From an uncultured candidate division Zixibacteria bacterium (GTDB lineage Bacteria > Zixibacteria > MSB-5A5 > GN15 > FEB-12): a DNA stretch of 64,000 nucleotides. The stretch is from NCBI GenBank assembly GCA_963806185.1, contig CAWDXE010000007.1:896001-960000 (forward strand). The letters are read 5' to 3'. Positions 1 through 64,000 of the stretch are shown piece after piece. The translations under genes were made by a program, and so were the position numbers. Under the pieces are notes generated by a model that worked only from the letters and a program-made list of their open reading frames with translations, was not told the origin of the DNA and ran no database searches. The number at the start of each line of letters is the position of its first letter. The stretch's first letter is position 1.

Positions 1-994
1 ATCCGGGCCCAGGGCGTCGTAGTTGACGCGCGGCTGGAGCGGGGCCGTGGTCCGGTGGCTACCGTGTTGATACAGAAGGGAACCTGCCGGATCGGCGATC
101 CGATCGTGGCGGGCCTGCACAGCGGCCGCATCCGGACGTTGACGAATGATCGCGATCAGCGGCTGGATCTGGCGATGCCGTCGACGCCGGTGCAGATTAC
201 CGGTCTGGTCGGGTGTTCCGGCGGCCGGAGACACGTTCCTGGCGGTGAAAGACGACCAGGAGGCCAAGGAGATCACGCTCAAACGGGGTCAGCTCAAACG
301 TGAGTATGATGCCCGCCGGCCGCAGGGCGGCGTGACGCTGGAGCGCATTTTCGATCAGATCCAGGAGGGTCAGATCAAGGAGGTGCGCATGGTGATCAAG
401 GCGGACGTGGACGGTTCGGTAGGTGTGTTGTCTGATACGCTGGGCAAGATCCAGACCGCCGAGGTGAAGACGAACATCATCCGTCAGGGTGTGGGCGCCA
501 TCACCGAGTCGGACGTGCTTCTGGCGGCGGCGTCGGACGCGATCATCATCGGATTCCAGGTCGGGGCCGACACGCGGGCGCGCGAAGTGGCGCGTCGCGA
601 GAAGGTCGACATGCGCTTCTACGACATCATTTACGAGGCCGAAGAAGACGTGCGGAAGGCGCTGGAAGGTCTGTTGACGCCAACGCAGGAAGAGAAGTTT
701 GTCGGCATGGCCGAGGTGCGGAATACCTTCCGCGTGCCGAAAGCCGGCGTAATTGCCGGTTGTTATGTGAAGGAAGGGCGCATCAATCGCAAGGACAAAG
801 TGCGGCTGATGCGTGACGGCAAGCTGGTTTATACCGGCATCGTATCCTCGCTGAAGCGGTTCAAAGACGACGCCCGCGAGGTAAAGGAAGGATTCGAGTG
901 CGGGATAGGCATAGAGAATTTCAACGACATCAAGGTCGGCGATCAGATCGAGGCATTTGAAATCGTTGAAGTGGCCCGCACGCTCTCGACTTGA
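1..994 (+). CDS. infB: Translation initiation factor IF-2, 3' part (5'-truncated by the window; one apparent +1 indel near 208)
   Basis: ORF 55..303 reads ATVLIQKGT..GDPIVAG..PSTPVQITGL. It continues in ORF 146..994 as GVPAAGD..IKADVDGS..VGAITESDVLLA..SLKRFKDDAREVKEGFECGI. The gene lies upstream of rbfA. Confidence 0.96.
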
Positions 995-1059
995 ACAAGG
1001 ACATATCGACAGGGCTGCCTTGCGACACCGGGCGCCATCGACAGACTGTTGCAGGAAGG

Positions 1060-1425
1060 ATGGCAGCCATGAAGGGGTATAAACGATCAGATCGTCTCGG
1101 CGAGCAGATGTTGCGCGACATTTCGCAACTGCTCGACGCCGAGTTGAAGGATAATCTCTCGGGATTGGTGACGTTTACGGCGGTCCGGCTGACCGACGAT
1201 CTTCGTACCGCGAAGGTGTACTACTCGTATCTCGGTGATGAGAAGATGCGGGACAAGGTGGCCGCGTATCTTGATTCGGTGAAGAAGCGCGTGCGCGGCG
1301 AAGTAGGACGGCACATGAAAGTGCGCCACATACCGGAGTTAGTTTTTGCGTTTGATCCGTCGATCGAGCGAGGGATCAGGATAGAGCAATTGCTCAATGA
1401 GATCAACAAGGAACCAAAGCAGTAG
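1060..1425 (+). CDS. rbfA: Ribosome-binding factor A (start 1060 or 1069)
   Basis: Motifs KRSDRLGEQM, VRLTDDLRTAKVY and RHIPELVFAFDPSIERG; canonical position after infB. Confidence 0.95.
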   Translation: MAAMKGYKRSDRLGEQMLRDISQLLDAELKDNLSGLVTFTAVRLTDDLRTAKVYYSYLGDEKMRDKVAAYLDSVKKRVRGEVGRHMKVRHIPELVFAFDPSIERGIRIEQLLNEINKEPKQ

Positions 1426-1426
1426 T

Positions 1427-2425
1427 TTGTTGCGGGAAACAAGTCAGCCGCCGGCGCAGGAGATTCGTTCGCTGATCGAGGCGGCAAAGATCGTGTTGGT
1501 GGTATCGCATATCGATCCGGACGGCGACGCGCTGGGGACAACGCTGGCGTTTGGACAGTATTTGAAGGATATCGGCAAGACGGTGTACATGGTGCGCGAT
1601 TCGATGATCCCGGACAAGTACCGGTTTCTGCCGGGCGCACAGGATCTGCCGATGGCGAAGACGTATTTTGACGCGCCGCGTCCCGACGTGGCCGTGATTC
1701 TGGAGTGCCCGACTCTGTCGCGGATGGGGTCGGCCAGCAAGCTTCTGGGGGAGCAGACGACACTCATCAATATCGACCATCACCGGGACAACGGCGAATT
1801 CGGCCGGGTCAACTGGATCGACGTGACGTCGTCGTCGGTTGGACAGATGGTGTACGAGTATTTTGAGCAGGTGGGGTACGAATTGTCCGAAGCGACGGCG
1901 ACAAACCTGTATGCGGCGCTCCTGACCGATACGGGACGTTTTCGTTACGGTACGACCACCGCGCGGACGTTTGCGATCGCCAGTGAATTGGTGCGGCGGG
2001 GAGCCGACGTACGCGATGTTTGTGACAAGATTTATTATAGTCGGCAACCGTCGGCAATGAAATTGACCGGCAAGGTGCTGAGCAGCCTCGAGTATCATCT
2101 GGGCGGAAAGATATGCCTGCTTTTCCTGACGAAGGAGATGCTGGCGACATCGAAGGCGCACGAGTCGGAGTCGGACGGTCTGGTGGATTTTACCCTGTAT
2201 ACCAAGGGGGTGGTCACCGGAGCACTGCTTAAGGAGGTCGACGAGGAGCGGACGAAAGTATCGTTCCGTTCGGCCAATGGGGTCAACGTTTCGGAGATAG
2301 CCGGGCGATTCGGCGGGGGCGGCCATTTTAATGCGGCCGGTTGCACGATACCGATGGGGATGCCGGAGGCACGTGCGGAGGTCATCAAGATTCTTACTGA
2401 GGCATATCATGCGTTGGGACGATAG
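1427..2425 (+). CDS. nrnA: DHH/DHHA1 phosphoesterase (NrnA-like nanoRNase/pAp phosphatase); start uncertain
   Basis: Motifs SHIDPDGDALG, NIDHH, DTGRF, SFRS and GGGHFNAAG; rbfA-DHH-truB synteny. Confidence 0.88.
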   Translation: MLRETSQPPAQEIRSLIEAAKIVLVVSHIDPDGDALGTTLAFGQYLKDIGKTVYMVRDSMIPDKYRFLPGAQDLPMAKTYFDAPRPDVAVILECPTLSRMGSASKLLGEQTTLINIDHHRDNGEFGRVNWIDVTSSSVGQMVYEYFEQVGYELSEATATNLYAALLTDTGRFRYGTTTARTFAIASELVRRGADVRDVCDKIYYSRQPSAMKLTGKVLSSLEYHLGGKICLLFLTKEMLATSKAHESESDGLVDFTLYTKGVVTGALLKEVDEERTKVSFRSANGVNVSEIAGRFGGGGHFNAAGCTIPMGMPEARAEVIKILTEAYHALGR

Positions 2426-3356
2426 ATACCACGGCCTGCTGCTCATGCACAAGCCGATCGGGTGGTCGAGCCACGATCTCGTGGCGAAGGTGCGCGGGAT
2501 CACCGGGCAGCGGTCGATTGGTCATACCGGGACACTGGATCCGTTGGCCGACGGATTGCTGATCCTTTGCCTGGGCAAGGCAACGCGGCTGGCGCAGTTC
2601 ATGGAAGCACTCGACAAGACGTATGTCGCGAAGGTGCGACTGGGTATAACGTCGAGTACGTTTGACGCGGAGGGGATTTCTCCCGACACGGCGCCAAACG
2701 AGATTCCGGCGTTGGACCGTGAGTCACTGGAAGGCGTGCTGGGGCAATTCGTGGGTGAGTTGCGTCAGCAGGTGCCGGCCTTTTCCGCAGTGCAGGTGAA
2801 TGGTCGCCGGTTATACGAGATGGCGCGACGGGGCGAACGAATTGACGTACCAACGCGATCGATAAATATCTCGCGCATAGAGCTTGTCGAGTATACCGAG
2901 CCGGACCTGACGATCGAGGTATCCTGTTCCAAAGGGACGTATATACGCGCACTGGCTCACGACATCGGCCAGGCGCTGGGCTGCGGGGCGTATCTGGCCG
3001 GGTTGACACGGACCCGGATCGGCGGCTACACACTGGACAATGCGCTTACCTGGGAGGAGTTGGACCGGCTCAGCGATGCTGAGGCGATACATCAATTGCT
3101 GGTGCCGCTCGCTGACGTGCTGGCATTCAGTTCGATTCACGTGACCGATCAGTTCTGCGCGATGGTGTCGCACGGAAGGTCGCCGGCCTCGAACGACGTG
3201 CAGACAGTGAGTGGATCATTTCGACCGGGCGACCGAGTGACCATCAAAAATGCGCAGGGGGAACTGCTGGCCGTGGGGACAGCGCGGGTGAGTTCCGACG
3301 ACATGGACCGGCTGTCGCCTCAGCCATTGATTGACTACGTGAGAGTGCTGGCATGA
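2409..3356 (+). CDS. truB: tRNA pseudouridine(55) synthase
   Basis: Motifs KPIGWSSHD, GHTGTLDPLADG, QVPAFSA and CSKGTYIRALAHDIG. Confidence 0.96.
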   Translation: MRWDDRYHGLLLMHKPIGWSSHDLVAKVRGITGQRSIGHTGTLDPLADGLLILCLGKATRLAQFMEALDKTYVAKVRLGITSSTFDAEGISPDTAPNEIPALDRESLEGVLGQFVGELRQQVPAFSAVQVNGRRLYEMARRGERIDVPTRSINISRIELVEYTEPDLTIEVSCSKGTYIRALAHDIGQALGCGAYLAGLTRTRIGGYTLDNALTWEELDRLSDAEAIHQLLVPLADVLAFSSIHVTDQFCAMVSHGRSPASNDVQTVSGSFRPGDRVTIKNAQGELLAVGTARVSSDDMDRLSPQPLIDYVRVLA

Positions 3357-4309
3357 CCACGCGTTTCGTACGTGGCCTCGAGCATTTTGAGCGTACGTCC
3401 GGCGAGCGGACCGTGGTGACGATCGGCAGTTTTGACGGCCTGCACCTCGGTCATATGGAAATTCTTCGACGGGTGCACGACGAAGCGGCGCGAATGGGTT
3501 TGCAGTGCGTGCTGGTGACGTTTCATCCGCACCCGCGCCAGGTGGTGAATCCAGGGCAGGCGCCACAACTGCTGACGACGGTTGAGGAGAAGGAAATCTT
3601 TCTGCCGCGGCACTTTGACGGTGACGTGGTGGTGTTGACGTTTGACGAGCGGTTGAAGAATCTGACGGCCGAGGAGTTTGTCCGGAGTATTCTGGTGGAC
3701 CGGATAGGGGTAAAGAAGCTGATTGTCGGCTATGATCACGCGTTCGGCAGGAATCGCAGCGGTACGGTGGCCGAGCTGGAGCGACTGGGAAAATTGCTTG
3801 ATTACGACGTGGAAGTGGTCGGTCCGGTGATCTGTGACGGGCATCCGGTTTCGTCCACGCGCATACGCAAGGCGCTGACGGACGGAAAAGCGCTGGAGGA
3901 GGGCCTGCACATGCTCGGCCACGATTACGCGATAGTCGGCACGGTGGTGCGAGGAATGGGCCTGGGGCGCAAGCTGGGGTATCCGACGGCCAACGTGCGG
4001 TATTATGACAACAAGCTGCTTCCGGAAATGGGCGTGTACGCCTGCCGGGTGCAGGTGGCCGGGCTGGAGCGAGCGGGGATGATGTTTATCGGGGTGAATC
4101 ATTTCAATCCGGCGGAGAGCTTCACGGTGGAGGCAAACCTGTTCGATTTTGATCAGGACATCTACGATGAGCGGATCATCGTGTATCCCACGAAGTATAT
4201 CCGCGAGAGCCGGCGCTTTCTCACGACCGATGCGCTGGTGGTACAGATGGGTGAAGACAAGAAGAATGTTTGGAATTACGTACATAAAGGAGAAAGAGCA
4301 TGTCAGTAA
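3353..4309 (+). CDS. ribF: Bifunctional riboflavin kinase/FAD synthetase
   Basis: Motifs [23 protein letters not shown] and [10 protein letters not shown]. Confidence 0.96.
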
Positions 4310-4569
4310 CGAGAGATCAGAAGGCGGCGATCATTCTGTCGCGTCGTCTTCATGACAGCGACACGGGTTCGCCGGAGGTTCAGATCGGCCTTTTGACGGA
4401 GCGGATCAATCATTTGACGGAACACATGAAATCGCACCCGAAGGACTTTCACAGCCGTCACGGCCTGTTGAAAATGGTGGGTCAGCGGCGCCGCCTGTTG
4501 GATTATTTGAAGGATCGGGATATCGAAGGGTATCGCGATATCGTAGGCCAACTGGGCTTGAGGCGATAA
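4300..4569 (+). CDS. rpsO: 30S ribosomal protein S15
   Basis: [34 protein letters not shown]; 89 aa; AAGGAG SD upstream. Confidence 0.98.
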
Positions 4570-4589
4570 CGGAAAAGAGAGGACAAAGA

Positions 4590-6784
4590 ATGGTTCACAA
4601 AGTTGAACTGGAAATAGGTGGCCGACTGCTCACGATTGAGACCGGCAAGATGGCCAAGCAGGCCAACGGCGCGGTGATGGTTCGCTATGCCGATTCGATG
4701 GTGATTTCGACGGTATGCGCGACGCCCGAGCCGCGCGAAGGACAGGATTTCTTCCCGTTGACGGTTGAGTACCGGGAGAAATCGTATGCCGCGGGAAAGA
4801 TTCCCGGCGGATTTTTCAAACGCGAAGGGCGGCCGTCGGAGAAGGAAATCCTGTCGGCGCGTATTATCGATCGCCCGATCCGCCCGCTGTTCCCCGAGGA
4901 TTTCAAGGGGGATACGCAGTGTATCACATACGTCGTATCGCACGATCAGCAGAATGACACGGATATTCTCGGACTGATCGGCACGGCGGCGTCGCTGGCT
5001 ATTTCCGATGTGCCGTTCCAGCATATTCTCGCCGGAGTGCGTGTGGGACGAATTGACGGGCAGTTGGTGATCAACCCGTTGATCCCGCAGATGGACGAGT
5101 GTGACATTTACCTGACGATCGCCGGAACTGCGGACAGTATCTCGATGGTCGAAGGGGGCGGTCGCGAGATATTGGAAGATGATCTCGTCAAGGCGATGGC
5201 CTTCGGACACGACCATATCAAGCAGATCATGCGCAAAGATCGACGAGCTGGTGAAATTGGCCGGCAAGCCGAAATTCGAATACACGCCGGTCGCACAGGA
5301 TGCAGCGCTGGTAGCGCAGGGTCCGCGAGACTGGTGGGTGGTCGCCTGTCGGAATTCAATCATATTGCCGACAAGGACACGCGCCGGACCAAGAAGAAGG
5401 AGATGGAAAAGGAGCTCGCGGCGACGCTGGCAAACCGACTTTCCCGGAGCAGGGAAGAGCAATCGGCCAGGCGATTCACGATCTCGATTCCGAAGCGATG
5501 CGGAGCATGATTCTCAAGGAGAAGAAGCGCATCGACGGACGTGGACCGGATGAGATTCGCGAAATCACCTGCGAGGTCGGCGTGCTTGCCGCGCGCCCAC
5601 GGTTCGGCGCTGTTTACGCGCGGTCAGACGCAGGCGCTGGTGGCGGTGACGCTCGGCACCAAGATCGACGAGCAGCGGCTGGACGAGCTGGAAGGCGAGT
5701 CGACCAAGAGCTACATGCTGCATTACAACTTTCCGCCATTCTCGCACCGGAGAGACCAAGCCGATCCGAGGCACGAGCCGCCGGGAAATCGGTCATGGTA
5801 ACCTGGCCGAGCGGGCGCTGCTGCCGGTGATTCCGAACGAGACCAGCTTCCCGTACACGGTGCGGGTGGTGTCGGACATCATGGAGTCCAACGGTTCGTC
5901 GTCGATGGCGTCGGTCTGCGGCGCTTCGCTGTCGCTTCATGGACGCCGGCGTACCGATCAAGACGGCTATCGCGGGTATCGCGATGGGCTTGATCATGTC
6001 GACGGTCAGACGACGAAACAGGGTGTGACCGTACTGACCGATATTCTCGGCGACGAGGATCATTTCGGCGACATGGACTTCAAGGTGGCCGGTTCGAAAG
6101 ACGGCATTACGGCCGATACAGATGGATATCAAGATCAACGGGTCTGGATCTCGAGACGATGCGGATGGCGCTGGAACGGGCGCGGGTGGCGCGACTTCAT
6201 ATTCTGGGCATTATGAATGCCACGATTTCGCGTCATCGCGATCAGCTCTCGGAGTTCGCACCGCGGATTACTCACCATCAAGATCAATCCGTCGAAGATC
6301 GGCGAGGTCATTGGCCCCGGCGGCAAGATCATCCGCGCGATTGTCGAGGAGACCGGCGCGAAGATCGACATCAATGATGACGGCACGGTGCTCATCGCGT
6401 CGGTTTCGGCCGAGGCCGGGCGGGCGGCGCTGGCACGCATTGAGGCGATCGTCGAAGAGCCGGAAATCGGCCGGACGTACAACGGAATCGTTCGTCGCAC
6501 GACTGACTTCGGCGCGTTTGTCGAGATCATTCCCGGGCACCGACGGCCTGGTGCACATCTCCGAGCTGGACACGCAGCGGGTGCGCAAGGTCGAGGATAT
6601 CTGCCGGGTCGGTGACCGGATGGACGTCAAGGTCATCAATATCGACGACGACGGCAAGGTCCGGCTGTCGCGCAAGGCGCTTCTATCCGCGAGCAACGCG
6701 GGCCAACCTTCGGGCAACGGTGGCGACGATCGCGACGAGCAATCGTCGGACTCCCGTGAACGAGGGCCGCGCAATCGTGATTAG
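4590..6784 (+). CDS. pnp: Polyribonucleotide nucleotidyltransferase, broken by about 12 single-base indels (probably sequencing errors)
   Basis: Motifs [74 protein letters not shown] (IGPGGKIIR) and S1 (DGLVHISE) are spread over alternating frames; follows rpsO. Confidence 0.95.
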
Positions 6785-6802
6785 AAAGGCGGCTTGACAG
6801 GG

Positions 6803-8089
6803 ATGGCCAAGACCGTAAGCAAAGTGACAGGTGACGGGAAGTACCAGAAAACGGTACTTCCCAACGGTATTCGGGTACTCACGGAAACCATGCCGGCCGT
6901 GCGTTCGATTTCGATCGGCGTATGGGTGGATTGTGGTTCCCGCAATGAGTCGCTCGAAGAGGCCGGCCTGTCGCACTTCATCGAACATATGGTTTTCAAA
7001 GGGACCCGGCGGCGGTCGGCGAAGCAGATTGCCGACTCGCTGGAGTCGGTGGGCGGGTCGCTCAATGCGTTTACGTCGCGCGAGCAGACCTGCTTCACGG
7101 CCCGGGTGCTGGATGAATATCTCATTGATGCCATTGACGTACTGGCCGATCTAACGTGCCATGCGACGTTCAGCAAGGTAAATATGGATCGCGAGCGCCA
7201 GGTGATTTGCGAGGAAATCAAAGAATCACTGGACAATCCGGCGGATTATATTCACGATCTTTTTGCGCATGCCTTCTGGGGTGGGACCCACTCGCTGGGG
7301 CTGCCGATCATGGGCACACGGCAATCGATCATGAAGATGCCGCGCGGTCGGATGCTTGAGTATCGCGAACGGAATTACCGGGCCGGATCGGTGGTGGTGG
7401 CGGCGGCGGGGGCTATTTCGCACGCAAAGCTGGTAAAGTTGGTTACTCAGCACTTTTCATTTGAGCCCGGGTTAGTACCGGAGCCGGTCAAAGCGGTGCG
7501 GATGTTTGACAGCCGCATCAGCATTCGCGAAGATGACAATTCGCAAACGCACTTCTGCCTGGGCTTCAGCGGCCTTCCGTACGGCGATAAGCGACGGATG
7601 GCGGTGGTGGCGCTGAATACCTATTTGGGCGGCGGGATGTCGTCGGTATTGTTCCAGAAAATCCGCGAGGATCGCGGGCTGGCGTATTCGGTGTATTCGT
7701 ATCACGATTTCTATCGTGACGCGGGTGTCTTTGCCACTTACCTGGGGACGGACAAGACACATCTTGAGCAGGCCTACGCAGTTATCATTGCCGAATGCCG
7801 GAAGATGAAGCGCAAGAAACTGCCATTGTCGGTGCTGGAGAAGGTCAAGGCGCAGATCAAGGGACATATGTCACTTGGGCTGGAGTCGACATCGAGTCAC
7901 ATGAACCGGATTGCTCGACTGGAGATCATGCTGGGGAAATTCTTCACGCTGCGCGAGTCACTGCGCGATGTCGATAAGGTAACCTCGCGAGATATTCTCG
8001 AGGTGGCGAACGAGATTTTTGACGAGCGTAGTATGGCGATTGCCGTGCTCGGGCCGGTGAGCAAGGGGCTGTTTACCCATGCGGCGTGA
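6803..8089 (+). CDS. M16 family (pitrilysin-like) zinc peptidase
   Basis: Inverted zinc motif HFIEH, plus LNAFTSRE and GGGMSSVLFQKIREDRGLAYSV; usual neighbour of pnp. Confidence 0.92.
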   Translation: MAKTVSKVTGDGKYQKTVLPNGIRVLTETMPAVRSISIGVWVDCGSRNESLEEAGLSHFIEHMVFKGTRRRSAKQIADSLESVGGSLNAFTSREQTCFTARVLDEYLIDAIDVLADLTCHATFSKVNMDRERQVICEEIKESLDNPADYIHDLFAHAFWGGTHSLGLPIMGTRQSIMKMPRGRMLEYRERNYRAGSVVVAAAGAISHAKLVKLVTQHFSFEPGLVPEPVKAVRMFDSRISIREDDNSQTHFCLGFSGLPYGDKRRMAVVALNTYLGGGMSSVLFQKIREDRGLAYSVYSYHDFYRDAGVFATYLGTDKTHLEQAYAVIIAECRKMKRKKLPLSVLEKVKAQIKGHMSLGLESTSSHMNRIARLEIMLGKFFTLRESLRDVDKVTSRDILEVANEIFDERSMAIAVLGPVSKGLFTHAA

Positions 8090-8882
8090 GCCGTCAGCAG
8101 AACCGTCGGTACCGCTCATTCTCTCGTTTCACCAGATTCACGATCGGTTCTCATTCGGCGTCACCAATTACTCTCCAAGGCGATTTTTCGACCTGCTTTC
8201 CTTTATTAAGGGGAGCGGGTTTTCGTTTGTGTCGGTGGAAGACATCATGACAAGGCCCGGAGCGGATCGGGTGGCGATAACCTTTGACGACGGGTACCAG
8301 CACCTGACGCAGATTATTCCTCGAGCGATGGATGAGTTTGGTGTGAGGCCGACGATATTCGTGCCGACGGCGTACATCGGCCGCGGCAACGCGTGGGATT
8401 ACAGTCACCGGTTTCACCCGTTGCATCATCTCAATGAAGGCGAGATCCGGCAATTGGTCAGGACAGGCGTTGAGATCGGATCGCACGGGCACAGCCACTT
8501 GTCGCTGGTGGGGCTGGATACCGAAGAGCTGGAGCGAGAGTTGGTGCGTTCGAAACAGGGGTTGGAGGAACTAACGGGGACATCGGTGCACGCAATCGGC
8601 TATCCGTTTGGGCGGGTCGATCAACAGGTCCGGAGAGCGGCTCGAGACGCAGGCTACAGATATGGATTCACGATGGCGCACCCAACGACGAGCGATGATG
8701 CGATGGCGACCGGACGAATTGCCGTGTACGTATTTGATACACCGCTCGTGGTGCTGAGACGATTGAGAAGGGGACCGTGGGCGGAGATCGAGCGGGTAAA
8801 GGCGAAGATCGTCAACAGCCTGGCGGGGGGCACAATCTTATTGGACCGTATCAAGGGGAGACGAGCGGCCGGGCACCGGTAG
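8079..8882 (+). CDS. Polysaccharide deacetylase family (CE4/NodB-like) protein
   Basis: Motifs ITFDDG, GSHGHSH and GYPFG. Confidence 0.85.
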   Translation: MRREPSAEPSVPLILSFHQIHDRFSFGVTNYSPRRFFDLLSFIKGSGFSFVSVEDIMTRPGADRVAITFDDGYQHLTQIIPRAMDEFGVRPTIFVPTAYIGRGNAWDYSHRFHPLHHLNEGEIRQLVRTGVEIGSHGHSHLSLVGLDTEELERELVRSKQGLEELTGTSVHAIGYPFGRVDQQVRRAARDAGYRYGFTMAHPTTSDDAMATGRIAVYVFDTPLVVLRRLRRGPWAEIERVKAKIVNSLAGGTILLDRIKGRRAAGHR

Positions 8883-8890
8883 GAAAAATG

Positions 8891-8919
8891 TTGCCATCGG
8901 TGGCAGATTCGGATAGTTT
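8891..8919 (+). promoter_or_regulatory. Putative sigma70-type promoter of leuS
   Basis: TTGCCA-N17-TAGTTT in the intergenic region about 40 nt before the leuS ATG. Confidence 0.5.
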
Positions 8920-8958
8920 AGGCTCCATTATGTCTTTACCGGAGATTGGGATAGAATC

Positions 8959-11454
8959 ATGTCGCAGATAGACAAGGCACCCCGTCGATACGATTTCGCG
9001 ACGATTGAAGCGAAATGGCAGGCGAAATGGGAGACCGACGGGCTGTATCGCGCCCCGCAACATCCACCGCAAGACAACAAGTTCTACATGCTGGTGATGT
9101 TCGCCTATCCGTCGGGTGACATTCACATGGGGCATTTTCGCAACTACATCATAGGTGACGCAGTGGCCCGGTGGCAGATGATGCAGGGAAAGTCGGTGCT
9201 GCATCCGTTTGGATGGGATGCGTTTGGACTGCCGGCCGAGCGGGCAGCGATTCAACGCGGCATACCGCCGGCCGATTGGACCAATCAGAATATCGGAGTG
9301 TCGAGAAGTACACTGCAAAAAGTGGGCATCTCATTCGACTGGACGCGAGAGGTGATTACGTGCCACCCGGATTACTATAAGTTTACGCAGTGGATGTTCG
9401 TGCAGTTGTTCAAGCACGGGCTGGCCTACCGGAAGCGGGGATTCGTCAACTGGTGCCCGGAAGACAAGACGGTGCTGGCCAACGAGCAGGTCAAAGACGG
9501 TCGGTGCGAGCGGTGTGGGACCGTAGTTGAGAAGCGCGATCAGATTCAATGGACATTTAAGATTACGGCATATGCTGACCGTCTGACCGATGATCTCGAC
9601 AAGCTCTCCGGCTGGCCGGAAAATGTCAAGACGATGCAGAAGGAATGGATCGGGCGATCGTACGGCCTCGAGGTGGATTTCAAGCTTGAGGAAACCGGTG
9701 AACTGATTCCGATTTTCACGACCCGACCAGACACGATTTTTGGCGTGACGTTTATGGCGGTATCGCCCGAATCCGAATTACTGCTTAAGCTGAAACTAGA
9801 ACCGGCGTATGCCGAGAAGGTCACGGAGTACCAGAAACTGGCCGCGACGCGCACCGATATCGAGCGGGCAGCGGTCAGCCAGGACAAAGACGGTGTCTTT
9901 ACCGGTAAGTATGTGATCAATCCGTTTAACGGTGAGCGGGTCCAGCTCTGGGTGGCCGATTATGTGCTCGCCGGGTATGGTACAGGCGCGGTGATGGCAG
10001 TGCCGGCGCATGACACGCGGGATAGTGCGTTCGCGAAGAAGTACGGCATTCCGATCAAGATCGTGATTCACCCGGACGAGCATACGGTGCTGGAACTCAA
10101 GACGATGACTGAGGCCTACACGGAATATGGGCCGATGGTCAATTCGGGTCAGTTCAATGGACTCGCGGCAGAGAAAGCAATTGATGCGGTAAGCGACTTC
10201 GCTGAAAAGCAGGGGTTTGGGCGAAGAAAGGTCCAGTACAAGTTGAAGGATTGGTCAGTCTCGCGGCAACGATACTGGGGGGCGCCGATTCCGATTATTC
10301 ATTGTCCGAAGTGCGGCCTCGTGCCGGTACCCGAAAGTGACTTGCCTGTGCTGCTGCCAAAGACCGACAACTATATGCCCAAGGGAAGATCGCCGCTGGC
10401 CGATGTTGCCGAATACATGCGCGTGAAGTGCCCGAGCTGTGGGGGAGAGGCGGAGCGGGATCCGGACACGATGGATACGTTTGTGGACTCGTCGTGGTAC
10501 CATTTGCGGTATGCGGACGCTGAGAATGCAGATAAGCCGTTCGATCCGCAAATGGCCAAGGAGTGGCTGCCGATAGACTTATATGTGGGCGGGATCACTC
10601 ATGCGACGGGTCATTTGCTCTATTTTCGGTTCTTTACCAAGTTTCTGAAAGATATCGGGTGGCTGACCTTTGATGAGCCGGCCACGCGGTTGTTCAACCA
10701 TGGGATGGTCATGGACTCGCAGGGGCGGGTGATGTCGAAGTCACTGGGGAATGTCGTCTCGCCGATCGCGGTCATGAAGGAGCGCGGAACGGATGTGGCA
10801 CGGCTGGGGATGTATTTCACGGCGCCGTCGGAAAAGGAAGTTCTCTGGACTAATGATGTTCTGACCGGGGTTGAAAAATTTCTGTTGAACAAGCTGTATC
10901 CGATCGTAAAGGATTATCGGGGTTCAAAGCCGGACTTAAAGCGATACTTTAACCAGGCCGAACTGAGCGAATACGAACGGTCGATCTATATCAAGTTGAA
11001 TCAGACGGTCAAACGGGTCAGCGACGGATTTGAGCGGCTTCAGTTTAACACGGCAATTTCGGCGCTCATGGAGCTGGCCAGGGATTTCGAGACCGACAAG
11101 ATCAGCAACGACCAGTTGAACGATCAGATTGTGCTCAAGATCATTCAAATGGCTGCGCCGATGACGCCACATACGTCGGAAGAACTCTGGGAAGCGGCGA
11201 GATTCACGGATTCGGTGTTTAAGTCGAGCTGGCCGACGTATGATCCAAGCGCCATTGTCGGCGACGAGATCGAGATAGCGGTGCAGGTTAATGGGAAGCT
11301 ACGGGATTTGGTCAAGGTTGCGGCGGATGCCGACCAAGATGCGGTAGAAAAAGCAGCGATGGCGAGCCAGAAAGTGCAGAGTCAGCTGGACGGGAAGCAG
11401 ATCGTCAAGAAGATATATGTCAAGGGACGGCTGTTGAATATCGTAGTTCGGTGA
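8959..11454 (+). CDS. leuS: Leucine--tRNA ligase
   Basis: HIGH-like MFAYPSGDIHMGH, GWDAFGLPAE, editing domain FTTRPDT/GTGAVMAVPAHD, SRQRYWG and KMSKS-like VMSKSLGN. Confidence 0.98.
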   Translation: MSQIDKAPRRYDFATIEAKWQAKWETDGLYRAPQHPPQDNKFYMLVMFAYPSGDIHMGHFRNYIIGDAVARWQMMQGKSVLHPFGWDAFGLPAERAAIQRGIPPADWTNQNIGVSRSTLQKVGISFDWTREVITCHPDYYKFTQWMFVQLFKHGLAYRKRGFVNWCPEDKTVLANEQVKDGRCERCGTVVEKRDQIQWTFKITAYADRLTDDLDKLSGWPENVKTMQKEWIGRSYGLEVDFKLEETGELIPIFTTRPDTIFGVTFMAVSPESELLLKLKLEPAYAEKVTEYQKLAATRTDIERAAVSQDKDGVFTGKYVINPFNGERVQLWVADYVLAGYGTGAVMAVPAHDTRDSAFAKKYGIPIKIVIHPDEHTVLELKTMTEAYTEYGPMVNSGQFNGLAAEKAIDAVSDFAEKQGFGRRKVQYKLKDWSVSRQRYWGAPIPIIHCPKCGLVPVPESDLPVLLPKTDNYMPKGRSPLADVAEYMRVKCPSCGGEAERDPDTMDTFVDSSWYHLRYADAENADKPFDPQMAKEWLPIDLYVGGITHATGHLLYFRFFTKFLKDIGWLTFDEPATRLFNHGMVMDSQGRVMSKSLGNVVSPIAVMKERGTDVARLGMYFTAPSEKEVLWTNDVLTGVEKFLLNKLYPIVKDYRGSKPDLKRYFNQAELSEYERSIYIKLNQTVKRVSDGFERLQFNTAISALMELARDFETDKISNDQLNDQIVLKIIQMAAPMTPHTSEELWEAARFTDSVFKSSWPTYDPSAIVGDEIEIAVQVNGKLRDLVKVAADADQDAVEKAAMASQKVQSQLDGKQIVKKIYVKGRLLNIVVR

Positions 11455-11493
11455 TTCGCGTCATTATTAAGCATCATTATATAGTGAATCAGG

Positions 11494-11520
11494 AGGCCCT
11501 CGGAAATGGGGGCCTTTTCT
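11494..11520 (+). terminator. Rho-independent terminator after leuS
   Basis: AGGCCCTCG-GAAA-TGGGGGCCT stem-loop followed by TTTCT, 40 nt after the leuS stop. Confidence 0.7.
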
Positions 11521-11609
11521 GGTATGTGTAAGTTAACATAATATATCTTATGAGACGCTCCAGTGCTTGAGCGATAAGGTATCCAAGATACTTCCCCAGC
11601 AGTGACTCA

Positions 11610-11640
11610 TGGGTTCCAGACCAACGGTCCGGAGTGACAA
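11610..11640 (-). repeat. REP-like palindrome (GTCA-type)
   Basis: Minus strand TTGTCAC-TCCGGACC-GTT-GGTCTGGA-ACCCA; same TTGTCA+hairpin layout as the elements at 20533-20634. Confidence 0.5.
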
Positions 11641-11654
11641 ATGACGCGACTCGA

Positions 11655-11912
11655 TTAGACGAGAAAGGTGATGATCAGGGACATCCAGATCAGGGCGGTG
11701 GCGAGGAAACCGGGGGTGCGGCCGTTGCCGACCAGCAAGGCAAAAGCGGAAAAGAGCAGACCGATGCCCAGTTTGGCGGTCACACGAGTAATCGGCTGAT
11801 AATGGAAAGCGTCGGCTAACAGAATGGCGCCACCAATCAAGGCGGCGGAATAGAGCAGCCACCAAGGTTGCGGCGGCGCGGCGGCTCCTCCCTTACTCTT
11901 ATCATTCCCCAT
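11655..11912 (-). CDS. Small membrane protein of unknown function (85 aa, about 3 TM)
   Basis: Hydrophobic segments WWLLYSAALIGGAILLA, LGIGLLFSAFALLV and FLATALIWMSLIITFLV; start overlaps the amidase 3' end; AGGAG SD upstream. Confidence 0.7.
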   Translation of the reverse strand: MGNDKSKGGAAAPPQPWWLLYSAALIGGAILLADAFHYQPITRVTAKLGIGLLFSAFALLVGNGRTPGFLATALIWMSLIITFLV

Positions 11913-13806
11913 TGTTGAACTCCTTGAGGAACTGTTCAATACCGCGAGTGATGGCTTTCGCGATATCCTCGCGAAACTTCTTGTCCTTGAGCATGGCTTC
12001 CTGCTCAGGAATTATCATGAAGGCGCATTCGACAAGCACGGCGGGGTATTGAGTCGGTCGGGCAACCGCCAGATTGCCGTAATACAGGCCGTGGTCGGTC
12101 AATTTGGAGGCCCCGACCATTTCGGTATGAATGGCGCGCGCCAGTTTGATCGAGTGGGGATGGTAGTAATAGGCCGAGGTACCGTTGTTCAACCAGGGAT
12201 TGACACCATCAGGAAGAGCGTTGTTGTGGACCGAGACGAAGAGATCGGCACCGGCAAGTTTGGCAATGACCGGGCGCTGATTGAGTGGAATGTCGGCGGA
12301 ATCGGACCGGGTCATGATGACGGTGGCACCGTGATGGCGGAGGATGTCGGCCAGTTCGAGAGCAATGGCAAGATTCGCCTGAGCCTCGGTATAGCCGGTA
12401 GGGCCGACCGATCCGGGATCGGCCGAGTGGCCGGGGTCGACGACGATCCTCTTCCCTTTCAGGTCGGCCACGTCTTTGGGTGGCTTGATGAGCGACAGAT
12501 AGAACGTGGTGCCGTCGTAATACGTGTCGTAACCCCAAATATCCTGTGAGGTCTCCACACTGAACTCGTAGACCCCTTCATCGGGCTGCTGCCAGGTGGC
12601 CAGGGTGACGAGCGGGTCGGTGGCGTCGTAGCGAATCCAGTCGGTGTTTGAGATCACACCGAAGAGTTGGAGGCGCAGTTTGCGCGGGGAATCCTCGAAT
12701 ACACGGAACGGATGGCGGCCAGCCAGAGGGAACTGGATGTCGACAGCGGAGTCGGAGCCAAACATACGAATCGAGGTTAGTATCGATCGTGGCGGCAGAA
12801 TTCCGAACGGCAGACGTTCGCAGGAGACACTATTGACCCAGGCGCACTGATTGGGCGCGACCCGGAGGTGCCACCAGTCGGCCTCAGCGCCGACGACCAA
12901 AGCCTCTACCCCGCTCGGTTGGGCAATCGCGTAGTAACCGCGCATGGGACCGTAGCGAAGTATTTGCACCGAATCATTCAGTCGGACCGTGAAGGGGAAA
13001 CCGGGCGGATTGACACTCACCCGATAGCCGGTCTCCCGGGTGATCGGTGTCGGGGCAGGCTTGGGCGTGACGAAAGCGGCGTGAAGTTTGCCGCCCGTAG
13101 TGTCAGGGGGTTTGGCGAGATGGTAGATGATGCGCGCCGTGTCGATCTTGTCGGCGTCTTTGATCTCATAGTAGCCGGTGTAAAGGCCGCGAATGAGCAG
13201 TGAATCGGGGACGGCGCCTTTCCCGAAGACACTTTCGCCCCAGAACGGTTGCTGGCGCGGATCGGCCTCGGCCATGGGGATGGAATCTATCAATCCAGTG
13301 ATCGAAAACCAGGCGACATTTGAAGGAGCGCCGCGAAAGCGAACTTCGAGGAGATCGTCGCGACTGAGAACAAGATCGCCGCGCGGCGGCATATAGTCAC
13401 CAAGGATAACGAGCGAGTCGGGATTGAGGGTCGGGCTTGGTTCGGGAACTTTGATCCAGAGGGAATCGACCGCAACGAGCTCGGAGTCGTGTCTGGCGGT
13501 ACCGGCGGGCAGAATCGGCTTATAGAGAGTGTAGTAGAAGGTAAAATCGCCCGGCTTGAGCGGCAGGAAGGCAAGCCAGCCTCCCCCATTCTCGATCGAT
13601 ACAGCTGTGCCGTTGATATACAGGTGAAGGTCGTTGGGGTGGAAACCCTTCGGTGGTATGACGTGGCCGAGCACGAAGGTGGAATCGACGGCGGCGATGG
13701 CTTGTCCCGATTTCGGGTAGATAGTAACGATATCTGCCTTATTCTGCGCGAGGAGGGTCGAGCAGAACAATGTGATGGCAAGAGAGACAAACGACGCTTT
13801 ACCCAA
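11902..13806 (-). CDS. N-acetylmuramoyl-L-alanine amidase (Amidase_3) with a long N-terminal region; probable TTG start at 13806
   Basis: C-terminal VVDPGH..TEAQANL..VSVHNN..VLVECAF; signal-peptide-like FVSLAITLFCSTLLA. Confidence 0.88.
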   Translation of the reverse strand: MGKASFVSLAITLFCSTLLAQNKADIVTIYPKSGQAIAAVDSTFVLGHVIPPKGFHPNDLHLYINGTAVSIENGGGWLAFLPLKPGDFTFYYTLYKPILPAGTARHDSELVAVDSLWIKVPEPSPTLNPDSLVILGDYMPPRGDLVLSRDDLLEVRFRGAPSNVAWFSITGLIDSIPMAEADPRQQPFWGESVFGKGAVPDSLLIRGLYTGYYEIKDADKIDTARIIYHLAKPPDTTGGKLHAAFVTPKPAPTPITRETGYRVSVNPPGFPFTVRLNDSVQILRYGPMRGYYAIAQPSGVEALVVGAEADWWHLRVAPNQCAWVNSVSCERLPFGILPPRSILTSIRMFGSDSAVDIQFPLAGRHPFRVFEDSPRKLRLQLFGVISNTDWIRYDATDPLVTLATWQQPDEGVYEFSVETSQDIWGYDTYYDGTTFYLSLIKPPKDVADLKGKRIVVDPGHSADPGSVGPTGYTEAQANLAIALELADILRHHGATVIMTRSDSADIPLNQRPVIAKLAGADLFVSVHNNALPDGVNPWLNNGTSAYYYHPHSIKLARAIHTEMVGASKLTDHGLYYGNLAVARPTQYPAVLVECAFMIIPEQEAMLKDKKFREDIAKAITRGIEQFLKEFNNGE

Positions 13807-14830
13807 GAATATATTTCTCCAGCAGATCGCGTTTGAGAAGCGGGCCGCCGATGATTTCGCGGTCGACATCGATGTTTTCCCGATCGTAGTTGATGCCCTG
13901 CGCGATGTCATCGGCAAGCAACTGCGGACCATCGAGATCGAAATAGTCGGCGAGCGACGACATGTAGACGGACTGGGCGATGCCTACGGATGATTCGACC
14001 ATGCAGCCGAGCATGATTTTTTTCTTATCTTTGCGGGCTTCGTCGGCAATGCGAATTGCCTCGAGGATGCCGCCGCTCTTTTCCATTTTGATGTTGATGC
14101 CGTCGACGTATTGGCGGAAGAGCTTGTAATCTTCGAGCGTGTTCATGCCTTCATCGATCACCAGCTCAACTTCCTCGTTCTTCGCTTTGAGGTGCGGCCA
14201 GTCGGCGATGTGATCGGGCGTGGTCGGTTGTTCGATGATGCGAATCCCTTCCTTGTTCAAGTAGAAGATCATCTCCTCGGCCTTCTCCGGCGACCAACCG
14301 CCGTTGGCGTCGACGCGGATTTCCTTTCCCTTGATGTCTTTGAGGGCGGCGAGGAGGGCTGTGTCTTCCTCGTTACCCATTTTCACCTTGATGATCGGGT
14401 AGTTGGATTCGGTGATCGCTTTCACCATTTCGTCAGGATGGGCAATGGCGACGGTGAAAGAACTTTTGATACCGACCGGCACGCCGAGAGACAGAATTTC
14501 CCACGGATAGCGGTGGGTCTCGCCGGAAATGTAGTTGAGCACCATGCCGATCAGCGCGGATCGTGCGATTGGGTTGAGCGGCAGTTTGTTGATCAGGTCA
14601 AGCGTGTGACTGTCGATCGAAGTCTGTTTCTCCAGGAACCGGGCGCCGGTGCGCAGGTCGGTTTCGATCTGCTCCAGGGTGGGGCCGTACTGGACGGAGG
14701 CGGCTGCCTCGCCGCTATAGCGGTTGTTGAGCACGGCCAACATATTGGTTTTTACGTCAGCTTGGCCTTTGGCCACGACGAACTTCTTCTTGAGGGGGAT
14801 GCTGATCTTGACGGTGTCGATGTGTATCAT
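13799..14830 (-). CDS. Dipeptide (L-Ala-D/L-Glu) epimerase, enolase superfamily (YkfB/YcjG-like)
   Basis: Motifs KVK, VDANGGW, IEQP, IDE, NIKMEKSGG, GCMVES and DLDG. Confidence 0.88.
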   Translation of the reverse strand: MIHIDTVKISIPLKKKFVVAKGQADVKTNMLAVLNNRYSGEAAASVQYGPTLEQIETDLRTGARFLEKQTSIDSHTLDLINKLPLNPIARSALIGMVLNYISGETHRYPWEILSLGVPVGIKSSFTVAIAHPDEMVKAITESNYPIIKVKMGNEEDTALLAALKDIKGKEIRVDANGGWSPEKAEEMIFYLNKEGIRIIEQPTTPDHIADWPHLKAKNEEVELVIDEGMNTLEDYKLFRQYVDGINIKMEKSGGILEAIRIADEARKDKKKIMLGCMVESSVGIAQSVYMSSLADYFDLDGPQLLADDIAQGINYDRENIDVDREIIGGPLLKRDLLEKYILG

Positions 14831-15624
14831 AGGATGCGTCTCGCAAGGGCAAAATCGTGATCGAGGTCGGGGCGGTAGTCGTGATCTGTATCGCGGAGAG
14901 ATTGAATGCGGACTCCGGAGCTACCCATGGAGGAGTGGATAATGCGGTGGTTATCGAGGGCGAGGGCGACATGGCGCTTGAAGAAGAGCAGATCGCCGAC
15001 GCGAATCTGATCGCGGGGAATCTCCTGGCCGACGGTTATCTGGTCTTTGGTGTCGCGAGGGAGGTAAAATCCGAAACGCGAGAACAGGGTTCGCGTCATG
15101 CCGGAGCAGTCGGCGCCGGTGGTCGTGAGGCCGCCCCAGAGGTAGGGCACGCCGAGAAATTTCAGGGCTTCTTTCGCAACGGTGCGGCCGGACGGTTTAT
15201 GCCGGACCGGCAGGATCAGTTTGTCGACCTGGCTGCGGCGAAGATAGAATTCGGGAAGGTCGGGATAAGCGAGTTTGATGAAGCCCTGTGAAGAGGGTCT
15301 TCCCTTGACGATTGTGCCGTAGAAAAGCTGGTGCGGTGGAACGGTGCTCTTGCCCGCTTTGTCGACAAGCTTCACGGAGGGAACGGTGACGACGTAGGTA
15401 CTCTGACGATGGAGCAGTTGTTCGTCGCCGATCGACAGTGCGCGGAGGAAGCGCAGGTCGGCCCAGCCGGCGTAGCCATCGGTCTGGCGAACATGGGAGA
15501 AACCATTTTGCGTCTCCCCTACTTCCAGGGATTCGGCGAAAAACAGCTGGCTGGCCCGTTCGGAGTTGAATTTGGGTTCGGTCCAGAGATCCAGGAGATT
15601 GGTCGTCACGTACGCTTTTTCCAT
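14827..15624 (-). CDS. SH3b + NlpC/P60 gamma-D-glutamyl endopeptidase (YkfC-like)
   Basis: N-terminal SQLFFAE..DGYAGW; catalytic region GVPYLWGG..GADCSG..LPRD..GDLLFF..HVAL..IIHS. Confidence 0.88.
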   Translation of the reverse strand: MEKAYVTTNLLDLWTEPKFNSERASQLFFAESLEVGETQNGFSHVRQTDGYAGWADLRFLRALSIGDEQLLHRQSTYVVTVPSVKLVDKAGKSTVPPHQLFYGTIVKGRPSSQGFIKLAYPDLPEFYLRRSQVDKLILPVRHKPSGRTVAKEALKFLGVPYLWGGLTTTGADCSGMTRTLFSRFGFYLPRDTKDQITVGQEIPRDQIRVGDLLFFKRHVALALDNHRIIHSSMGSSGVRIQSLRDTDHDYRPDLDHDFALARRIL

Positions 15625-15699
15625 GGCGAAAGCAAAGTAGGCAGCCGATCTCGGCAATCAACTAAAATCGGCTGCCCACAGGACGTGACTGAGACAGAA

Positions 15700-16878
15700 T
15701 CAGACGTGTTTCACAGCGGCCAGTTGGCGTTTGATCCGGGCGAGACCCTCACGAATGTTCTCGACCGAATTGGCGTACGAAAAGCGGATATACCCTTCGC
15801 CGTATTCGCCGAACGCTGTTCCGGCCAGACAGGCGACGCCGACTTCTTCGAGCATCATTTCCTCAAATTCTTTCGAGGTGAGACCGGTGCCGGTGATGTT
15901 CGGGAAGACATAGAACGCGCCGTGCGGCCGTTTGCAGGTGATGCCTTCGATCTGATTGAGGCCATCGACAATGACATCACGGCGACGGTGGAATTCGGCC
16001 ACCATCTTGTCGATGTCGGATTGCGGACCCTTAAGGGCTTCGATCAGGGCATACTGAGAGAAGGTGGCGGTCGACGAGAAGTTGTTGATCGCCAGGGTGA
16101 ACATATATTCGGCCAGTTTTTTCGGCATGACGCCGAAGCCGAGGCGCCAGCCGGTCATGGCGTAGGTTTTGGACATGCCGTCGAGAATGATCGTACGCTC
16201 CATCGCACCGGGGACGGAGCCGACCGACTGGAAGTCGACATCGTAGATGATGCGGGAGTAGATTTCGTCCGAGAGAATCCAGAGGTCATGCTTTTTGGCG
16301 ATCGCGTAGACCGCCTCGAGATCGTATTGGGTCAGGATGCCGCCGGTGGGATTCTGAGGTGAGTTCAGGATGATCATGCGACTGCGGGGGGTGACGGCGA
16401 CCTCAAGATCTTTGATGAGGAAGCGGAAGTCGTTTTCTTCGCGCAGACGAATCGGCACCGGTTTGGCACCGAAGAAGGTGCTGAGACTGCGATAGGGCGG
16501 ATAGCCGGGATTCGGCACGATGACCTCGTCGCCGGGATTTATCAGCGCGATCATGCTGCAGAAGATGACCGGTTTTGCGCCCGGCAAGATGATGCAGTGT
16601 TCGGGGCCGACGTTGATGTTGCGCGTCTTGCTGACGTATTCAGCCACGACTTTGCGGGCCTCCATGATACCGCCGGATGGGGCGTAATGGGTCTGACCGT
16701 CGTGGATGGCCTTGATGGCGGCCTCGCTGATGTTTTTGGGCGTATCGAAATCCGGTTCGCCAATCTGAAGATGAATGACATGTTTGCCTTCGGCTTCCAT
16801 TTGCTTCGCTTTCGCGAGAACGACAAAGGCGCCTTCAGATTCCATGTGCATGAGACGTTCGTTGTATTGCATTACCAT
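15700..16878 (-). CDS. PLP-dependent class I/II aminotransferase (aspartate aminotransferase-like)
   Basis: Motifs IGEPDF, NSPQNPTG, SDEIY and SKTYAMTGWRLG; GAGG SD before the ATG at 16878. Confidence 0.92.
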   Translation of the reverse strand: MVMQYNERLMHMESEGAFVVLAKAKQMEAEGKHVIHLQIGEPDFDTPKNISEAAIKAIHDGQTHYAPSGGIMEARKVVAEYVSKTRNINVGPEHCIILPGAKPVIFCSMIALINPGDEVIVPNPGYPPYRSLSTFFGAKPVPIRLREENDFRFLIKDLEVAVTPRSRMIILNSPQNPTGGILTQYDLEAVYAIAKKHDLWILSDEIYSRIIYDVDFQSVGSVPGAMERTIILDGMSKTYAMTGWRLGFGVMPKKLAEYMFTLAINNFSSTATFSQYALIEALKGPQSDIDKMVAEFHRRRDVIVDGLNQIEGITCKRPHGAFYVFPNITGTGLTSKEFEEMMLEEVGVACLAGTAFGEYGEGYIRFSYANSVENIREGLARIKRQLAAVKHV

Positions 16879-16906
16879 AACCTCTATTTCACCAATGCCA
16901 GAAGGT

Positions 16907-18901
16907 CTACTCCCTTTGTGCGATATGTTCTGCTGAGACACCGAATTTTCGAATCAGTTGCCAGGGTTGGCCGGACTCGCCGAAGCGATCATTGACGCCG
17001 ATCATAGCCAGGGGTACCCGCCGACCGTCGAGTTCGCGAGCCGTACAAATAACACCGGCAACCTGATTGCCCAGACCGCCGACCTGATGTTCTTCGGCGG
17101 TGATCACGGCGCCTGTTTCTTTCGCGGCGCGGATAATAGCCGCCTTGTCGAGCGGCTTGACGGTGTGCATGTTGATCACGCGGGTTTCGACTCCAAATTC
17201 GATTTTGAGAATATACGCAGAGCGGAGTGCTTCCGCCAGTTCCGGCCCGCAGGCAATGATGGACAGTGCTTCATTTTCGTCGGTATAGTCGGCGGTACGG
17301 CAAATGTCGAAGGCGTCGACAAAGAGAGTGGTTTCGCGGCGAAACCGATAGATATTCGCCAGGCCAAAATGGAAGGGGGTGTCGGGCTTGGTCACAAGCG
17401 GAGTGGCTTCACGGGCAAAGCGAAGATATTTCGGCCCATTGATATCGAACAGCATGGCCCGGGTCATTTTCTCGGTTTCGATCGAGTCGCAGGGAACGCC
17501 GACGTGCATGTTGGGCAGCCCGCACATCTGAAAGAGTGACTCCAGTTCCTGATGGGTGGCGCCGTCGGGACCGACCGAAATGCCACCGTGAGCACCGGCG
17601 ATAAAGACGTTCAGGTTCGCATAGCAGACGGATACGCGAATCTGGTCGAGATTGCGGGCTGAGGCAAAGACGCCGTAAGTGCCAAAGACCGGCAGTTTGC
17701 CTTCTTTGGCGAGGCCGGCGGCGATCGTGGTCGCATTTTGTTCGGCAATGCCGATCGAAATAAAGCGGTGTTTGCGCTCAGGATGGTCTTTGTAGAAATC
17801 GGCTATGGCAATCGATTCGGAGATGTCGGCGCCGAGGCAGACGACGCGGTTATCGTTACCGTATTTATTCAGGGCACGGCCAAACCCTTTACGGGTTGGG
17901 TCCATTTCCGCGCGCATTGAATCGCCGCTATTCCACCAGTAATTGCGGGAGAATTTGGGCAGTGCGGTGGCCAGGTCGGCCTCTACCTTATGCTGGTATT
18001 TCTTGCCGTGCTCAAGCAGGAGGTCGGGAGTGAATTGGCTCTCGACGTGGAGATCGGAAAGGCATTGATCGAGTTGTTCGCGATTGGGAGGTTTGCCGTG
18101 CCACCCGACAACGTCTTCCATAAAGGAGACGCCTCGCCCCTTATGCGTGTGGCAGATGAGGGCGACGGGGCGTTCCATGTTATTGCTGTTACGCGTCCAG
18201 TCGAGCTTGGCGACGATATCGGACATGTTGTGGCCGTTGACATCGATCACATGCCAGCCGAAGGCGCGGTATTTTTCATCGAGCGGGTCGATGTTCATGA
18301 CCTCGCTGGTCGGGCCGTCGATCTGGAGGCGGTTTTTGTCAATAATCAGGATCAGGTTGTCGAGGCCGTGGTGAGCAGCGGCCATGGCGGCCTCCCAGAC
18401 TGAGCCCTCCTGCTGCTCGCCGTCGGTGGAGATGACAAAGGTGCGGTAGTCTTTTTGATCGAGTTTGGCGGCAAGGGCGATGCCGACGGCGACGGAGAAG
18501 CCTTGACCAAGGGAGCCGGACGAAATCTCGACACCCGGGAGGTCACGCCAGTGCGGGTGCCCTTGAAGGGGTGAGCCGAGCATGCGAAGTGTCATCAACT
18601 CTTTCTCATGAAAGTAGCCGGAGACTGCCAGAGATGTGTAAAGGGCCGGGGCTTTGTGACCGGCGGACCAGACAATTCGATCGCGGTTGGCCCAGAAGGG
18701 ATCGCGCGGGTCGTGGCGAGCAATTTTCAGGTATAGGGCAGCGCAGATGTCCATGATGCCGAGGGTACCGCCGGAGTGACCGGAACCGGCCGAGCAGAGG
18801 GCGATCTGGTTAAGGCCTCGCATGTAGGCGGCCCGCTCAATGAGTTCGTCGATGGAATAATCGCGGACGATTTGGTTAGTGAGCGAGTCGACGAGGGGCA
18901 T
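16907..18901 (-). CDS. tkt: Transketolase (N- and C-terminal halves in one polypeptide)
   Basis: Motifs GSGHSGG, SAGHKAP, LQGHP, GSLGQG, TPP motif TDGEQQEG..N, GIAEQN, DGATHQ and EEHQ. Confidence 0.9.
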   Translation of the reverse strand: MPLVDSLTNQIVRDYSIDELIERAAYMRGLNQIALCSAGSGHSGGTLGIMDICAALYLKIARHDPRDPFWANRDRIVWSAGHKAPALYTSLAVSGYFHEKELMTLRMLGSPLQGHPHWRDLPGVEISSGSLGQGFSVAVGIALAAKLDQKDYRTFVISTDGEQQEGSVWEAAMAAAHHGLDNLILIIDKNRLQIDGPTSEVMNIDPLDEKYRAFGWHVIDVNGHNMSDIVAKLDWTRNSNNMERPVALICHTHKGRGVSFMEDVVGWHGKPPNREQLDQCLSDLHVESQFTPDLLLEHGKKYQHKVEADLATALPKFSRNYWWNSGDSMRAEMDPTRKGFGRALNKYGNDNRVVCLGADISESIAIADFYKDHPERKHRFISIGIAEQNATTIAAGLAKEGKLPVFGTYGVFASARNLDQIRVSVCYANLNVFIAGAHGGISVGPDGATHQELESLFQMCGLPNMHVGVPCDSIETEKMTRAMLFDINGPKYLRFAREATPLVTKPDTPFHFGLANIYRFRRETTLFVDAFDICRTADYTDENEALSIIACGPELAEALRSAYILKIEFGVETRVINMHTVKPLDKAAIIRAAKETGAVITAEEHQVGGLGNQVAGVICTARELDGRRVPLAMIGVNDRFGESGQPWQLIRKFGVSAEHIAQRE

Positions 18902-18924
18902 GGCTACCTTTCATAACAGGCCGC

Positions 18925-18953
18925 AATGTGCTAAAAAGAGAGCGGACTGTCAA
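18925..18953 (-). promoter_or_regulatory. Putative promoter of transketolase
   Basis: TTGACA-N17-CACATT on the minus strand, overlapping the coaE stop codon; AAAGGT SD downstream. Confidence 0.5.
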
Positions 18954-19543
18954 TCAGGGAGTGCAATCCGTCGTTGCCAGAGCAGTTTAACTTGCTGTCG
19001 TAACTTATTGATATCATTGTTGTTGACGATAGTCGCATCGGAGCGACGGCGATATTCGGCGAGCGGCAACTGACGGCGCTGGCGCGAGCGAACGGCAGCC
19101 GGGGAGATGCCTCGAGCAGCCATCCGGCGAAGGCGGAGGGCCTGGGGGGCATCGACCAAGATCACCAGGTCAACCTCGCGGTCCATTTGCCAGTCCAGCA
19201 AAAGCGCAGCGTCGATCACCACGATCCGGTGTCTCTTCTGCTCAGTTTTGGCCTGACGGCGGAGTTCTTTAAGGAGATAAGGGTGAACCAGAACATTCAG
19301 AGCGGCGTGAGTCGATTCGGATTCGAAGGCACGTTCGGCGAGGAGAGATCGGTTCAAGCGACCGCGACTATCGAGAATATCGGCTCCAAACCTGCGAGCC
19401 AACTTACGGCGGAGCGGGGCGGACTGGTTGACGACGTCACGGCCGATCTGGTCGGCATCGATGATGTGCGCGCCGCGTTTGCGAAGCATGCCGGCGACGG
19501 TGCTCTTCCCCGCGCCGATTTGTCCAGTGAGGCCGATGAGCAT
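18950..19543 (-). CDS. coaE: Dephospho-CoA kinase
   Basis: Motifs IGLTGQIGAGKST, IDAD, VHP and DAALL. Confidence 0.95.
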   Translation of the reverse strand: MLIGLTGQIGAGKSTVAGMLRKRGAHIIDADQIGRDVVNQSAPLRRKLARRFGADILDSRGRLNRSLLAERAFESESTHAALNVLVHPYLLKELRRQAKTEQKRHRIVVIDAALLLDWQMDREVDLVILVDAPQALRLRRMAARGISPAAVRSRQRRQLPLAEYRRRSDATIVNNNDINKLRQQVKLLWQRRIALPD

Positions 19544-19549
19544 AACACG

Positions 19550-19578
19550 AAGCTACACCTGCGGCGGGCTGGTAGCAA
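19550..19578 (-). promoter_or_regulatory. Putative leaderless promoter of coaE
   Basis: TTGCTA-N17-TAGCTT-N6-ATG with no SD. Confidence 0.55.
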
Positions 19579-19599
19579 GGATGAAACGAGACAGTCAAT

Positions 19600-20241
19600 C
19601 TACAGGGCGATGCGGAGGCTGAGCGCGATCGAGGTTGGGTTATAGTATTTCTGACTGATCTCGTAAATTGAACCGAAGGGCCGTCCGGGCGGATACGGCG
19701 AGAGAGGGTCAACGATGTATATTACATCGCTATGGTTGATGAGGTGGTTTAGCGACATTTCCAAGCCATAGCGCCCCACGAGGTTGATCACCACACCGCC
19801 GGCCAGCTCAATCCCGCTTTCACCGTGACTGCGGTGCAGATTTTCCCCCACGGTTCCGGTGTATTGCGAGGTATTCCATTTGAATTCGCCGAAGGGAGCG
19901 ACGCGCGCATGAGTCTCCTGCAGACGAATGCCGCCGGACAGCGACAGGATGTGGAGCTTCTGGGCTGTGTATACGTCGCTGGTAGTATTGCTGGAAGGCG
20001 CGTACTCAAGATCGCCGACGAGCGCGAACGGACCAAGAAGAGACCAGCGAAGGCCGAGGTGAGGCGAAGGGGATTGGTCGATGTACCTCTCTTCGTCAAC
20101 GCGATAGTTTATCCCCACGACTAAATGCCAATTATCGGAGCTGGACTGTACGCGCGAAGATTCATAGCTGGTGTCCCAATCGTCACCCGCAAAACATGTG
20201 GTTGAGAATAGGAGCACGATTGTGGCGAAAAGATATCGCAT
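19600..20241 (-). CDS. Small outer-membrane beta-barrel-like protein
   Basis: Signal peptide, alternating hydrophobic strands, C-terminal IALSLRIAL and AGGAGG SD. Family not identified. Confidence 0.6.
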   Translation of the reverse strand: MRYLFATIVLLFSTTCFAGDDWDTSYESSRVQSSSDNWHLVVGINYRVDEERYIDQSPSPHLGLRWSLLGPFALVGDLEYAPSSNTTSDVYTAQKLHILSLSGGIRLQETHARVAPFGEFKWNTSQYTGTVGENLHRSHGESGIELAGGVVINLVGRYGLEMSLNHLINHSDVIYIVDPLSPYPPGRPFGSIYEISQKYYNPTSIALSLRIAL

Positions 20242-20394
20242 GAGATTTTCCTCCTACTACGAGGAAATGACGGGTCAACAAGGGAATCGTGCAAGAGGTT
20301 TTTTGCGGAGGCGAATTGTCCGGTGGGCGGAGGCGAGTCGCCCTTTGAGGGGGCTCGGAGTGTCGCATTGCAGCATCCGAAGGGAATATGAAGA

Positions 20395-20634
20395 CCGTCA
20401 GGTCACACGACGCTAAGAAGCGTCGCAGGACCTGACGGAACCTGCACCGTCAGGCGCGGGGCCTCATGGCATGAGAATCTGACCGAAGAAACGCTCGGCG
20501 CACGAGACGTACGCCGCGCAGAAGAAAACTGAGAGATCGCCACGGCTCGAAGCGAGCCTCGCGATGACAATGAATTCATCGAAAGTGCGGTGGACACTGA
20601 GGTCCTGAATCATAAGAATGATTCAGGATGACAA
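20395..20634. repeat. Cluster of four REP-like palindromes downstream of polA
   Basis: CCGTCAGGTC..GACCTGACGG (20395-20438); GTCAG..CTCATG/CATGAG..CTGAC (about 20447-20483); GAGATCGC..GGCTCG/CGAGCC..GCGATGACAA (20533-20570); TCCTGAATCAT/ATGATTCAGGA-TGACAA (20599-20634). Confidence 0.65.
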
Positions 20635-20658
20635 TTTGGTTGGCGTGATACGAAATGA

Positions 20659-23397
20659 TTAGCTTTTGGCTTCGAGCCAGTTGGGGCCGGCGCCCATGTC
20701 GGCGATGACGGGGACCTTCAGCTTCACTGCCTTCTCCATGCCGTCCTTCACGATCTTCTTCACCTGATCAAGTTCAGACTTGTGAACGTCGAAGATGAGT
20801 TCGTCGTGCACCTGCAGAACCATGCGGGACTTCATGCCTTCAAGCGCTTTGTGAATCTTGATCATCGCAACCTTGATAATGTCGGCGGCGCTGCCCTGAA
20901 TAGGGGTGTTGATGGCGGCACGTTCGGCAAACTGGCGGACCTGGAAATTCTTATCGTTGATCTCCGGCAGGTACCGGCGGCGATTGTACATGGTGGTAAC
21001 GAACCCGTTTTCGCGGGCGAACGCCTTGGTTTCCTCGATGTAGGTGTGGATGCCGGGATAGGTCTTGAAGTAAGCGTCGATGAACTCCTTTGCCTTCTCC
21101 ACGGTCATATCAGTCTGGTTGGAAAGGCCGTAGGCGGAGACGCCGTAGATCACGGAGAAATTGGTGGTCTTGGCAACACGGCGCTGGTCGGAGGTTACAT
21201 CTTTGATGTCGACGCCGAAAACGTTGGCCGCAGTGCGGGCGTGGATATCCTCTCCCCTCTTGAAGGCCTGCACCAGGCCGGGGTCGGAGGTATAGTGAGC
21301 GAGGATGCGCAGTTCGATCTGCGAGTAATCGGCGGTGAGCAGCACATGGTCATCGTCGCGCGGGATAAAGGCTTTGCGGATCTCGCGACCTTCCTCCGTG
21401 CGGACCGGGATATTCTGGAGGTTGGGATCGGTTGACGACAACCGACCACTGGCGGCTATCGTCTGATTGAAGCTCGTGTGCAGGCGGCCGGTGCGAGCGT
21501 TGACCAGTTTGGGCAGAGCGTCGACGTAGGTGCTCTTGAGTTTCCCGAGCTGGCGGAAATCGAGGATGAGTTTCGGGAACGGATGAACGCGGGCCAGCTC
21601 CTCGAGCACACTGACGTCGGTGGAGTAGCCGGTCCCCTTGGCAGTCTTCCCCTTGGTCGGCAGATTGAGTTTTTCGAAGAGAATATGCGAGAGCTGCTGG
21701 GTGGAATTGATATTGAATTCCATGCCGACCATCTTGAAGATCTGAGCGCGCAGGTTTTCAATCTTGGCGTCCATCTCGTTGGAAAGCGCCAGCAGGAACG
21801 AGGAGTCGATGCGGATACCTTCCATTTCCATGTCGGCGAGTACTTTGATCAACGGGAGTTCGATGTTGTAATAGAGATTCTGCAGTTCGTACCGTTCGAT
21901 TTCCGGCGCAAGGACGCCGCGCAAGCGGAAGGTGAAGTCGGCGTCGGCACCGGAGTAGCGCGTGGCCTGATCGACGGGAACGGTGTCGAAGGTTTTCTGA
22001 TTGCGGCCGGTGCCGATCAGTTCGGTGATCTCCTGCATCTTGTGGTCGAAATGCTTCATCGCCAGATAATCGAGCGAGTGCTGACGTCCAGACGGATTGA
22101 GCACGTAGGAGGCGATCATTGTATCGAAGGAGAGTGGGTCGACGTCGATGCCGTGACGGGACAATACCTCGAAATCGTACTTTATGTTTTGCCCGATCTT
22201 CTGAACGCGAGGATTCTCGAGAAGCTTTTTCAACAGCTCAATAGCCTCGTCGAACGGGAGGTTCTTTTTCGGATCGCTGGTGTGCCTCAGCGGCACATAG
22301 TAGCCAAAACGGGCGTGATCGGTGAGTGATACCCCCACCAGTTCGGCGTCAAGGGTATCGAGGGACGAGGTTTCGGTATCGACGGCGATTTCACGCTTCT
22401 TGGCGAAGTCGGTAACGATCTTCTTCAGTTCTTTGATAGAGCCAACAGTGTGATACTCGGCGGCCGGGCCGGTCGGCCTAGCGTCGAGATCGAGTTCCAA
22501 TGCGGGCGCACCGGAATCGGCCGGCTGGAGCTGCTTGAGGAGCGCAGTAAACTCGAGTTCCATGAACAGCTTCTTGGCCTTCTCGTAGTCCATGGGGCGG
22601 CGCTTGAGGGCATCAAGATCGAGCTCGACCGGAACGTCGGTGGCGAGCGTGACGAGGTCCTTTGACATGAGGGCCAGATCAACGTTTTTGGCGATCTTCT
22701 CCCTCGTTCCCTTGGCCTTGATCTTGTCGAGGTTGGCGAGAATGTTGTCGAGAGTGCCAAACTCGGCGAGGAGCTGTTCGGCAGTTTTCGGTCCGATGCC
22801 CGGCACGCCGGGGACATTATCAGAGGCATCACCCATCAGCGCTAGTTTGTCGATGACCTGATTGGCCTCGACGCCGAATTTCGCCTTAACGCCGTCGGGA
22901 CCGATCCGTTCGGGTTGTTCGGCGAGCTTGCGCGGATTGTAGAGTCGGATGTTGTCGTTGACGAGTTGGAGATAGTCTTTGTCGCCGGTAACACACCAGA
23001 CGAGAATACCCTCTTTGGCGGCCTTCAGAGCGAGAGTGCCGACAATATCGTCGGCTTCATAGCCGGGCAGTTCATACGAGGGAATGTTGAGGGCCTGGAC
23101 GCATTCGCGGACGCGCGGGAGCTGGACGACCAGTTCCTCGGGCATTTTCGCGCGCGTGGATTTGTACTCGGCGTACTTCTCGTGCCGGAACGTGGGCGCT
23201 TTGCTGTCGAAGACGACGCCGAAGTAGTCCGGGGTTTCCTCACGCAAAATCTTCATCAGCGAACTGATGAAGCCGTAGGCCGCGGAGGTGTTCTCCCCTT
23301 TTGAGTTGATCAAGGGGTTGCGAAGGAAAGCAAAATAGGCCCGGTAGAAGATGGCCGAGCCGTCAATCAGGTACAATGTTCTCTGTTTTTGTGTCAT
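20659..23397 (-). CDS. polA: DNA polymerase I
   Basis: 5'-3' exonuclease (LIDGS, YEADD, GVPGIGPKTA), 3'-5' exonuclease (DTET, QNIKYD) and polymerase (GRLSSTDPNLQN, DYSQIELR, QVHDE) domains. Confidence 0.98.
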   Translation of the reverse strand: MTQKQRTLYLIDGSAIFYRAYFAFLRNPLINSKGENTSAAYGFISSLMKILREETPDYFGVVFDSKAPTFRHEKYAEYKSTRAKMPEELVVQLPRVRECVQALNIPSYELPGYEADDIVGTLALKAAKEGILVWCVTGDKDYLQLVNDNIRLYNPRKLAEQPERIGPDGVKAKFGVEANQVIDKLALMGDASDNVPGVPGIGPKTAEQLLAEFGTLDNILANLDKIKAKGTREKIAKNVDLALMSKDLVTLATDVPVELDLDALKRRPMDYEKAKKLFMELEFTALLKQLQPADSGAPALELDLDARPTGPAAEYHTVGSIKELKKIVTDFAKKREIAVDTETSSLDTLDAELVGVSLTDHARFGYYVPLRHTSDPKKNLPFDEAIELLKKLLENPRVQKIGQNIKYDFEVLSRHGIDVDPLSFDTMIASYVLNPSGRQHSLDYLAMKHFDHKMQEITELIGTGRNQKTFDTVPVDQATRYSGADADFTFRLRGVLAPEIERYELQNLYYNIELPLIKVLADMEMEGIRIDSSFLLALSNEMDAKIENLRAQIFKMVGMEFNINSTQQLSHILFEKLNLPTKGKTAKGTGYSTDVSVLEELARVHPFPKLILDFRQLGKLKSTYVDALPKLVNARTGRLHTSFNQTIAASGRLSSTDPNLQNIPVRTEEGREIRKAFIPRDDDHVLLTADYSQIELRILAHYTSDPGLVQAFKRGEDIHARTAANVFGVDIKDVTSDQRRVAKTTNFSVIYGVSAYGLSNQTDMTVEKAKEFIDAYFKTYPGIHTYIEETKAFARENGFVTTMYNRRRYLPEINDKNFQVRQFAERAAINTPIQGSAADIIKVAMIKIHKALEGMKSRMVLQVHDELIFDVHKSELDQVKKIVKDGMEKAVKLKVPVIADMGAGPNWLEAKS

Positions 23398-24017
23398 TGG
23401 TAGAGTCGATTTTCGATAATGTACTTCGCCACCGCGTCAGGTACCAGCGCCGACAGTTGTAGGGCTGACCAGCCTTCGCGAACGGACTGGCGGACCCGGG
23501 TCGAAGAGACATCGACCGGGCGCGTTTCAGTGAATCGAATATTGTATTTGGCCGACTGAGCTGAGTTGTGGAAATAGCCGGGGCGGGCACCGGCGACGAT
23601 GGTGATCTCGCGCAACAGCTCCTCCGGCTTGTACCAGGTGGAGAATTGTTCCAGTTGGTCGGCACCGATGAGAAAGGTGAAACGAACGCCGGCGTGTGCG
23701 GCTTTGAGAGCGCGCACGACGTTGAGTGTGTACGCGGGCTTGTCCATATCGGCTTCAATGCGATCGATCACACAATAGTCCCTATCGGCAAAGGCGAGTT
23801 CCAGCATGGTGCAGCGATGTTCAAAAGAAGCGTGCGGGGACTGCGCGCGGTGCGGCGGCTTGATGCCGGGAACCAGGAGGACGCCAGCAAGGTGTTCAGC
23901 CGTCCGGAGATCGTCGGCCAAAGTCAAATGCCCCCTGTGCACGGGGTCGAACATGCCGCCAAAGATGCCCCAGTTTCCGACGATCGTCTCAGGAGCCGGT
24001 TTTGGTTTCCTGTTCAT
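23394..24017 (-). CDS. nadD: Nicotinate-nucleotide adenylyltransferase
   Basis: Motifs GGMFDPVHRGH, PPHR, IGAD and VSSTRVR. Confidence 0.93.
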   Translation of the reverse strand: MNRKPKPAPETIVGNWGIFGGMFDPVHRGHLTLADDLRTAEHLAGVLLVPGIKPPHRAQSPHASFEHRCTMLELAFADRDYCVIDRIEADMDKPAYTLNVVRALKAAHAGVRFTFLIGADQLEQFSTWYKPEELLREITIVAGARPGYFHNSAQSAKYNIRFTETRPVDVSSTRVRQSVREGWSALQLSALVPDAVAKYIIENRLYQ

Positions 24018-24924
24018 GGGTAACCGGTGCTTCCTTTATCCTGGCCAGCAGTTCGTCGGCATGCTTAATCTGCTCACTGGCCGGGTAGTCGTGTTTGAGC
24101 GATTCCAGCCTGGTCTGGGCGGTTTGCAGATCGCCTTTGGTGAAAGCGACTTCGGCTGCCTTGAAGGTCGACTTGGCGGCCAGCTCTTTCGCTTTGGGCG
24201 TCCACTGGTGGTCGGGGTAGATTCGGGCGAAGCTGTCGAATTTATCCCGGGCGAGATCGTAGTTCCTCATTTTGTACTCGCCTTCGGCGATGCTAAAGAT
24301 TGCCCGCGTGGCCGGCTCGGTGCTGGTATATTCGTCAATGACCTTCTGGTAATAGATGCCGGCGGCTTTGTGGTTACCAAGGCGGGTATACACCAGTGCG
24401 GCGTTAAAGAGCTTGGTGGCCATGCGCGTTTTGGCGATGGTCAGGTATTTCTGAGCGTCGGGAATCATTTCGGATTCCGGGTGATCGATGAGAAAATCCT
24501 CGAACAACTGGATCGATTTGGTGAGGTCGGATTGATCGAGGCCGGGTGAATTGGGTGTGCTCTCGTAGAAAGCAGCGGCCTTCATGAACTGGGCACTGGT
24601 GGCGTATTTGGACGTGGGGTAATTGAGGGTGAGGCGGTTGAATTCAACCCCGGCCAGTTGGTATTCTCTGTTGCTGTAATAGGAAAGCGCCAGGTAGTAC
24701 TGGGCGGTGTCAACGATGTTCTCGCCGGGGAAATTGTAGACGATTTGCTGAAAGACCTCGACAGCGCGCACAAACCTCTCTTTGTCATAGGCCTCCTTGC
24801 CCAGGCGCCAGAGTTCGGACGCGGGCTTTCCGGTGAGAGACGGCGGGCCGCCGCAACCGGCGAATGAAAGTACCAGTGCGGTCAGAACGGCACCGATGAA
24901 CCAGCCAACACGTGTTCTGCTCAA
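23989..24924 (-). CDS. bamD: Outer membrane protein assembly lipoprotein BamD (with extra C-terminal TPRs)
   Basis: Lipobox FAGC, TPR repeats and LDQSDL..F..F..DHPES pattern. Confidence 0.82.
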   Translation of the reverse strand: MSRTRVGWFIGAVLTALVLSFAGCGGPPSLTGKPASELWRLGKEAYDKERFVRAVEVFQQIVYNFPGENIVDTAQYYLALSYYSNREYQLAGVEFNRLTLNYPTSKYATSAQFMKAAAFYESTPNSPGLDQSDLTKSIQLFEDFLIDHPESEMIPDAQKYLTIAKTRMATKLFNAALVYTRLGNHKAAGIYYQKVIDEYTSTEPATRAIFSIAEGEYKMRNYDLARDKFDSFARIYPDHQWTPKAKELAAKSTFKAAEVAFTKGDLQTAQTRLESLKHDYPASEQIKHADELLARIKEAPVTHEQETKTGS

Positions 24925-25565
24925 ACCTGATAATTCTCCTTGAGCATTTTGTAGTTTTCCATGACGCGGTTGATGTACTTGCTCGGTAATTTTTCGCCGC
25001 GGCTGAGCATACCGCGCAGCCTGGTTTCGCCGACGTTGTAGGCGATGAGCGCTTTCTTGACATCGCGGAATTTCAGCAGTTGTTCAAACAGGTAGAAGCT
25101 GCCGATGCGGACATTGGTTTCGGGTTGCTGCAGGGTCGCCAGTCCCTCCCAATCGACTCCGGCCCGGGGAGCGACGTCGGCGCCAACGTAGGGAATCATC
25201 TGCATGAGTCCCTGGGCTCCTTTCTCGGAGACCTGATGCTTTTTGAGTGACGATTCGGTGAGGATGACCGCCAGGATGAACATGGGATCGTATTCGTACT
25301 TCTTGCTTTCGCTGTAGATGACGTTGGTGAGCGTCTTCACCTCTTCCTCATTGAAGCCGATCTGGAAATCGTCGATCGCGCGGAAGATCTGCAGCTTCTC
25401 CTCCAGCTCCGTGATTCGCGTACGCTGGTAGGAAATCTGTTTCTCCAGATCAAGGCGGTTGTCGATCAAATAGACCAGAGCGCCCGTTTGCACCAGATAT
25501 ATGAGCATCAATAACAGCGCTACCGGCTTGGAAAGAAAGATACCGAGTTTATCAATGTGTATCAT
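24921..25565 (-). CDS. Membrane-anchored lytic transglycosylase (SLT domain) with coiled coil
   Basis: N-terminal TM; motifs AVILTESS (catalytic Glu), GAQGLMQ and AYNVG; ATGA overlap with rimO. Confidence 0.85.
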   Translation of the reverse strand: MIHIDKLGIFLSKPVALLLMLIYLVQTGALVYLIDNRLDLEKQISYQRTRITELEEKLQIFRAIDDFQIGFNEEEVKTLTNVIYSESKKYEYDPMFILAVILTESSLKKHQVSEKGAQGLMQMIPYVGADVAPRAGVDWEGLATLQQPETNVRIGSFYLFEQLLKFRDVKKALIAYNVGETRLRGMLSRGEKLPSKYINRVMENYKMLKENYQV

Positions 25566-26890
25566 GATGCAGGCTCCTGCTTGCAACCGAGTAAGTCGTA
25601 GCCATCGGCTGATTCTATGTAGACGCGACAGATGTCGCCCACGTTCAGATTGTCACCGCGCAGATGAACGGTCTGATCAATGTCGGGACAATCGCCCCAG
25701 CTACGCGCAACAGCGTTGCCCCGCGGGTCGACCTCATCGACAATGCATCGGATGGTGGTGCCCACTAGTTTCAAATTGTTGTCGAAGGCGATGTCGCGCT
25801 GGATGTTCATGAGTTGATCCATGCGCTCCGCCTTGGTTTCGTCGGAAATCTGATCGGGATAGGCGTTGGCCGGAGTACCGTCTTCGGGCGAATAGGCAAA
25901 CACGCCCATGCGGTCGAAGGCGAATTCGCCGACGAAGTCGCGCAGTTCGTCGAATTCGGCTTCGGTCTCACCCGGGAAGCCGACGATGAAAGTTGTGCGG
26001 GTGATACTCGGGACGCCGGTCTGGCGAATACGGTTGAGGAGGAATTCGATCTTGTCGCGACTGACCTGGCGACGCATACGCTGGAGCACGGGATCTGAGA
26101 TGTGCTGAAGCGGCAGATCATAGTAGGCGAGGGTCTTCGTGCCGGAGGCCATATAGTCAATTAACGCGCTTTCGAGATTGGCAGGGTACAAATACATCAG
26201 TCGAATCCAGTCAATACCTTCCATCTCATTGAGCGCCTTGAGAAGATCAACAACGCCCGGGCGCCCAGTGAGGTCATATCCCCACAAGGTTGCCTCCTGC
26301 GAGACGAGAATCAACTCCTTCTTTCCGTTTCGTGCCAGGAAGTGAGCTTCGTTGAGGATGGAGTCCAGCGGGCGGGAGCGGAATTTGCCGCGCATGCCGG
26401 GGATGGCACAGTAGGTGCACATCCGGTCGCAGCCATCGGAGATTTTCAGATATGAATACGGCAAGGGGTCGGATACATAGCGGCTGGTCCAGGAGACGTA
26501 AGCGAGCTTGCGGGATTCCATGCGGATTGTCTTCGGAATGCGGGCGGAAGTCGACACGGCCTGGGCGATCGACTGGAGGGCGCCATGGCCGAAGGCGCCG
26601 TCGAGCTCCGGCATGTCGCGCAGCATCTCGTCGCCATAACGCTGGGTGAGGCAGCCCGTGGCATAGAGAGTCTTGATATTGCCGTTCTTCTTCAGTTGCC
26701 CCAGGCGGAGGATTTCGTTGATGGATTCCTCTTTGGCGGGCAAGATGAAACCACAGGTATTGACGATGACCGAATCGGCGTCTTCCGGGTTAGGGGTCGG
26801 CAGATGGCCTTCGTCGATGAGCCGGGCGGAGATGTAATCGGCGTCCACGTCGTTTTTGGGACAGCCGAGTTTGTGCATGTAGAATTTCAT
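25562..26890 (-). CDS. rimO: Ribosomal protein S12 methylthiotransferase
   Basis: Motifs LGCPKN, VNTCGFI, GCL, KISDGCDRMCTYC (radical SAM), IVGFPGET and PDIDQ (TRAM). Confidence 0.94.
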   Translation of the reverse strand: MKFYMHKLGCPKNDVDADYISARLIDEGHLPTPNPEDADSVIVNTCGFILPAKEESINEILRLGQLKKNGNIKTLYATGCLTQRYGDEMLRDMPELDGAFGHGALQSIAQAVSTSARIPKTIRMESRKLAYVSWTSRYVSDPLPYSYLKISDGCDRMCTYCAIPGMRGKFRSRPLDSILNEAHFLARNGKKELILVSQEATLWGYDLTGRPGVVDLLKALNEMEGIDWIRLMYLYPANLESALIDYMASGTKTLAYYDLPLQHISDPVLQRMRRQVSRDKIEFLLNRIRQTGVPSITRTTFIVGFPGETEAEFDELRDFVGEFAFDRMGVFAYSPEDGTPANAYPDQISDETKAERMDQLMNIQRDIAFDNNLKLVGTTIRCIVDEVDPRGNAVARSWGDCPDIDQTVHLRGDNLNVGDICRVYIESADGYDLLGCKQEPAS

Positions 26891-26900
26891 TACGGCCGCA

Positions 26901-27515
26901 TCAGTCCAACTCGATCACTTCAACCGAATCGGGGAAATCGGGCTGGAACTCCTTCTTGTCGCAAGCGACGTTGGTTTCCTGATTTCGGAAGACGATCCGA
27001 TTCAGGTCTCCGTTCTCGTCATAGTACTGCACTTCCGCCAACTTCGTCTTTCCGTTGGACAGATATACCACGAGGGAGTCGGGGATATTCTCGGTCCGTT
27101 CGGGCTTTTTCAACAGACGGTAGGCGGAATCAGGCCGTAATGTAACCGTTTTGTAGAATTCGTCAAGCCGAGTGATGAAGGAGATTTCACCGCCAAAGGA
27201 GGCGTTCTGAGGAACTTTCTCGACCGTAACCTGTTTGTTGTCAGCGGAATAGCTGAAGAGCCGGGTCCCTTCATAGAGATAGACATCGGCGCCGACTTCG
27301 ACCCGATAGCGGCCGTCCTTAGCCAGGGTCAGCAATCCGTCAGAGGTATCGGTCCGGTCAAACACGTCGGACTCCAAAATCGAGAAAAACGAAAGCCGCG
27401 TGCAGGTGGATTTGGCAAGGTCCTTTTTGAGGGCCGAAAAGTTGTCAGCCGAGGCTGCGCCGACTAACAAAAGAACAATGGCAGCGACTGTGATGACAGA
27501 TGAGAGCTTGGGCAT
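26901..27515 (-). CDS. lolA: Outer-membrane lipoprotein carrier LolA-like protein
   Basis: Signal peptide; G.L.L....YR....YEGTRLFSY....QVT strand pattern; ftsK-lolA synteny. Confidence 0.75.
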   Translation of the reverse strand: MPKLSSVITVAAIVLLLVGAASADNFSALKKDLAKSTCTRLSFFSILESDVFDRTDTSDGLLTLAKDGRYRVEVGADVYLYEGTRLFSYSADNKQVTVEKVPQNASFGGEISFITRLDEFYKTVTLRPDSAYRLLKKPERTENIPDSLVVYLSNGKTKLAEVQYYDENGDLNRIVFRNQETNVACDKKEFQPDFPDSVEVIELD

Positions 27516-27554
27516 ATATCGCTTATACAATTAGAGTTAGCCGGAGTTCGGCAG

Positions 27555-29843
27555 TTAATCGGCGGTCGTCTGGCTGGGCATTTTGGCGTTGAGGGTCTCC
27601 AGGAAAGTCTTATCGACGACTACTTCGCGGGCTTTGGAGCCGTCAAACGGAGACACGACCCCTGCCTGTTCCAGTTTGTCTATGAGTCGAGCGGCGCGCT
27701 GGTAGCCGATCCCCAGGCGGCGCTGAAGGAGTGAGACGGAGCCCTGTTTATGGCGAATGACTACTTCGCAGGCCTCGCGAAAGAGGGGATCGCCGAGGTC
27801 AAGATCGCCCTCGGGAGCGTCCTCGGCGGATTGGGAGATGCCCTCAAGAGTGAGCATGCCGAGGCCTTGTTCTTTGATGAAGGCGACCAGTCCGTCGGTT
27901 TCCTCGCTTGAGATGTAGGCACCGTGGACACGCTGGGGTTCGGGCTGGCCGGAGGAAAGGAAGAGCATGTCGCCGTTGCCGAGCAGTTTTTCGGCACCGT
28001 TAGCATCGATGATGGTCCGGCTGTCCACTTTGGAGGCGACCTGGAAGGCGATTCGGGCCGGGAAATTGGCTTTGATGAGGCCGGTAATTACATCGACCGA
28101 CGGTCGCTGGGTAGCGAGAATCAGGTGAATGCCGACGGCACGGGCCATCTGGGCGAGACGGGTGATCATCGCTTCGGTCTTGGTGTTGGCTGAAGACATC
28201 ATCAGGTCGGCAAGCTCATCGACAAAGACGATGATGTACGGCAGTTTCGCCTCCTCGGCGGCCTGCTTCCTATTGAAATCCTCAATATTGCGGACACCGG
28301 CCGTCGCGAGGCGACGATACCGGTTTTCCATTTCAACGACGATGTCGGAGAGGACGCGCTCGGCCTGTTTCGGTTTAGTGACGACGGGGCGGCCGAGGTG
28401 CGGGATGCCGGAGTACACTGAGAGTTCGAGCATCTTGGGATCGACAAAGATGAAGCGGACCTGCATCGGGTGGAGACGGTAGACCAATGAAGTGATGAGC
28501 GCATTCATGCAGACCGATTTTCCGGAGCCGGTGGCACCGGCGATCAGAAGGTGGGGCATGCGAGCCAAATCGGCAACGAACGGTTTGCCGGCGGTCGTTT
28601 TCCCAAGGGCAAGCGGGAGGCGAATCTTGGGGTCGTGGTATTCTTCGGATTCAAACATGTCCCGCAGGAAGACCATTTGGGGATTGCGGTTGGGGATTTC
28701 AACGCCGACGGCGGCCTTGCCGGGAATCGGGGCGATGATGCGGATGCGTTTTGCCTTGAGCGCCAAAGCGAGGTCATCGGCCAGACTGATAATCTGGTTA
28801 ACCTTGATGCCGGTGCCGGGTTTGAATTCAAAGCGAGTGATCACCGGACCGGGGTACTTTTCGATGGGGCCTTCGACAGTGACGTGGAAGGTTTCCAACG
28901 TTTCCTGAAGCATGCGGGCGGTCATGTTGAGCTCTTCGGCAGAGACTGTCGCATTCACTTCGGGGGGCGTGGTCAGGAGGTCGAGGTTCGGGTAGGTGTA
29001 ATTGAACGATTTGATCTGCACCGGTTCGGCGACTCGTTTGAGGGCGACCTTCGTTTTGGTGCCCTTCTTGCGTTTGGGGAGTTCCTCTCCCCCGTCGATC
29101 AGGTCGAGCTGGGGGGCGTCCCCATCGATTTCGATGTCGGTCTCGACGTCGTCGGGCGGCTGTTCCGGTTCTTCCTCATCAGGAATCGCCGGTTTGCGCG
29201 GAATCCATTTGAAGGCGAAGAGCCAGATGAAGGCGGACGCGATGGCGGAATAGATCTTCTTGATGACCGCCCCGCCGGGAATGGTAATCACCCTGGCCAG
29301 GAGGGGCGTGATGGAGGTGTAGGTTATCAACAAAATCAGGACTGCGCCAACCAGGCTGATATACGCGCCACTCTGGCCCAGCAAATTGACGAGCAGGACG
29401 GTCAGGCGGTCGGAGATATAGCCGCCGATTTCGTCGAGCGACGGGTCGGCCACGTCGGAAGCGACACAGCCGACATTGTAGATCAAGGTGCCGAGCAGCG
29501 AGATGAGAAAGAGCAGGAAGGCGTGCAGCTCAAGGAAGCGGGCCATCTTGCTTGAGAGTAAGCGAAGGCCGACGAAGATCAAACCGACCGGGAGGAAATA
29601 GGAGAGCCAGCCGAACAGCGTGAAAAGGAAGTAGGCGAGGTAGGCACCCAGCATACCACCCTGATTGTGGTAGCGAAGACTGAAGGGATCTTCGGTGGGA
29701 TCGATCTGACCGGTGATGCGGGCATCGTCGTGGCCGACATGAGAGATTAGTCCAACCAATAGGAAGCCGGCAAACAGGATGGTCAGAATGCCGAAGATGA
29801 TCTTGCGTTTGGCCGAGTGGCCGGATTTTCGCTTTTTTGCCAT
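27555..29843 (-). CDS. ftsK: DNA translocase FtsK
   Basis: N-terminal TMs; motifs PHLLIAGATGSGKS, VDELADLM and LATQRPSVDVITG; gamma domain QRRLGIGYQRAAR. Confidence 0.97.
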   Translation of the reverse strand: MAKKRKSGHSAKRKIIFGILTILFAGFLLVGLISHVGHDDARITGQIDPTEDPFSLRYHNQGGMLGAYLAYFLFTLFGWLSYFLPVGLIFVGLRLLSSKMARFLELHAFLLFLISLLGTLIYNVGCVASDVADPSLDEIGGYISDRLTVLLVNLLGQSGAYISLVGAVLILLITYTSITPLLARVITIPGGAVIKKIYSAIASAFIWLFAFKWIPRKPAIPDEEEPEQPPDDVETDIEIDGDAPQLDLIDGGEELPKRKKGTKTKVALKRVAEPVQIKSFNYTYPNLDLLTTPPEVNATVSAEELNMTARMLQETLETFHVTVEGPIEKYPGPVITRFEFKPGTGIKVNQIISLADDLALALKAKRIRIIAPIPGKAAVGVEIPNRNPQMVFLRDMFESEEYHDPKIRLPLALGKTTAGKPFVADLARMPHLLIAGATGSGKSVCMNALITSLVYRLHPMQVRFIFVDPKMLELSVYSGIPHLGRPVVTKPKQAERVLSDIVVEMENRYRRLATAGVRNIEDFNRKQAAEEAKLPYIIVFVDELADLMMSSANTKTEAMITRLAQMARAVGIHLILATQRPSVDVITGLIKANFPARIAFQVASKVDSRTIIDANGAEKLLGNGDMLFLSSGQPEPQRVHGAYISSEETDGLVAFIKEQGLGMLTLEGISQSAEDAPEGDLDLGDPLFREACEVVIRHKQGSVSLLQRRLGIGYQRAARLIDKLEQAGVVSPFDGSKAREVVVDKTFLETLNAKMPSQTTAD

Positions 29844-29883
29844 TGCTGACGTATGTACACTTTTCCCGGTCCGGGCCCAAGAT

Positions 29884-29913
29884 AAAAAAGCAGGGTCAAC
29901 ACACTGCCCTGCT
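29884..29913 (-). terminator. Rho-independent terminator between lptD and ftsK
   Basis: Minus strand AGCAGGG-cagtgtgttga-CCCTGCT followed by a T run. Confidence 0.75.
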
Positions 29914-30009
29914 GTGACTTCGACCCAGAACCACGTTTCCTCGTAAGTACGCCCCTACATGCTCGAGTTGAGAGGGACAAGTCAACTAAAATTGAAATAT
30001 GTCGGTTGA

Positions 30010-33000
30010 CTAGCGGACACCCTGCCAGTAGTCGAGGTCGAGGGAGGATTGGGAGTTATCGATCTTGATCGACGGCAAGGCGGTGACAAAAAGGCGGAAG
30101 CCATACCCTCGGTTGGAACCGACCGGCACCCAGAAGAAATTGCCGGTCCAGCAGTGGATGACCCGGTTGATGTTGACTTGGCGATTTATGGTGCGGCCGC
30201 GTTCAATATCGTAGTACTGAGAGTATTCCACCTGAGTGTTAGGGGTGAGATAGAAGCGGAGGCTGAAGCGGAAGAAGCTCTGTTTTCGCCATCTGGATTC
30301 GTGACCGGATTCGGAGTAGGAGTAAGTCATGGTGGCGGACCAACCCTTGCCGGCTTTCGGTTTGGTGACGAGGTCGTTGGCTGAGTCGGCGCCGCGCGGC
30401 ATTTTGGCGGGGAGGTCATAATCGAAGAGAAAGTGATTGCCGGAGAAGGTGGCGCTGGAATTGAGACTGAAGCTTTCGAGCGACGGCGAGAGTAGATGGG
30501 CTTTGTTACTTCCGGTCCTATAGAATGAATGCTGCATGGAGCCGCTTAGTGACACCCGCGGCAGCACATTGGAGGTCATTGACGTGGACAGACCGGAAAG
30601 GGGACGTTCTTCAGCCTCGAAATTGTACCCGAAATTCGAGGAGATAGTCACCAGATTGAGCGTGCGGTCTCGCTCTCCTTGTTTAATCCGAGCTTGGTAG
30701 TCCTGAGTGAGGCCGAAGCTGACAGTCTGACTTTGATCGGCGCTGCCGTTGCCGCCGGCGTAGCTCCGCACTTTCGGATGGCGATCGAGGCGGGGAACGA
30801 AGGCGTACGAAATTGACGGTGAGAGCACTTGCCGAAAGCCGGTGATGCCGAGGACATTAGGACTGACTGTGCCGTAGATTTTGGTCGAGAGACTGGCGCC
30901 AACCGTGTAGATGTTGGTCCGATACGATCCGGACTTGATGCCGGTGGTGTCGGAAACGTTGGTGCCGTAGATGTACGCCCAGCTTTCGGAATAGGTCATG
31001 CTGGGAATGAAATTGATATAGGGGCCGATTTTGAGCGACAGGGACGGGGTAAGGCCGTGGTCAAGTCGCGAATATTTCTTGGAATAGCGAACGCTGGTGG
31101 TGTCGCTGGTGAGGGTGTCGACGACAGTGATTGTTTTTGTCACCGAACTGGTAGAGTAGTTTCTGAATGCGGGGGTATACCGTACCGTAAGATTATTGTA
31201 CCAGTGCTGCTCCAACTGCCCATCGGGTCCCTTTCTTCCACTGCCGAAAGGTTTCCAGGTCGGCACGCTGAAACTGATGCTGGGGAGAATGTCGGTACGG
31301 GACTTGGTATCCAGATTCTCCTCGTGCGAGAAGACCGGCGCCATGCTGAAGCCGTGACCAAACGATTTGCTGATGTTGACGGTGGAGCGGATCGTACGGT
31401 TGAGACGTTCATCAAGACTGGACGAATAGCGGGTGTAATAACTTGCATCTGACTGGTATTGGCCACTGGCGCTCATCCTGAAGGTCGGTGAAAACGTCTG
31501 ATTGTGCGCACCGCTGATCACCCAGGAAGTGAGTGGGAATTGCTCCGCGAACCTGGTGCTATAATCGGTACTCCGTGAGTGGTTCAGGCTGATATACCCA
31601 TCGTATTTATAGCGGGTGGCATAGTTGAAGCGGCCGTAGAGATTGATGGTGCTGTTTCGGTCGTAGTAGTCCATCGCGCCCTGAAGGTCCCAATGCTCGG
31701 AGGCGGCCCAATAGTAGCCGATATTGCGGACGTAGCGATCCCCCTGTTCGATGTTGCCGACGGTAAACGGGAGCAAGCCGGAGTGTCTCCCCTTCTTCAG
31801 CGGGAAGACGTAATAGGGAATGGCGAGGATCGGCAGGCGACCGATGTTCAGGATGACCGGACGGGCGATCAGTTTGTCGTCCTTGATAAATTTCAATTTC
31901 TTTGAATAGAAATGGAAGTGAGGCTCGTCGGCGTCACACGTAGTATAACGGCCGTCGTCCAAATAGATGATGTCCGTCTTCTGGCGGTAGACATCGCGGC
32001 CGTAGAAGATGCCCTGTTCATAGCTGGACTTGGACTGGACGATACGGCCCTTCTTGGTATCGATGGAATACTCCAGATAATCGCCGTAGAGGTTTTCCGA
32101 CTTGTCCTTGAGAATCACGGGCACGGGGTTGGGCTGGAGGCGGGTGGTGAAAATGCCGCCCTCGGTGGTGGAGTCGAGGCGAACATCGGCAGAGAAGGCC
32201 TCCACGATGCGACGGCGGGTGTCCAGTTGAATGCGATACGCCTCGAGCTCAGTTTGATCGGACGAGAGTTTGCTCTGGCGAGTGAGGACGAAGGTTGAAT
32301 CCTTGATGGCGTAGTCGATGCGCTGGGCGCTGTAGTCAATGGTGTCCGGTTTGACTTTGGCGGTGTCGCCGGGGATGAGTTTTGTTTCGATGTAGGAACC
32401 AACAGCGCCGCCGATGACCTCGACTCGGCGCAGGCTTTCATCTTCAACATACAGTTTGATGGTATCGCCGGAGGCAGTGTTTTCCTGCGTTTCGGCCTCT
32501 CCCCTGGCGGACGGATAGTACCAGGAGTAGGCCTGTCCGTAACAGGTGATGCGAAAGAGTTCGCCCTGCTCGAAATCGAACAGGATGCGCCGGCCGCGCA
32601 GAAGCGAGCGGTCGTATTCCTCGTCGCGACCCTTGACCTGTTCCACAAATTCGCCCTGGGCGGAATCGACAACGTCGATCTGGCTGATCTTGCGATCTAC
32701 GGAATAGACGGAAATGAGCTTACCGGAGATTTGAGATTTATTGCGAGTGGCGACGGGATTATCGAACAGGTCGACAAAGCGGGTTTTGGGATTCATGACC
32801 GCGCAGCCGGAGCGGGAGGAGAATTCCTTCGAGGTGATAATGACGTCACCGCGGGCCTCGGCACGACTGCGAGATCCGTCGTGATCGAACCGATCGGCCA
32901 CGACCTCGATCATGTTAGCCGTATCGGGGTAGCCAATGTAGACAGTGGGGCGCTGACGCATGGCGGCCACGCGAGTATTGCGATTGTACCAGGCGTGGGT

Positions 33001-33363
33001 GCCGATGGCCAGAAGGGAGTCGTCTTTTGAGAACAGCTCAACGTCAGACCCGAGCGCGAGCGCTTCGCCGGTGCGGAGGTCGTAGTCGACGGAATCAGCG
33101 ATGACGCGGTACTTTTCGTCGTCGATACGAACCGAGGAGCGGAGACGGACGCGCTTACCCTTGACCCAGACGGCAGAGTCGCAGTAGATCATGCCGTTGT
33201 CAGTTTCAAAGATGACGGAGCCGTTGACGTGGACGATGTCGTCGTCGCCCTGCAGAAGGACTTCGAATTTGTCGGCGTGATGCAAATTCAGGCGCTGTTG
33301 AGCAGCGACCGGAGTAGTCAGCCAACAAACCAGAAATGAAGCAGCGACAAGCCAACGTATCAC
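30010..33363 (-). CDS. lptD: LPS-assembly protein LptD with an extended OstA/LptA-like N-terminus
   Basis: Signal peptide; beta-jellyroll-like region (IYCDSA, ADSVDY); YTTCDADEPHFHF..K..DDKLIARP..RHSGLL; aromatic-rich barrel; late HCW motif. Confidence 0.78.
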   Translation of the reverse strand: MIRWLVAASFLVCWLTTPVAAQQRLNLHHADKFEVLLQGDDDIVHVNGSVIFETDNGMIYCDSAVWVKGKRVRLRSSVRIDDEKYRVIADSVDYDLRTGEALALGSDVELFSKDDSLLAIGTHAWYNRNTRVAAMRQRPTVYIGYPDTANMIEVVADRFDHDGSRSRAEARGDVIITSKEFSSRSGCAVMNPKTRFVDLFDNPVATRNKSQISGKLISVYSVDRKISQIDVVDSAQGEFVEQVKGRDEEYDRSLLRGRRILFDFEQGELFRITCYGQAYSWYYPSARGEAETQENTASGDTIKLYVEDESLRRVEVIGGAVGSYIETKLIPGDTAKVKPDTIDYSAQRIDYAIKDSTFVLTRQSKLSSDQTELEAYRIQLDTRRRIVEAFSADVRLDSTTEGGIFTTRLQPNPVPVILKDKSENLYGDYLEYSIDTKKGRIVQSKSSYEQGIFYGRDVYRQKTDIIYLDDGRYTTCDADEPHFHFYSKKLKFIKDDKLIARPVILNIGRLPILAIPYYVFPLKKGRHSGLLPFTVGNIEQGDRYVRNIGYYWAASEHWDLQGAMDYYDRNSTINLYGRFNYATRYKYDGYISLNHSRSTDYSTRFAEQFPLTSWVISGAHNQTFSPTFRMSASGQYQSDASYYTRYSSSLDERLNRTIRSTVNISKSFGHGFSMAPVFSHEENLDTKSRTDILPSISFSVPTWKPFGSGRKGPDGQLEQHWYNNLTVRYTPAFRNYSTSSVTKTITVVDTLTSDTTSVRYSKKYSRLDHGLTPSLSLKIGPYINFIPSMTYSESWAYIYGTNVSDTTGIKSGSYRTNIYTVGASLSTKIYGTVSPNVLGITGFRQVLSPSISYAFVPRLDRHPKVRSYAGGNGSADQSQTVSFGLTQDYQARIKQGERDRTLNLVTISSNFGYNFEAEERPLSGLSTSMTSNVLPRVSLSGSMQHSFYRTGSNKAHLLSPSLESFSLNSSATFSGNHFLFDYDLPAKMPRGADSANDLVTKPKAGKGWSATMTYSYSESGHESRWRKQSFFRFSLRFYLTPNTQVEYSQYYDIERGRTINRQVNINRVIHCWTGNFFWVPVGSNRGYGFRLFVTALPSIKIDNSQSSLDLDYWQGVR

Positions 33364-33378
33364 GACACGACTTCCATA

Positions 33379-34563
33379 TCAGACCAGTAGTTTCTCCAGC
33401 GCGGAGCGGTAGGTTTCGAGTGCGTCGGCTGAAGCGCCCCCTGCCTGCGCCAGACGCGGGCTGCCGCCGCCCCGGAGTCCGATCGCGGCAGACAGTTTTT
33501 TCATCACATCGCCGGCATTTAGACTGATTGATGAGCCGGTGGCCAGATAAAGTTTATTTTCGACGACCAGAAGAGATACGCCGCCGATCTTTTCGGCTAC
33601 TTGCTGAGCGAGGGGGCCGGCGATTTCGGCCTGGATGTCGGTCGGGGCGGCGCAGACAAACGGATGTGGGCCGAGCCTGGCGACCTGCGCAGCCAGTCGT
33701 TCCGCAAAGACGGGCAGGAGTTCTTTCTGAAGTCCGGCCGCCTGTCTGTGGAGGGATTTCGATTCGTCAACCAACTTCGCATACCGTCCCTCCAAATCGT
33801 TGATATTGCAGGTGAGTTGTTTGGAGAGGCGGTCGGTGATGGCGAAACGGGTGCGGTAGTCTTCCCATGCCTGACGGCCGGCGAGGAAAGTGACGAGAGC
33901 GCGGCCACGGAGGCGTTCAATGCCGGTGATTTTGATGAGGCCGATCTCCGACGTGTTGGCGCAGTGCGTGCCGCCGCAGGCCGAGTAATCGAACTCGCCG
34001 ACTTTGATGACGCGGATAACACCCTCGCGATCGGGGATCTTACGCAGAGGAAGGTTAGCGGCGTCTGAGGCGTCAACAAAGAGAATGCTGACGGGCAGAC
34101 TGCGCCAAATGATCTGGTTGGCCAAAAGCTCAGCGTCGGCCGATTGCTCAGGGCTGACCGAATCGGAATTCAATTCAACGGCACCGTATTCCTCACCGAG
34201 GTGAACGGAGACGGTTTCATAATTAGACCTCTGGATGAATGATTGACTGAGGATATGCTGGGCCGAGTGAAGTTGACGATTGCGATGGCGGCGGTCGGTG
34301 TCGACGAGACCGGTGGCGGTTGAACCTACCGATCCGATCGGCTGGCGACTGATGTGGAGGACTTCGCCGGCCTCAGATTCGCGCACGTCAATAACGTCGA
34401 CGCCATTCAATTGACCAGTGTCAAAGAGCTGTCCGCCGGAAGTTGGATAAAAGGCAGACCGGTCGAGAGTAGTGAGATAAACCTCTCCCTCATTCGTCAC
34501 GACCGTGATGGTGGCGGTGAACTCGAGGAGGGCGGGATCATGGTAGTAGAGTCGTTCGGTCAT
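33379..34563 (-). CDS. Alanyl-tRNA editing protein (AlaX-L with DHHA1)
   Basis: Motifs TERLYY, FYPTSGGQ..DTG, HSAQH, CGGTH and GGG..AQAGG. Confidence 0.9.
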   Translation of the reverse strand: MTERLYYHDPALLEFTATITVVTNEGEVYLTTLDRSAFYPTSGGQLFDTGQLNGVDVIDVRESEAGEVLHISRQPIGSVGSTATGLVDTDRRHRNRQLHSAQHILSQSFIQRSNYETVSVHLGEEYGAVELNSDSVSPEQSADAELLANQIIWRSLPVSILFVDASDAANLPLRKIPDREGVIRVIKVGEFDYSACGGTHCANTSEIGLIKITGIERLRGRALVTFLAGRQAWEDYRTRFAITDRLSKQLTCNINDLEGRYAKLVDESKSLHRQAAGLQKELLPVFAERLAAQVARLGPHPFVCAAPTDIQAEIAGPLAQQVAEKIGGVSLLVVENKLYLATGSSISLNAGDVMKKLSAAIGLRGGGSPRLAQAGGASADALETYRSALEKLLV

Positions 34564-34567
34564 ATGA

Positions 34568-35458
34568 TCAGACGACCTCGACTGGTTCCAGGGGTGGCGA
34601 AGTGTGGCCGGTTTGCACCAGCGCTGTCAGAGCAGCAGTGCCAAGGAGCGATTGCCCCGAACGGGCAAACGAGCACAGCTGAAAGAGAATGAGTTCCAAG
34701 ATGACTCCCAAACCGTTCGGCAGAGCGCCGGTTACCTGCACGGCAATGATCTCAATCAGGATCCAGAAGATCACAAACGGCAGGTAGAACGCAGCATAGG
34801 CTCCGATAGATTGTACACCAATCCGGCGCGACAGGCTCATGGCTGTTCGCCAATAGGCGGCGACCGGCCGGCTGGGCGTGAGCGTGAGGCTGAGGCGCAT
34901 GAAATCAGAGAAGATGGAGCCGAGGATCAGGATGGTCCAGAGAATGGCCTCGCGTACGCCGAGCGAAAGCATGCCCCCTGTTCCCTGCGGGCCGAAGAGG
35001 TCGGGTGGACAGATGCGGGTTGCAAACGAAGCGAGCAAACCCAGCCCGGCGTAGAGCGGAAGCATCACCAGCGTGACACGCAAGTGGGGGTCGAAATCGC
35101 GCGCACACTGCGTGAAGAATTCCTGACTGGGCAGAGTGCGACCCGCGACCAGCGAGTGGTAGATGCCGCCATTGAGAAACTGCTTGACGATCAGTGCAGC
35201 AGCGCCCAGGAAGATTAATAGAAATACGAAGTAGGTGACCATGCCGGGGTGAGCGAGGACGAGTTCGGTCAGGATGTCGAGCGACCAGGTGCCGGCGAGA
35301 AGTTGACCGAAGATGGAACGATCAAGATCGGAGGAAACGACGGCCAGTACGGGCAAGGTGGCGATTAAGGCGAGGCTCAGGCGACCGAGGTAGAGCCAGA
35401 ACCAAAGGCGGGTCAGGCCGTGAAACTTTTGGAGCGCGCGGGCAACGGCGTGCAGCAT
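34568..35458 (-). CDS. Multi-pass membrane protein of unknown function
   Basis: About 6 hydrophobic segments; starts 3 nt after the M1 peptidase stop. Confidence 0.7.
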   Translation of the reverse strand: MLHAVARALQKFHGLTRLWFWLYLGRLSLALIATLPVLAVVSSDLDRSIFGQLLAGTWSLDILTELVLAHPGMVTYFVFLLIFLGAAALIVKQFLNGGIYHSLVAGRTLPSQEFFTQCARDFDPHLRVTLVMLPLYAGLGLLASFATRICPPDLFGPQGTGGMLSLGVREAILWTILILGSIFSDFMRLSLTLTPSRPVAAYWRTAMSLSRRIGVQSIGAYAAFYLPFVIFWILIEIIAVQVTGALPNGLGVILELILFQLCSFARSGQSLLGTAALTALVQTGHTSPPLEPVEVV

Positions 35459-35460
35459 CG

Positions 35461-37236
35461 TTACCATCCCCAGATCGTGCTAAAGAGTGACTGGACGAGG
35501 AAAGTGAGGCCGGAAAAGAGTCGCATGGAGGCGGCACGGGTGTCCTCAACGGTTCTGCCGTTGTTGAGATAGGCGATATCGGTGCAGAAGATGTGGTCAG
35601 GATCAAGCGTGGCCGCGCGTAGCGGTTTGTCGGCGGTGAGGGTCAATTTGTGTCTTCCCGTCGAGGCGGTGAGGGTGGTGTCAATGACGGTGCCATCGGC
35701 GTACCAACGTCTCAACGGGATGGGCAGGTCGAAGTGGTTTTGGAGAGTATAATCTATGGTGTTTGTGAACCGGCTCGTGGAAGGCAGGGAATCGTGGCCG
35801 GCGGAATCGGCCGGGTCAAATGGGACAGAGGTTACGTCGTTGACGGCCAGATCGAGACGGCTGGTGGATTCGATAATTCGGCCGGCCAAGCCGGGGTGAC
35901 CCTTGGGAAGGAACTGTTCAGCCAAGGTCAGGAAGTCATCGGACGAGGGCATCCGGTTCGAGTAGCGCGCCACCCAGTCCTGCCATAATTTGCGCTCGTT
36001 ATCTTTCCCCATGATACCGCAGAGGAAAGCGACGGTGGGAGCGCCCTTGTAGTAGACGGCGGCGTAGTATTCGAATATGTCGAAGTAGTCACCGGCCGGA
36101 CGATTGATGGGCACGAGCTCGAGAGAGGTGCGATTGGAGAATCGCTCGCCGGACTCATAAGATGCGGTGAAGCCGAATTGATCGAGCAAGGAGTTGGCGC
36201 CGAATTTTGAGCGCATGATCCGCTGGGAGAAGTATTCCGTAATGGACTCGTCGAGCCAGGGGTCAGCGGCCTGATCGGAGTTGATCAAGCCGTAGAACCA
36301 TTGATGCACGGTCTCGTGAATGATCGTTTCGTCGTAGTTGTAGCTGATGTTGGGGCGGTAGGGGGGCATGATGACGGTCATGTGCGGAAGTTCCAGACCG
36401 CCGCCCATATTGAGCCCGCCCAGGACCAACACCAATTCCGGGAACGGATATGGCAGCCCCTCCCCTGCCATGAAAGAGAAGCTGGCGGCGACGTCAGCTC
36501 TGGCCGAAGGCAGAATCCACGAGTCTTCCTCACGGGTCCAAACACTGACACTCACACCCTCAATGATACTGGAGTCGAGCAGAAAGCCGGTGGCGATGAC
36601 GGCGCCGATATCGTCGACGCCGCTAAGTTGAGTTTGATACGTACTAGCGCCGCCAAAAGTGTCGAGAACCTGCGTCGAGGGGGCGAGGTATTGCAGAGAA
36701 TCGGGAAGGCGAAGGGTGGCGGTGATATCAAAGAGGTCGGCGGTCGGTTCAGCTTGCTCGGAATAGCCCGTGGTCACCCAGTTCGAATCGCGCCAGAGAG
36801 CGGGCATGGGGAACCAGGCTTCGAGAAGGTACTGCCCTCGTTTGAAGCCGGTGCGATAACCCGGCCTGGACATGTTCAGCGTGAATTTGAGGCGCACCTT
36901 TGTGGTATCATGCTTGCGCAAAGTGGAAGGACAAGTCACACTGACGTACACGCCAGTGTGCTGGAGAGTTGAAGTGACGTCGACGCTGTCGATCCAGGCA
37001 GAGTCGACCTCCAGGCCGCAGGTTGAGTCCTTGGCGGTGCACTTCACGTTCGGATAGAGGCGGAATAGGTATAGGCTCGCGCCCGGGGCGTAATCGACAA
37101 AGCGCACCTCGACGCTGCCACTGACCGTTTTGGCACTGTCGTTCAGCACGGCGTCGATGAAAATGTCATCGTAGGCTGAAACCGTCATGGGCAGGATCAG
37201 CAAGAGACGACTAAGCCATCTGATTTTCCAGCTCAC
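35461..37236 (-). CDS. Exported M1 family zinc aminopeptidase (start uncertain)
   Basis: GGLELP exopeptidase-like motif, HETVH-x18-E (WLDESITEY) and YYKG; hydrophobic C-terminal tail. Confidence 0.85.
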   Translation of the reverse strand: MSWKIRWLSRLLLILPMTVSAYDDIFIDAVLNDSAKTVSGSVEVRFVDYAPGASLYLFRLYPNVKCTAKDSTCGLEVDSAWIDSVDVTSTLQHTGVYVSVTCPSTLRKHDTTKVRLKFTLNMSRPGYRTGFKRGQYLLEAWFPMPALWRDSNWVTTGYSEQAEPTADLFDITATLRLPDSLQYLAPSTQVLDTFGGASTYQTQLSGVDDIGAVIATGFLLDSSIIEGVSVSVWTREEDSWILPSARADVAASFSFMAGEGLPYPFPELVLVLGGLNMGGGLELPHMTVIMPPYRPNISYNYDETIIHETVHQWFYGLINSDQAADPWLDESITEYFSQRIMRSKFGANSLLDQFGFTASYESGERFSNRTSLELVPINRPAGDYFDIFEYYAAVYYKGAPTVAFLCGIMGKDNERKLWQDWVARYSNRMPSSDDFLTLAEQFLPKGHPGLAGRIIESTSRLDLAVNDVTSVPFDPADSAGHDSLPSTSRFTNTIDYTLQNHFDLPIPLRRWYADGTVIDTTLTASTGRHKLTLTADKPLRAATLDPDHIFCTDIAYLNNGRTVEDTRAASMRLFSGLTFLVQSLFSTIWGW

Positions 37237-37978
37237 CTATTCCCTCGATGCGGACGACGATTTTGTCACCCGGTTTCATTGGCGCAATACCGGACGGCGT
37301 GCCGGTTGCGACCAGATCGCCCGGCAGGAGTGTCATGGCGGCGGTGATATAGTGAATCAGGTACGGAATCTCGAAGATCATCATCGATGTCCGGCCCGAT
37401 TGTTTGATTTCACCGTTATGAATTCCCTCGACCAGGACGTCTCGCCAGTTCAATTCATTGACAATCCAGGGACCGACCGGGCAAAACGTGTCGAAGCCTT
37501 TGGCACGCGACCATTGGCCGTCCTTCTTCTGAAGATCGCGCGCGGTAACGTCGTTGACGCAGGTGAAGCCGAAGATGTGCTCGGTGGCTCGTTCAACCGG
37601 AACGTTTTTGGCGGTCTTCCCTATCACCACACCAAGTTCCGCCTCGTAATCGACCCGTTCCGACTGCGGCGGGTGAATGATGTTGTCGCCCGGGCTGATA
37701 ATCGCGGACGGCGGTTTGAAGAAGATCAGGGGATTCTCCGGCGGTTTGTCGGCGGAAAAGGAGGCTTGCACGTGGGCATGGTAGTTGAGGCCGATGCAGA
37801 CAATCTTGGACGGCGTGACCGGAGCCAGCAGTTTTACATCCTGCAATGGGTGGATCTTGCCGGTCCGGCCGGCGTCGAGCCAAGGAGCGCCGGTGAGTTC
37901 GTCGACTGATTCATTTTCGAGTATGCCAAACCGGGGAGTATCGCCCGTCTTTTGAAAGCGTACGTATCGAGAGGTCAT
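37211..37978 (-). CDS. Fumarylacetoacetate hydrolase family protein
   Basis: Motifs KIVCIGLNY, FFKPPS, DYEAEL, NDVTARD, KGFDTFCP and TGTPSG. Confidence 0.93.
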   Translation of the reverse strand: MTSRYVRFQKTGDTPRFGILENESVDELTGAPWLDAGRTGKIHPLQDVKLLAPVTPSKIVCIGLNYHAHVQASFSADKPPENPLIFFKPPSAIISPGDNIIHPPQSERVDYEAELGVVIGKTAKNVPVERATEHIFGFTCVNDVTARDLQKKDGQWSRAKGFDTFCPVGPWIVNELNWRDVLVEGIHNGEIKQSGRTSMMIFEIPYLIHYITAAMTLLPGDLVATGTPSGIAPMKPGDKIVVRIEGIGELENQMA

Positions 37979-38916
37979 TTGTCGGTCAATCCTTCTATAT
38001 AGTGATGAATCGAATCAGCCAGAGCCGCAGGGTTATAACCACCCTCGAGCACCGAGATCATCCGGCCATCGCAGCAGCGGAAAGCAACGTCGCGCAAGAC
38101 GCGTCCAATTTTCTCGTAAGCGGCAGAACTCCAGTCGAGCCCGGCCAAGGGATCGAGGCGATGGGCGTCGAAGCCGGCCGAGACAAGAAGAAGCTGGGGG
38201 TTGTATGACAGCAGAGCGTCGCGGATTTCCTTTTCGAAAAGGGGCAGGGCGTGGGCATCGCCGGTATGGACCCACAAGGGGAAATTCAAAGTGAAACCGA
38301 GGCCGGGGCCACCCCCCCGTTCACCGGCGCTGCCACTGCCGGGGTAGAACGGGAATTGGTGAGTCGATATGAAGATGACATCGGCGCGATCATAGAACAT
38401 ATGCTGACTGCCGTTGCCGTGATGAACGTCAAAATCGACGATCGCGACGCGCGCGAGTTGAAAAGTGTCGATCGCATACTGGGCGGCGACACCGACCGTG
38501 TTAAAGAGGCAGAATCCCCTGGCGTGATCGGCTTCGGCATGGTGACCGGGCGGGCGACCAAGTATGAGGGATTGCGCCATGCCGCCGTTCATGGCGGCAT
38601 CGACGGCAGACAGGGTGGCGCTCACCACGGAGGTCGCGGCCAGGAATGATTTCGGCGTGACAAAGGTATCCAGGTCAGGGCGGCCGCCTCCGGCGGCAGC
38701 AAGTTCGGCGATTTGGCGGACGTATTCCGGCTTGTGGACCCGTTCGATCGGCGCTTGATCGTGGTCCTGCAACTCGATATCTACGACGACGTTGGCGGCC
38801 CGCAAGGCGTCGATCACGGTGATGGTTTCGGACAATCGTCCGGCGTTTTCGGGATGGCCGGGTGGAGCGGCATGCTCCTGACCGTGAACTAATAGTGCGA
38901 CACCGACTTGGGGCAT
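37975..38916 (-). CDS. Histone deacetylase family zinc deacetylase
   Basis: Motifs HPE, RPPGHHA, GFC, DFDVHHGNG, SAGFDAH and LEGGY. Confidence 0.93.
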   Translation of the reverse strand: MPQVGVALLVHGQEHAAPPGHPENAGRLSETITVIDALRAANVVVDIELQDHDQAPIERVHKPEYVRQIAELAAAGGGRPDLDTFVTPKSFLAATSVVSATLSAVDAAMNGGMAQSLILGRPPGHHAEADHARGFCLFNTVGVAAQYAIDTFQLARVAIVDFDVHHGNGSQHMFYDRADVIFISTHQFPFYPGSGSAGERGGGPGLGFTLNFPLWVHTGDAHALPLFEKEIRDALLSYNPQLLLVSAGFDAHRLDPLAGLDWSSAAYEKIGRVLRDVAFRCCDGRMISVLEGGYNPAALADSIHHYIEGLTDK

Positions 38917-38922
38917 GGCGAG

Positions 38923-38951
38923 AAGGTACGGCAAGCGATTCGGCGGGTCAA
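38923..38951 (-). promoter_or_regulatory. Putative leaderless promoter of the HDAC gene
   Basis: TTGACC-N17-TACCTT-N6-ATG(38916) with no SD. Confidence 0.55.
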
Positions 38952-38958
38952 CTACAAG

Positions 38959-40308
38959 CTATACCTTCTTCAGTTTCCATTTGCCGCGCCGGAACCATAA
39001 GGCGATACAGGCGGCTTTGATGGTAGTTGTAATTGTGAGGGTCCACCAAACGCCGTTGACTCCCAGACCGCAGTCGAAGGCAAGATAATAGGCCAGTGGA
39101 ATACGGGCGATGGCACCGGGAAGCAAGACCAGCATGGGTGGGATGGTGTCACCGGCACCGCTGAAGGCGCCTTCGATGACGATTTCGATAGCCATGGTGA
39201 ATTGAGAAAGGGCGAGGATAATCATGTAGTCCTGAGCGATTTGTTGCACCGCCGCATCCGGTGAGAAGATGGCGGCCAGGGGCTGATTGAAAAGGAGCAG
39301 GAGGATCGAGTTAATGGCGGTGACGCCGATGGCAAGGGCGGCGGCAACCCACGCACCCTTGGCGGCGCGATCAGGATTACCGGCACCCAGGTTTTGGCCA
39401 ACCATGGTGGCCGCGGCAATCGAAAAGCCCTGGCAGGTGAGATAGGACAGGGCTTCCATCCGGTTGCCTATTCCCATGGCGGCACCGGCGGAGGGGCCGA
39501 ACCGATGAACGATATCGATCAGAAACCAGTAGACACCAACAAAGACGAGTTGCTGGCTGGCCATGGGGAGGCCGATGCGGCCAATTCTCAAGATGTCGGT
39601 GAAGTTCACTTTGCTACGGAAGATACCGTCGACCGGGTAGCCGAGCTTGCCGGAGTGGAGTCGCCAGAGGAAGACGGAGAGAGCGACGGTAATTGAGATT
39701 CCCGTGGCCAGGCTGGCACCGGGAACGCCCAGTTTCGGGAAGGGCCCGATCCCGAATATGAGGAGGGGATCCAGAATCATGTTGAGGCCGATAGCGATGC
39801 CACCGATCCAGAGCGGTGTGCGGGTGTCACCGGAAGCGCTGAAGGCGGAGTAAATGGTGTCGTAGATCATGAAGACATAGGCGCTCACGAAGAAGATGTG
39901 CATGTAGGGAACGGCCATTTCGAGAGATTCCTTGCCGGCGCCCATGAGAGCGAGGAGGTCGCGAGCGAAGATGAATCCGGGGATGGCAACCAGTGTCGCG
40001 AGTCCAAGGGCAAACCAGAGCGCCTGTCGGATGTAGCCGGCCGCCTGGGGGGTCTCACCGGAACCGACATATCGAGAAACGAGGGCCCGGACGCCGATGG
40101 TAATGGTCGAGGTGGTGGCAAAGATAGTCCAGATGATGACCATTGAAGAGGTCACGGCATCTTGTGCGGCAGCACCGAGCCGGCCAACCCAATACAGGTT
40201 TACCACGTGCATGGCAAACTCGAGCAGCATGCCCACGACAACCGGAACCGCCAACCAGATGACGGTATGGACGAGGGGGCCGGAAGTAACTTGGTCTGCT
40301 TGTTTCAT
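38959..40308 (-). CDS. MATE family efflux transporter
   Basis: About 12 TM; motifs GDTRTP, NMILDPLLIFG, GVPGASLAT, GQNLGAG and GAGDT. Confidence 0.93.
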   Translation of the reverse strand: MKQADQVTSGPLVHTVIWLAVPVVVGMLLEFAMHVVNLYWVGRLGAAAQDAVTSSMVIIWTIFATTSTITIGVRALVSRYVGSGETPQAAGYIRQALWFALGLATLVAIPGFIFARDLLALMGAGKESLEMAVPYMHIFFVSAYVFMIYDTIYSAFSASGDTRTPLWIGGIAIGLNMILDPLLIFGIGPFPKLGVPGASLATGISITVALSVFLWRLHSGKLGYPVDGIFRSKVNFTDILRIGRIGLPMASQQLVFVGVYWFLIDIVHRFGPSAGAAMGIGNRMEALSYLTCQGFSIAAATMVGQNLGAGNPDRAAKGAWVAAALAIGVTAINSILLLLFNQPLAAIFSPDAAVQQIAQDYMIILALSQFTMAIEIVIEGAFSGAGDTIPPMLVLLPGAIARIPLAYYLAFDCGLGVNGVWWTLTITTTIKAACIALWFRRGKWKLKKV

Positions 40309-40359
40309 GGGCCAGCCTGCCCTTTAAGGAGATACTTCTCCCCTATCGGGTAGGGGGAG

Positions 40360-40388
40360 ATAGTACGGAGAATAGCGAGCCGGCACAA
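40360..40388 (-). promoter_or_regulatory. Putative promoter of the MATE gene
   Basis: TTGTGC-N17-TACTAT, directly followed by an inverted repeat at 40337-40360. Confidence 0.45.
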
Positions 40389-40421
40389 GACGGAAATACA
40401 GGATGTGAGCGGGCGGGTGAG

Positions 40422-40856
40422 CTAATGAGCCAGCTGCTTATGGAGAGATTCCAGGGCGCGCGTATAGCTGTCGAAGCCGAGGCCGGAAATCTGACTGATA
40501 CAGACCGGCGCGACGACTGATATGCGGCGAAATTCCTCGCGGCCATGAATATTGGTCAAGTGAACCTCGACCGTTGGAAGGTTGACTGCCGAGATGGCCT
40601 CCCGAAGGGCGTAGCTGTAATGAGTCAGCGCGCCGGGATTGATGATGATTCCCTGGGCGTCGAAGCCGTATTCGTGAATGAAATCAAGGAGGCCGCCCTC
40701 GTGATTGCTCTGAAAGAAATGCACTTCGACACCGAGTTCGTCGGCTTTGCGGCGGACGTACTGCTCGAGATCGGACAGGGATCTGGTGCCGTAGACTTCC
40801 GGTTCGCGCTTTCCCAGCAGATTCAAGTTGGGACCGTTGATGACAAGAATCTTCAT
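40422..40856 (-). CDS. aroQ: Type II 3-dehydroquinate dehydratase
   Basis: Motifs NGPNLNLLGKREPEVYG, QSNHEG, NPGALTH and EVHLTN. Confidence 0.97.
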   Translation of the reverse strand: MKILVINGPNLNLLGKREPEVYGTRSLSDLEQYVRRKADELGVEVHFFQSNHEGGLLDFIHEYGFDAQGIIINPGALTHYSYALREAISAVNLPTVEVHLTNIHGREEFRRISVVAPVCISQISGLGFDSYTRALESLHKQLAH

Positions 40857-40865
40857 CGCATCCTC

Positions 40866-41999
40866 TCATCGGCCATAGGTACTGAGGACTCGTTCGAGCG
40901 CCTCGCGGGCCTGCTCGTTGCTGACGCTGCTGGTAATATGCACAGAGCCGAGCGGTGCAGCCAGTACAAAAGCAAGGCCTTCGGCAACGCGTTTCTTGTC
41001 GGCGCTCATGGCTCCGATGACGGCGTCGAGGTCAAGTGAGTGCTTTGGCACGCGGGTGAGGAGCCGCTCGAGGAGGAGCTGGTAGCGAGACAGAGTTTCA
41101 GCGCCGGGCAAAGCGACAATCTGGGCCAGGTGGACGGCGGCCAACAGGCCGACAATTACCGCTTCACCATGAAGCAAAGTGCCGTAGCCGAGAGTCGTCT
41201 CAATCGCATGAGCAAAAGTGTGGCCGTAGTTGAGGTGGCGGCGGAGATCACGTTCGTCGGGGTCGCGGGAGACGAGGTCGGCTTTGAAGGCGACCGACTG
41301 ATGCACAAGCTCCAGGAATTCATCGGTGTCGGCCGGCGAACCGCTGTCAAACCATCGTTCGAAGGGATCGGCAAATGCCGAGCCTATGAGGCCGGCGTAC
41401 TTGGCCATCTCCCCCACGCCGGCGTTGAATTCGCGGGGCGGAAGAGTGGAAAGAAAGGAGAGATCGGTGAAGACGAAAGTCGGGTGCCAGAAGGCGCCTA
41501 TCAGGTTTTTCCCGACGGAGTGATTCACCCCCGTTTTGCCGCCGATGGCGGCGTCGATCATACCGAGCAAGGTGGTTGGGATGGCGGCCCAGCGGACACC
41601 TCGCAGTACAGTTGAGGCGGTGAAACCGCCGACATCGGTAGCGACGCCGCCGCCAATGACAACGATGAAATCGCGGCGCCCGACAAGATTGACGAGGAAG
41701 AAGTCGTAGAGGGCCTGAACGGTGTCAAGGTCCTTCGTGCCTTCTCCCGACGGGATGACGCCGACGGTGGCCAGGGGGAAGTCGGAAAATGGCTGATACA
41801 GACGATCGCCGTAAAGCTCGTGCACGTTTTCGTCGACGAGCAGGAAGAGCCGGTTTTCGCCGACGGCAGTGCGGGTCAGCTCGGAGAGACGGGCGAAATC
41901 GTTGTGGGTGATGATTACGGGATATGATTGTTCCCCGGCGCGAACGATGATGGGGGCCGAATGTCCGTCAGAGCCGGCCAAGTCGTCGGAGAATTTCAT
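40866..41999 (-). CDS. aroB: 3-dehydroquinate synthase
   Basis: Motifs GEGTK, GGGV..D, PTTLL..DAAIGGKTG, KNLIGAF, LNYGHT and HGEAV. Confidence 0.95.
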   Translation of the reverse strand: MKFSDDLAGSDGHSAPIIVRAGEQSYPVIITHNDFARLSELTRTAVGENRLFLLVDENVHELYGDRLYQPFSDFPLATVGVIPSGEGTKDLDTVQALYDFFLVNLVGRRDFIVVIGGGVATDVGGFTASTVLRGVRWAAIPTTLLGMIDAAIGGKTGVNHSVGKNLIGAFWHPTFVFTDLSFLSTLPPREFNAGVGEMAKYAGLIGSAFADPFERWFDSGSPADTDEFLELVHQSVAFKADLVSRDPDERDLRRHLNYGHTFAHAIETTLGYGTLLHGEAVIVGLLAAVHLAQIVALPGAETLSRYQLLLERLLTRVPKHSLDLDAVIGAMSADKKRVAEGLAFVLAAPLGSVHITSSVSNEQAREALERVLSTYGR

Positions 42000-42501
42000 C
42001 GACTACCTCTTTGGGCGACTTATTGGTTGTGACGATGGTGAGGTCAGCGGCGGCTTCGTAGCCGGGGCGGCGAAGCGCAAGCATTTCACGTATCCGCGCG
42101 TGTTGGGGCCTACCCGTCGACGGGTGCAGCAGCGGGCGATTGCCATGTTCGGCGAGTCGCTTGTGAATGACTCCGGCGGAGCAGCGCAAATAGATAACCG
42201 TCCCGGTAGCTGTGATGGCGGTGCGGTTCTGTCGGTTCAGCAGAGCCCCGCCGCCGAGTGCGATAACCAGCGGATCGCGGCTTCGGGCTAGTTTGTCCAC
42301 AGTTTTCAACTCGAACAGGCGAAAGGCGGCCTCGCCTTTGCCGGCAAAGATTGAAGTGATCGAGCAACCCGATTTTTCTTCGACCAGCGTGTCAGAATCG
42401 GCGTGTCCGAGGCCGAGCCGTCGCGCGAGCACCGGGGCAACCGTGGACTTGCCGCTGCCGGAGAACCCGACCAAATAGATATGCCGTTTCGCCTTTTTCA
42501 T
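41968..42501 (-). CDS. aroK: Shikimate kinase
   Basis: Motifs GFSGSGKST, GEAAFR..E, GGG and RPLL. Confidence 0.95.
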   Translation of the reverse strand: MKKAKRHIYLVGFSGSGKSTVAPVLARRLGLGHADSDTLVEEKSGCSITSIFAGKGEAAFRLFELKTVDKLARSRDPLVIALGGGALLNRQNRTAITATGTVIYLRCSAGVIHKRLAEHGNRPLLHPSTGRPQHARIREMLALRRPGYEAAADLTIVTTNKSPKEVVDEILRRLGRL

Positions 42502-43337
42502 GTGCGGCCGAAGATCTTTTCGTATATCGGTTTCGGGTCGACCTCGAGGCCGGACCATATTTTAAATGATCGCACCGCCTGGGCGATCAACATCCGGCGT
42601 CCGTCGATCACGACGGAGGCATGCTTGCGCGCGGCCTGAACCGACGCGTTGTCATCATTGTAATTGAGATCATAGTAAATGGCATCGGAAGGCCAGGGAA
42701 AGCCGGTGGGAATGGCCTGCTGGCGCGGGTGAAGCGGTCCACCGAGCGGAGTGCAGTTCACGATCAAACTCACTTTGCCGATGACCGGCCAGTGTTTGTC
42801 GGCACGATTCAGGCAGGTGACTTTGGCCTCGGGGGCAAAATCTGCAATAGAGCCGCACAAGCCGGCGGGATCGGCGACACTCTGACTCATGACGGCGAAT
42901 TCGCGGAGGCCATAGGTCCAATAAAGGGTGTGCATGACGGACCGGGAAGCGCCGCCACTGCCAAGAATAAGTGCCTTCGTGCCGGCCAGTTTTTTGGCAT
43001 GCGGAACGAGAGTTGCGGAGAACCCGTCGCCGTCGGTGTTGTAGCCAATCGCCCCGTTCTCATTGAAGTGCACGGAATTGACCGCACCGATCATTTTAGC
43101 AGATTGATCGAGCTCTGAAAGGAGCGGGATAATTGCGGATTTAAAAGGAATCGTGACACTGAGGCCGGTGACGCCGTCGTCGACGATCTGTTTCACGCGC
43201 TGGGGCAACGCGGGGGGCATGGTCGGGAAAAGGTCGAATCGCCCCCTAATCCCGCTTTGGGCGAAGATGACCTCAAAGATCGCGGGGGATTTCGAGTAGT
43301 CGATTGTACCGCCGAGCAGGCCAAAATGGAAGGCCAT
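42498..43337 (-). CDS. aroE: Shikimate dehydrogenase
   Basis: Motifs SKSP, SVTIPFK, GAVN, NTD, GSGGAS, NCTPLG and ML..QA. Confidence 0.93.
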   Translation of the reverse strand: MAFHFGLLGGTIDYSKSPAIFEVIFAQSGIRGRFDLFPTMPPALPQRVKQIVDDGVTGLSVTIPFKSAIIPLLSELDQSAKMIGAVNSVHFNENGAIGYNTDGDGFSATLVPHAKKLAGTKALILGSGGASRSVMHTLYWTYGLREFAVMSQSVADPAGLCGSIADFAPEAKVTCLNRADKHWPVIGKVSLIVNCTPLGGPLHPRQQAIPTGFPWPSDAIYYDLNYNDDNASVQAARKHASVVIDGRRMLIAQAVRSFKIWSGLEVDPKPIYEKIFGRT

Positions 43338-43357
43338 GGCGTTCCCTTCAGGAATAG

Positions 43358-44701
43358 CTAATGTGATACTTGCTGCAACAGGTCCCAAAAGACCGGACAT
43401 GAAATCGCCACACAGGCGGCATCATCGATAGTAGAAGGACCGGTGGCCAGTCGAGCCGCAATGGCGAAGGCCATGGCGATGCGGTGGTCGCCGAATGATT
43501 TCAGATCGGCACCCTGCAATTCGCGCTGGCCCTCGATCGCCAAGCCGTCCTCGAGCAGGCCAACTTTGACGCCCATGGCACGAAGATTCTCGACGATAGC
43601 GGCGAGGCGGTCGCTCTCTTTCACCTTCAATTCGGCAGCGTCGCGGATGACGGTTGTCCCCTGAGCGTAGGCGCCGATAACGGCGACCATGGGTAGTTCA
43701 TCGATCATGGCGGCGGCGGTCTCACCGTGTACCTTGACGGCCTTGAGCGCTTCACCGGTGACAGTGACATTGCCGCGTGGTTCGCCGGAGACTATCGTCT
43801 TATTCTCGATGATCAGCTTACAACCGGCAGCCTTGAGGTGATTGAGGAATTCAGTGCGGGTCGGGTTAAGGCCGACGTGCTCGACCGTTATGGATTTGCC
43901 TGAGATCGCGGCGAGGCCGAAGAAGAAGGCGGCGGTGGAGAAATCGCCGGGGATATCAATCGAGCCGCCGGCTACCCGAGCACGGGCCGGGAGGATGGAT
44001 TCGCGTTTGAAATCCTCGGGCATCACCATTTTTTTGCGGCGGGGATCGTTGGGATCCTCAGTGAGCACCGGTTTGATATCACGAACGCTGATACCGGTGC
44101 CAAGATAACCGAGCATGATTTCGGTATGATCGCGGCTGAGTTGTTTTTCGCGAATGAGTATGCGGCATCCCGAGGCGAGGCCGGCAAACAAGACGGCCGA
44201 TTTGACCTGCGCGGACGGAATGGGCATGGTGTATTCAAACGGGAGCAGTTTTTTCCCCTGTATACGCATGGGAAGATGGCCGTCAGTAGCATAGCACTCG
44301 GCGCCCATAGCAGTGAGCGGGTCGACGATGCGCTTCATCGGGCGACGCGAGAGTGATTCATCCCCGGCCAGAGTGGCGGATAGTTCGCTGCCGGCGATGA
44401 GGCCGGCCAGGAGTCGCGCGGTCGTGCCGGAGTTGCCGCAATCCACAATCAGGTCGGAAGGGATGTTGAGCGATGCTGGAGGAGTAAGGCGGAGACCTTC
44501 CTCGGTAGTCTCAACGGTCACGCCGAATTGCTGAGCCGCTTTGATGGCGGAATTGGCGTCGGCGGCGTGGGGCGCGTTGGCAACATGTATGGGCCCCGTG
44601 GCCAGGATGGAGAGCAATGCTGCGCGCTGGGCGATTGATTTGTCACCCGGGACGCGCAGAGTTCCGCCGATGCGCCGGGCTGGGGTTATATCGCGACTCA
44701 C
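43358..44701 (-). CDS. aroA: EPSP synthase
   Basis: Motifs PGDKS, GNSGTTAR, SAQVKS, RDHTE, IDELP, KESDR and DHRIAM. Confidence 0.96.
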   Translation of the reverse strand: MSRDITPARRIGGTLRVPGDKSIAQRAALLSILATGPIHVANAPHAADANSAIKAAQQFGVTVETTEEGLRLTPPASLNIPSDLIVDCGNSGTTARLLAGLIAGSELSATLAGDESLSRRPMKRIVDPLTAMGAECYATDGHLPMRIQGKKLLPFEYTMPIPSAQVKSAVLFAGLASGCRILIREKQLSRDHTEIMLGYLGTGISVRDIKPVLTEDPNDPRRKKMVMPEDFKRESILPARARVAGGSIDIPGDFSTAAFFFGLAAISGKSITVEHVGLNPTRTEFLNHLKAAGCKLIIENKTIVSGEPRGNVTVTGEALKAVKVHGETAAAMIDELPMVAVIGAYAQGTTVIRDAAELKVKESDRLAAIVENLRAMGVKVGLLEDGLAIEGQRELQGADLKSFGDHRIAMAFAIAARLATGPSTIDDAACVAISCPVFWDLLQQVSH

Positions 44702-45714
44702 ACGACCGTCCTGTTGAGGGCCTTCGCCATGTTGCGAAGGTCAACGATCATATCGTCGTAGGCGTCGGGCGTGATGGACTGCAGGCCGTCAGAGAGGGCG
44801 GATTCCGGATCAGAGTGTACCTCGACCATAAGGCCGTGAGCGCCGACAGCCAGCGAAGCAAGTGACATGGGGAGCACTTTGTCTTTGCGGCCGGTGCCGT
44901 GGCTGGGGTCGGCAATGATCGGCAGGTGGCTCATCTTCTTAATGAAGGGAATGGCGGCCAGATCAAGCGTGTTACGGGTGTGATCGGCCAGGGTGCGAAT
45001 ACCGCGCTCGCAAAGGATGACCTGTTTGTTGCCTTCGACCATGATGTATTCGGCGGCCATCAGTAATTCTTCGAGTGTCGCACTCATGCCGCGTTTGAGC
45101 AGGACGGGTCGTTTCTGGCGTCCGGCACGGCGAAGCAGGGAATAATTCTGCATGTTGCGGGCACCGATTTGAATGATATCGGCGTAATCGGCAACCATGT
45201 CGATGGTTTCCGTATCAATCGCTTCGGTGACGATTTTGAGTCCGAATTTCTCCCGAACCTCGGCGAGAATTTTCAGCCCCTCCTCCCCCAGCCCCTGAAA
45301 AGTGTATGGCGACGTGCGCGGTTTGAAGGCGCCGCCCCGGAAGATTTTCGTACCGGCTCGGGCAACTCGCTCGGCAACCCGGAAGGTTTGCTCGCGTGAT
45401 TCCACCGAGCAGGGGCCGGCCATGATGATGAATTCCGAGCCACCGATTTTGACACCGTCGATATCGACGATGGTATCGTTTTGACTGAATTCCCGGTTGG
45501 CCAGTTTGTAGGGCTGGGTGACCTGAATGATGTTGCGGACGCCGGGCAGACCAAGAATGTGGTCAGCGTCAATCTGAGCCTTGTTACCGGTGATCCCGAT
45601 GGCGGTGCGCTGAGCGCCGGGCATGGGGTGAGCAGTGAGACCCATTCGTTCTATTTCGCGACAGACCCGGTCGACCATATCGACCGAGGCATTGGCTTCC
45701 ATGACAATGAGCAT
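44698..45714 (-). CDS. aroF: DAHP synthase type I-beta with N-terminal regulatory domain
   Basis: Motifs AGPCSVE, KPRTSPY, QIGARNMQN, LCERGIR and DPSH; AGGAG SD. Confidence 0.95.
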   Translation of the reverse strand: MLIVMEANASVDMVDRVCREIERMGLTAHPMPGAQRTAIGITGNKAQIDADHILGLPGVRNIIQVTQPYKLANREFSQNDTIVDIDGVKIGGSEFIIMAGPCSVESREQTFRVAERVARAGTKIFRGGAFKPRTSPYTFQGLGEEGLKILAEVREKFGLKIVTEAIDTETIDMVADYADIIQIGARNMQNYSLLRRAGRQKRPVLLKRGMSATLEELLMAAEYIMVEGNKQVILCERGIRTLADHTRNTLDLAAIPFIKKMSHLPIIADPSHGTGRKDKVLPMSLASLAVGAHGLMVEVHSDPESALSDGLQSITPDAYDDMIVDLRNMAKALNRTVV

Positions 45715-45789
45715 CGAAAACTCCTGACCAATCAGGCGGTTGAAAATTTCCTGGTCTTCCCGCCTGTCAGTTGTGTGACCGAGCAATCG

Positions 45790-47601
45790 CTACATCTCCT
45801 CCGGCGCCTGAAGTCCGAGCAGATATAGGCCTTCCTTCAGCACGATGCGAACGGACTCGACCAGCGCAATACGCGCGGCTGAGAGTTCAGCGTTATCGGA
45901 AATAATTTTGTCAATGCGACCCGCGGCATCCTTGCGCTGGTACACCTTGTTAAACGCGCCGGACAGTCGAATCAGATACGTGACCAGCGGGTACGGGTCG
46001 TATTGGGAGGCGGCGTCGTCGACAGCGGCCGGAAAATCGGCCAGCAGTTCGACGACGCGCTGTTCTTCCTCGAAATCGAGCAAAGCGTAATTGACATTCG
46101 CTTTGACCGGCTGCCCGTAATTGCGAATGAGCGCGCAAAGACGGGCATGAGTGTACTGCAGGTAGGGGCCGGTTTCGCCCTCGAAATTGAGGACATCGTC
46201 CCAGACGAAGTTGACGTCTTTCAGGCGACGCACGGAGAGTTGGGAATACGTGACCGCGCCGACGCCGACCATACGAGCGACGCTCGTCGATGTTGGCCAG
46301 CCCGGGGTTCTTCTCCTTGATGCGGGCCTTGACCAGCGAGATGGCCTCGCCGAGCAGATTATCAAGCAGAATGATATTGCCACGGCGGGTGGACATTGAC
46401 TTGTCGCCGAATTTCACCCAGCCGAATTCGATATGTTTCACACGACCGGTCATCCGCTTGTCCGGCGGCTGGTGTCTCGGCTTCTTCAAGCATGGCGATC
46501 ACTTTGAGACACTGGCGGAAGTGATCGGCTTGGGACGAACCCACGACGTAAAGTGATTCGTTGAAGTGATACTGTTTCCCAACGCCAGATGAGGCCGGCG
46601 AGATCGCGGGTCAGGTAGAGTGTGGCGCCATCGGCCCGCTTGAGCAATGCGGGCGGAAGGTTCGGATCTTTCAGATCAACAATGAGCGCACCGCGTGAGA
46701 CGGAGGTGAGGCCGACTTTTTCGAGCCGTTTGACGACTGCTTCCATCTTGTCGTTCAGGAAGGATTCGCCGTAGACGAGATCGAATTCAACGCCGAGCAT
46801 GGTGTAGACGCGGTCAAATTCTTCATGCGAGATGCGTTTGAGTTCCTCCCAGAGACGAGTGGCGTCGGGATCGCCATCCTCAAGATTCTTGAAGGCCGTG
46901 CGCGCCTGATCGTCAAGCGTAGGATCCTTCTCGGCCTCGACATGAAAGCGGACATAGAGGGCGAGCAGTTTCTGGACGGCGTTACCCTGCAGAGTGTCAG
47001 GCGTCCCCCATTTATTAAAGGCGACGATCATTTTGCCGAACTGAGTGCCCCAGTCGCCGGGGTAGTTGATGCCGACGACGGTGTAGCCGAGTTTGCGGAA
47101 AATACGTCGGAGCGAGTTGCCGATGACGGTCGTGCGGAGGTGTCCGACGCCGAACGGCTTGGCGATGTTGGGAGAAGAGTACTCCACCAGGTTTGTCTTC
47201 CCGGCGCCGACAGTGGAGTTACCGTAGCTGGATTGCTCGGTGAGAATTCGGGTGATGGTTTCGGCGGTCAGTTTGGTGGCGTTGACTTCCGCGTTGAGAA
47301 AGCCAGAGACGCCGCGACAAAGGATGGTCGAGTGGCCGGAGGCGCTCAGGAGCCGATTGGCTTCATCTGCGACTTTAATGGCAATGTCCATCGGCTTGTC
47401 GTTAAGTAACTTAACGAACTTGAAAACTGGAAAGGCAAAACGGCCCAAGCGGGGGTCTTTGGGCTTTTCGAGACCCTCATAGATACTGTCGGGCGTTAGC
47501 ATACCGCTCGCACCGTTAGCAAAAGCGTCGGGATATACAGCCCGAAACGCTGTGGCGAGGGCGTTGGCAAACTCAACTCTGTATTTATCTTTTGCTTCCA
47601 T
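45790..47601 (-). CDS. argS: Arginine--tRNA ligase, with three apparent +1 indels (about 46575, 46476 and 46282)
   Basis: Motifs EYSSPNIAKPFGVGHLR, GDWGTQFG, YLTRD, MSTRRGN, FEGETGPYLQYTHAR and LGLQAPEEM across successive frames. Confidence 0.95.
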
Positions 47602-47651
47602 AATGCTCTTGGAATGGGCAAATATCGGCCCATCTGTTCCACTTGGCAATG

Positions 47652-48460
47652 TCAATCTTCGCTCCCGGCCGGATGGTCAATGGCCCGACGGAGATCGGTT
47701 AGAAATGCACCAACACGCGTGAGATTCCCTTTGCCCGTCGCGTCTTTGGGGTCAATCTGGCGAACAATTGCCGAGCCTACGACGACACCGTCGGCGGACT
47801 GACATAGCCGGCGGGCACCGACGGCATCAGAGACGCCGAAACCAGCAACAAACGGCTTGGTCAGTTGCCGTTTAAGGCGAGCGAGATATTCGTCGGTCGA
47901 ATCGTCAAACTGTGCAGCTCGGCCGGTGACGCCGGTGACGGTGACGGCGTAAACAAAATCGGTGGAGTGTTTGTCGATCATCCGCATGCGAGCCGGCGTC
48001 GAGGTGGGCGATACGAGAAAGATCGAAGCCAGGCAACTGGTCGCGAGAAGCGAGCGAAGTTCGGCGGATTCGTCAACCGGAAGATCCGGGATGATGAACC
48101 CGTCGACACCGTGACGGGCGGCGTCCAGCACAAACCGTTCGAGGCCGTAGGCGAGGAGCGGGTTGAAGTAGCCCATCAAAACTATGGGGATATTGCTCCC
48201 GGTGCGCACGTGACTCGCTACTTCCAACGAGTGCCTCAGAGTTACACCGTTCTGCAAGGCGACGTGCGAGGACAACTGGATATCGGGACCGTCGGCCAAC
48301 GGGTCGGAGAAGGGCATGCCAAGTTCAAGCATATCCGCTCCGGAGGCGATGGCAATCTCGGCCAATCGCCTTGACTGATCGATGGTCGGGTAGCCGACGG
48401 TGAGAAACGGCACGAGCAGTTTCCGGTTGCCTCGAGATGAGAGGGTGTGCGCGATGCGGC

Positions 48461-48464
<4 letters not shown>
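47652..48464 (-). CDS. trpA: Tryptophan synthase alpha chain
   Basis: Motifs [30 protein letters not shown] and DGVVVGSA. Confidence 0.97.
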
Positions 48465-49649
<1,185 letters not shown>

Positions 49650-49660
<11 letters not shown>

Positions 49661-50273
49661 AGCGAATCCTGTCGCAAACTCGCATGAAGCGAGTGAGTTT
49701 GACTTTCGATTTGATTCCGGGTGCCGACTCGACGCTGGAGTTGACATCAACGATGAGCGGCCGGAAGAGGCGCACGCCTTCCTCGACATTCTGAGCATTG
49801 ATCCCACCGGCCAGCATCAAGTTGGGCGTGGCTTTGCGTGGGCGAGCGGGCCAATCAAATTGCCGGCCAGTGCCACCGAGTTCGCCTTCGGACTGGTTAT
49901 CGAACATGACAATGTCGGCCGCAGTCCGAGGAGTCCGCGTGGTATTACCATCGAACGCCTTGATCACTTTGAAGCCCGCGGCGCGGACGGCGCGAATATC
50001 GGACTCAGTTTGAGCGCCGTGGAGTTGAACGAAGTCCAGGTGCAGCAGTGAAGCACGTTTGATGATGCTGTTTGCAGTGTCGTGTACAAAGACACCAACA
50101 CGGTGGACCATCGGCGGCAACGGGTCGAGAATTGCCTTCGCCTGTTGCATCGTTACAACGCGTGGAGAGCCGGTGTAGAATATCACGCCAATGAGGTCGA
50201 CGCCGAGAGTGGCGGCGAGAACGGCGTCTTGTGGGCGGGTGACGCCGCAGATTTTGATGCGGAATCGGTTCAT
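49650..50273 (-). CDS. trpF: Phosphoribosylanthranilate isomerase
   Basis: Motifs IKICG, SPR, VQLHG, GGTG..FDW, LAGG and ESAPGIK. Confidence 0.96.
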
Positions 50274-51043
50274 GCGCCCCTCAGAAATTTCAAGTGCGCG
50301 ACTGGATCGGGGGCAGTCATGAGAGCCTCGCCGATGAGAAACGCGTCAAAGCCGGCGGACCGGAGCCGGGAAATGTCGGCTCGTGTGGTGATGCCGGATT
50401 CGGCAACTTTGAGTGTGTGTTTGGGAATCAGCGCCGCCAGCCGCTCGGCTGTGTCGAGCGAAACGGTGAAATCATCGAGATTGCGGCTGTTTACACCGAT
50501 AATTGCGCAGCCGGAGTTCACGGCGATCTCCAATTCCTTTTCATTGTGAACTTCCACCAAGCAATCAAGACCGATCTCACCCGCGGCAAGCAAGTAATCC
50601 GTCAGTTGTGCCGGTGTGAGCAGGCGCACAATCAGTAGAACGGCATCGGCCCGCATAAGGCGGGCATAATACACCTGGTATTCGTCGACGACGAAATCTT
50701 TGCAGAGCACGGGCAAGCCGGAGATATCAGCGACAAGCTGCAGGTATTCAGGGCGGCCCATGAAATGGCGTTGCTCAGTGAGAACGGAGATGGCTGCCGC
50801 ACCGCCATCATGGTAGTGCTTAGCGATTGCCGCGGGGTCGAATGTGTGTGCGAGAAGGCCCTTCGAAGGCGAAGCCTGTTTGATTTCGGCGATTATGCGG
50901 GTACCGTCACCGACCAGGGACTTTCGAAAGGAGTGGCTCGCAGGGGTCGGCAAATCATTTACGAAAGTGGTGAGCGGGCGAGTCCGCTTGAGGGCGTCGA
51001 CCTCTTCGCGACGGTGGTTGGCTATGGTTTCCAGAATGTTCAT
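50270..51043 (-). CDS. trpC: Indole-3-glycerol phosphate synthase
   Basis: Motifs IAEIKQASPSKG, SVLTE, KDF, LVEVH, GVN.RNL and AESGI. Confidence 0.96.
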   Translation of the reverse strand: MNILETIANHRREEVDALKRTRPLTTFVNDLPTPASHSFRKSLVGDGTRIIAEIKQASPSKGLLAHTFDPAAIAKHYHDGGAAAISVLTEQRHFMGRPEYLQLVADISGLPVLCKDFVVDEYQVYYARLMRADAVLLIVRLLTPAQLTDYLLAAGEIGLDCLVEVHNEKELEIAVNSGCAIIGVNSRNLDDFTVSLDTAERLAALIPKHTLKVAESGITTRADISRLRSAGFDAFLIGEALMTAPDPVAHLKFLRGA

Positions 51044-51044
51044 C

Positions 51045-52367
51045 TCAACCCTCACGCTCCGGAATGTACCAACCACTTCCCTTTTCCCGGCGCTGTTCGA
51101 TCGACCTGAAGAACGAGAAGTAGAGAAGTGAGGCGAGCAGGTATAGACCACTGGCGATATTCAGGGTGAGTGAGTAGCCGTACGTCTCAATCAAGTGGCC
51201 GCCGACAGCAACGGCGATCATCCAGGAGCCGGTCCAGGCGACAGTCAGGAGGGCGTTGACGAAGCCCTGTTCGGACTCGTCCGCGATTTCCATCGCAAGA
51301 TTGGTGGAGAGCGGCCCGGCGAGATTCATAAGGGCGCCGCGAAGGATGAAGGCGAAGACAACCAGTGGCAGGAAATAGCTGTACGCAAGGGTGAGCATGA
51401 ACGGAATCGATGCGACCTGCGTGTATACGACGGTTCGGACCAGGCCGAGTCGTTTCACCAGGAGCGGGCCGGCGAGTGTCCCGATCAGCATGGCCGCTGA
51501 CACGGAAAGGTATACCAGCCCGATGCGGTCGGGCGGAAGGTGAAAGCGGTCCCGGAAGAAGAGGCTGAGAAATGGTATGATCAGACCGGCGCCCAGGCCG
51601 ATCAGGAAATTGATGCTGGTCAATTTCAGATAGAAGCCGCCGCGATGGCGAAAAGTGGCGAGTCGGATTTTGAGCGGGCGGTCGTTAACTTCCGGACCGA
51701 AGGGTTTGATCATCGAAAACGGTATGAGCGCAAGGATACCGACAGCGATACCGAAGTAGAGGGCAATTTGATATCCGAGAATGCTGCTGCCAGTGGCCGA
51801 GGTGATGATCGTGACCAGCTTGCCCGATCCGGCTGATCCAAGCATCCCGGACAAGAGAAGGACGGCAAAGGAGCACGAGAACAGGTGAGTGCGTTCGACT
51901 GGCGTAGAGTTGCGAATGTAGAACGGTCCGCCGGCGACGCGGAAAAATGACCACGAGATACCGGCCAGCAGGGAGAAAGTCACGAGCATGCCCATTTTGG
52001 TGCTGGTAGTTATGAGAAAGCTGGCGACGGCGAACATTACGACAGCGGTGATCAGGAACGGCTTCAGCTTTAAGCGTGAAAAGAGTACGGCCGACGGGAC
52101 AGCCATCAGGGCAATGCCCAATGCGCGGAACGAATTGACAAAGCCAATGTCACCCTCGCCGAATCTCAGTTCCTTGAGGTAGAGATTGAGCAGGAACTGG
52201 TAGACTTCGAAGTTCACCCCCATGAGGAAGGCGCCGATGAGATACAATCGCGCATTCCGCGAAAAGAGGCTGAGGTGGGCCAGGTATTCACGAAGATGGC
52301 CCAGCGGGCCGGAGGGCGGTCGGGACTGGACCGGAATCCGGTCAATGTCGACGGGGAGTGCTATCAT
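51045..52367 (-). CDS. MFS transporter, embedded in the trp operon
   Basis: About 12 hydrophobic helices; motifs LLNLYL, ERTHLFS and LVKRLG; 1-3 nt spacing to trpD and trpC. Confidence 0.85.
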   Translation of the reverse strand: MIALPVDIDRIPVQSRPPSGPLGHLREYLAHLSLFSRNARLYLIGAFLMGVNFEVYQFLLNLYLKELRFGEGDIGFVNSFRALGIALMAVPSAVLFSRLKLKPFLITAVVMFAVASFLITTSTKMGMLVTFSLLAGISWSFFRVAGGPFYIRNSTPVERTHLFSCSFAVLLLSGMLGSAGSGKLVTIITSATGSSILGYQIALYFGIAVGILALIPFSMIKPFGPEVNDRPLKIRLATFRHRGGFYLKLTSINFLIGLGAGLIIPFLSLFFRDRFHLPPDRIGLVYLSVSAAMLIGTLAGPLLVKRLGLVRTVVYTQVASIPFMLTLAYSYFLPLVVFAFILRGALMNLAGPLSTNLAMEIADESEQGFVNALLTVAWTGSWMIAVAVGGHLIETYGYSLTLNIASGLYLLASLLYFSFFRSIEQRREKGSGWYIPEREG

Positions 52368-52370
52368 GGC

Positions 52371-53381
52371 CTACGCTGTGGTGAGTTGAATCCACGCCTG
52401 AAGTTTATGTTTGGCGGCTTCGCTGTCAATCGATTCCAGGGCGATTTTGACGCCATCGCGAATATCCCCTGCTTTTGCTCCGACATAGATCATCGCACCG
52501 GCATTGAAGGCGACGGCGTCGCGATAGGCCGATTTCCGGCCGTCGAGCACGTCGTTGAGAATGCGGGCGTTGGTCGGCGCATCGCCGCCCTCCAGGCTTC
52601 CCGCGGGATGGCGGGTGAGACCGACATCCTCAGGAGCAATGCGCCTGAGCGCCTGACCGTACGGCGAGACCTCGATGTATTCGGTCATGTCAGTGACGGA
52701 GAATTCGTCCAGACCGTCGGTCGAATGCACGACGAGAGCGTGTTTGCAGCCGAGCAGCCGGACGACATCAGCGAGAAGAACCATGAGTGAGCGGTCATAG
52801 ACGCCGATAACCTGACGCTGGACGCCGGCCGGATTGGTGAGCGGTCCGAGCACGTTGAACACGGTGCGAATACCCAGTTCCTTGCGCACCGGTGCGGCGT
52901 GGCGCATCGCCGGATGGAAGCGAGGGGCAAACATGAAGCCAAAGCCGAGTTTCGAAAGGGTTAGCTCTACCTTCATGGGGCCCGGATCGATGTTGCCACC
53001 GGTGCTTTCGAGCAGATCGGCGGAGCCGCACAGAGAGCTAACGGAGCGGTTGCCATGCTTGGCAACGTTGACGCCGGCGGCAGATGCGACAATCGAGGCG
53101 GCGGTCGAGATATTGAACGTGTGAGCGGAATCGCCGCCCGTCCCGCAGCCGTCGACAGCATGGTCCTCGAACATATGAATCCTGACCGCATGGCGTCGCA
53201 TGGAAAGGGCAAAGCCGGCGATCTCCTCGGCCTTCTCCCCTCTTTGTCGGAGAGCGACGAGCAGTCCGGCAATTTGCGCCGGGGTGGCCTGGCCGGTCAT
53301 GATCTGGTCCATGACAATAGCGGCCTCTTCGGTCGACAAAGTGGCGCCACTGAGCACCTGTTTGAGAGCATCTTGTATCAT
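52371..53381 (-). CDS. trpD: Anthranilate phosphoribosyltransferase
   Basis: Motifs CGTGGD, NIST, KHGNRSVSS..GSAD, RTVFN.LGP and DGLDE. Confidence 0.97.
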   Translation of the reverse strand: MIQDALKQVLSGATLSTEEAAIVMDQIMTGQATPAQIAGLLVALRQRGEKAEEIAGFALSMRRHAVRIHMFEDHAVDGCGTGGDSAHTFNISTAASIVASAAGVNVAKHGNRSVSSLCGSADLLESTGGNIDPGPMKVELTLSKLGFGFMFAPRFHPAMRHAAPVRKELGIRTVFNVLGPLTNPAGVQRQVIGVYDRSLMVLLADVVRLLGCKHALVVHSTDGLDEFSVTDMTEYIEVSPYGQALRRIAPEDVGLTRHPAGSLEGGDAPTNARILNDVLDGRKSAYRDAVAFNAGAMIYVGAKAGDIRDGVKIALESIDSEAAKHKLQAWIQLTTA

Positions 53382-53384
53382 AGA

Positions 53385-53951
53385 CTACAGGCTTCTCAGG
53401 AAATTTCGCAGGATCGTCTTGCCGTGGGTGGTCAGGATCGACTCGGGGTGAAACTGCACGCCGACAATCGGAAGCGCGCGGTGCTGCACGCCCATGATGA
53501 CACCGTCGGCCGTGCGCGCAGTCACTGCCAACTCGGCCGGAAGGGTCGCCGGGTCGATGACGAGGGAATGGTAGCGGGTGGCGGTAAACGGTGACGGAAC
53601 GTCACGATAAAGAAACGATTCATCGTGCAGAACTTCGGACGTCTTCCCGTGCATGAGAGTCGGTGCATAAGTGATCCGGGCGCCAAAGACCTGACCGATC
53701 GCCTGGTGCCCGAGACAGATGCCCAAGATGGGTATGCGACCAGCGGCTTTTTCGATCAGCACGGGCATGATGCCCGCGTTCTCGGGACGGCCGGGGCCGG
53801 GTGACAGTACGATGCCGGTCGGATGCTCGTCGAGCAGCGACGCGGCCGTGGCGGCGTCATTGCGGACTACTTTCAGTTCGGCGCCCAATTCGCCGAGGTA
53901 TTGCACGACGTTGTAGGTGAACGAGTCGTAGTTGTCCAGCAGGAGGATCAA
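53385..53951 (-). CDS. trpG: Anthranilate synthase component II (TTG start overlapping the trpE stop)
   Basis: Motifs DNYDSFTYN, SPGPG, GICLGHQ, RYHSL and QFHPES. Confidence 0.95.
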   Translation of the reverse strand: MILLLDNYDSFTYNVVQYLGELGAELKVVRNDAATAASLLDEHPTGIVLSPGPGRPENAGIMPVLIEKAAGRIPILGICLGHQAIGQVFGARITYAPTLMHGKTSEVLHDESFLYRDVPSPFTATRYHSLVIDPATLPAELAVTARTADGVIMGVQHRALPIVGVQFHPESILTTHGKTILRNFLRSL

Positions 53952-55408
53952 ATGTCGACCCCCCGGATAGCGGCAACAGCCGCTTTGGCTTTGTCGATGG
54001 TTTCCTGGTATTCCCGTGTGGGGTTGGAATCGGCAACGATACCGGCACCGGCCTGAACGAAATAGGACTGACTTTTCTTGACGATGGTGCGGATCGCAAT
54101 ACACGAGTCGAGATTGCCCCAGAAATCGAGGTAGGCGATGGAGCCGGCGTAAACACCGCGCCGGGTTGGTTCGAGTTCGTCGATAATTTCCATAGCCCGA
54201 ATCTTCGGGGCACCGGAAACAGTCCCCGCGGGGAAACAGGCAAAGTAGGCGTCGAGGGCACTGATGTCCTTCTTCAAGGTACCCTTGACCGAACTGACGA
54301 GGTGGATGACATGCGAGTATTTCTCAACCTTCATGTTGTCGTGCACACCCACGGAGCCGGGAACGCTGACGCGGCCGATGTCATTGCGGCCAAGGTCGAG
54401 CAGCATGGTATGTTCGGCGATTTCCTTTTCGTCGTTGCGAAGATCAACAATCAGGTGTTCGTCTTCCGCATCAGTTTTGCCGCGCGGCCGCGTTCCGGCG
54501 ATCGGGCGTCCTTCGATCGTGCCATCCTCGATACGAACGAGCATCTCGGGCGACGAGCCGATGACGGCATTGTCGCCAAAATTGAGCAGAAACATATACG
54601 GCGACGGGTTTAGTCGGCGCAGGTTTCGATACACTGACAGAGGGTCGCTTTTGGAGTTGAGACGCCATCTCTGCGACAGGACTACTTGAAGGATGTCGCC
54701 TTCTTTGATATGGTGTTCAGCGCGGCGGACCATGGTCTCGAAGTCGGGGCGGGTTTGCTCGGCGATCATGCGCACCTTTTGCTTTTTGGGTGGCGGCTTC
54801 GGGATACGGAGGGGACGCTGCAGAGCGGAGATGGTCTCTTTCAGGAGACGCTGAGCGCGGGTAATTTTGGCCGCCAGGCCCTTTTGACCTGAGTCGTGAA
54901 GCACGTTGACAATAACGATAATCTCCTGGCGGAGGTGGTCAAAGACGACAATTCGGCTATACAGGCCAAACTGGCATTCGGGCAAGCCGATGGGATCGGG
55001 GCGGGTATCGGGGACTCGTTCAATCCATCGGATCGCATCATAGGAAAAATAGCCGACACCGCCGCCGGTAAATCGAGGCAGACCCTCAATCCGCACGGGC
55101 TGATACACCGAGAAGAGTTCCTTGAGAAATTCGAGCGGGCTGGCGGCGATATGTCGTTCCTTTTTCCCCTGGCGGACGATGACTTGTTTCCAGCGTCCCT
55201 CGATAACGAGAAAGGGATCGACGCCGATGAAGGAGTAGCGGGCCAACTTCTCCCCTCCTTCGACGGATTCAAGCAAGAACGAGTAGGGTCGACCGGACGC
55301 CAGTTTGATATAGGCACCCACCGGGGTTTCGAGATCAGATGGAATACGCGCGAAGACGGGGATCACGTTCCCTTGTTTCGCCAGAGCAGCAATGGCTTTT
55401 GCGGTCAT
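53948..55408 (-). CDS. trpE: Anthranilate synthase component I
   Basis: Motifs LLES, NPSPYM, SSPE, PIAGT, EH.ML.DLGRND, FPAGTVSGAPK and QAGAGIVADS; ATGA overlap with the dapF-like gene. Confidence 0.96.
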   Translation of the reverse strand: MTAKAIAALAKQGNVIPVFARIPSDLETPVGAYIKLASGRPYSFLLESVEGGEKLARYSFIGVDPFLVIEGRWKQVIVRQGKKERHIAASPLEFLKELFSVYQPVRIEGLPRFTGGGVGYFSYDAIRWIERVPDTRPDPIGLPECQFGLYSRIVVFDHLRQEIIVIVNVLHDSGQKGLAAKITRAQRLLKETISALQRPLRIPKPPPKKQKVRMIAEQTRPDFETMVRRAEHHIKEGDILQVVLSQRWRLNSKSDPLSVYRNLRRLNPSPYMFLLNFGDNAVIGSSPEMLVRIEDGTIEGRPIAGTRPRGKTDAEDEHLIVDLRNDEKEIAEHTMLLDLGRNDIGRVSVPGSVGVHDNMKVEKYSHVIHLVSSVKGTLKKDISALDAYFACFPAGTVSGAPKIRAMEIIDELEPTRRGVYAGSIAYLDFWGNLDSCIAIRTIVKKSQSYFVQAGAGIVADSNPTREYQETIDKAKAAVAAIRGVDI

Positions 55409-56253
55409 CGGGTCCACAGGAATTCTCCTTCGCCGATGAATTCGGCCGGTCCGGTGAGTTCGATGATATTCGTTTTGGCGTTCCAGTGCACATGAAGCGA
55501 TCCGGGTCGAAAGACAACTTCGCAGCGGCGATCGACCAGTCCGAGCATGACACCGGCGGCGACGGCGGCCGCCGCTCCCGTACCGGATGAGCCGGTGGGG
55601 CCTGCGCCCCGCTCCCATTCGGCAACTTCCATTTTCTTGCGGCTGACAACACGGACGAATTCGACGTTGGTGGCATTCGGAAACACGGGCGCCTTTTCGA
55701 TTCTGGCTCCCAGTTCCTGCCAGGCAAATTTGAAGGTGTCTACGAGGATGATGGCGTGAGGATTGCCGACGGAGAGGCAAGTCATGCGATGGCGCCGGCC
55801 ATCGACGACGACGGGCGAATTGATGATGGTATAGAGCCGGGACTTCACCGGGATGCGTTTGGCGACGAAATCCGGGGCGCCGATTTCAGCCGTAAACTGG
55901 GGCAATTTTCGTCGTTCTGAAGGGCGAACGGCGTTGATGGTGCCGGCGACCTCGAAGCTGACGGGAGCGGGGCGTTTGGAGAGCCGGGCGAGATGAAGGG
56001 CGGCAATGCGGAGGCCGTTGCCCGACTTTTCGGCCCAGGAGCCGTCGGCGTTGAAAATATCCATTTTCCGGTCGGCTTTTCGGCTTTTCGAGAGGACGAG
56101 GATTCCGTCAGCGCCAATACCCCGGTTGGGGTGACAGATGGCGACGGCAAGTTTTGACCACTGTGCCCGACTGAGGCGCAGACGATCGGCCGGGATCACG
56201 AGAAACGTGTTTTCCAAGCCATGGTATTTAGCAAAAGATATGTTCATAGTCAT
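55405..56253 (-). CDS. dapF: Diaminopimelate epimerase-like protein with Ser at both catalytic Cys positions
   Basis: Motifs GIGADG, FNADGS, EKSGNG (canonical EMCGNG), GNPH, NVEF and ERGAG.TGSSGTG (canonical TLACGTG). Confidence 0.8.
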   Translation of the reverse strand: MTMNISFAKYHGLENTFLVIPADRLRLSRAQWSKLAVAICHPNRGIGADGILVLSKSRKADRKMDIFNADGSWAEKSGNGLRIAALHLARLSKRPAPVSFEVAGTINAVRPSERRKLPQFTAEIGAPDFVAKRIPVKSRLYTIINSPVVVDGRRHRMTCLSVGNPHAIILVDTFKFAWQELGARIEKAPVFPNATNVEFVRVVSRKKMEVAEWERGAGPTGSSGTGAAAAVAAGVMLGLVDRRCEVVFRPGSLHVHWNAKTNIIELTGPAEFIGEGEFLWTR

Positions 56254-56283
56254 TGAATGTTCAATCTTGCCGCTTGCAGGGCA

Positions 56284-56311
56284 ATAAAAAAACCCGCCGA
56301 AGAGGCGGGTT
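56284..56311 (-). terminator. Attenuator terminator upstream of dapF-trpE
   Basis: AACCCGCC-TCTTC-GGCGGGTT followed by TTTTTAT on the minus strand. Confidence 0.9.
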
Positions 56312-56343
56312 GAATGTACGATTTGCTCTGCAATGAGGGCAAT

Positions 56344-56475
56344 TTACCGATCGCGCCGCCTCCGAACCGGGACAAAGCTATACCGACGCCACTGCCACAT
56401 CGCCCAAACAACGGCAACATTAAGCAGAAGTGCCGCAACGGCTCCGATCTCTATGGTAATATACGCGTTCATCAT
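56344..56475 (-). CDS. trpL: Trp attenuation leader peptide (43 aa, or 42 aa from the ATG at 56472); absent from the ORF track
   Basis: Translates as MMNAYITIEIGAVAALLLNVAVVWAMWQWRRYSFVPVRRRRDR*. Three TGG codons, GAGGT SD, and the stop lies 32 nt before the terminator stem. Confidence 0.8.
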   Translation of the reverse strand: MMNAYITIEIGAVAALLLNVAVVWAMWQWRRYSFVPVRRRRDR

Positions 56476-56489
56476 TGACCTCAGATATC

Positions 56490-56517
56490 AATATATGTCA
56501 TTTCACGTATTTAGCAA
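56490..56517 (-). promoter_or_regulatory. Putative promoter of the trp leader
   Basis: TTGCTA-N16-TATATT overlapping the end of the upstream aminotransferase gene. Confidence 0.55.
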
Positions 56518-57715
56518 ACAAATTCGCGAGTCGGGCGACGCCTTCATCGATTTGCGCCGGCAGAGCGTTGGAGAAATTGAGCCGGAGCGTGTTTTCACCG
56601 CCGCCGTTGGCAAAAAACGGGGCACCGGGAACGTAGGCCACTTTCAGGTCGACCGCCTGCTGGAAGAGCGCCTGCGCCGAACAATGTTCGGGAAGGGTCA
56701 GCCAGAGGAACAGTCCGCCTTCCGGGCGGGTCCAGGTGATCCCCTTGGGGAAGCGATCCTCAAGAAGTTTCAGCATGAGATTTCGCTTCATGAGGTAATC
56801 GTCACGAATTCGCTGGACGTGCGGTTCAAAGCGGCCGGACTTCATGTACTCAAAGATCATGTACTGGTTGAAGGTGCTGCTGTGCAGATCGGTGAATTGT
56901 TTCACTTTTTCAAGAATGGCCATAAGCTTGCCGGGGCCGACAATCCATCCGACCCGAAGTCCGGGAGTGACGGTTTTGGAGAAGGTTCGGAGAGCGATGA
57001 CTCCGTCTCCGCCCAGACTTTTGAGGCTGGGCAGAGGAGTACCGGCGAATCGGATATAGGCATACGGGTTGTCATCGACGATCGGGACGTGATAGCGCGC
57101 AGCCACAGCGACCAATGCTTTGCGGCGTTCGAGCGACATGGTAATTCCAGTGGGATTCTGGAAATCGGAGATTACGTAGATGAACTTGGGACGATATTGG
57201 CGAAGCCGATCTTCCACCTGATCGACGATCATCCCGTCCTCGTCCATATCCACTGTACAATAGCGGGCCTGGTAGTAGCCGAAGACCTGGAGGGCACCGA
57301 CGTAGGTGGGGTTTTCGGTCAGAATGTAATCGCCGGGATTCAGAAAGGTCCGAGCAAGCATCTCGATACCCTGCTGGGCGCCGGTGGTAATCATGATATT
57401 GTCAGCGGTGGCGTGCCCGCCCTCGGAGGTCTCTCGCTGGGCCAGCAGCTCGCGCAGAGGCGTGATGCCTCGCGTGAGCGTGTACTGCAGAGCGGGGGCA
57501 CCGTAGGAATCGAGCACCTGCGAGCACACAGCTTTGAGATCTTCGAGGGGAAAGAGTTCCGGGGCAGGGAGACCGCCGGCAAACGAAATAACGCCCGGCT
57601 GAGAGGCGAATTTAAGGATTTCGCGAATGACGGAGGGCTTCAAGTCGACCACGCCCTGGGTGATCGCCCAACCGTCGATACTCGCGTTTTGTTGAGTCGA
57701 ATCTACGGGATTCAT
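56498..57715 (-). CDS. PLP-dependent aminotransferase (LysN/2-aminoadipate or aromatic transaminase-like)
   Basis: Motifs SVIREILK, ISFAGGLP, TGAQQG, FQNPTG, DNPY, TFSKT.TPGLRVGW and PEGGLF; no HTH. Confidence 0.9.
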   Translation of the reverse strand: MNPVDSTQQNASIDGWAITQGVVDLKPSVIREILKFASQPGVISFAGGLPAPELFPLEDLKAVCSQVLDSYGAPALQYTLTRGITPLRELLAQRETSEGGHATADNIMITTGAQQGIEMLARTFLNPGDYILTENPTYVGALQVFGYYQARYCTVDMDEDGMIVDQVEDRLRQYRPKFIYVISDFQNPTGITMSLERRKALVAVAARYHVPIVDDNPYAYIRFAGTPLPSLKSLGGDGVIALRTFSKTVTPGLRVGWIVGPGKLMAILEKVKQFTDLHSSTFNQYMIFEYMKSGRFEPHVQRIRDDYLMKRNLMLKLLEDRFPKGITWTRPEGGLFLWLTLPEHCSAQALFQQAVDLKVAYVPGAPFFANGGGENTLRLNFSNALPAQIDEGVARLANLFAKYVK

Positions 57716-57881
57716 AATTCTCAATGGTTCCTGTCTGCTTCACAATTGTCTAATATGGTGGAGATCATACGCGGGCAATATAGCCACTTTGACGGTGAGA
57801 GCAACCGCTTCCGGAGAGTGCTATTTCGAGTGGCAGTTTAGTCTTGCCAGCCTTGGGTTGTGTTGCCTACCTTTGAGGTTT

Positions 57882-59315
57882 ATGCAGCAAGATATTATAG
57901 GAAATTACCGGGTAGTTCAGAAGATTGGCGCCGGCGGTATGGCCAAAGTGTACCTGGCCGTGCATGTTGATATTCCCAATCTGAAGGTGATTCTCAAAAT
58001 ACTCGAAGATCCGCAGTTGGTGGATCGTTTTCGCCAGGAAGCGGACAAGCTGGCGTTGCTCGACGGCAACTCGAAGATCTGTCAGATCAAGCACTTCTTC
58101 GCCCATGGTGACGAATTTGTCATCGCGATGGAATATATCGACGGGGTTTCGCTGGATCAGACGGTGAAGGAGCTGGGGCGGCTGCCGTTGGGCGAGGCGG
58201 TACGGATCATGTGCGAAGTGCTGGATGTGCTTGATTTCGCCCACAGCAAGGAGATTTATCATCGCGATATCAAACCGTCGAATATCATGATCGACAAGCG
58301 CGGGATGGTAAAGGTGATCGATTTCGGGATTGCCAAGGGGAAATCCGATCCCGATTTGACGATTGCCGGCACGGCCTGCGGTACACCGTCGTATATGGCG
58401 CCGGAGCAATTTACGCCGACGCCGAGCACGAATTACGGTGTAATTGACATCTACGCGGCGGGAACGACACTCTTCAACCTGGTGACCGGTGATCTGCCAT
58501 TTAAGGCCGACAACGAGTTCCTGCTGCGCGACGCGAAGCTGTTTAATGAGCCGGTATCGCCGCGGTCGCTGAATCCGGAAATACCCAAGGCGCTGGAGGA
58601 AGTCATCCTCAAGTCGCTGAAGCGTACGCCGACGGAACGGTATATGACGGCAGCTGCCATGAAGAAGGCGCTGGAGGCAGTGCCTCTCCCTCGCGATTCC
58701 GGATCGCATCACGAGAAGACGGTGGCAATTGGCACGTCGACGGAAAAAAAGACGGACTCCAGATCACGGGCGGGGATGTTCGTTGGAATTGCGGCCGCAA
58801 TCGTGATTGTGGGAGTGGGAGCCTACTGGATGCTGGGTGGGAAAAGTGAACCCGCAGGAAATGTCCCAAGTTCAATTCCATCCGGAGATAGCTTACACAC
58901 CGCACAAGCGACCGATACCCAGAAGCAGGTGACGGAGCCGGCACAAGTTGCGCAGGACCAACCTCGCACGGCGACCACCGCTGAGCAGAATTCGAATAGA
59001 CAGACTGTCGAAAACTCACGGCCCCAAACCACGACGACAGGTGAGTCACCCAAGCCGGTGACGGTCGAGCCGGTCAAACAGCAACCGGTGGGATCGGCCG
59101 AAGTGCGTATCGGATCCGGCAGTTACCCGGGAGCGCGAATCTATATTAATGGGAAGCTTCAGGACGAAGTCACGCCGTATGCGTTCAAGCTGACGCCGGG
59201 TGAATATCGGATAGAAGTAAAGACGGAAATCGACGGGCAGGCGGCAAGTCGTGATACGACGCTGACAATAGCGGCGGGAGACGCAGTGAGAGTGAATCTG
59301 AAATTCGATCAATAA
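57882..59315 (+). CDS. Hanks-type Ser/Thr protein kinase with one TM, a Thr/Gln/Pro linker and a PEGA-like C-terminal domain
   Basis: Motifs IGAGGMAKVY, ILK, E (alphaC), HRDIKPSN, DFG and GTPSYMAPE; TM GIAAAIVIVGVGAYW; C-terminal PGARIYING..TP...LTPGEYRIEV. Confidence 0.92.
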   Translation: MQQDIIGNYRVVQKIGAGGMAKVYLAVHVDIPNLKVILKILEDPQLVDRFRQEADKLALLDGNSKICQIKHFFAHGDEFVIAMEYIDGVSLDQTVKELGRLPLGEAVRIMCEVLDVLDFAHSKEIYHRDIKPSNIMIDKRGMVKVIDFGIAKGKSDPDLTIAGTACGTPSYMAPEQFTPTPSTNYGVIDIYAAGTTLFNLVTGDLPFKADNEFLLRDAKLFNEPVSPRSLNPEIPKALEEVILKSLKRTPTERYMTAAAMKKALEAVPLPRDSGSHHEKTVAIGTSTEKKTDSRSRAGMFVGIAAAIVIVGVGAYWMLGGKSEPAGNVPSSIPSGDSLHTAQATDTQKQVTEPAQVAQDQPRTATTAEQNSNRQTVENSRPQTTTTGESPKPVTVEPVKQQPVGSAEVRIGSGSYPGARIYINGKLQDEVTPYAFKLTPGEYRIEVKTEIDGQAASRDTTLTIAAGDAVRVNLKFDQ

Positions 59316-59404
59316 GAGTTGCGCGAGCAGAATTGTGGTTTCTATATTGATGCTGTCCCGACAATTTTTTGAAAAACAATGCATATCAATATGAGGGTAC
59401 CAGT

Positions 59405-60454
59405 ATGGTGAGCACTTCGCACATGGCAAGGCGAGCAGGTCTTGCGGTCGGCATCGCGGTCCTCTGCGTGACCGCGGCATTTGCGCAGGTCCAGAAGAGC
59501 AGCACGGTTCCGGAACAGTTGGCCGAGGCCGTCCGGCTGTACAGTGACCTGGAGTTTGAAAAGGCGTTGGGAGTAGCTAATGACGTGTTGGCTCGCCCGG
59601 GATTGACGACGCAGGACAGCGTGGCCATTCTGGAGGTGTTGAGCATCGTCAACTACGCCAAGGGGGCGGAATTCCAGCGCAAAGCGTTCAGCTATCTGGA
59701 GCAGATTTCGAAAATCGGCCCCTGTGTCCTGCAATTGCCTCGCGACATCTGGCCTCAGGAGCTGCGGACCAAGTGGTTCAGATTGACCAACGCGAAGGAC
59801 TCGCTGTTGTGTCATGTAAATTCGGAACCGGGGCAGAAGACGGTGGCAATCCTGCCCTTTGACAATTACTCGGTGGGAAAGTACCAGCAGGAGCTAGGCA
59901 TGTTGAGCCGGGCGCTCTCTGAATTCATGGTGCTCGACTTCATGAAACTGGGCAATATGAAAGTGGTTGAGCGCGATAAGATCGAATTCATTCTGAAGGA
60001 ACTGGAACTGCAGAAGTCGGGGGCGGTTGACCAGTCCACGGCATCCAAGGTCGGCAAGATCGTCGGGGCGCAGTACATGGTTTTCGGCAGTATTACGCAG
60101 CTCGACGACAAGACGGCGGCGATGATGGCCCGGGTGGTCAAGGTTGAGACGTCGGAAATTGTCGCCTCGGCGGATATCCAGGGTAAGCCGGAATATCTGA
60201 AGATGCAGAAGGATCTGGTGGCGGACCTGGCGAAGAAACTGGATGAGACGCTGGGCAGCAATGTTCGTCAACTCATTCAGGAAGCCTCGACCGAGACGAT
60301 GGACGCGGCGAAGTACTACTCGCAAGGTCTGGAATTTGTCGATCAGTACGAATACAAGAAGGCGTATGACGCCTTCAAGAAAGCGTACGATATGGACAAG
60401 ACGTTTGCTGAAGCGAAGAAGAAAATGGATGTCTACCGACCGTTGGCCGGTTAA
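59405..60454 (+). CDS. Exported protein with a CsgG/FlgO-like domain and TPR-like helices
   Basis: Signal peptide ending AFA; VAILPFDN..KVVERDKIEFILKEL..VDQSTASKVGKIVGAQYMVFGS..ARVVKVETSEI. Confidence 0.75.
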   Translation: MVSTSHMARRAGLAVGIAVLCVTAAFAQVQKSSTVPEQLAEAVRLYSDLEFEKALGVANDVLARPGLTTQDSVAILEVLSIVNYAKGAEFQRKAFSYLEQISKIGPCVLQLPRDIWPQELRTKWFRLTNAKDSLLCHVNSEPGQKTVAILPFDNYSVGKYQQELGMLSRALSEFMVLDFMKLGNMKVVERDKIEFILKELELQKSGAVDQSTASKVGKIVGAQYMVFGSITQLDDKTAAMMARVVKVETSEIVASADIQGKPEYLKMQKDLVADLAKKLDETLGSNVRQLIQEASTETMDAAKYYSQGLEFVDQYEYKKAYDAFKKAYDMDKTFAEAKKKMDVYRPLAG

Positions 60455-60475
60455 GCGCAAAGGAAAGCGGAATTC

Positions 60476-61777
60476 ATGAATCGCCACATACCTCATATCG
60501 CGATTGGCCTTCTCATCTGCGCCCTCGGCGGCTCGCCAAGAGCGCAATCGCCGACGATTGATCCGGTCGCGCTGGACAAGGCCATTGCGAACAGCTACAA
60601 GATGATTGACGCGCACCCGAAGGATCAGAAGCCGTGGCAGGATCTCGGCCTAGCCATGTATCAGAAGGGTGATTTGTCGGGAGCCGAGGAATCGTTGAAG
60701 CGAGCGTTGCAGCTCAAGCCGGATGACCCCAAGACACATCTCTACATGGGCATGGTGCTGGAGAAGCAAAACCAGTCGGACAACGCGCTGAAGGCGTATG
60801 CAGCCGGTCTCCGGAGCAACCCAAAAGGCAAGACCGGTTCAGCGATACGGGCACGCCTGTCGTTTTTGAGCGAACAACGGCTCAAGGCGCAGGCGAGCGA
60901 CGTCGTTCAGAAGGAGAAATCAATTAACGTAGAGTCGTTTCCAGAGAAATCAATCGCCGTTGTGAATTTCGACGGCTCGACTCTCCCCCCTGACCTGGCG
61001 CCGCTCAGCCTGGGGCTGGCGGAAATGACTTCGAATGACCTCAGCAAGGTGCATGAATTGACGGTGATAGAACGATCGAAGCTCGATTTCATCATGCAGG
61101 AACTGAAGCTGTCGGAAAATGGCATGGTCGATCAGGCAACGGCTCCGAGAATGGGCAAGCTGCTTGGCTCGAAGCAGGTCGTGACCGGATCGCTGGTGGG
61201 AGCCGGTCCTGAGCGAATCCACCTGGACGGCGGCATCGTATCGACTGGTGACGGCGAATTCACGCCGACCGGGGCCAATGAAGGCGAGCTCAAATCGTTT
61301 TTCAAGGTACAGAAGGAATTCGTGTTTGGCGTGCTGGATAAGGCCGGCGTGAAGCCGACGCCGGAGGAGCGCACCGAAATTGAAAAGGTTCCTACTGAAT
61401 CGTATGTTGCATTCCTGGCATACAGCCGGGGTCTGGATTTCCAGCGTCGCGGCATGCCGAATGAGGCGCTGGGTGCGTTTCAGAGCGCCGTTAAGGCGGA
61501 CGGATCTTTCAAGGAAGCAGCATCACAGTCAGACATGCTGGGTGCTCGACTGGCGCCGGGAAATGCGTACGCATCGGACTTCGGTTCCTTTGAGGAGCAG
61601 ATACTGGATGATGCATCGTCGACGGGCAAACTAGGCGATGTGGATTATCGCCTCTTTGAGATCGTCATAGATAACGGGATGATTCCACACAATACTCCGG
61701 TTCCACCGATCAAGCCGCCGTTTGTGGCGGGTAAGACGACGGTCATTGTTCACGGGGGCGCACATGGAGACAAATAA
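60476..61777 (+). CDS. Exported TPR + CsgG/FlgO-like protein (paralogue of the upstream gene)
   Basis: Signal peptide; TPRs (LGLAMYQKGD..A...LKRALQLKP); IAVVNFD..VIERSKLDFIMQEL..VDQATAPRMGKLLGSKQVVTGS. Confidence 0.75.
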   Translation: MNRHIPHIAIGLLICALGGSPRAQSPTIDPVALDKAIANSYKMIDAHPKDQKPWQDLGLAMYQKGDLSGAEESLKRALQLKPDDPKTHLYMGMVLEKQNQSDNALKAYAAGLRSNPKGKTGSAIRARLSFLSEQRLKAQASDVVQKEKSINVESFPEKSIAVVNFDGSTLPPDLAPLSLGLAEMTSNDLSKVHELTVIERSKLDFIMQELKLSENGMVDQATAPRMGKLLGSKQVVTGSLVGAGPERIHLDGGIVSTGDGEFTPTGANEGELKSFFKVQKEFVFGVLDKAGVKPTPEERTEIEKVPTESYVAFLAYSRGLDFQRRGMPNEALGAFQSAVKADGSFKEAASQSDMLGARLAPGNAYASDFGSFEEQILDDASSTGKLGDVDYRLFEIVIDNGMIPHNTPVPPIKPPFVAGKTTVIVHGGAHGDK

Positions 61778-61778
61778 G

Positions 61779-62885
61779 ATGCGTACCCTTTTGGCGGCGG
61801 CAGTCCTGGTGCTCGGAACGGTCGTAAGCTCACAAGCACAAATAGTCTATGGGCAGCCCGCCTCGGGATCTTTGTCGTTTACCTATACGCATTGGTCGCT
61901 GGAGAGCGGCGACGCCAAGACGACGATCGGACAGGTTTCGTTGCCAGTGAGTGGGTTTCTTCCGCTCGGCGAAAATATGGACGCGCAATTCTATTTGGGC
62001 GGGACGTCCAACTCACTCAAAACCGACGTCAACGACTATTCGATGTCGGGGCTGGAGGATCTGCGACTGCAGATCAATCGCTCTCTGTCCAATGACCATC
62101 TTCTGTTGAGTCTGGGCGCGAGTCTTCCGACGGGTAAGAAGGAATTGAATCTTACCGAGGAGTGGCGGCTGGTGCAGGCGCTGTCGCAGGATTTTCTCAA
62201 CTTTCCCGTTCGTCGGCTGGGCGAAGGTCTGGGGCTGAATTTCCTGGTGGGCGGTGTGACCATGCTCGGGCAGATAAGAGCGGGTGCAGGGATTGGATAT
62301 TCCCTGCTGGGAAGTTACACGCCGTATGAAGGGGGGGACGACTACAATCCGGGCGACATACTAACGGCAAATCTCGGCTTTGACACCAAACGGGAGAACA
62401 CTCGCTGGGCTCTGCAGATGCTTCACACGTACTATGCCACCGACAAGTTCAAGGAGCTTAAGTCGTTTCGGCAGGGGCCGGTGACGCAATTCATTTTGTC
62501 GGGCGAGCGGATGTCGGACCGTTTCTCGGTAGGCGGCCAAGCGTCATATATTCTACGCGGACGGAATCAGCGGTACGCCTATCCGGCGGAGACGCTGGTT
62601 GATCAATTGAAGCTGTTCGGCAACGAGTTTTCGCTCGGGGCGAACTGCGGGTTCACCACCGGTCCGCAATGGACGATTGCGCCGTTTGCGTCGGCGCGGT
62701 TCATTCAGGCCAATGAGGAGACGCTCGACAATTCGCATATATATGGAATCGGTTCGGGGATTGTCCGAGCAATCGGTCAGGGGAATATTGAAGCACGCTT
62801 TGGATGGTACACCGGGCAGGCAGACGGCGGCACGATTGATCTGTCCGGAATTCAAGTGTCCTGCGGTGCACGCGTAACGTTTTAG
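61779..62885 (+). CDS. Outer-membrane beta-barrel protein of unknown function
   Basis: Signal peptide (SQA/Q), amphipathic strands, SLPTG motif and C-terminal Phe (GARVTF). Confidence 0.7.
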   Translation: MRTLLAAAVLVLGTVVSSQAQIVYGQPASGSLSFTYTHWSLESGDAKTTIGQVSLPVSGFLPLGENMDAQFYLGGTSNSLKTDVNDYSMSGLEDLRLQINRSLSNDHLLLSLGASLPTGKKELNLTEEWRLVQALSQDFLNFPVRRLGEGLGLNFLVGGVTMLGQIRAGAGIGYSLLGSYTPYEGGDDYNPGDILTANLGFDTKRENTRWALQMLHTYYATDKFKELKSFRQGPVTQFILSGERMSDRFSVGGQASYILRGRNQRYAYPAETLVDQLKLFGNEFSLGANCGFTTGPQWTIAPFASARFIQANEETLDNSHIYGIGSGIVRAIGQGNIEARFGWYTGQADGGTIDLSGIQVSCGARVTF

Positions 62886-62894
62886 GGGAATGAC

Positions 62895-63752
62895 ATGGTA
62901 AAATACAATGTTCTCTATATCGCGGTGACAGTGGTACTGGCGGGACTGGCGATGTTCGGTTGTTCGGAGCGGATTGTCGACCAGGGGAGTTCTCTCAACA
63001 GTGCTGTGGTGCGAATTGACGCACCGGCGGCGCTGTCGACCGGGATTGCACCGTACGCTCATATCAGGATCAGCGGCCCGGACATGCCGTCGATGCTTGT
63101 GCCGTTGTCGCTCGACAGTGTGACCAATCGGTGGAGCGGCGAGCTCTCGGTGCCGTCAGGCATCGATCGCGAGTTCGTGCTTGAGGCAATTGACACGATG
63201 TACGGCGAAGGATCGTTTCCGGACAGCGAAATTGTACTTTATCGGGCGTCCGACACGGCCGACCTGATCGCCAATCAAACGGTCACGATTGATTTCACCC
63301 TCTTCCCTACTGTGCCATTGCTGACAACTACGCCGTCCGAGGTAAGATGCGCTATCGGAGATACCTTCTCGGTGATCCTGGCGCTGTATCACGGTCCGCA
63401 CAACTTGTACGGGATGGCTTGCCAGGTCTATTACCCGACGACATTTGTTATTGCCGATAGTGTGCAATTTTTCTCGGCGGCGGCCGATAGCATCATCGAG
63501 TTCGCGTCCGTAGACAGGGCGAACCCATATGTCTCAATTTCGGTTACGGAAACGAATACGACACAAACGCTCTGGCCCGGAACCAGCTATGCGAAGGTGG
63601 CGAAGATATTCTTCCGCACTACCGTGGGTAATGCAGGCAGCGGGTTGATCTGGGTGTCGAGTACTTCGATGCAGGACGCCAACCAGCAGTCGATCTATCC
63701 GAGTAATTTTTATACGGGATACACCAACGTGTTCACCACGGCCGCGCAGTAA
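62895..63752 (+). CDS. Lipoprotein with beta-sandwich (Ig/cohesin-like) domains
   Basis: Lipobox AMFGC; beta-rich sequence; GDTFSV and G.S.AKVAKIFFR patterns resemble cohesin-like domains. Confidence 0.6.
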   Translation: MVKYNVLYIAVTVVLAGLAMFGCSERIVDQGSSLNSAVVRIDAPAALSTGIAPYAHIRISGPDMPSMLVPLSLDSVTNRWSGELSVPSGIDREFVLEAIDTMYGEGSFPDSEIVLYRASDTADLIANQTVTIDFTLFPTVPLLTTTPSEVRCAIGDTFSVILALYHGPHNLYGMACQVYYPTTFVIADSVQFFSAAADSIIEFASVDRANPYVSISVTETNTTQTLWPGTSYAKVAKIFFRTTVGNAGSGLIWVSSTSMQDANQQSIYPSNFYTGYTNVFTTAAQ

Positions 63753-63771
63753 TGCCGGCCGTGGCGATCAC

Positions 63772-63999
63772 TTACTTCAGCAAGAGCATGCTTCGAGATT
63801 CGTGCACGTCTCCCGCTTCAAAGCGGTAGAAATAGATGCCGCTGGCGACGGCGGCTCCAAATTGGTCGCGCCCATCCCACTCCACTTCAGCACTGCCGGC
63901 CGGGCGGAATTCATCAACCAGTACCCGTACATTCTGCCCCAGTACGTTGAACAAAATCAAGCGAACGTGCGCCGGGGCGGCAAGCTGGAAGGCGATGGT
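63772..63999 (-). CDS. 3' end of a secreted protein with a FlgD-Ig/T9SS-type-A-like C-terminal domain (partial)
   Basis: TIAFQL....VRL.LFNVLGQ.VR.LVD....G...V.WDG.D..G..VASGIYFYR........MLLLK*. Confidence 0.85.
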   Translation of the reverse strand, partial: TIAFQLAAPAHVRLILFNVLGQNVRVLVDEFRPAGSAEVEWDGRDQFGAAVASGIYFYRFEAGDVHESRSMLLLK

Positions 64000-64000
64000 G

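Follow-up and report, generated by a model that had tools for sequence, protein, structure and literature searches.

The window analysed here, the whole stretch of 64,000 nucleotides from a member of the Zixibacteria, raises the question of what a protein of the DAP epimerase (DapF) family does when it has serine at both catalytic cysteine positions and is encoded directly before trpE. The gene (55405..56253, minus strand) is an intact open reading frame of 282 codons. Its start is likelier at the second ATG, 56247, judging from the database protein (280 aa) and from most relatives (275-283 aa). The protein scored 196 bits against TIGR00652 (curated cut-off 115) and also matched PF01678; it is the sole PF01678 gene, and no second, Cys-type dapF was found, in the source assembly (82% complete). 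Alignment to Anabaena DapF (9MRO) placed Ser77 of EKSGNG (codon TCG, 56023..56025, minus strand) on Cys75 and Ser223 of GSSGTG (codon TCC, 55585..55587, minus strand) on Cys224. A sequence-only reading of this DNA had reported both serines and the retained motifs FNADGS, GNPH, NVEF and ERG, and all are confirmed. Judged from the alignment, the departure of HGLENT from HGLGND is minor: among the 119 best homologues Asn15 is invariant, position 14 is highly variable, and position 16 (Thr16 here) is Asp in 112, Ser in 7 and Thr in none. A structure model (pLDDT 97.5), informative for the fold alone and without side-chain distances, had 9MRO as its best fold match (TM 0.90). The fold search returned DapF at E 3e-32 and PhzF at E 1e-14, the latter with 12-14% identity.

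All 119 best homologues are Ser/Ser, and TCC, TCG, TCA, TCT and AGC are all used as serine codons across 89 orthologous loci. These findings rule out a sequencing error as the source of the pair and bear out the earlier view of the codons. Because the source assembly is frameshifted elsewhere (argS), the reality of the pair rests on the homologues. The suspicion that such variants might already be known was also right: a Ser/Ser DAP epimerase has been described from Anabaena sp. YBS01 (Lamer et al. 2025, J Mol Biol 437:169375, as cited in PMC13728532).

The dapF stop codon overlaps the trpE start in an ATGA at 55408-55405, as the sequence-only reading had noted. trpE (53948..55408), trpG (53385..53954) and trpD (52371..53381) scored above the cut-offs of TIGR00564, TIGR00566 and TIGR01245, respectively. 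They are followed, likewise on the minus strand, by a putative MFS transporter gene (51045..52367; PF07690), by trpC, trpF, trpB and trpA (47652..51151; NCBIfam models, with trpF under its cut-off), by argS (45790..47655; split over several frames in the source assembly and recognised by tblastn with an intact relative), and by aroF (DAHP synthase) and aroA (43358..45786; family profiles). Upstream of dapF lies a gene for a class I/II PLP aminotransferase (56498..57724, minus strand), a neighbour conserved in 37/40 near loci and 27/40 further loci. This aminotransferase was rejected as DapL (88 bits vs a cut-off of 593). The MFS gene was present in 37/40 near and 18/40 further loci, and it directly follows dapF where the trp genes are absent. 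The DapF-family gene heads an old aromatic supraoperon. Linkage to trpE is not unique to the source genome: trpE directly follows in 33 of 90 loci, and 57 have no adjacent trpE. The position at the head of the trp operon is likely incidental.

The gene had also been placed under tryptophan attenuation, and the anatomy of an attenuator is present as predicted features, all on the minus strand. A predicted leader peptide of 43 aa (56344..56475) contains Trp24, Trp27 and Trp29 (codons at 56406, 56397 and 56391). Within this reading frame, a predicted antiterminator arm (56356..56363) would pair over 8 bp with the terminator's 5′ arm and loop (56308-56301) when folded in ViennaRNA with the ribosome-covered bases removed. 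An intrinsic-terminator-like hairpin of 8 bp (56311-56291) and a U-tract follow (56286..56311); the two predicted structures are mutually exclusive. Whole-leader folding was no better than that of shuffled sequences (z -0.97), and the stall-dependent folds alone are informative. Upstream of the leader, a sigma-70-like site (56490..56517) is a consensus match only, with 9/12 consensus positions (1 found vs 0.3 expected). Tryptophan attenuation at this locus is plausible. Similar hairpins precede dapF in many relatives, whether or not trp genes are present, and Trp-rich leaders were found in 13 of 33 trpE-adjacent loci vs 1 of 57 others, which indicates that the attenuator tracks the trp genes. 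A possible leaderless promoter (56256..56284; TTGCCC-17-AACATT) lies just past the terminator, 8 nt before the ATG at 56247; here 19/200 shuffles scored as high, and a promoter-like site at this place reached p≤0.05 in 18 of 50 near loci. Only 2 of these 50 had a Shine-Dalgarno-like word before dapF. The predicted attenuator would serve the trp genes, its effect on dapF being modulatory at most.

The catalytic positions vary within the phylum. Of 88 orthologues, 12 are Cys/Cys and 15 mixed, and both sites hold Cys or Ser in all 88, never Ala or Gly, a pattern which argues that a hydroxyl or a thiol is required there. A FastTree phylogeny of 89 rows gave 6 state changes at site 1 and 5 at site 2; isolated Cys residues occur within the Ser/Ser clade, in L048 and L025. 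These repeated changes are in keeping with drift of the cysteines to serine after loss of the DAP pathway, the protein being kept as a weak or non-catalytic binder of a ligand or partner. Engineered Cys-to-Ser replacement is reported to slow related enzymes strongly (PMC11602996), and a non-catalytic role with RppH is described for E. coli DapF (PMC13728532). Such a binding protein is nevertheless quite improbable, given the restriction to Cys or Ser and the reported catalysis by the natural Ser/Ser DapF (cited in PMC13728532). By analogy with that enzyme, the protein here is likely an active two-base epimerase. Lys precedes Ser77 and Ser precedes Ser223, where canonical DapF has Met and Ala. 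Lys76 was considered as the general base of all Ser/Ser enzymes and rejected: the position is basic in 118/119 best homologues, yet in only 47/88 orthologues, and it is occupied by Met, Leu, Ile or Trp in many Ser/Ser proteins. Among metagenome loci, dapL-family genes flank 19/32 with Cys/Cys vs 0/37 with Ser/Ser. A profile scan of genome contigs returned two Cys/Cys Clostridium loci only, and a plasmid search gave no acidobacterial record among the 15 matches listed.

The substrate pocket does not vary in this way. The DAP-binding residues of Anabaena DapF (Asn13, Asn66, Asn77, Asn164, Asn197, Glu215, Arg216 and Thr226) are all matched here, by Asn15, Asn68, Asn79, Asn164, Asn196, Glu214, Arg215 and Thr225. 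Asn15, Asn68, Asn79, Asn196, Glu214 and Arg215 are kept in 88/88 orthologues, Asn164 in 87/88 and Gly47 in 85/88. As read from the alignment, the part of the pocket that would take a second amino-acid head group, as in a diamino-diacid, is intact. Residues matching these are reported to bind both ends of DAP, and the residue matching Gly47 has been tied to lanthionine turnover (PMC12039745). Gly47 permits but does not indicate lanthionine as substrate, because it is also present in 103/103 Cys/Cys relatives. Nor are the serines a marker of a lanthionine role, since the same DAP-less phylum has the Cys/Cys and mixed orthologues and the Anabaena Ser/Ser enzyme is described as a DAP epimerase.

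The pocket also bears on whether the protein racemises or isomerises some other amino acid. In Fusobacterium, whose genome is DAP-less, the DapF homologue is reported to be a histidine racemase, HisR (PMC11602996); the conserved aminotransferase and MFS neighbours have no assigned substrate, and the gene lies in an aromatic supraoperon. However, the HisR pocket is described as having no basic residue, whereas Glu214, Arg215 and the distal asparagines are invariant here. The gene persists in the loci without adjacent trpE, D-Glu and D-Ala are already provided by murI and alr, and PhzF is a distant fold match. We consider another amino acid improbable as the substrate, and an aromatic version of this idea barely credible. 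The sequence-only reading had offered two branches. Its serine-pair epimerase fits, and has already been described in another organism; its repurposed aromatic isomerase found no support in a gene present in 148/151 genomes, with trpE next to it in a minority of loci, an invariant pocket and a fold far closer to DapF than to PhzF.

To what extent the phylum could supply DAP was surveyed in 151 genomes, assigned to Zixibacteria by source names. The DapF-family gene, nearly always a single match, MurE (149 genomes) and a cystathionine-beta-synthase-like (CBS-like) enzyme (150 genomes) are near-universal; asd and dapB were each found in 0/151. DHDPS-family matches occurred in 7/151; of three examined, one was best matched by HpaI rather than DapA, one fell under the dapA cut-off and one had no hit. 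No lysA scored above cut-off in the 61 genomes searched. A DAP-decarboxylase role was rejected for a conserved LysA-like gene, whose closest match is lysine/ornithine decarboxylase and which sits in a polyamine cluster, between speD and speE (one locus tested). In the source genome, ddh was not found and no LysX scored above cut-off; of its two AA-kinase matches, one is a carbamate kinase, and the other, flanked by tsf and frr, was interpreted as UMP kinase. MurE has Arg and the DNPR motif in 50/50 sequences read by alignment, of which the 49 relatives were the best-scoring and so favour the consensus motif. murI and alr are present. Because the known DAP pathway was not found in the phylum, the gene content indicates that the protein is not a routine DAP epimerase, the case that the sequence-only reading had set against its own proposal. 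A free-living phylum keeps MurE and DapF without a known route to DAP.

An ordinary DAP epimerase would be expected if the phylum made DAP by a route invisible to the family models. The DNPR-type MurE and the intact pocket fit this, unrelated replacements of pathway steps are still emerging (PMC13759103), and no substrate is assigned to the upstream aminotransferase. This explanation is highly improbable: replacements would be needed for asd, dapB, dapA and lysA all together, families that these searches did detect in 11-14 of 14 control genomes.

The main rival, itself unlikely, is a Ser/Ser DAP epimerase working on salvage, in which DAP or wall fragments would be imported, possibly via the linked MFS transporter, and LL-DAP converted to meso-DAP for MurE. 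The pocket is identical to that of DAP epimerases, the DNPR motif is characteristic of meso-DAP ligases (PMC3681970), the Anabaena Ser/Ser enzyme is itself a DapF, the MFS gene accompanies dapF in nearly all near loci, and Fidelibacter is reported to depend on wall fragments (PMC11652737). Unlike the Fidelibacter class, described as without the synthesis genes, the genomes here retain murI, alr and murE. The source genome, the only one searched for them and 82% complete, has no AmpG match and no Mpl above cut-off; its sole Mpl-model match is the murC-like gene of a cell-division cluster. Salvaged DAP would mostly be meso already, which leaves little reason for an epimerase in 148 of 151 genomes.

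We put at about 0.45 the probability that the serine-pair epimerase converts home-made L,L-lanthionine to the meso form for peptidoglycan. The CBS-like PLP enzyme would be the source, turning two Cys into lanthionine and H2S. By analogy with the published Ser/Ser enzyme, Ser77 and Ser223, at helix N-termini, would then catalyse epimerisation of L,L-lanthionine, or of a related thioether such as cystathionine, to the meso form. The DNPR-type MurE would add this product to peptidoglycan, making lanthionine a wall constituent. The Ser/Ser pair, the intact pocket, the near-universal single copy, the DNPR MurE and the failure to find asd and dapB in the phylum are consistent with this. Production of lanthionine by CBS has been reported (PMC9232105), and a CysK-type lanthionine synthase is reported to be essential in Fusobacterium (PMC9600241). 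The CBS-like enzymes here scored below the TIGR01137 cut-off and are closer to CBS than to the cysteine synthase 5XEM; the standalone copy is frameshifted in the source assembly. Against the lanthionine reading, CBS has an ordinary job, and one copy adjoins a cystathionine lyase. In the loci read, neither a CBS-like gene nor murE adjoined dapF, and the standalone CBS-like copy showed no linkage with wall genes across 30 loci of ~3.6 kb. By precedent, the same reasoning failed in Fusobacterium, because the DapF homologue there is a histidine racemase, and the lanthionine synthase can form D,L-lanthionine directly from D- and L-cysteine (PMC11602996).

In favour of the lanthionine reading, one Ser/Ser protein carries the genus name Chloracidobacterium, a genus that includes a lysine auxotroph, shown experimentally, that requires reduced sulfur (PMC4376005). 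A wider proposal, somewhat more tentative, is that meso-lanthionine, made by a CBS-like enzyme together with a DapF-derived epimerase dedicated to lanthionine, is the basis of the wall in Zixibacteria and perhaps in lysine-auxotrophic Acidobacteriota such as Chloracidobacterium. Potential importance attaches to the substrate and not to the serine pair, which is already published. If the proposal is true, the protein would be the first epimerase dedicated to lanthionine, and the Cys/Cys, Cys/Ser, Ser/Cys and Ser/Ser orthologues at one locus would show a thiol epimerase becoming thiol-free. If lanthionine is used, this wall type would extend well past Fusobacteria, and automatic annotation as 'DAP epimerase' would be mistaken in the phylum. 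The Cys-to-Ser series of orthologues is a ready panel for the second-shell changes that enable serine to act as a base.

Among known systems, canonical DapF (TIGR00652; Anabaena 9MRO, Arabidopsis 3EJX and H. influenzae 1GQZ) has the fold and all substrate-contact residues in common with the protein here, which differs in the replaced Cys pair, in the residue before each serine and in a genomic setting where no DAP pathway was found. Gly at the Gln44 position is common to this protein and the lanthionine-tolerant DapF of plants and cyanobacteria. PhzF shares the DapF-like fold at low identity, whereas the protein here keeps the DapF motifs. Attenuation of the E. coli trpL type is ribosome-mediated and uses a leader with clustered Trp codons, an antiterminator arm and a terminator with a U-tract. 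The predicted attenuator shares the clustered codons, an antiterminator arm within the leader reading frame and the terminator with its U-tract; unlike trpL, it has a long, hydrophobic leader, spaced Trp codons and dapF as the first controlled gene, and 20/33 trpE-adjacent relatives show no leader. The Anabaena Ser/Ser enzyme, as described, likewise has a DapF fold and two serines on the catalytic Cys positions; none of 17 PDB sequence matches was recognisable by name as a Ser/Ser enzyme. Anabaena is reported to have a Cys/Cys DapF as well, whereas no DapF other than the Ser/Ser gene was found here, in a phylum where asd and dapB were not found. The lanthionine wall of Fusobacterium nucleatum (CysK1/FN1220; HisR, FN1732) is likewise combined with no DAP pathway, a PLP enzyme of the CysK/CBS family and a retained DapF-fold gene. 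HisR, however, is described as a Cys/Cys histidine racemase whose pocket has no basic residue, whereas the pocket here is intact, with Arg215 in 88/88 orthologues.

The dapF gene at 55405-56253 (-) is an intact ORF whose product scored 196 bits against TIGR00652 (cut-off 115 bits). Its structural model (pLDDT 97.5) matched Anabaena DapF (9MRO) best, with E 3e-32 and TM 0.90; PhzF was a distant match (E 1e-14, 12-14% identity), far behind 9MRO. In the alignment, Ser77 (TCG, 56025-56023) and Ser223 (TCC, 55587-55585) occupied the catalytic-Cys positions of DapF. Codons and alignment thus bore out the Ser/Ser replacement of Cys/Cys proposed in the sequence-only reading, and all motifs that it listed (EKSGNG, GSSGTG, HGLENT, FNADGS, GNPH, NVEF and ERG) were found, as was the translational ATGA overlap of dapF stop and trpE start. 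No second, Cys-type dapF was found; dapF gave the single PF01678 match in the 82%-complete assembly. Among the best 120 of 5,708 homologue matches, one of which was the window's own protein, all others (119/119) carried Ser/Ser, ruling out sequencing error as the source of the pair, and most of those bearing a taxon were labelled Zixibacteria.

The serine pair is already known, as had been suspected: according to PMC13728532, Lamer and colleagues (J Mol Biol 437:169375) reported DapF enzymes with two catalytic serines. Anabaena sp. YBS01 has one Cys/Cys and one Ser/Ser DapF, and Ser-to-Cys changes inactivated the latter (PMC13728532). Section 7 of a 2021 review gives only Cys/Cys and Cys/Thr pairs for this kind of amino-acid racemase (PMC8142540). 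The dapF product belongs to the DapF family and carries a known change; what can still be tested is which substrate it acts on, the known DAP pathway not having been found in its phylum. Among the papers listed by full-text literature searches, with subscription journals mostly outside their coverage, none dealt with the wall chemistry of Zixibacteria or described a dedicated lanthionine epimerase.

A dapF match was found in 61/61 relatives and in 148/151 phylum genomes, almost always single. In 88 orthologues read from fetched loci (L132, whose ORF was not picked, was left out), the pairs were Ser/Ser in 61, Cys/Ser in 13, Cys/Cys in 12 and Ser/Cys in 2; only Cys or Ser occurred at either catalytic site. 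FastTree analysis of 89 rows, a quick method used without inferring direction, implied 6 changes at the position of Ser77 and 5 at that of Ser223. At locus L048 (genome G027; Cys/Ser) and locus L025 (genome G005; Ser/Cys), the lone Cys was nested within the Ser/Ser clade, making these useful natural intermediates. The 150 representatives of 50%-identity clusters included 37 with Ser/Ser, 103 with Cys/Cys and 6 with mixed pairs; the other 4 were fragments. Of the 37 Ser/Ser representatives, 27 grouped apart in one clade (support 0.98); a taxon was available for 5 of 20 looked-up members, namely 4 Acidobacteriota (one Chloracidobacterium sp.) and 1 Eisenbacteria. In Ser/Ser loci of acidobacterial type (L176-L203), a methylthioadenosine phosphorylase gene and a conserved unnamed gene, not lysine genes, precede dapF.

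The gene order in 40 near loci was aminotransferase, dapF, then trpE-G-D or MFS directly, then argS, aroF and aroA, with the aminotransferase and MFS genes each in 37/40. Forty further loci, mostly from other orders, had the aminotransferase in 27, argS in 26, aroA in 20 and MFS in 18. Because trpE directly followed dapF in 25/50 near and 8/40 further loci, the linkage is not unique to this genome, a possibility raised earlier, and dapF is kept with or without trpE. The trp position of dapF is likely incidental. In several families (L056-L072), lexA, a DUF6504 gene and dinB lie immediately upstream of the aminotransferase-dapF block. The window's argS (45790-47655, (-)) is broken across three frames, and a search of the assembly gave no intact copy; the breaks are probably assembly indels, since the relative that served as query has argS in one uninterrupted ORF.

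Upstream of dapF lie a 43-codon leader ORF (56475-56344, (-)) with Trp24, Trp27 and Trp29, and a terminator (56311-56291, (-)). In the predicted nascent RNA, with ribosome-covered bases removed, an 8-bp antiterminator had a probability of 0.96-1.0 for a stall at any Trp codon; in the predicted full-length RNA it competed only when the ribosome was stalled at Trp29 (0.51). With the ribosome at the leader stop, the terminator was predicted to form. The proposed Trp attenuation of the dapF-trpE operon thus fits the predicted folds, given co-transcriptional folding, but the attenuator goes with the trp genes and not with dapF. A short ORF with two Trp codons near each other preceded dapF in 13/33 trpE-adjacent loci versus 1/57 others, for which the nominal p of 4e-6 is an overstatement because the scanned stretches were of unequal length and the genomes are related. 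Leader sequences of different families look unrelated. The leaders of L042, L054, L070-L072, L132 and L135 contain Tyr-Trp clusters such as YWW and WYW, so sensing by the supraoperon may extend beyond a single aromatic amino acid. Locus L134 (genome G119) has a Trp-rich leader-like ORF before dapF and no trpE behind it, possibly a remnant after trp loss. By an ad hoc simple score, a promoter-like site lying past the terminator and ahead of the dapF ATG beat shuffles (p<=0.05) in 18/50 near loci, and the window's own site was equalled by 19/200 shuffles. A Shine-Dalgarno-like word preceded dapF in 2/50 near loci. In L055-L060 and L158, a near-consensus TTTACA-16-TATYTT (or TAATTT) stands 6-7 nt upstream of ATG, directly past the terminator U-tract, and these dapF mRNAs are likely leaderless.

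DAP-pathway searches covered 151 phylum genomes, 149 of them >=90% complete; control genomes gave the expected matches. Neither asd nor dapB was found (0/151 each), and DHDPS-family matches occurred in 7/151. Of the five full-length DHDPS-family hits, three were compared with family models: the first had HpaI-not-DapA as its best match while passing the dapA cut-off too, the second stayed under that cut-off, and the third ORF had no match. No lysA exceeded the cut-off in 61 relatives (0/61). A conserved LysA-like gene was nearest to lysine/ornithine decarboxylase and lay between speD and speE in one tested locus; six genomes had an additional LysA-like gene (239-274 bits; cut-off 298). LysA-like genes at L097-L099 (262-274 bits, under cut-off) are in genomes without asd or dapB, and one in L097 adjoins a gene whose start resembles an Asp/Glu racemase. 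The own genome had no ddh, no LysX over cut-off and no aspartate kinase among its two AA-kinase matches. The wall genes were retained: MurE was found in 149/151 phylum genomes, and murI and alr were present. Arg and the DNPR motif, conserved among meso-DAP ligases (PMC3681970), occurred in the own MurE and in all 49 others, the best-scoring MurEs fetched. At G000:C1:469612-470343 in the own genome (L101/L169), an ORF with a signal-peptide-like start matched the glutamate-racemase model weakly (53 bits), with no NCBIfam match at 1e-20. Across 80 metagenome loci, 19/32 Cys/Cys versus 0/37 Ser/Ser dapF genes had a dapL-family gene at their side (11 loci not classed by pattern), a weak contrast because many loci are short and the groups differ in taxon. 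Salvaged DAP or wall fragments could supply the substrate, and salvage of wall material has precedent (PMC11652737); we rank this as the main alternative, less likely than the lanthionine route proposed below, although the own genome showed neither AmpG nor an Mpl match over cut-off.

In Anabaena DapF, the residues that bind DAP at its two amino-acid ends (PMC12039745) map to Asn15, Asn68, Asn79, Asn164, Asn196, Glu214 and Arg215, conserved in 88/88 orthologues except Asn164 (87/88). Because these residues are kept, a diamino diacid is most likely the substrate. With Gly at the Gln44 position, lanthionine is epimerised as fast as DAP (PMC12039745); this Gly (Gly47) occurred in 85/88 orthologues, but also in 103/103 Cys/Cys relatives. 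Ser222 (60/88 orthologues; Ala in 96/103 Cys/Cys relatives) and Lys76 are candidate second-shell changes. A CBS-like PLP enzyme was found in 150/151 phylum genomes, and a standalone copy was strongly conserved within the order (74/83, strict threshold). In the own assembly this standalone gene (G000:C4:389528-390569; L168/L252), a candidate lanthionine synthase gene, is frameshifted; across the order it has an open frame of ~330-380 codons, an N-terminal part 58-80% identical, and fixed synteny with a gene whose product is probably exported. CBS enzymes form lanthionine out of cysteine (PMC9232105), the Fusobacterium wall depends on such a reaction (PMC9600241), and in defined medium Chloracidobacterium thermophilum had to be supplied with lysine and with reduced sulfur (PMC4376005). 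Based on the kept pocket, Gly47, the CBS-like enzyme, these precedents and the C. thermophilum requirements, we tentatively prefer (probability about 0.45) a route in which the CBS-like enzyme would convert two L-Cys to L,L-lanthionine, the dapF product would epimerise this to meso-lanthionine, and MurE would put the latter into the stem peptide.

In the loci read, dapF was not linked to CBS or murE genes. Nor is serine tied to the substrate, because Cys/Cys and mixed orthologues occur in this DAP-less phylum too. The Ser/Ser enzyme already in print is described as a DAP epimerase (PMC13728532), which counts against lanthionine. In Fusobacterium, D,L-lanthionine is obtainable directly from the synthase, and the DapF homologue turned out to racemise histidine (PMC11602996). 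That racemase, however, is without basic pocket residues (PMC11602996), whereas Arg215 is invariant in the dapF orthologues.

Follow-up and report, generated by a model that had tools for sequence, protein, structure and literature searches.

The stretch of DNA analyzed here (the window, 64,000 nucleotides of a Zixibacteria genome) carries what is very probably a classical ribosome-coupled Trp attenuator, predicted to tune transcription of a dapF-trpEGD-MFS-trpCFBA block. The sequence and its comparison with relatives establish the parts of the element, how they are spaced and that they go with trp genes; in relatives, they also show covarying alternative helices. The features are as follows.

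57777–57804, minus strand: candidate promoter of aat (PWM score 13.9, second best in 40500–57900)
56498–57724, minus strand: aat, a PLP class I/II aminotransferase gene (PF00155), upstream of the leader
56490–56517, minus strand: P1, putative leader promoter, −35 and −10 with a 16-nt spacer; overlaps the aat stop codon
56478–56482, minus strand: Shine–Dalgarno-like GAGGT, read from the sequence
56344–56475, minus strand: trpL-like leader ORF, 42–43 aa, start at 56475 or 56472; previously unannotated
56389–56406, minus strand: regulatory codon block W-A-M-W-Q-W, with Trp codons at 56406, 56397 and 56391
56356–56363, minus strand: segment 2, the antiterminator 5′ arm, within the last ORF codons; a ribosome at the stop would cover it
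56301–56308, minus strand: segment 3, common to antiterminator and terminator
56286–56311, minus strand: intrinsic terminator; 8-bp stem at 56311–56291, about −14 kcal/mol, and a 7-U tract at 56292–56286
56256–56284, minus strand: P2, a second promoter-like site directly behind the U tract, 8 nt ahead of the dapF ATG at 56247; a candidate
55405–56247, minus strand: dapF-like gene for a putative epimerase (TIGR00652), next after the attenuator; Ser takes the place of both catalytic Cys residues
47652–55408, minus strand: trpE-trpG-trpD-MFS-trpC-trpF-trpB-trpA (NCBIfam), abutting or overlapping ORFs; the block likely regulated

An earlier note, made from the letters of the window, had proposed the −35/−10 pair with its 16-nt spacer, the GAGGT ahead of a 42–43-codon ORF, the three Trp codons, and a terminator with a T run; all are found at the positions listed. 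GAGGT lies 5 nt from the ATG at 56472 and 2 nt from the ATG at 56475, so the 42-codon form of the leader is likelier. The leader peptide consists of a hydrophobic stretch, then the Trp block, and it has a basic C-terminus. Its Trp codons are spaced, not consecutive. The 80 nt from the last of them to the terminator is a long distance for the family, whose median is 62 and range 39–90. The intrinsic terminator lies between the leader ORF and the dapF-like gene, and the helix of segments 2 and 3 is 8 bp long, taking in three bases of the terminator loop.

We propose that the element would work as follows. Transcription would start at P1, with some read-through from aat possible. When charged tRNA-Trp is plentiful, the ribosome would reach the stop codon at 56346 and cover segment 2 (56363–56356), and the terminator would form. 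When Trp is short, the ribosome would wait at 56406–56391, and segment 2 would capture segment 3 before the 3′ arm of the terminator is made; RNA polymerase would then read on into dapF-trp. The weaker P2, behind the U tract, would give basal dapF and trp expression outside the switch.

The switch was analyzed by folding with the ribosome footprint hidden codon by codon, at mask offsets of 10–15 nt. The quantity scored was capture of the terminator 5′ arm before the 3′ arm exists, and the E. coli K-12 trpL locus was the control. The equilibrium probability of the terminator proved uninformative as a switch test, staying at 0.95 or above even for E. coli trpL; hence, the pre-terminator transcript was used instead. 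At offset 13, capture in the window's leader is 0.87 with the ribosome on the Trp codons versus 0.17 with the ribosome at the stop, the latter value being 0.17–0.29 across offsets 10–15. For E. coli trpL, the values are 0.71 and 0.00. That is, in silico, a ribosome at the Trp codons frees segment 2 and a ribosome at the stop covers it. The earlier note had suggested folding with and without ribosome masks as a check, and the outcome resembles the E. coli control. With the Trp codons masked, the minimum-energy pre-terminator fold is the antiterminator pairing 56363–56356 with 56308–56301, including both inner helices that the note had predicted, GCGAT/ATCGT and TTGC/GCAA. Against 200 dinucleotide shuffles of its own sequence, this antiterminator is marginal (capture, p = 0.075; energy, p = 0.46).

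Most of the 56 leaders analyzed, this one included, behave alike. They were defined by ORF and terminator, the antiterminator helix not being used. Capture drops by at least 0.3 between Trp codons and stop in 51/56, and 31/56 beat their shuffles at p ≤ 0.05 (40 shuffles each). Capture of at least 0.8 is reached by 48/56 leaders versus 10/68 leaderless terminators at the same site. An upstream helix of at least 8 bp is present in 37/55 leaders, one leader with a short flank being left out, versus 4/68 leaderless terminators.

One part of the proposed architecture is not supported. The 1:2 hairpin of the earlier note, GCCGTT..GGGCGA with TTGTCC..GGCGGC, comes to −17.5 kcal/mol, 6.9 worse than the −24.4 kcal/mol that these nucleotides reach when folded freely. 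When no ribosome is present, another protector fold and the antiterminator are nearly equal in energy (−36.7 and −36.0 kcal/mol), and when folding starts from the likely transcript start, the antiterminator is ahead by 2.3. The description of a complete 1:2/2:3/3:4 system was thus overstated: antiterminator and terminator stand, the specific 1:2 hairpin is unsupported. Without a ribosome, capture is at least 0.6 in 51/56 leaders, compared with 0.18 in E. coli; these leaders therefore seem to need a ribosome placed over segment 2 close to the stop codon. With the full hairpin at equilibrium and Trp-codon masks, the terminator wins in 8/9 settings by 1.2–2.6 kcal/mol. It is likewise favored in E. 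coli trpL (by 4.7). It follows that the switch must be kinetic.

The tie to trp genes was examined in a phylum set of 285 genomes. The 160 loci examined, one duplicate being dropped, are the best-scoring trpE loci returned plus 60 hand-picked regions, i.e., a subset of all loci, and some genomes give two. A single Trp-cluster ORF criterion was used throughout; 10 loci were too short for it. Such an ORF lies upstream in 37/84 dapF-trpE loci (of these, L050 is probably a chance match and L095 is weak) and in 27/27 operons beginning with trpE. It is found in 0/34 dapF loci with a non-trp gene next and in 0/4 dapF-trpG loci. In the trpE-first leaders, the terminator was called automatically in 25/27 and by eye in the other two. 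The ORF criterion alone is loose, matching 376/2009 upstream windows in this genome; ORF plus terminator matches 3/2009, this locus included. A metagenome set of 80 loci, 7 of them too short and some possibly duplicating genomes already counted, gave leaders in 6/24 loci before trpE (one of the six, L209, is no genuine leader) versus 0/35 before non-trp genes. The counts were 0/7 before trpG or trpD and 1/7 with an unknown neighbor.

The control dapF loci have short intergenic regions, lowering the chance of a match, and kin are not independent; matched pairs therefore weigh more. In one genus (g58), the leader is present in 7/7 dapF-trpE loci. An eighth genome of the genus has no leader before its dapF-argS but has one before its separate trpE. 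The leaders keep their Trp codons in frame, and the peptide around these codons diverges freely in sequence. The earlier note had asked for conserved Trp codons upstream of trpE in related genomes; they are there, and they go with trp genes. The leader is nonetheless dispensable, as 47/84 dapF-trpE loci are without it.

Several arrangements among these loci are of separate interest. At L111, L112, L125 and L131, as well as at six metagenome loci, dapF is directly followed by trpG, trpE being missing at the site; at least two of the dapF-trpG genomes have trpE as a separate locus behind a leader of its own. At L085 (G169:C6), two complete Trp/Tyr leader-plus-terminator units stand in tandem about 380–20 nt upstream of trpE. 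At L015, L021, L024, L038, L039, L045, L061, L146, L150 and L153, the leader begins right at the stop codon of aat or overlaps it, and several of these leaders are without a strong promoter of their own. This suggests translational coupling to the upstream gene.

Covariation was assessed in an aligned subfamily that excludes this locus, namely 22 of the 25 aligned-type leaders of separate trpE operons, two near-copies and one truncated leader being left out. The alignment of dapF-type leaders is too gappy around segment 2, and no pair count was taken from it. In the 22 sequences, the antiterminator is 93.6% paired and has 16 compensatory cells, a number matched by 0/500 shuffles; it is the best of 7 registers. 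The pair-level count is not significant (132/500 shuffles). The terminator of the same subfamily is 96.3% paired. The earlier note had named an uncompetitive antiterminator as grounds for giving up the reading. The antiterminator is competitive, depends on ribosome position and covaries in relatives. With the conserved, trp-linked leaders, this upholds the predicted Trp attenuator of the dapF-trp block.

FastTree, run on 117 TrpE rows, places this locus in one group with six loci that bear a leader (support 84). The leader label changes 10 times on the tree versus 38.9 times for shuffled labels. Among dapF-trpE loci, the leader is present in 22/23 outside this locus's own family versus 15/61 inside it, counting L050. 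By the simplest reading, the leader is probably ancestral and was lost several times. On this reading, the switch can be lost repeatedly by deletion of the leader alone. TrpE proteins of separate trpE operons form their own clade, scattered over many families. A chimeric origin of the window's leader from a leader of the separate-trpE type is not supported: among 56 comparisons, the best peptide match (z = 3.4) and the best DNA match (z = 3.4) point to different loci, and TrpE groups with dapF-type leaders.

The locus has no close kin. The nearest DapF homolog is about 60% identical, and for that reason selection on this copy is not demonstrable from kin. A genome scan for close relatives gave three distant loci, a metagenome scan gave at most 58% identity, and a protein search gave none. 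Among the 120 DapF homologs listed, 10 are named as Zixibacteria, one as candidate division GN15 and one as Calditrichaeota. NCBI places Zixiibacteriota in the FCB group, and the earlier note's guess of an FCB lineage is in keeping with these names.

The attenuator sits within an aat-dapF-trp cluster. The order aat-dapF-trpE is found in 28/30 loci. A terminator scan found none between aat and the leader, and a transcript from the candidate aat promoter could also run into the leader. Downstream of the trp block, in the same orientation, are argS and then aroF, aroA, aroE, aroK and aroB. The argS gene (45790–47655, minus strand) is broken into two frames near 46383–46489, one for the catalytic domain and one for the DALR domain, by either an assembly error or a frameshift. 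Divergent from all this, at 57789–63752 on the plus strand, are a Ser/Thr kinase gene and, after it, several genes for predicted exported proteins. The DapF-like protein has Ser in place of both residues of the catalytic Cys pair. Ser/Ser is found at that pair in 196/199 motif-matching dapF loci, some of which duplicate a genome, and this gene is the sole PF01678 gene found in this genome. PMC12039745 describes a Cys-to-Ser change in the DapF fold as hindering catalysis.

The promoter matrix was derived from 80 regions upstream of dapF that lack a leader; a further 26 dapF loci, in which no start could be placed, did not enter it. P1 scores 15.1, the best in the operon region, and its −10 hexamer recurs, at the same 16-nt spacing, ahead of many homologous leaders. 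P2 scores 8.1; the 99th percentile of the background is 6.9, and leaderless loci have a median of 11.3. Its position is conserved in dapF loci with or without a leader. Such a promoter-like site lies just behind the terminator U tract, mostly 5–8 nt from the dapF start codon, in loci with and without trp genes downstream. This suggests that dapF transcripts are leaderless, starting from that site. P2 would probably give basal dapF-trp expression that partly bypasses the switch, and a regulated P1 would add to this basal P2. Start codons are also found 5–9 nt behind a −10 at L023, L027, L080, L081, L091, L092, L101–L103 and L161, besides the dapF starts in most loci. Leaderless mRNAs, leaderless leader peptides included, may thus be common in the phylum.

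The leader peptide stands out for its hydrophobic stretch. By Kyte–Doolittle hydropathy values, no other of the 56 leader peptides is as hydrophobic, and none is as long; its most hydrophobic 19-residue window (mean 2.1), the highest among them, is transmembrane-like. The 17 codons before the first Trp are more hydrophobic than nucleotide shuffles (p = 0.001, in a test chosen after the fact). Of the 25 long leaders, 5 reach p ≤ 0.05 in such a comparison, and 7 others of the 25 long Zixibacteria leaders have a mean hydropathy above 0.8 before the Trp block; these have divergent sequences, and most belong to one part of the tree. In the nearest leader-bearing TrpE relatives, the Trp leader at this site is short and hydrophilic; hence, the hydrophobic stretch is not needed for attenuation. 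An RNA hairpin covering the Trp codons is not supported as the source of the hydrophobicity, as the folding z is 0.0 and the 25 leaders give no correlation. A donor of the hydrophobic segment was sought in this genome and in the fetched loci, with nothing better than E = 0.057 for DNA and 0.12 for protein.

Could the ORF instead be a stand-alone gene, or relic of a gene, for a small membrane protein, with its own promoter and a constitutive terminator, dapF-trp being expressed from P2 only? The hydrophobic stretch, with basic residues after it, would suit such a protein. Trp is common at membrane interfaces. Relatives without any leader have the same terminator and P2. This explanation is nevertheless very unlikely. 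The position, the Trp block and the terminator geometry match those of 55 other leaders, the antiterminator pairs into the terminator loop, and the closest TrpE relatives have their short leaders at this very place. P2 is also weaker here than in leaderless loci. The peptide has no Pfam or NCBIfam match, and in the ESM atlas its best match is 0.86, a lead only, with none at 0.9 or above. A gentler version has the leader doing both: sensing Trp and serving as a single-pass membrane peptide, or as a nascent segment that couples membrane targeting to the stall. We consider this dual function quite unlikely. If it were true, attenuation of the trp block would also depend on membrane insertion. A real function of the hydrophobic peptide would be the sole surprising part for a specialist, who would expect the mechanism itself.

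What the attenuator senses is a further matter. It is unlikely that it answers to aromatic amino acids more broadly (Tyr, Phe, perhaps with Arg) and not to Trp alone. A Tyr codon (56382) and a Phe codon (56376) come after the Trp codons, and segment 2 stays free when the ribosome is at these positions (capture 0.87). Across the family, Tyr ranks second among the residues around the Trp block; at least two Tyr are present in 17/25 separate-trpE leaders and in 9/31 dapF-type leaders. The downstream aro genes, in the same orientation, would fit as well. However, this leader has one Tyr and one Phe only, a promoter-like site ahead of argS (47649–47621) suggests that the aro genes are transcribed separately, and Arg beside Trp may reflect G-rich composition. 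The Tyr-rich Trp blocks of separate-trpE leaders (L076–L103, L155–L163) are possibly dual Tyr/Trp sensors. Alternative helices alone do not identify a sensor, so that a TRAP-like RNA-binding protein, a T-box or a repressor could in principle exert control, the ORF being incidental. This is scarcely credible here. The 82% complete genome has no match to TRAP (PF02081) or TrpR (PF01371), with positive controls; no T-box is among the weak Rfam matches; and an incidental ORF would not be expected to keep its Trp codons in frame while the peptide around them changes. A crude scan of 152 short-ORF/terminator pairs in this genome made no other amino-acid attenuator evident.

The earlier note knew of no such attenuation in a lineage it placed, with probability, in the FCB group. 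For the group as a whole, this does not hold. PMC2864571 describes Bacteroid-trp (RF01692, "Bacteroidete tryptophan peptide leader RNA") as a Trp leader RNA in Bacteroidetes, and the likeness, as far as that description goes, is a Trp leader-peptide element in an FCB-group phylum. The phylum and the operon context are different. RF01692 (gathering score 49 bits) has no match in this genome, a Bacteroides control being positive, or in 15 leader loci, and none of these 15 loci matches any Rfam family at gathering score. For Zixibacteria, no report was found: the literature searched on tryptophan or attenuation gave no relevant title, the subscription attenuation surveys cited in PMC4833913 being outside its scope. 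Classical Trp attenuation is thus predicted to extend to a phylum for which the literature searched has no report. The roughly 60 unannotated leaders, uncaught by any Rfam model in the 15 loci tested, are enough to seed a new family.

In Sinorhizobium meliloti, trpL (rnTrpL/peTrpL) is described as a Trp attenuator ahead of trpE (PMC6614838), and second functions are claimed there for the leader RNA and peptide (PMC6614838, PMC7298713). The likeness to the window's leader, on that description, is the Trp attenuator architecture ahead of trpE.

The closest comparison is with E. coli trpL (RF00513), the mechanism being taken as given in PMC6614838. The best Rfam match of the window's element is this very family, Trp_leader, over 56370–56284 (25 bits, E = 0.029, below the gathering score of 41). 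In both, trp genes are preceded by a leader ORF with Trp codons and by an antiterminator and an intrinsic terminator that exclude each other, and the two behave alike in mask folding. The differences are as follows. The leader peptide has 42–43 residues here and 14 in E. coli, and the Trp codons are spaced here and tandem there. Segment 2 lies within the ORF, unlike in E. coli. No clear 1:2 protector is seen here, capture without a ribosome being 0.86 versus 0.18, and, unlike in E. coli, a leader without translation would not be expected to settle firmly on termination. In addition, no TrpR was found here, an aat-dapF-trp cluster encloses the element, and a second promoter-like site follows the terminator. 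The locus shows how an attenuator of this type can be placed within a larger operon, the next gene having a role other than Trp synthesis and a second promoter probably serving as backup.
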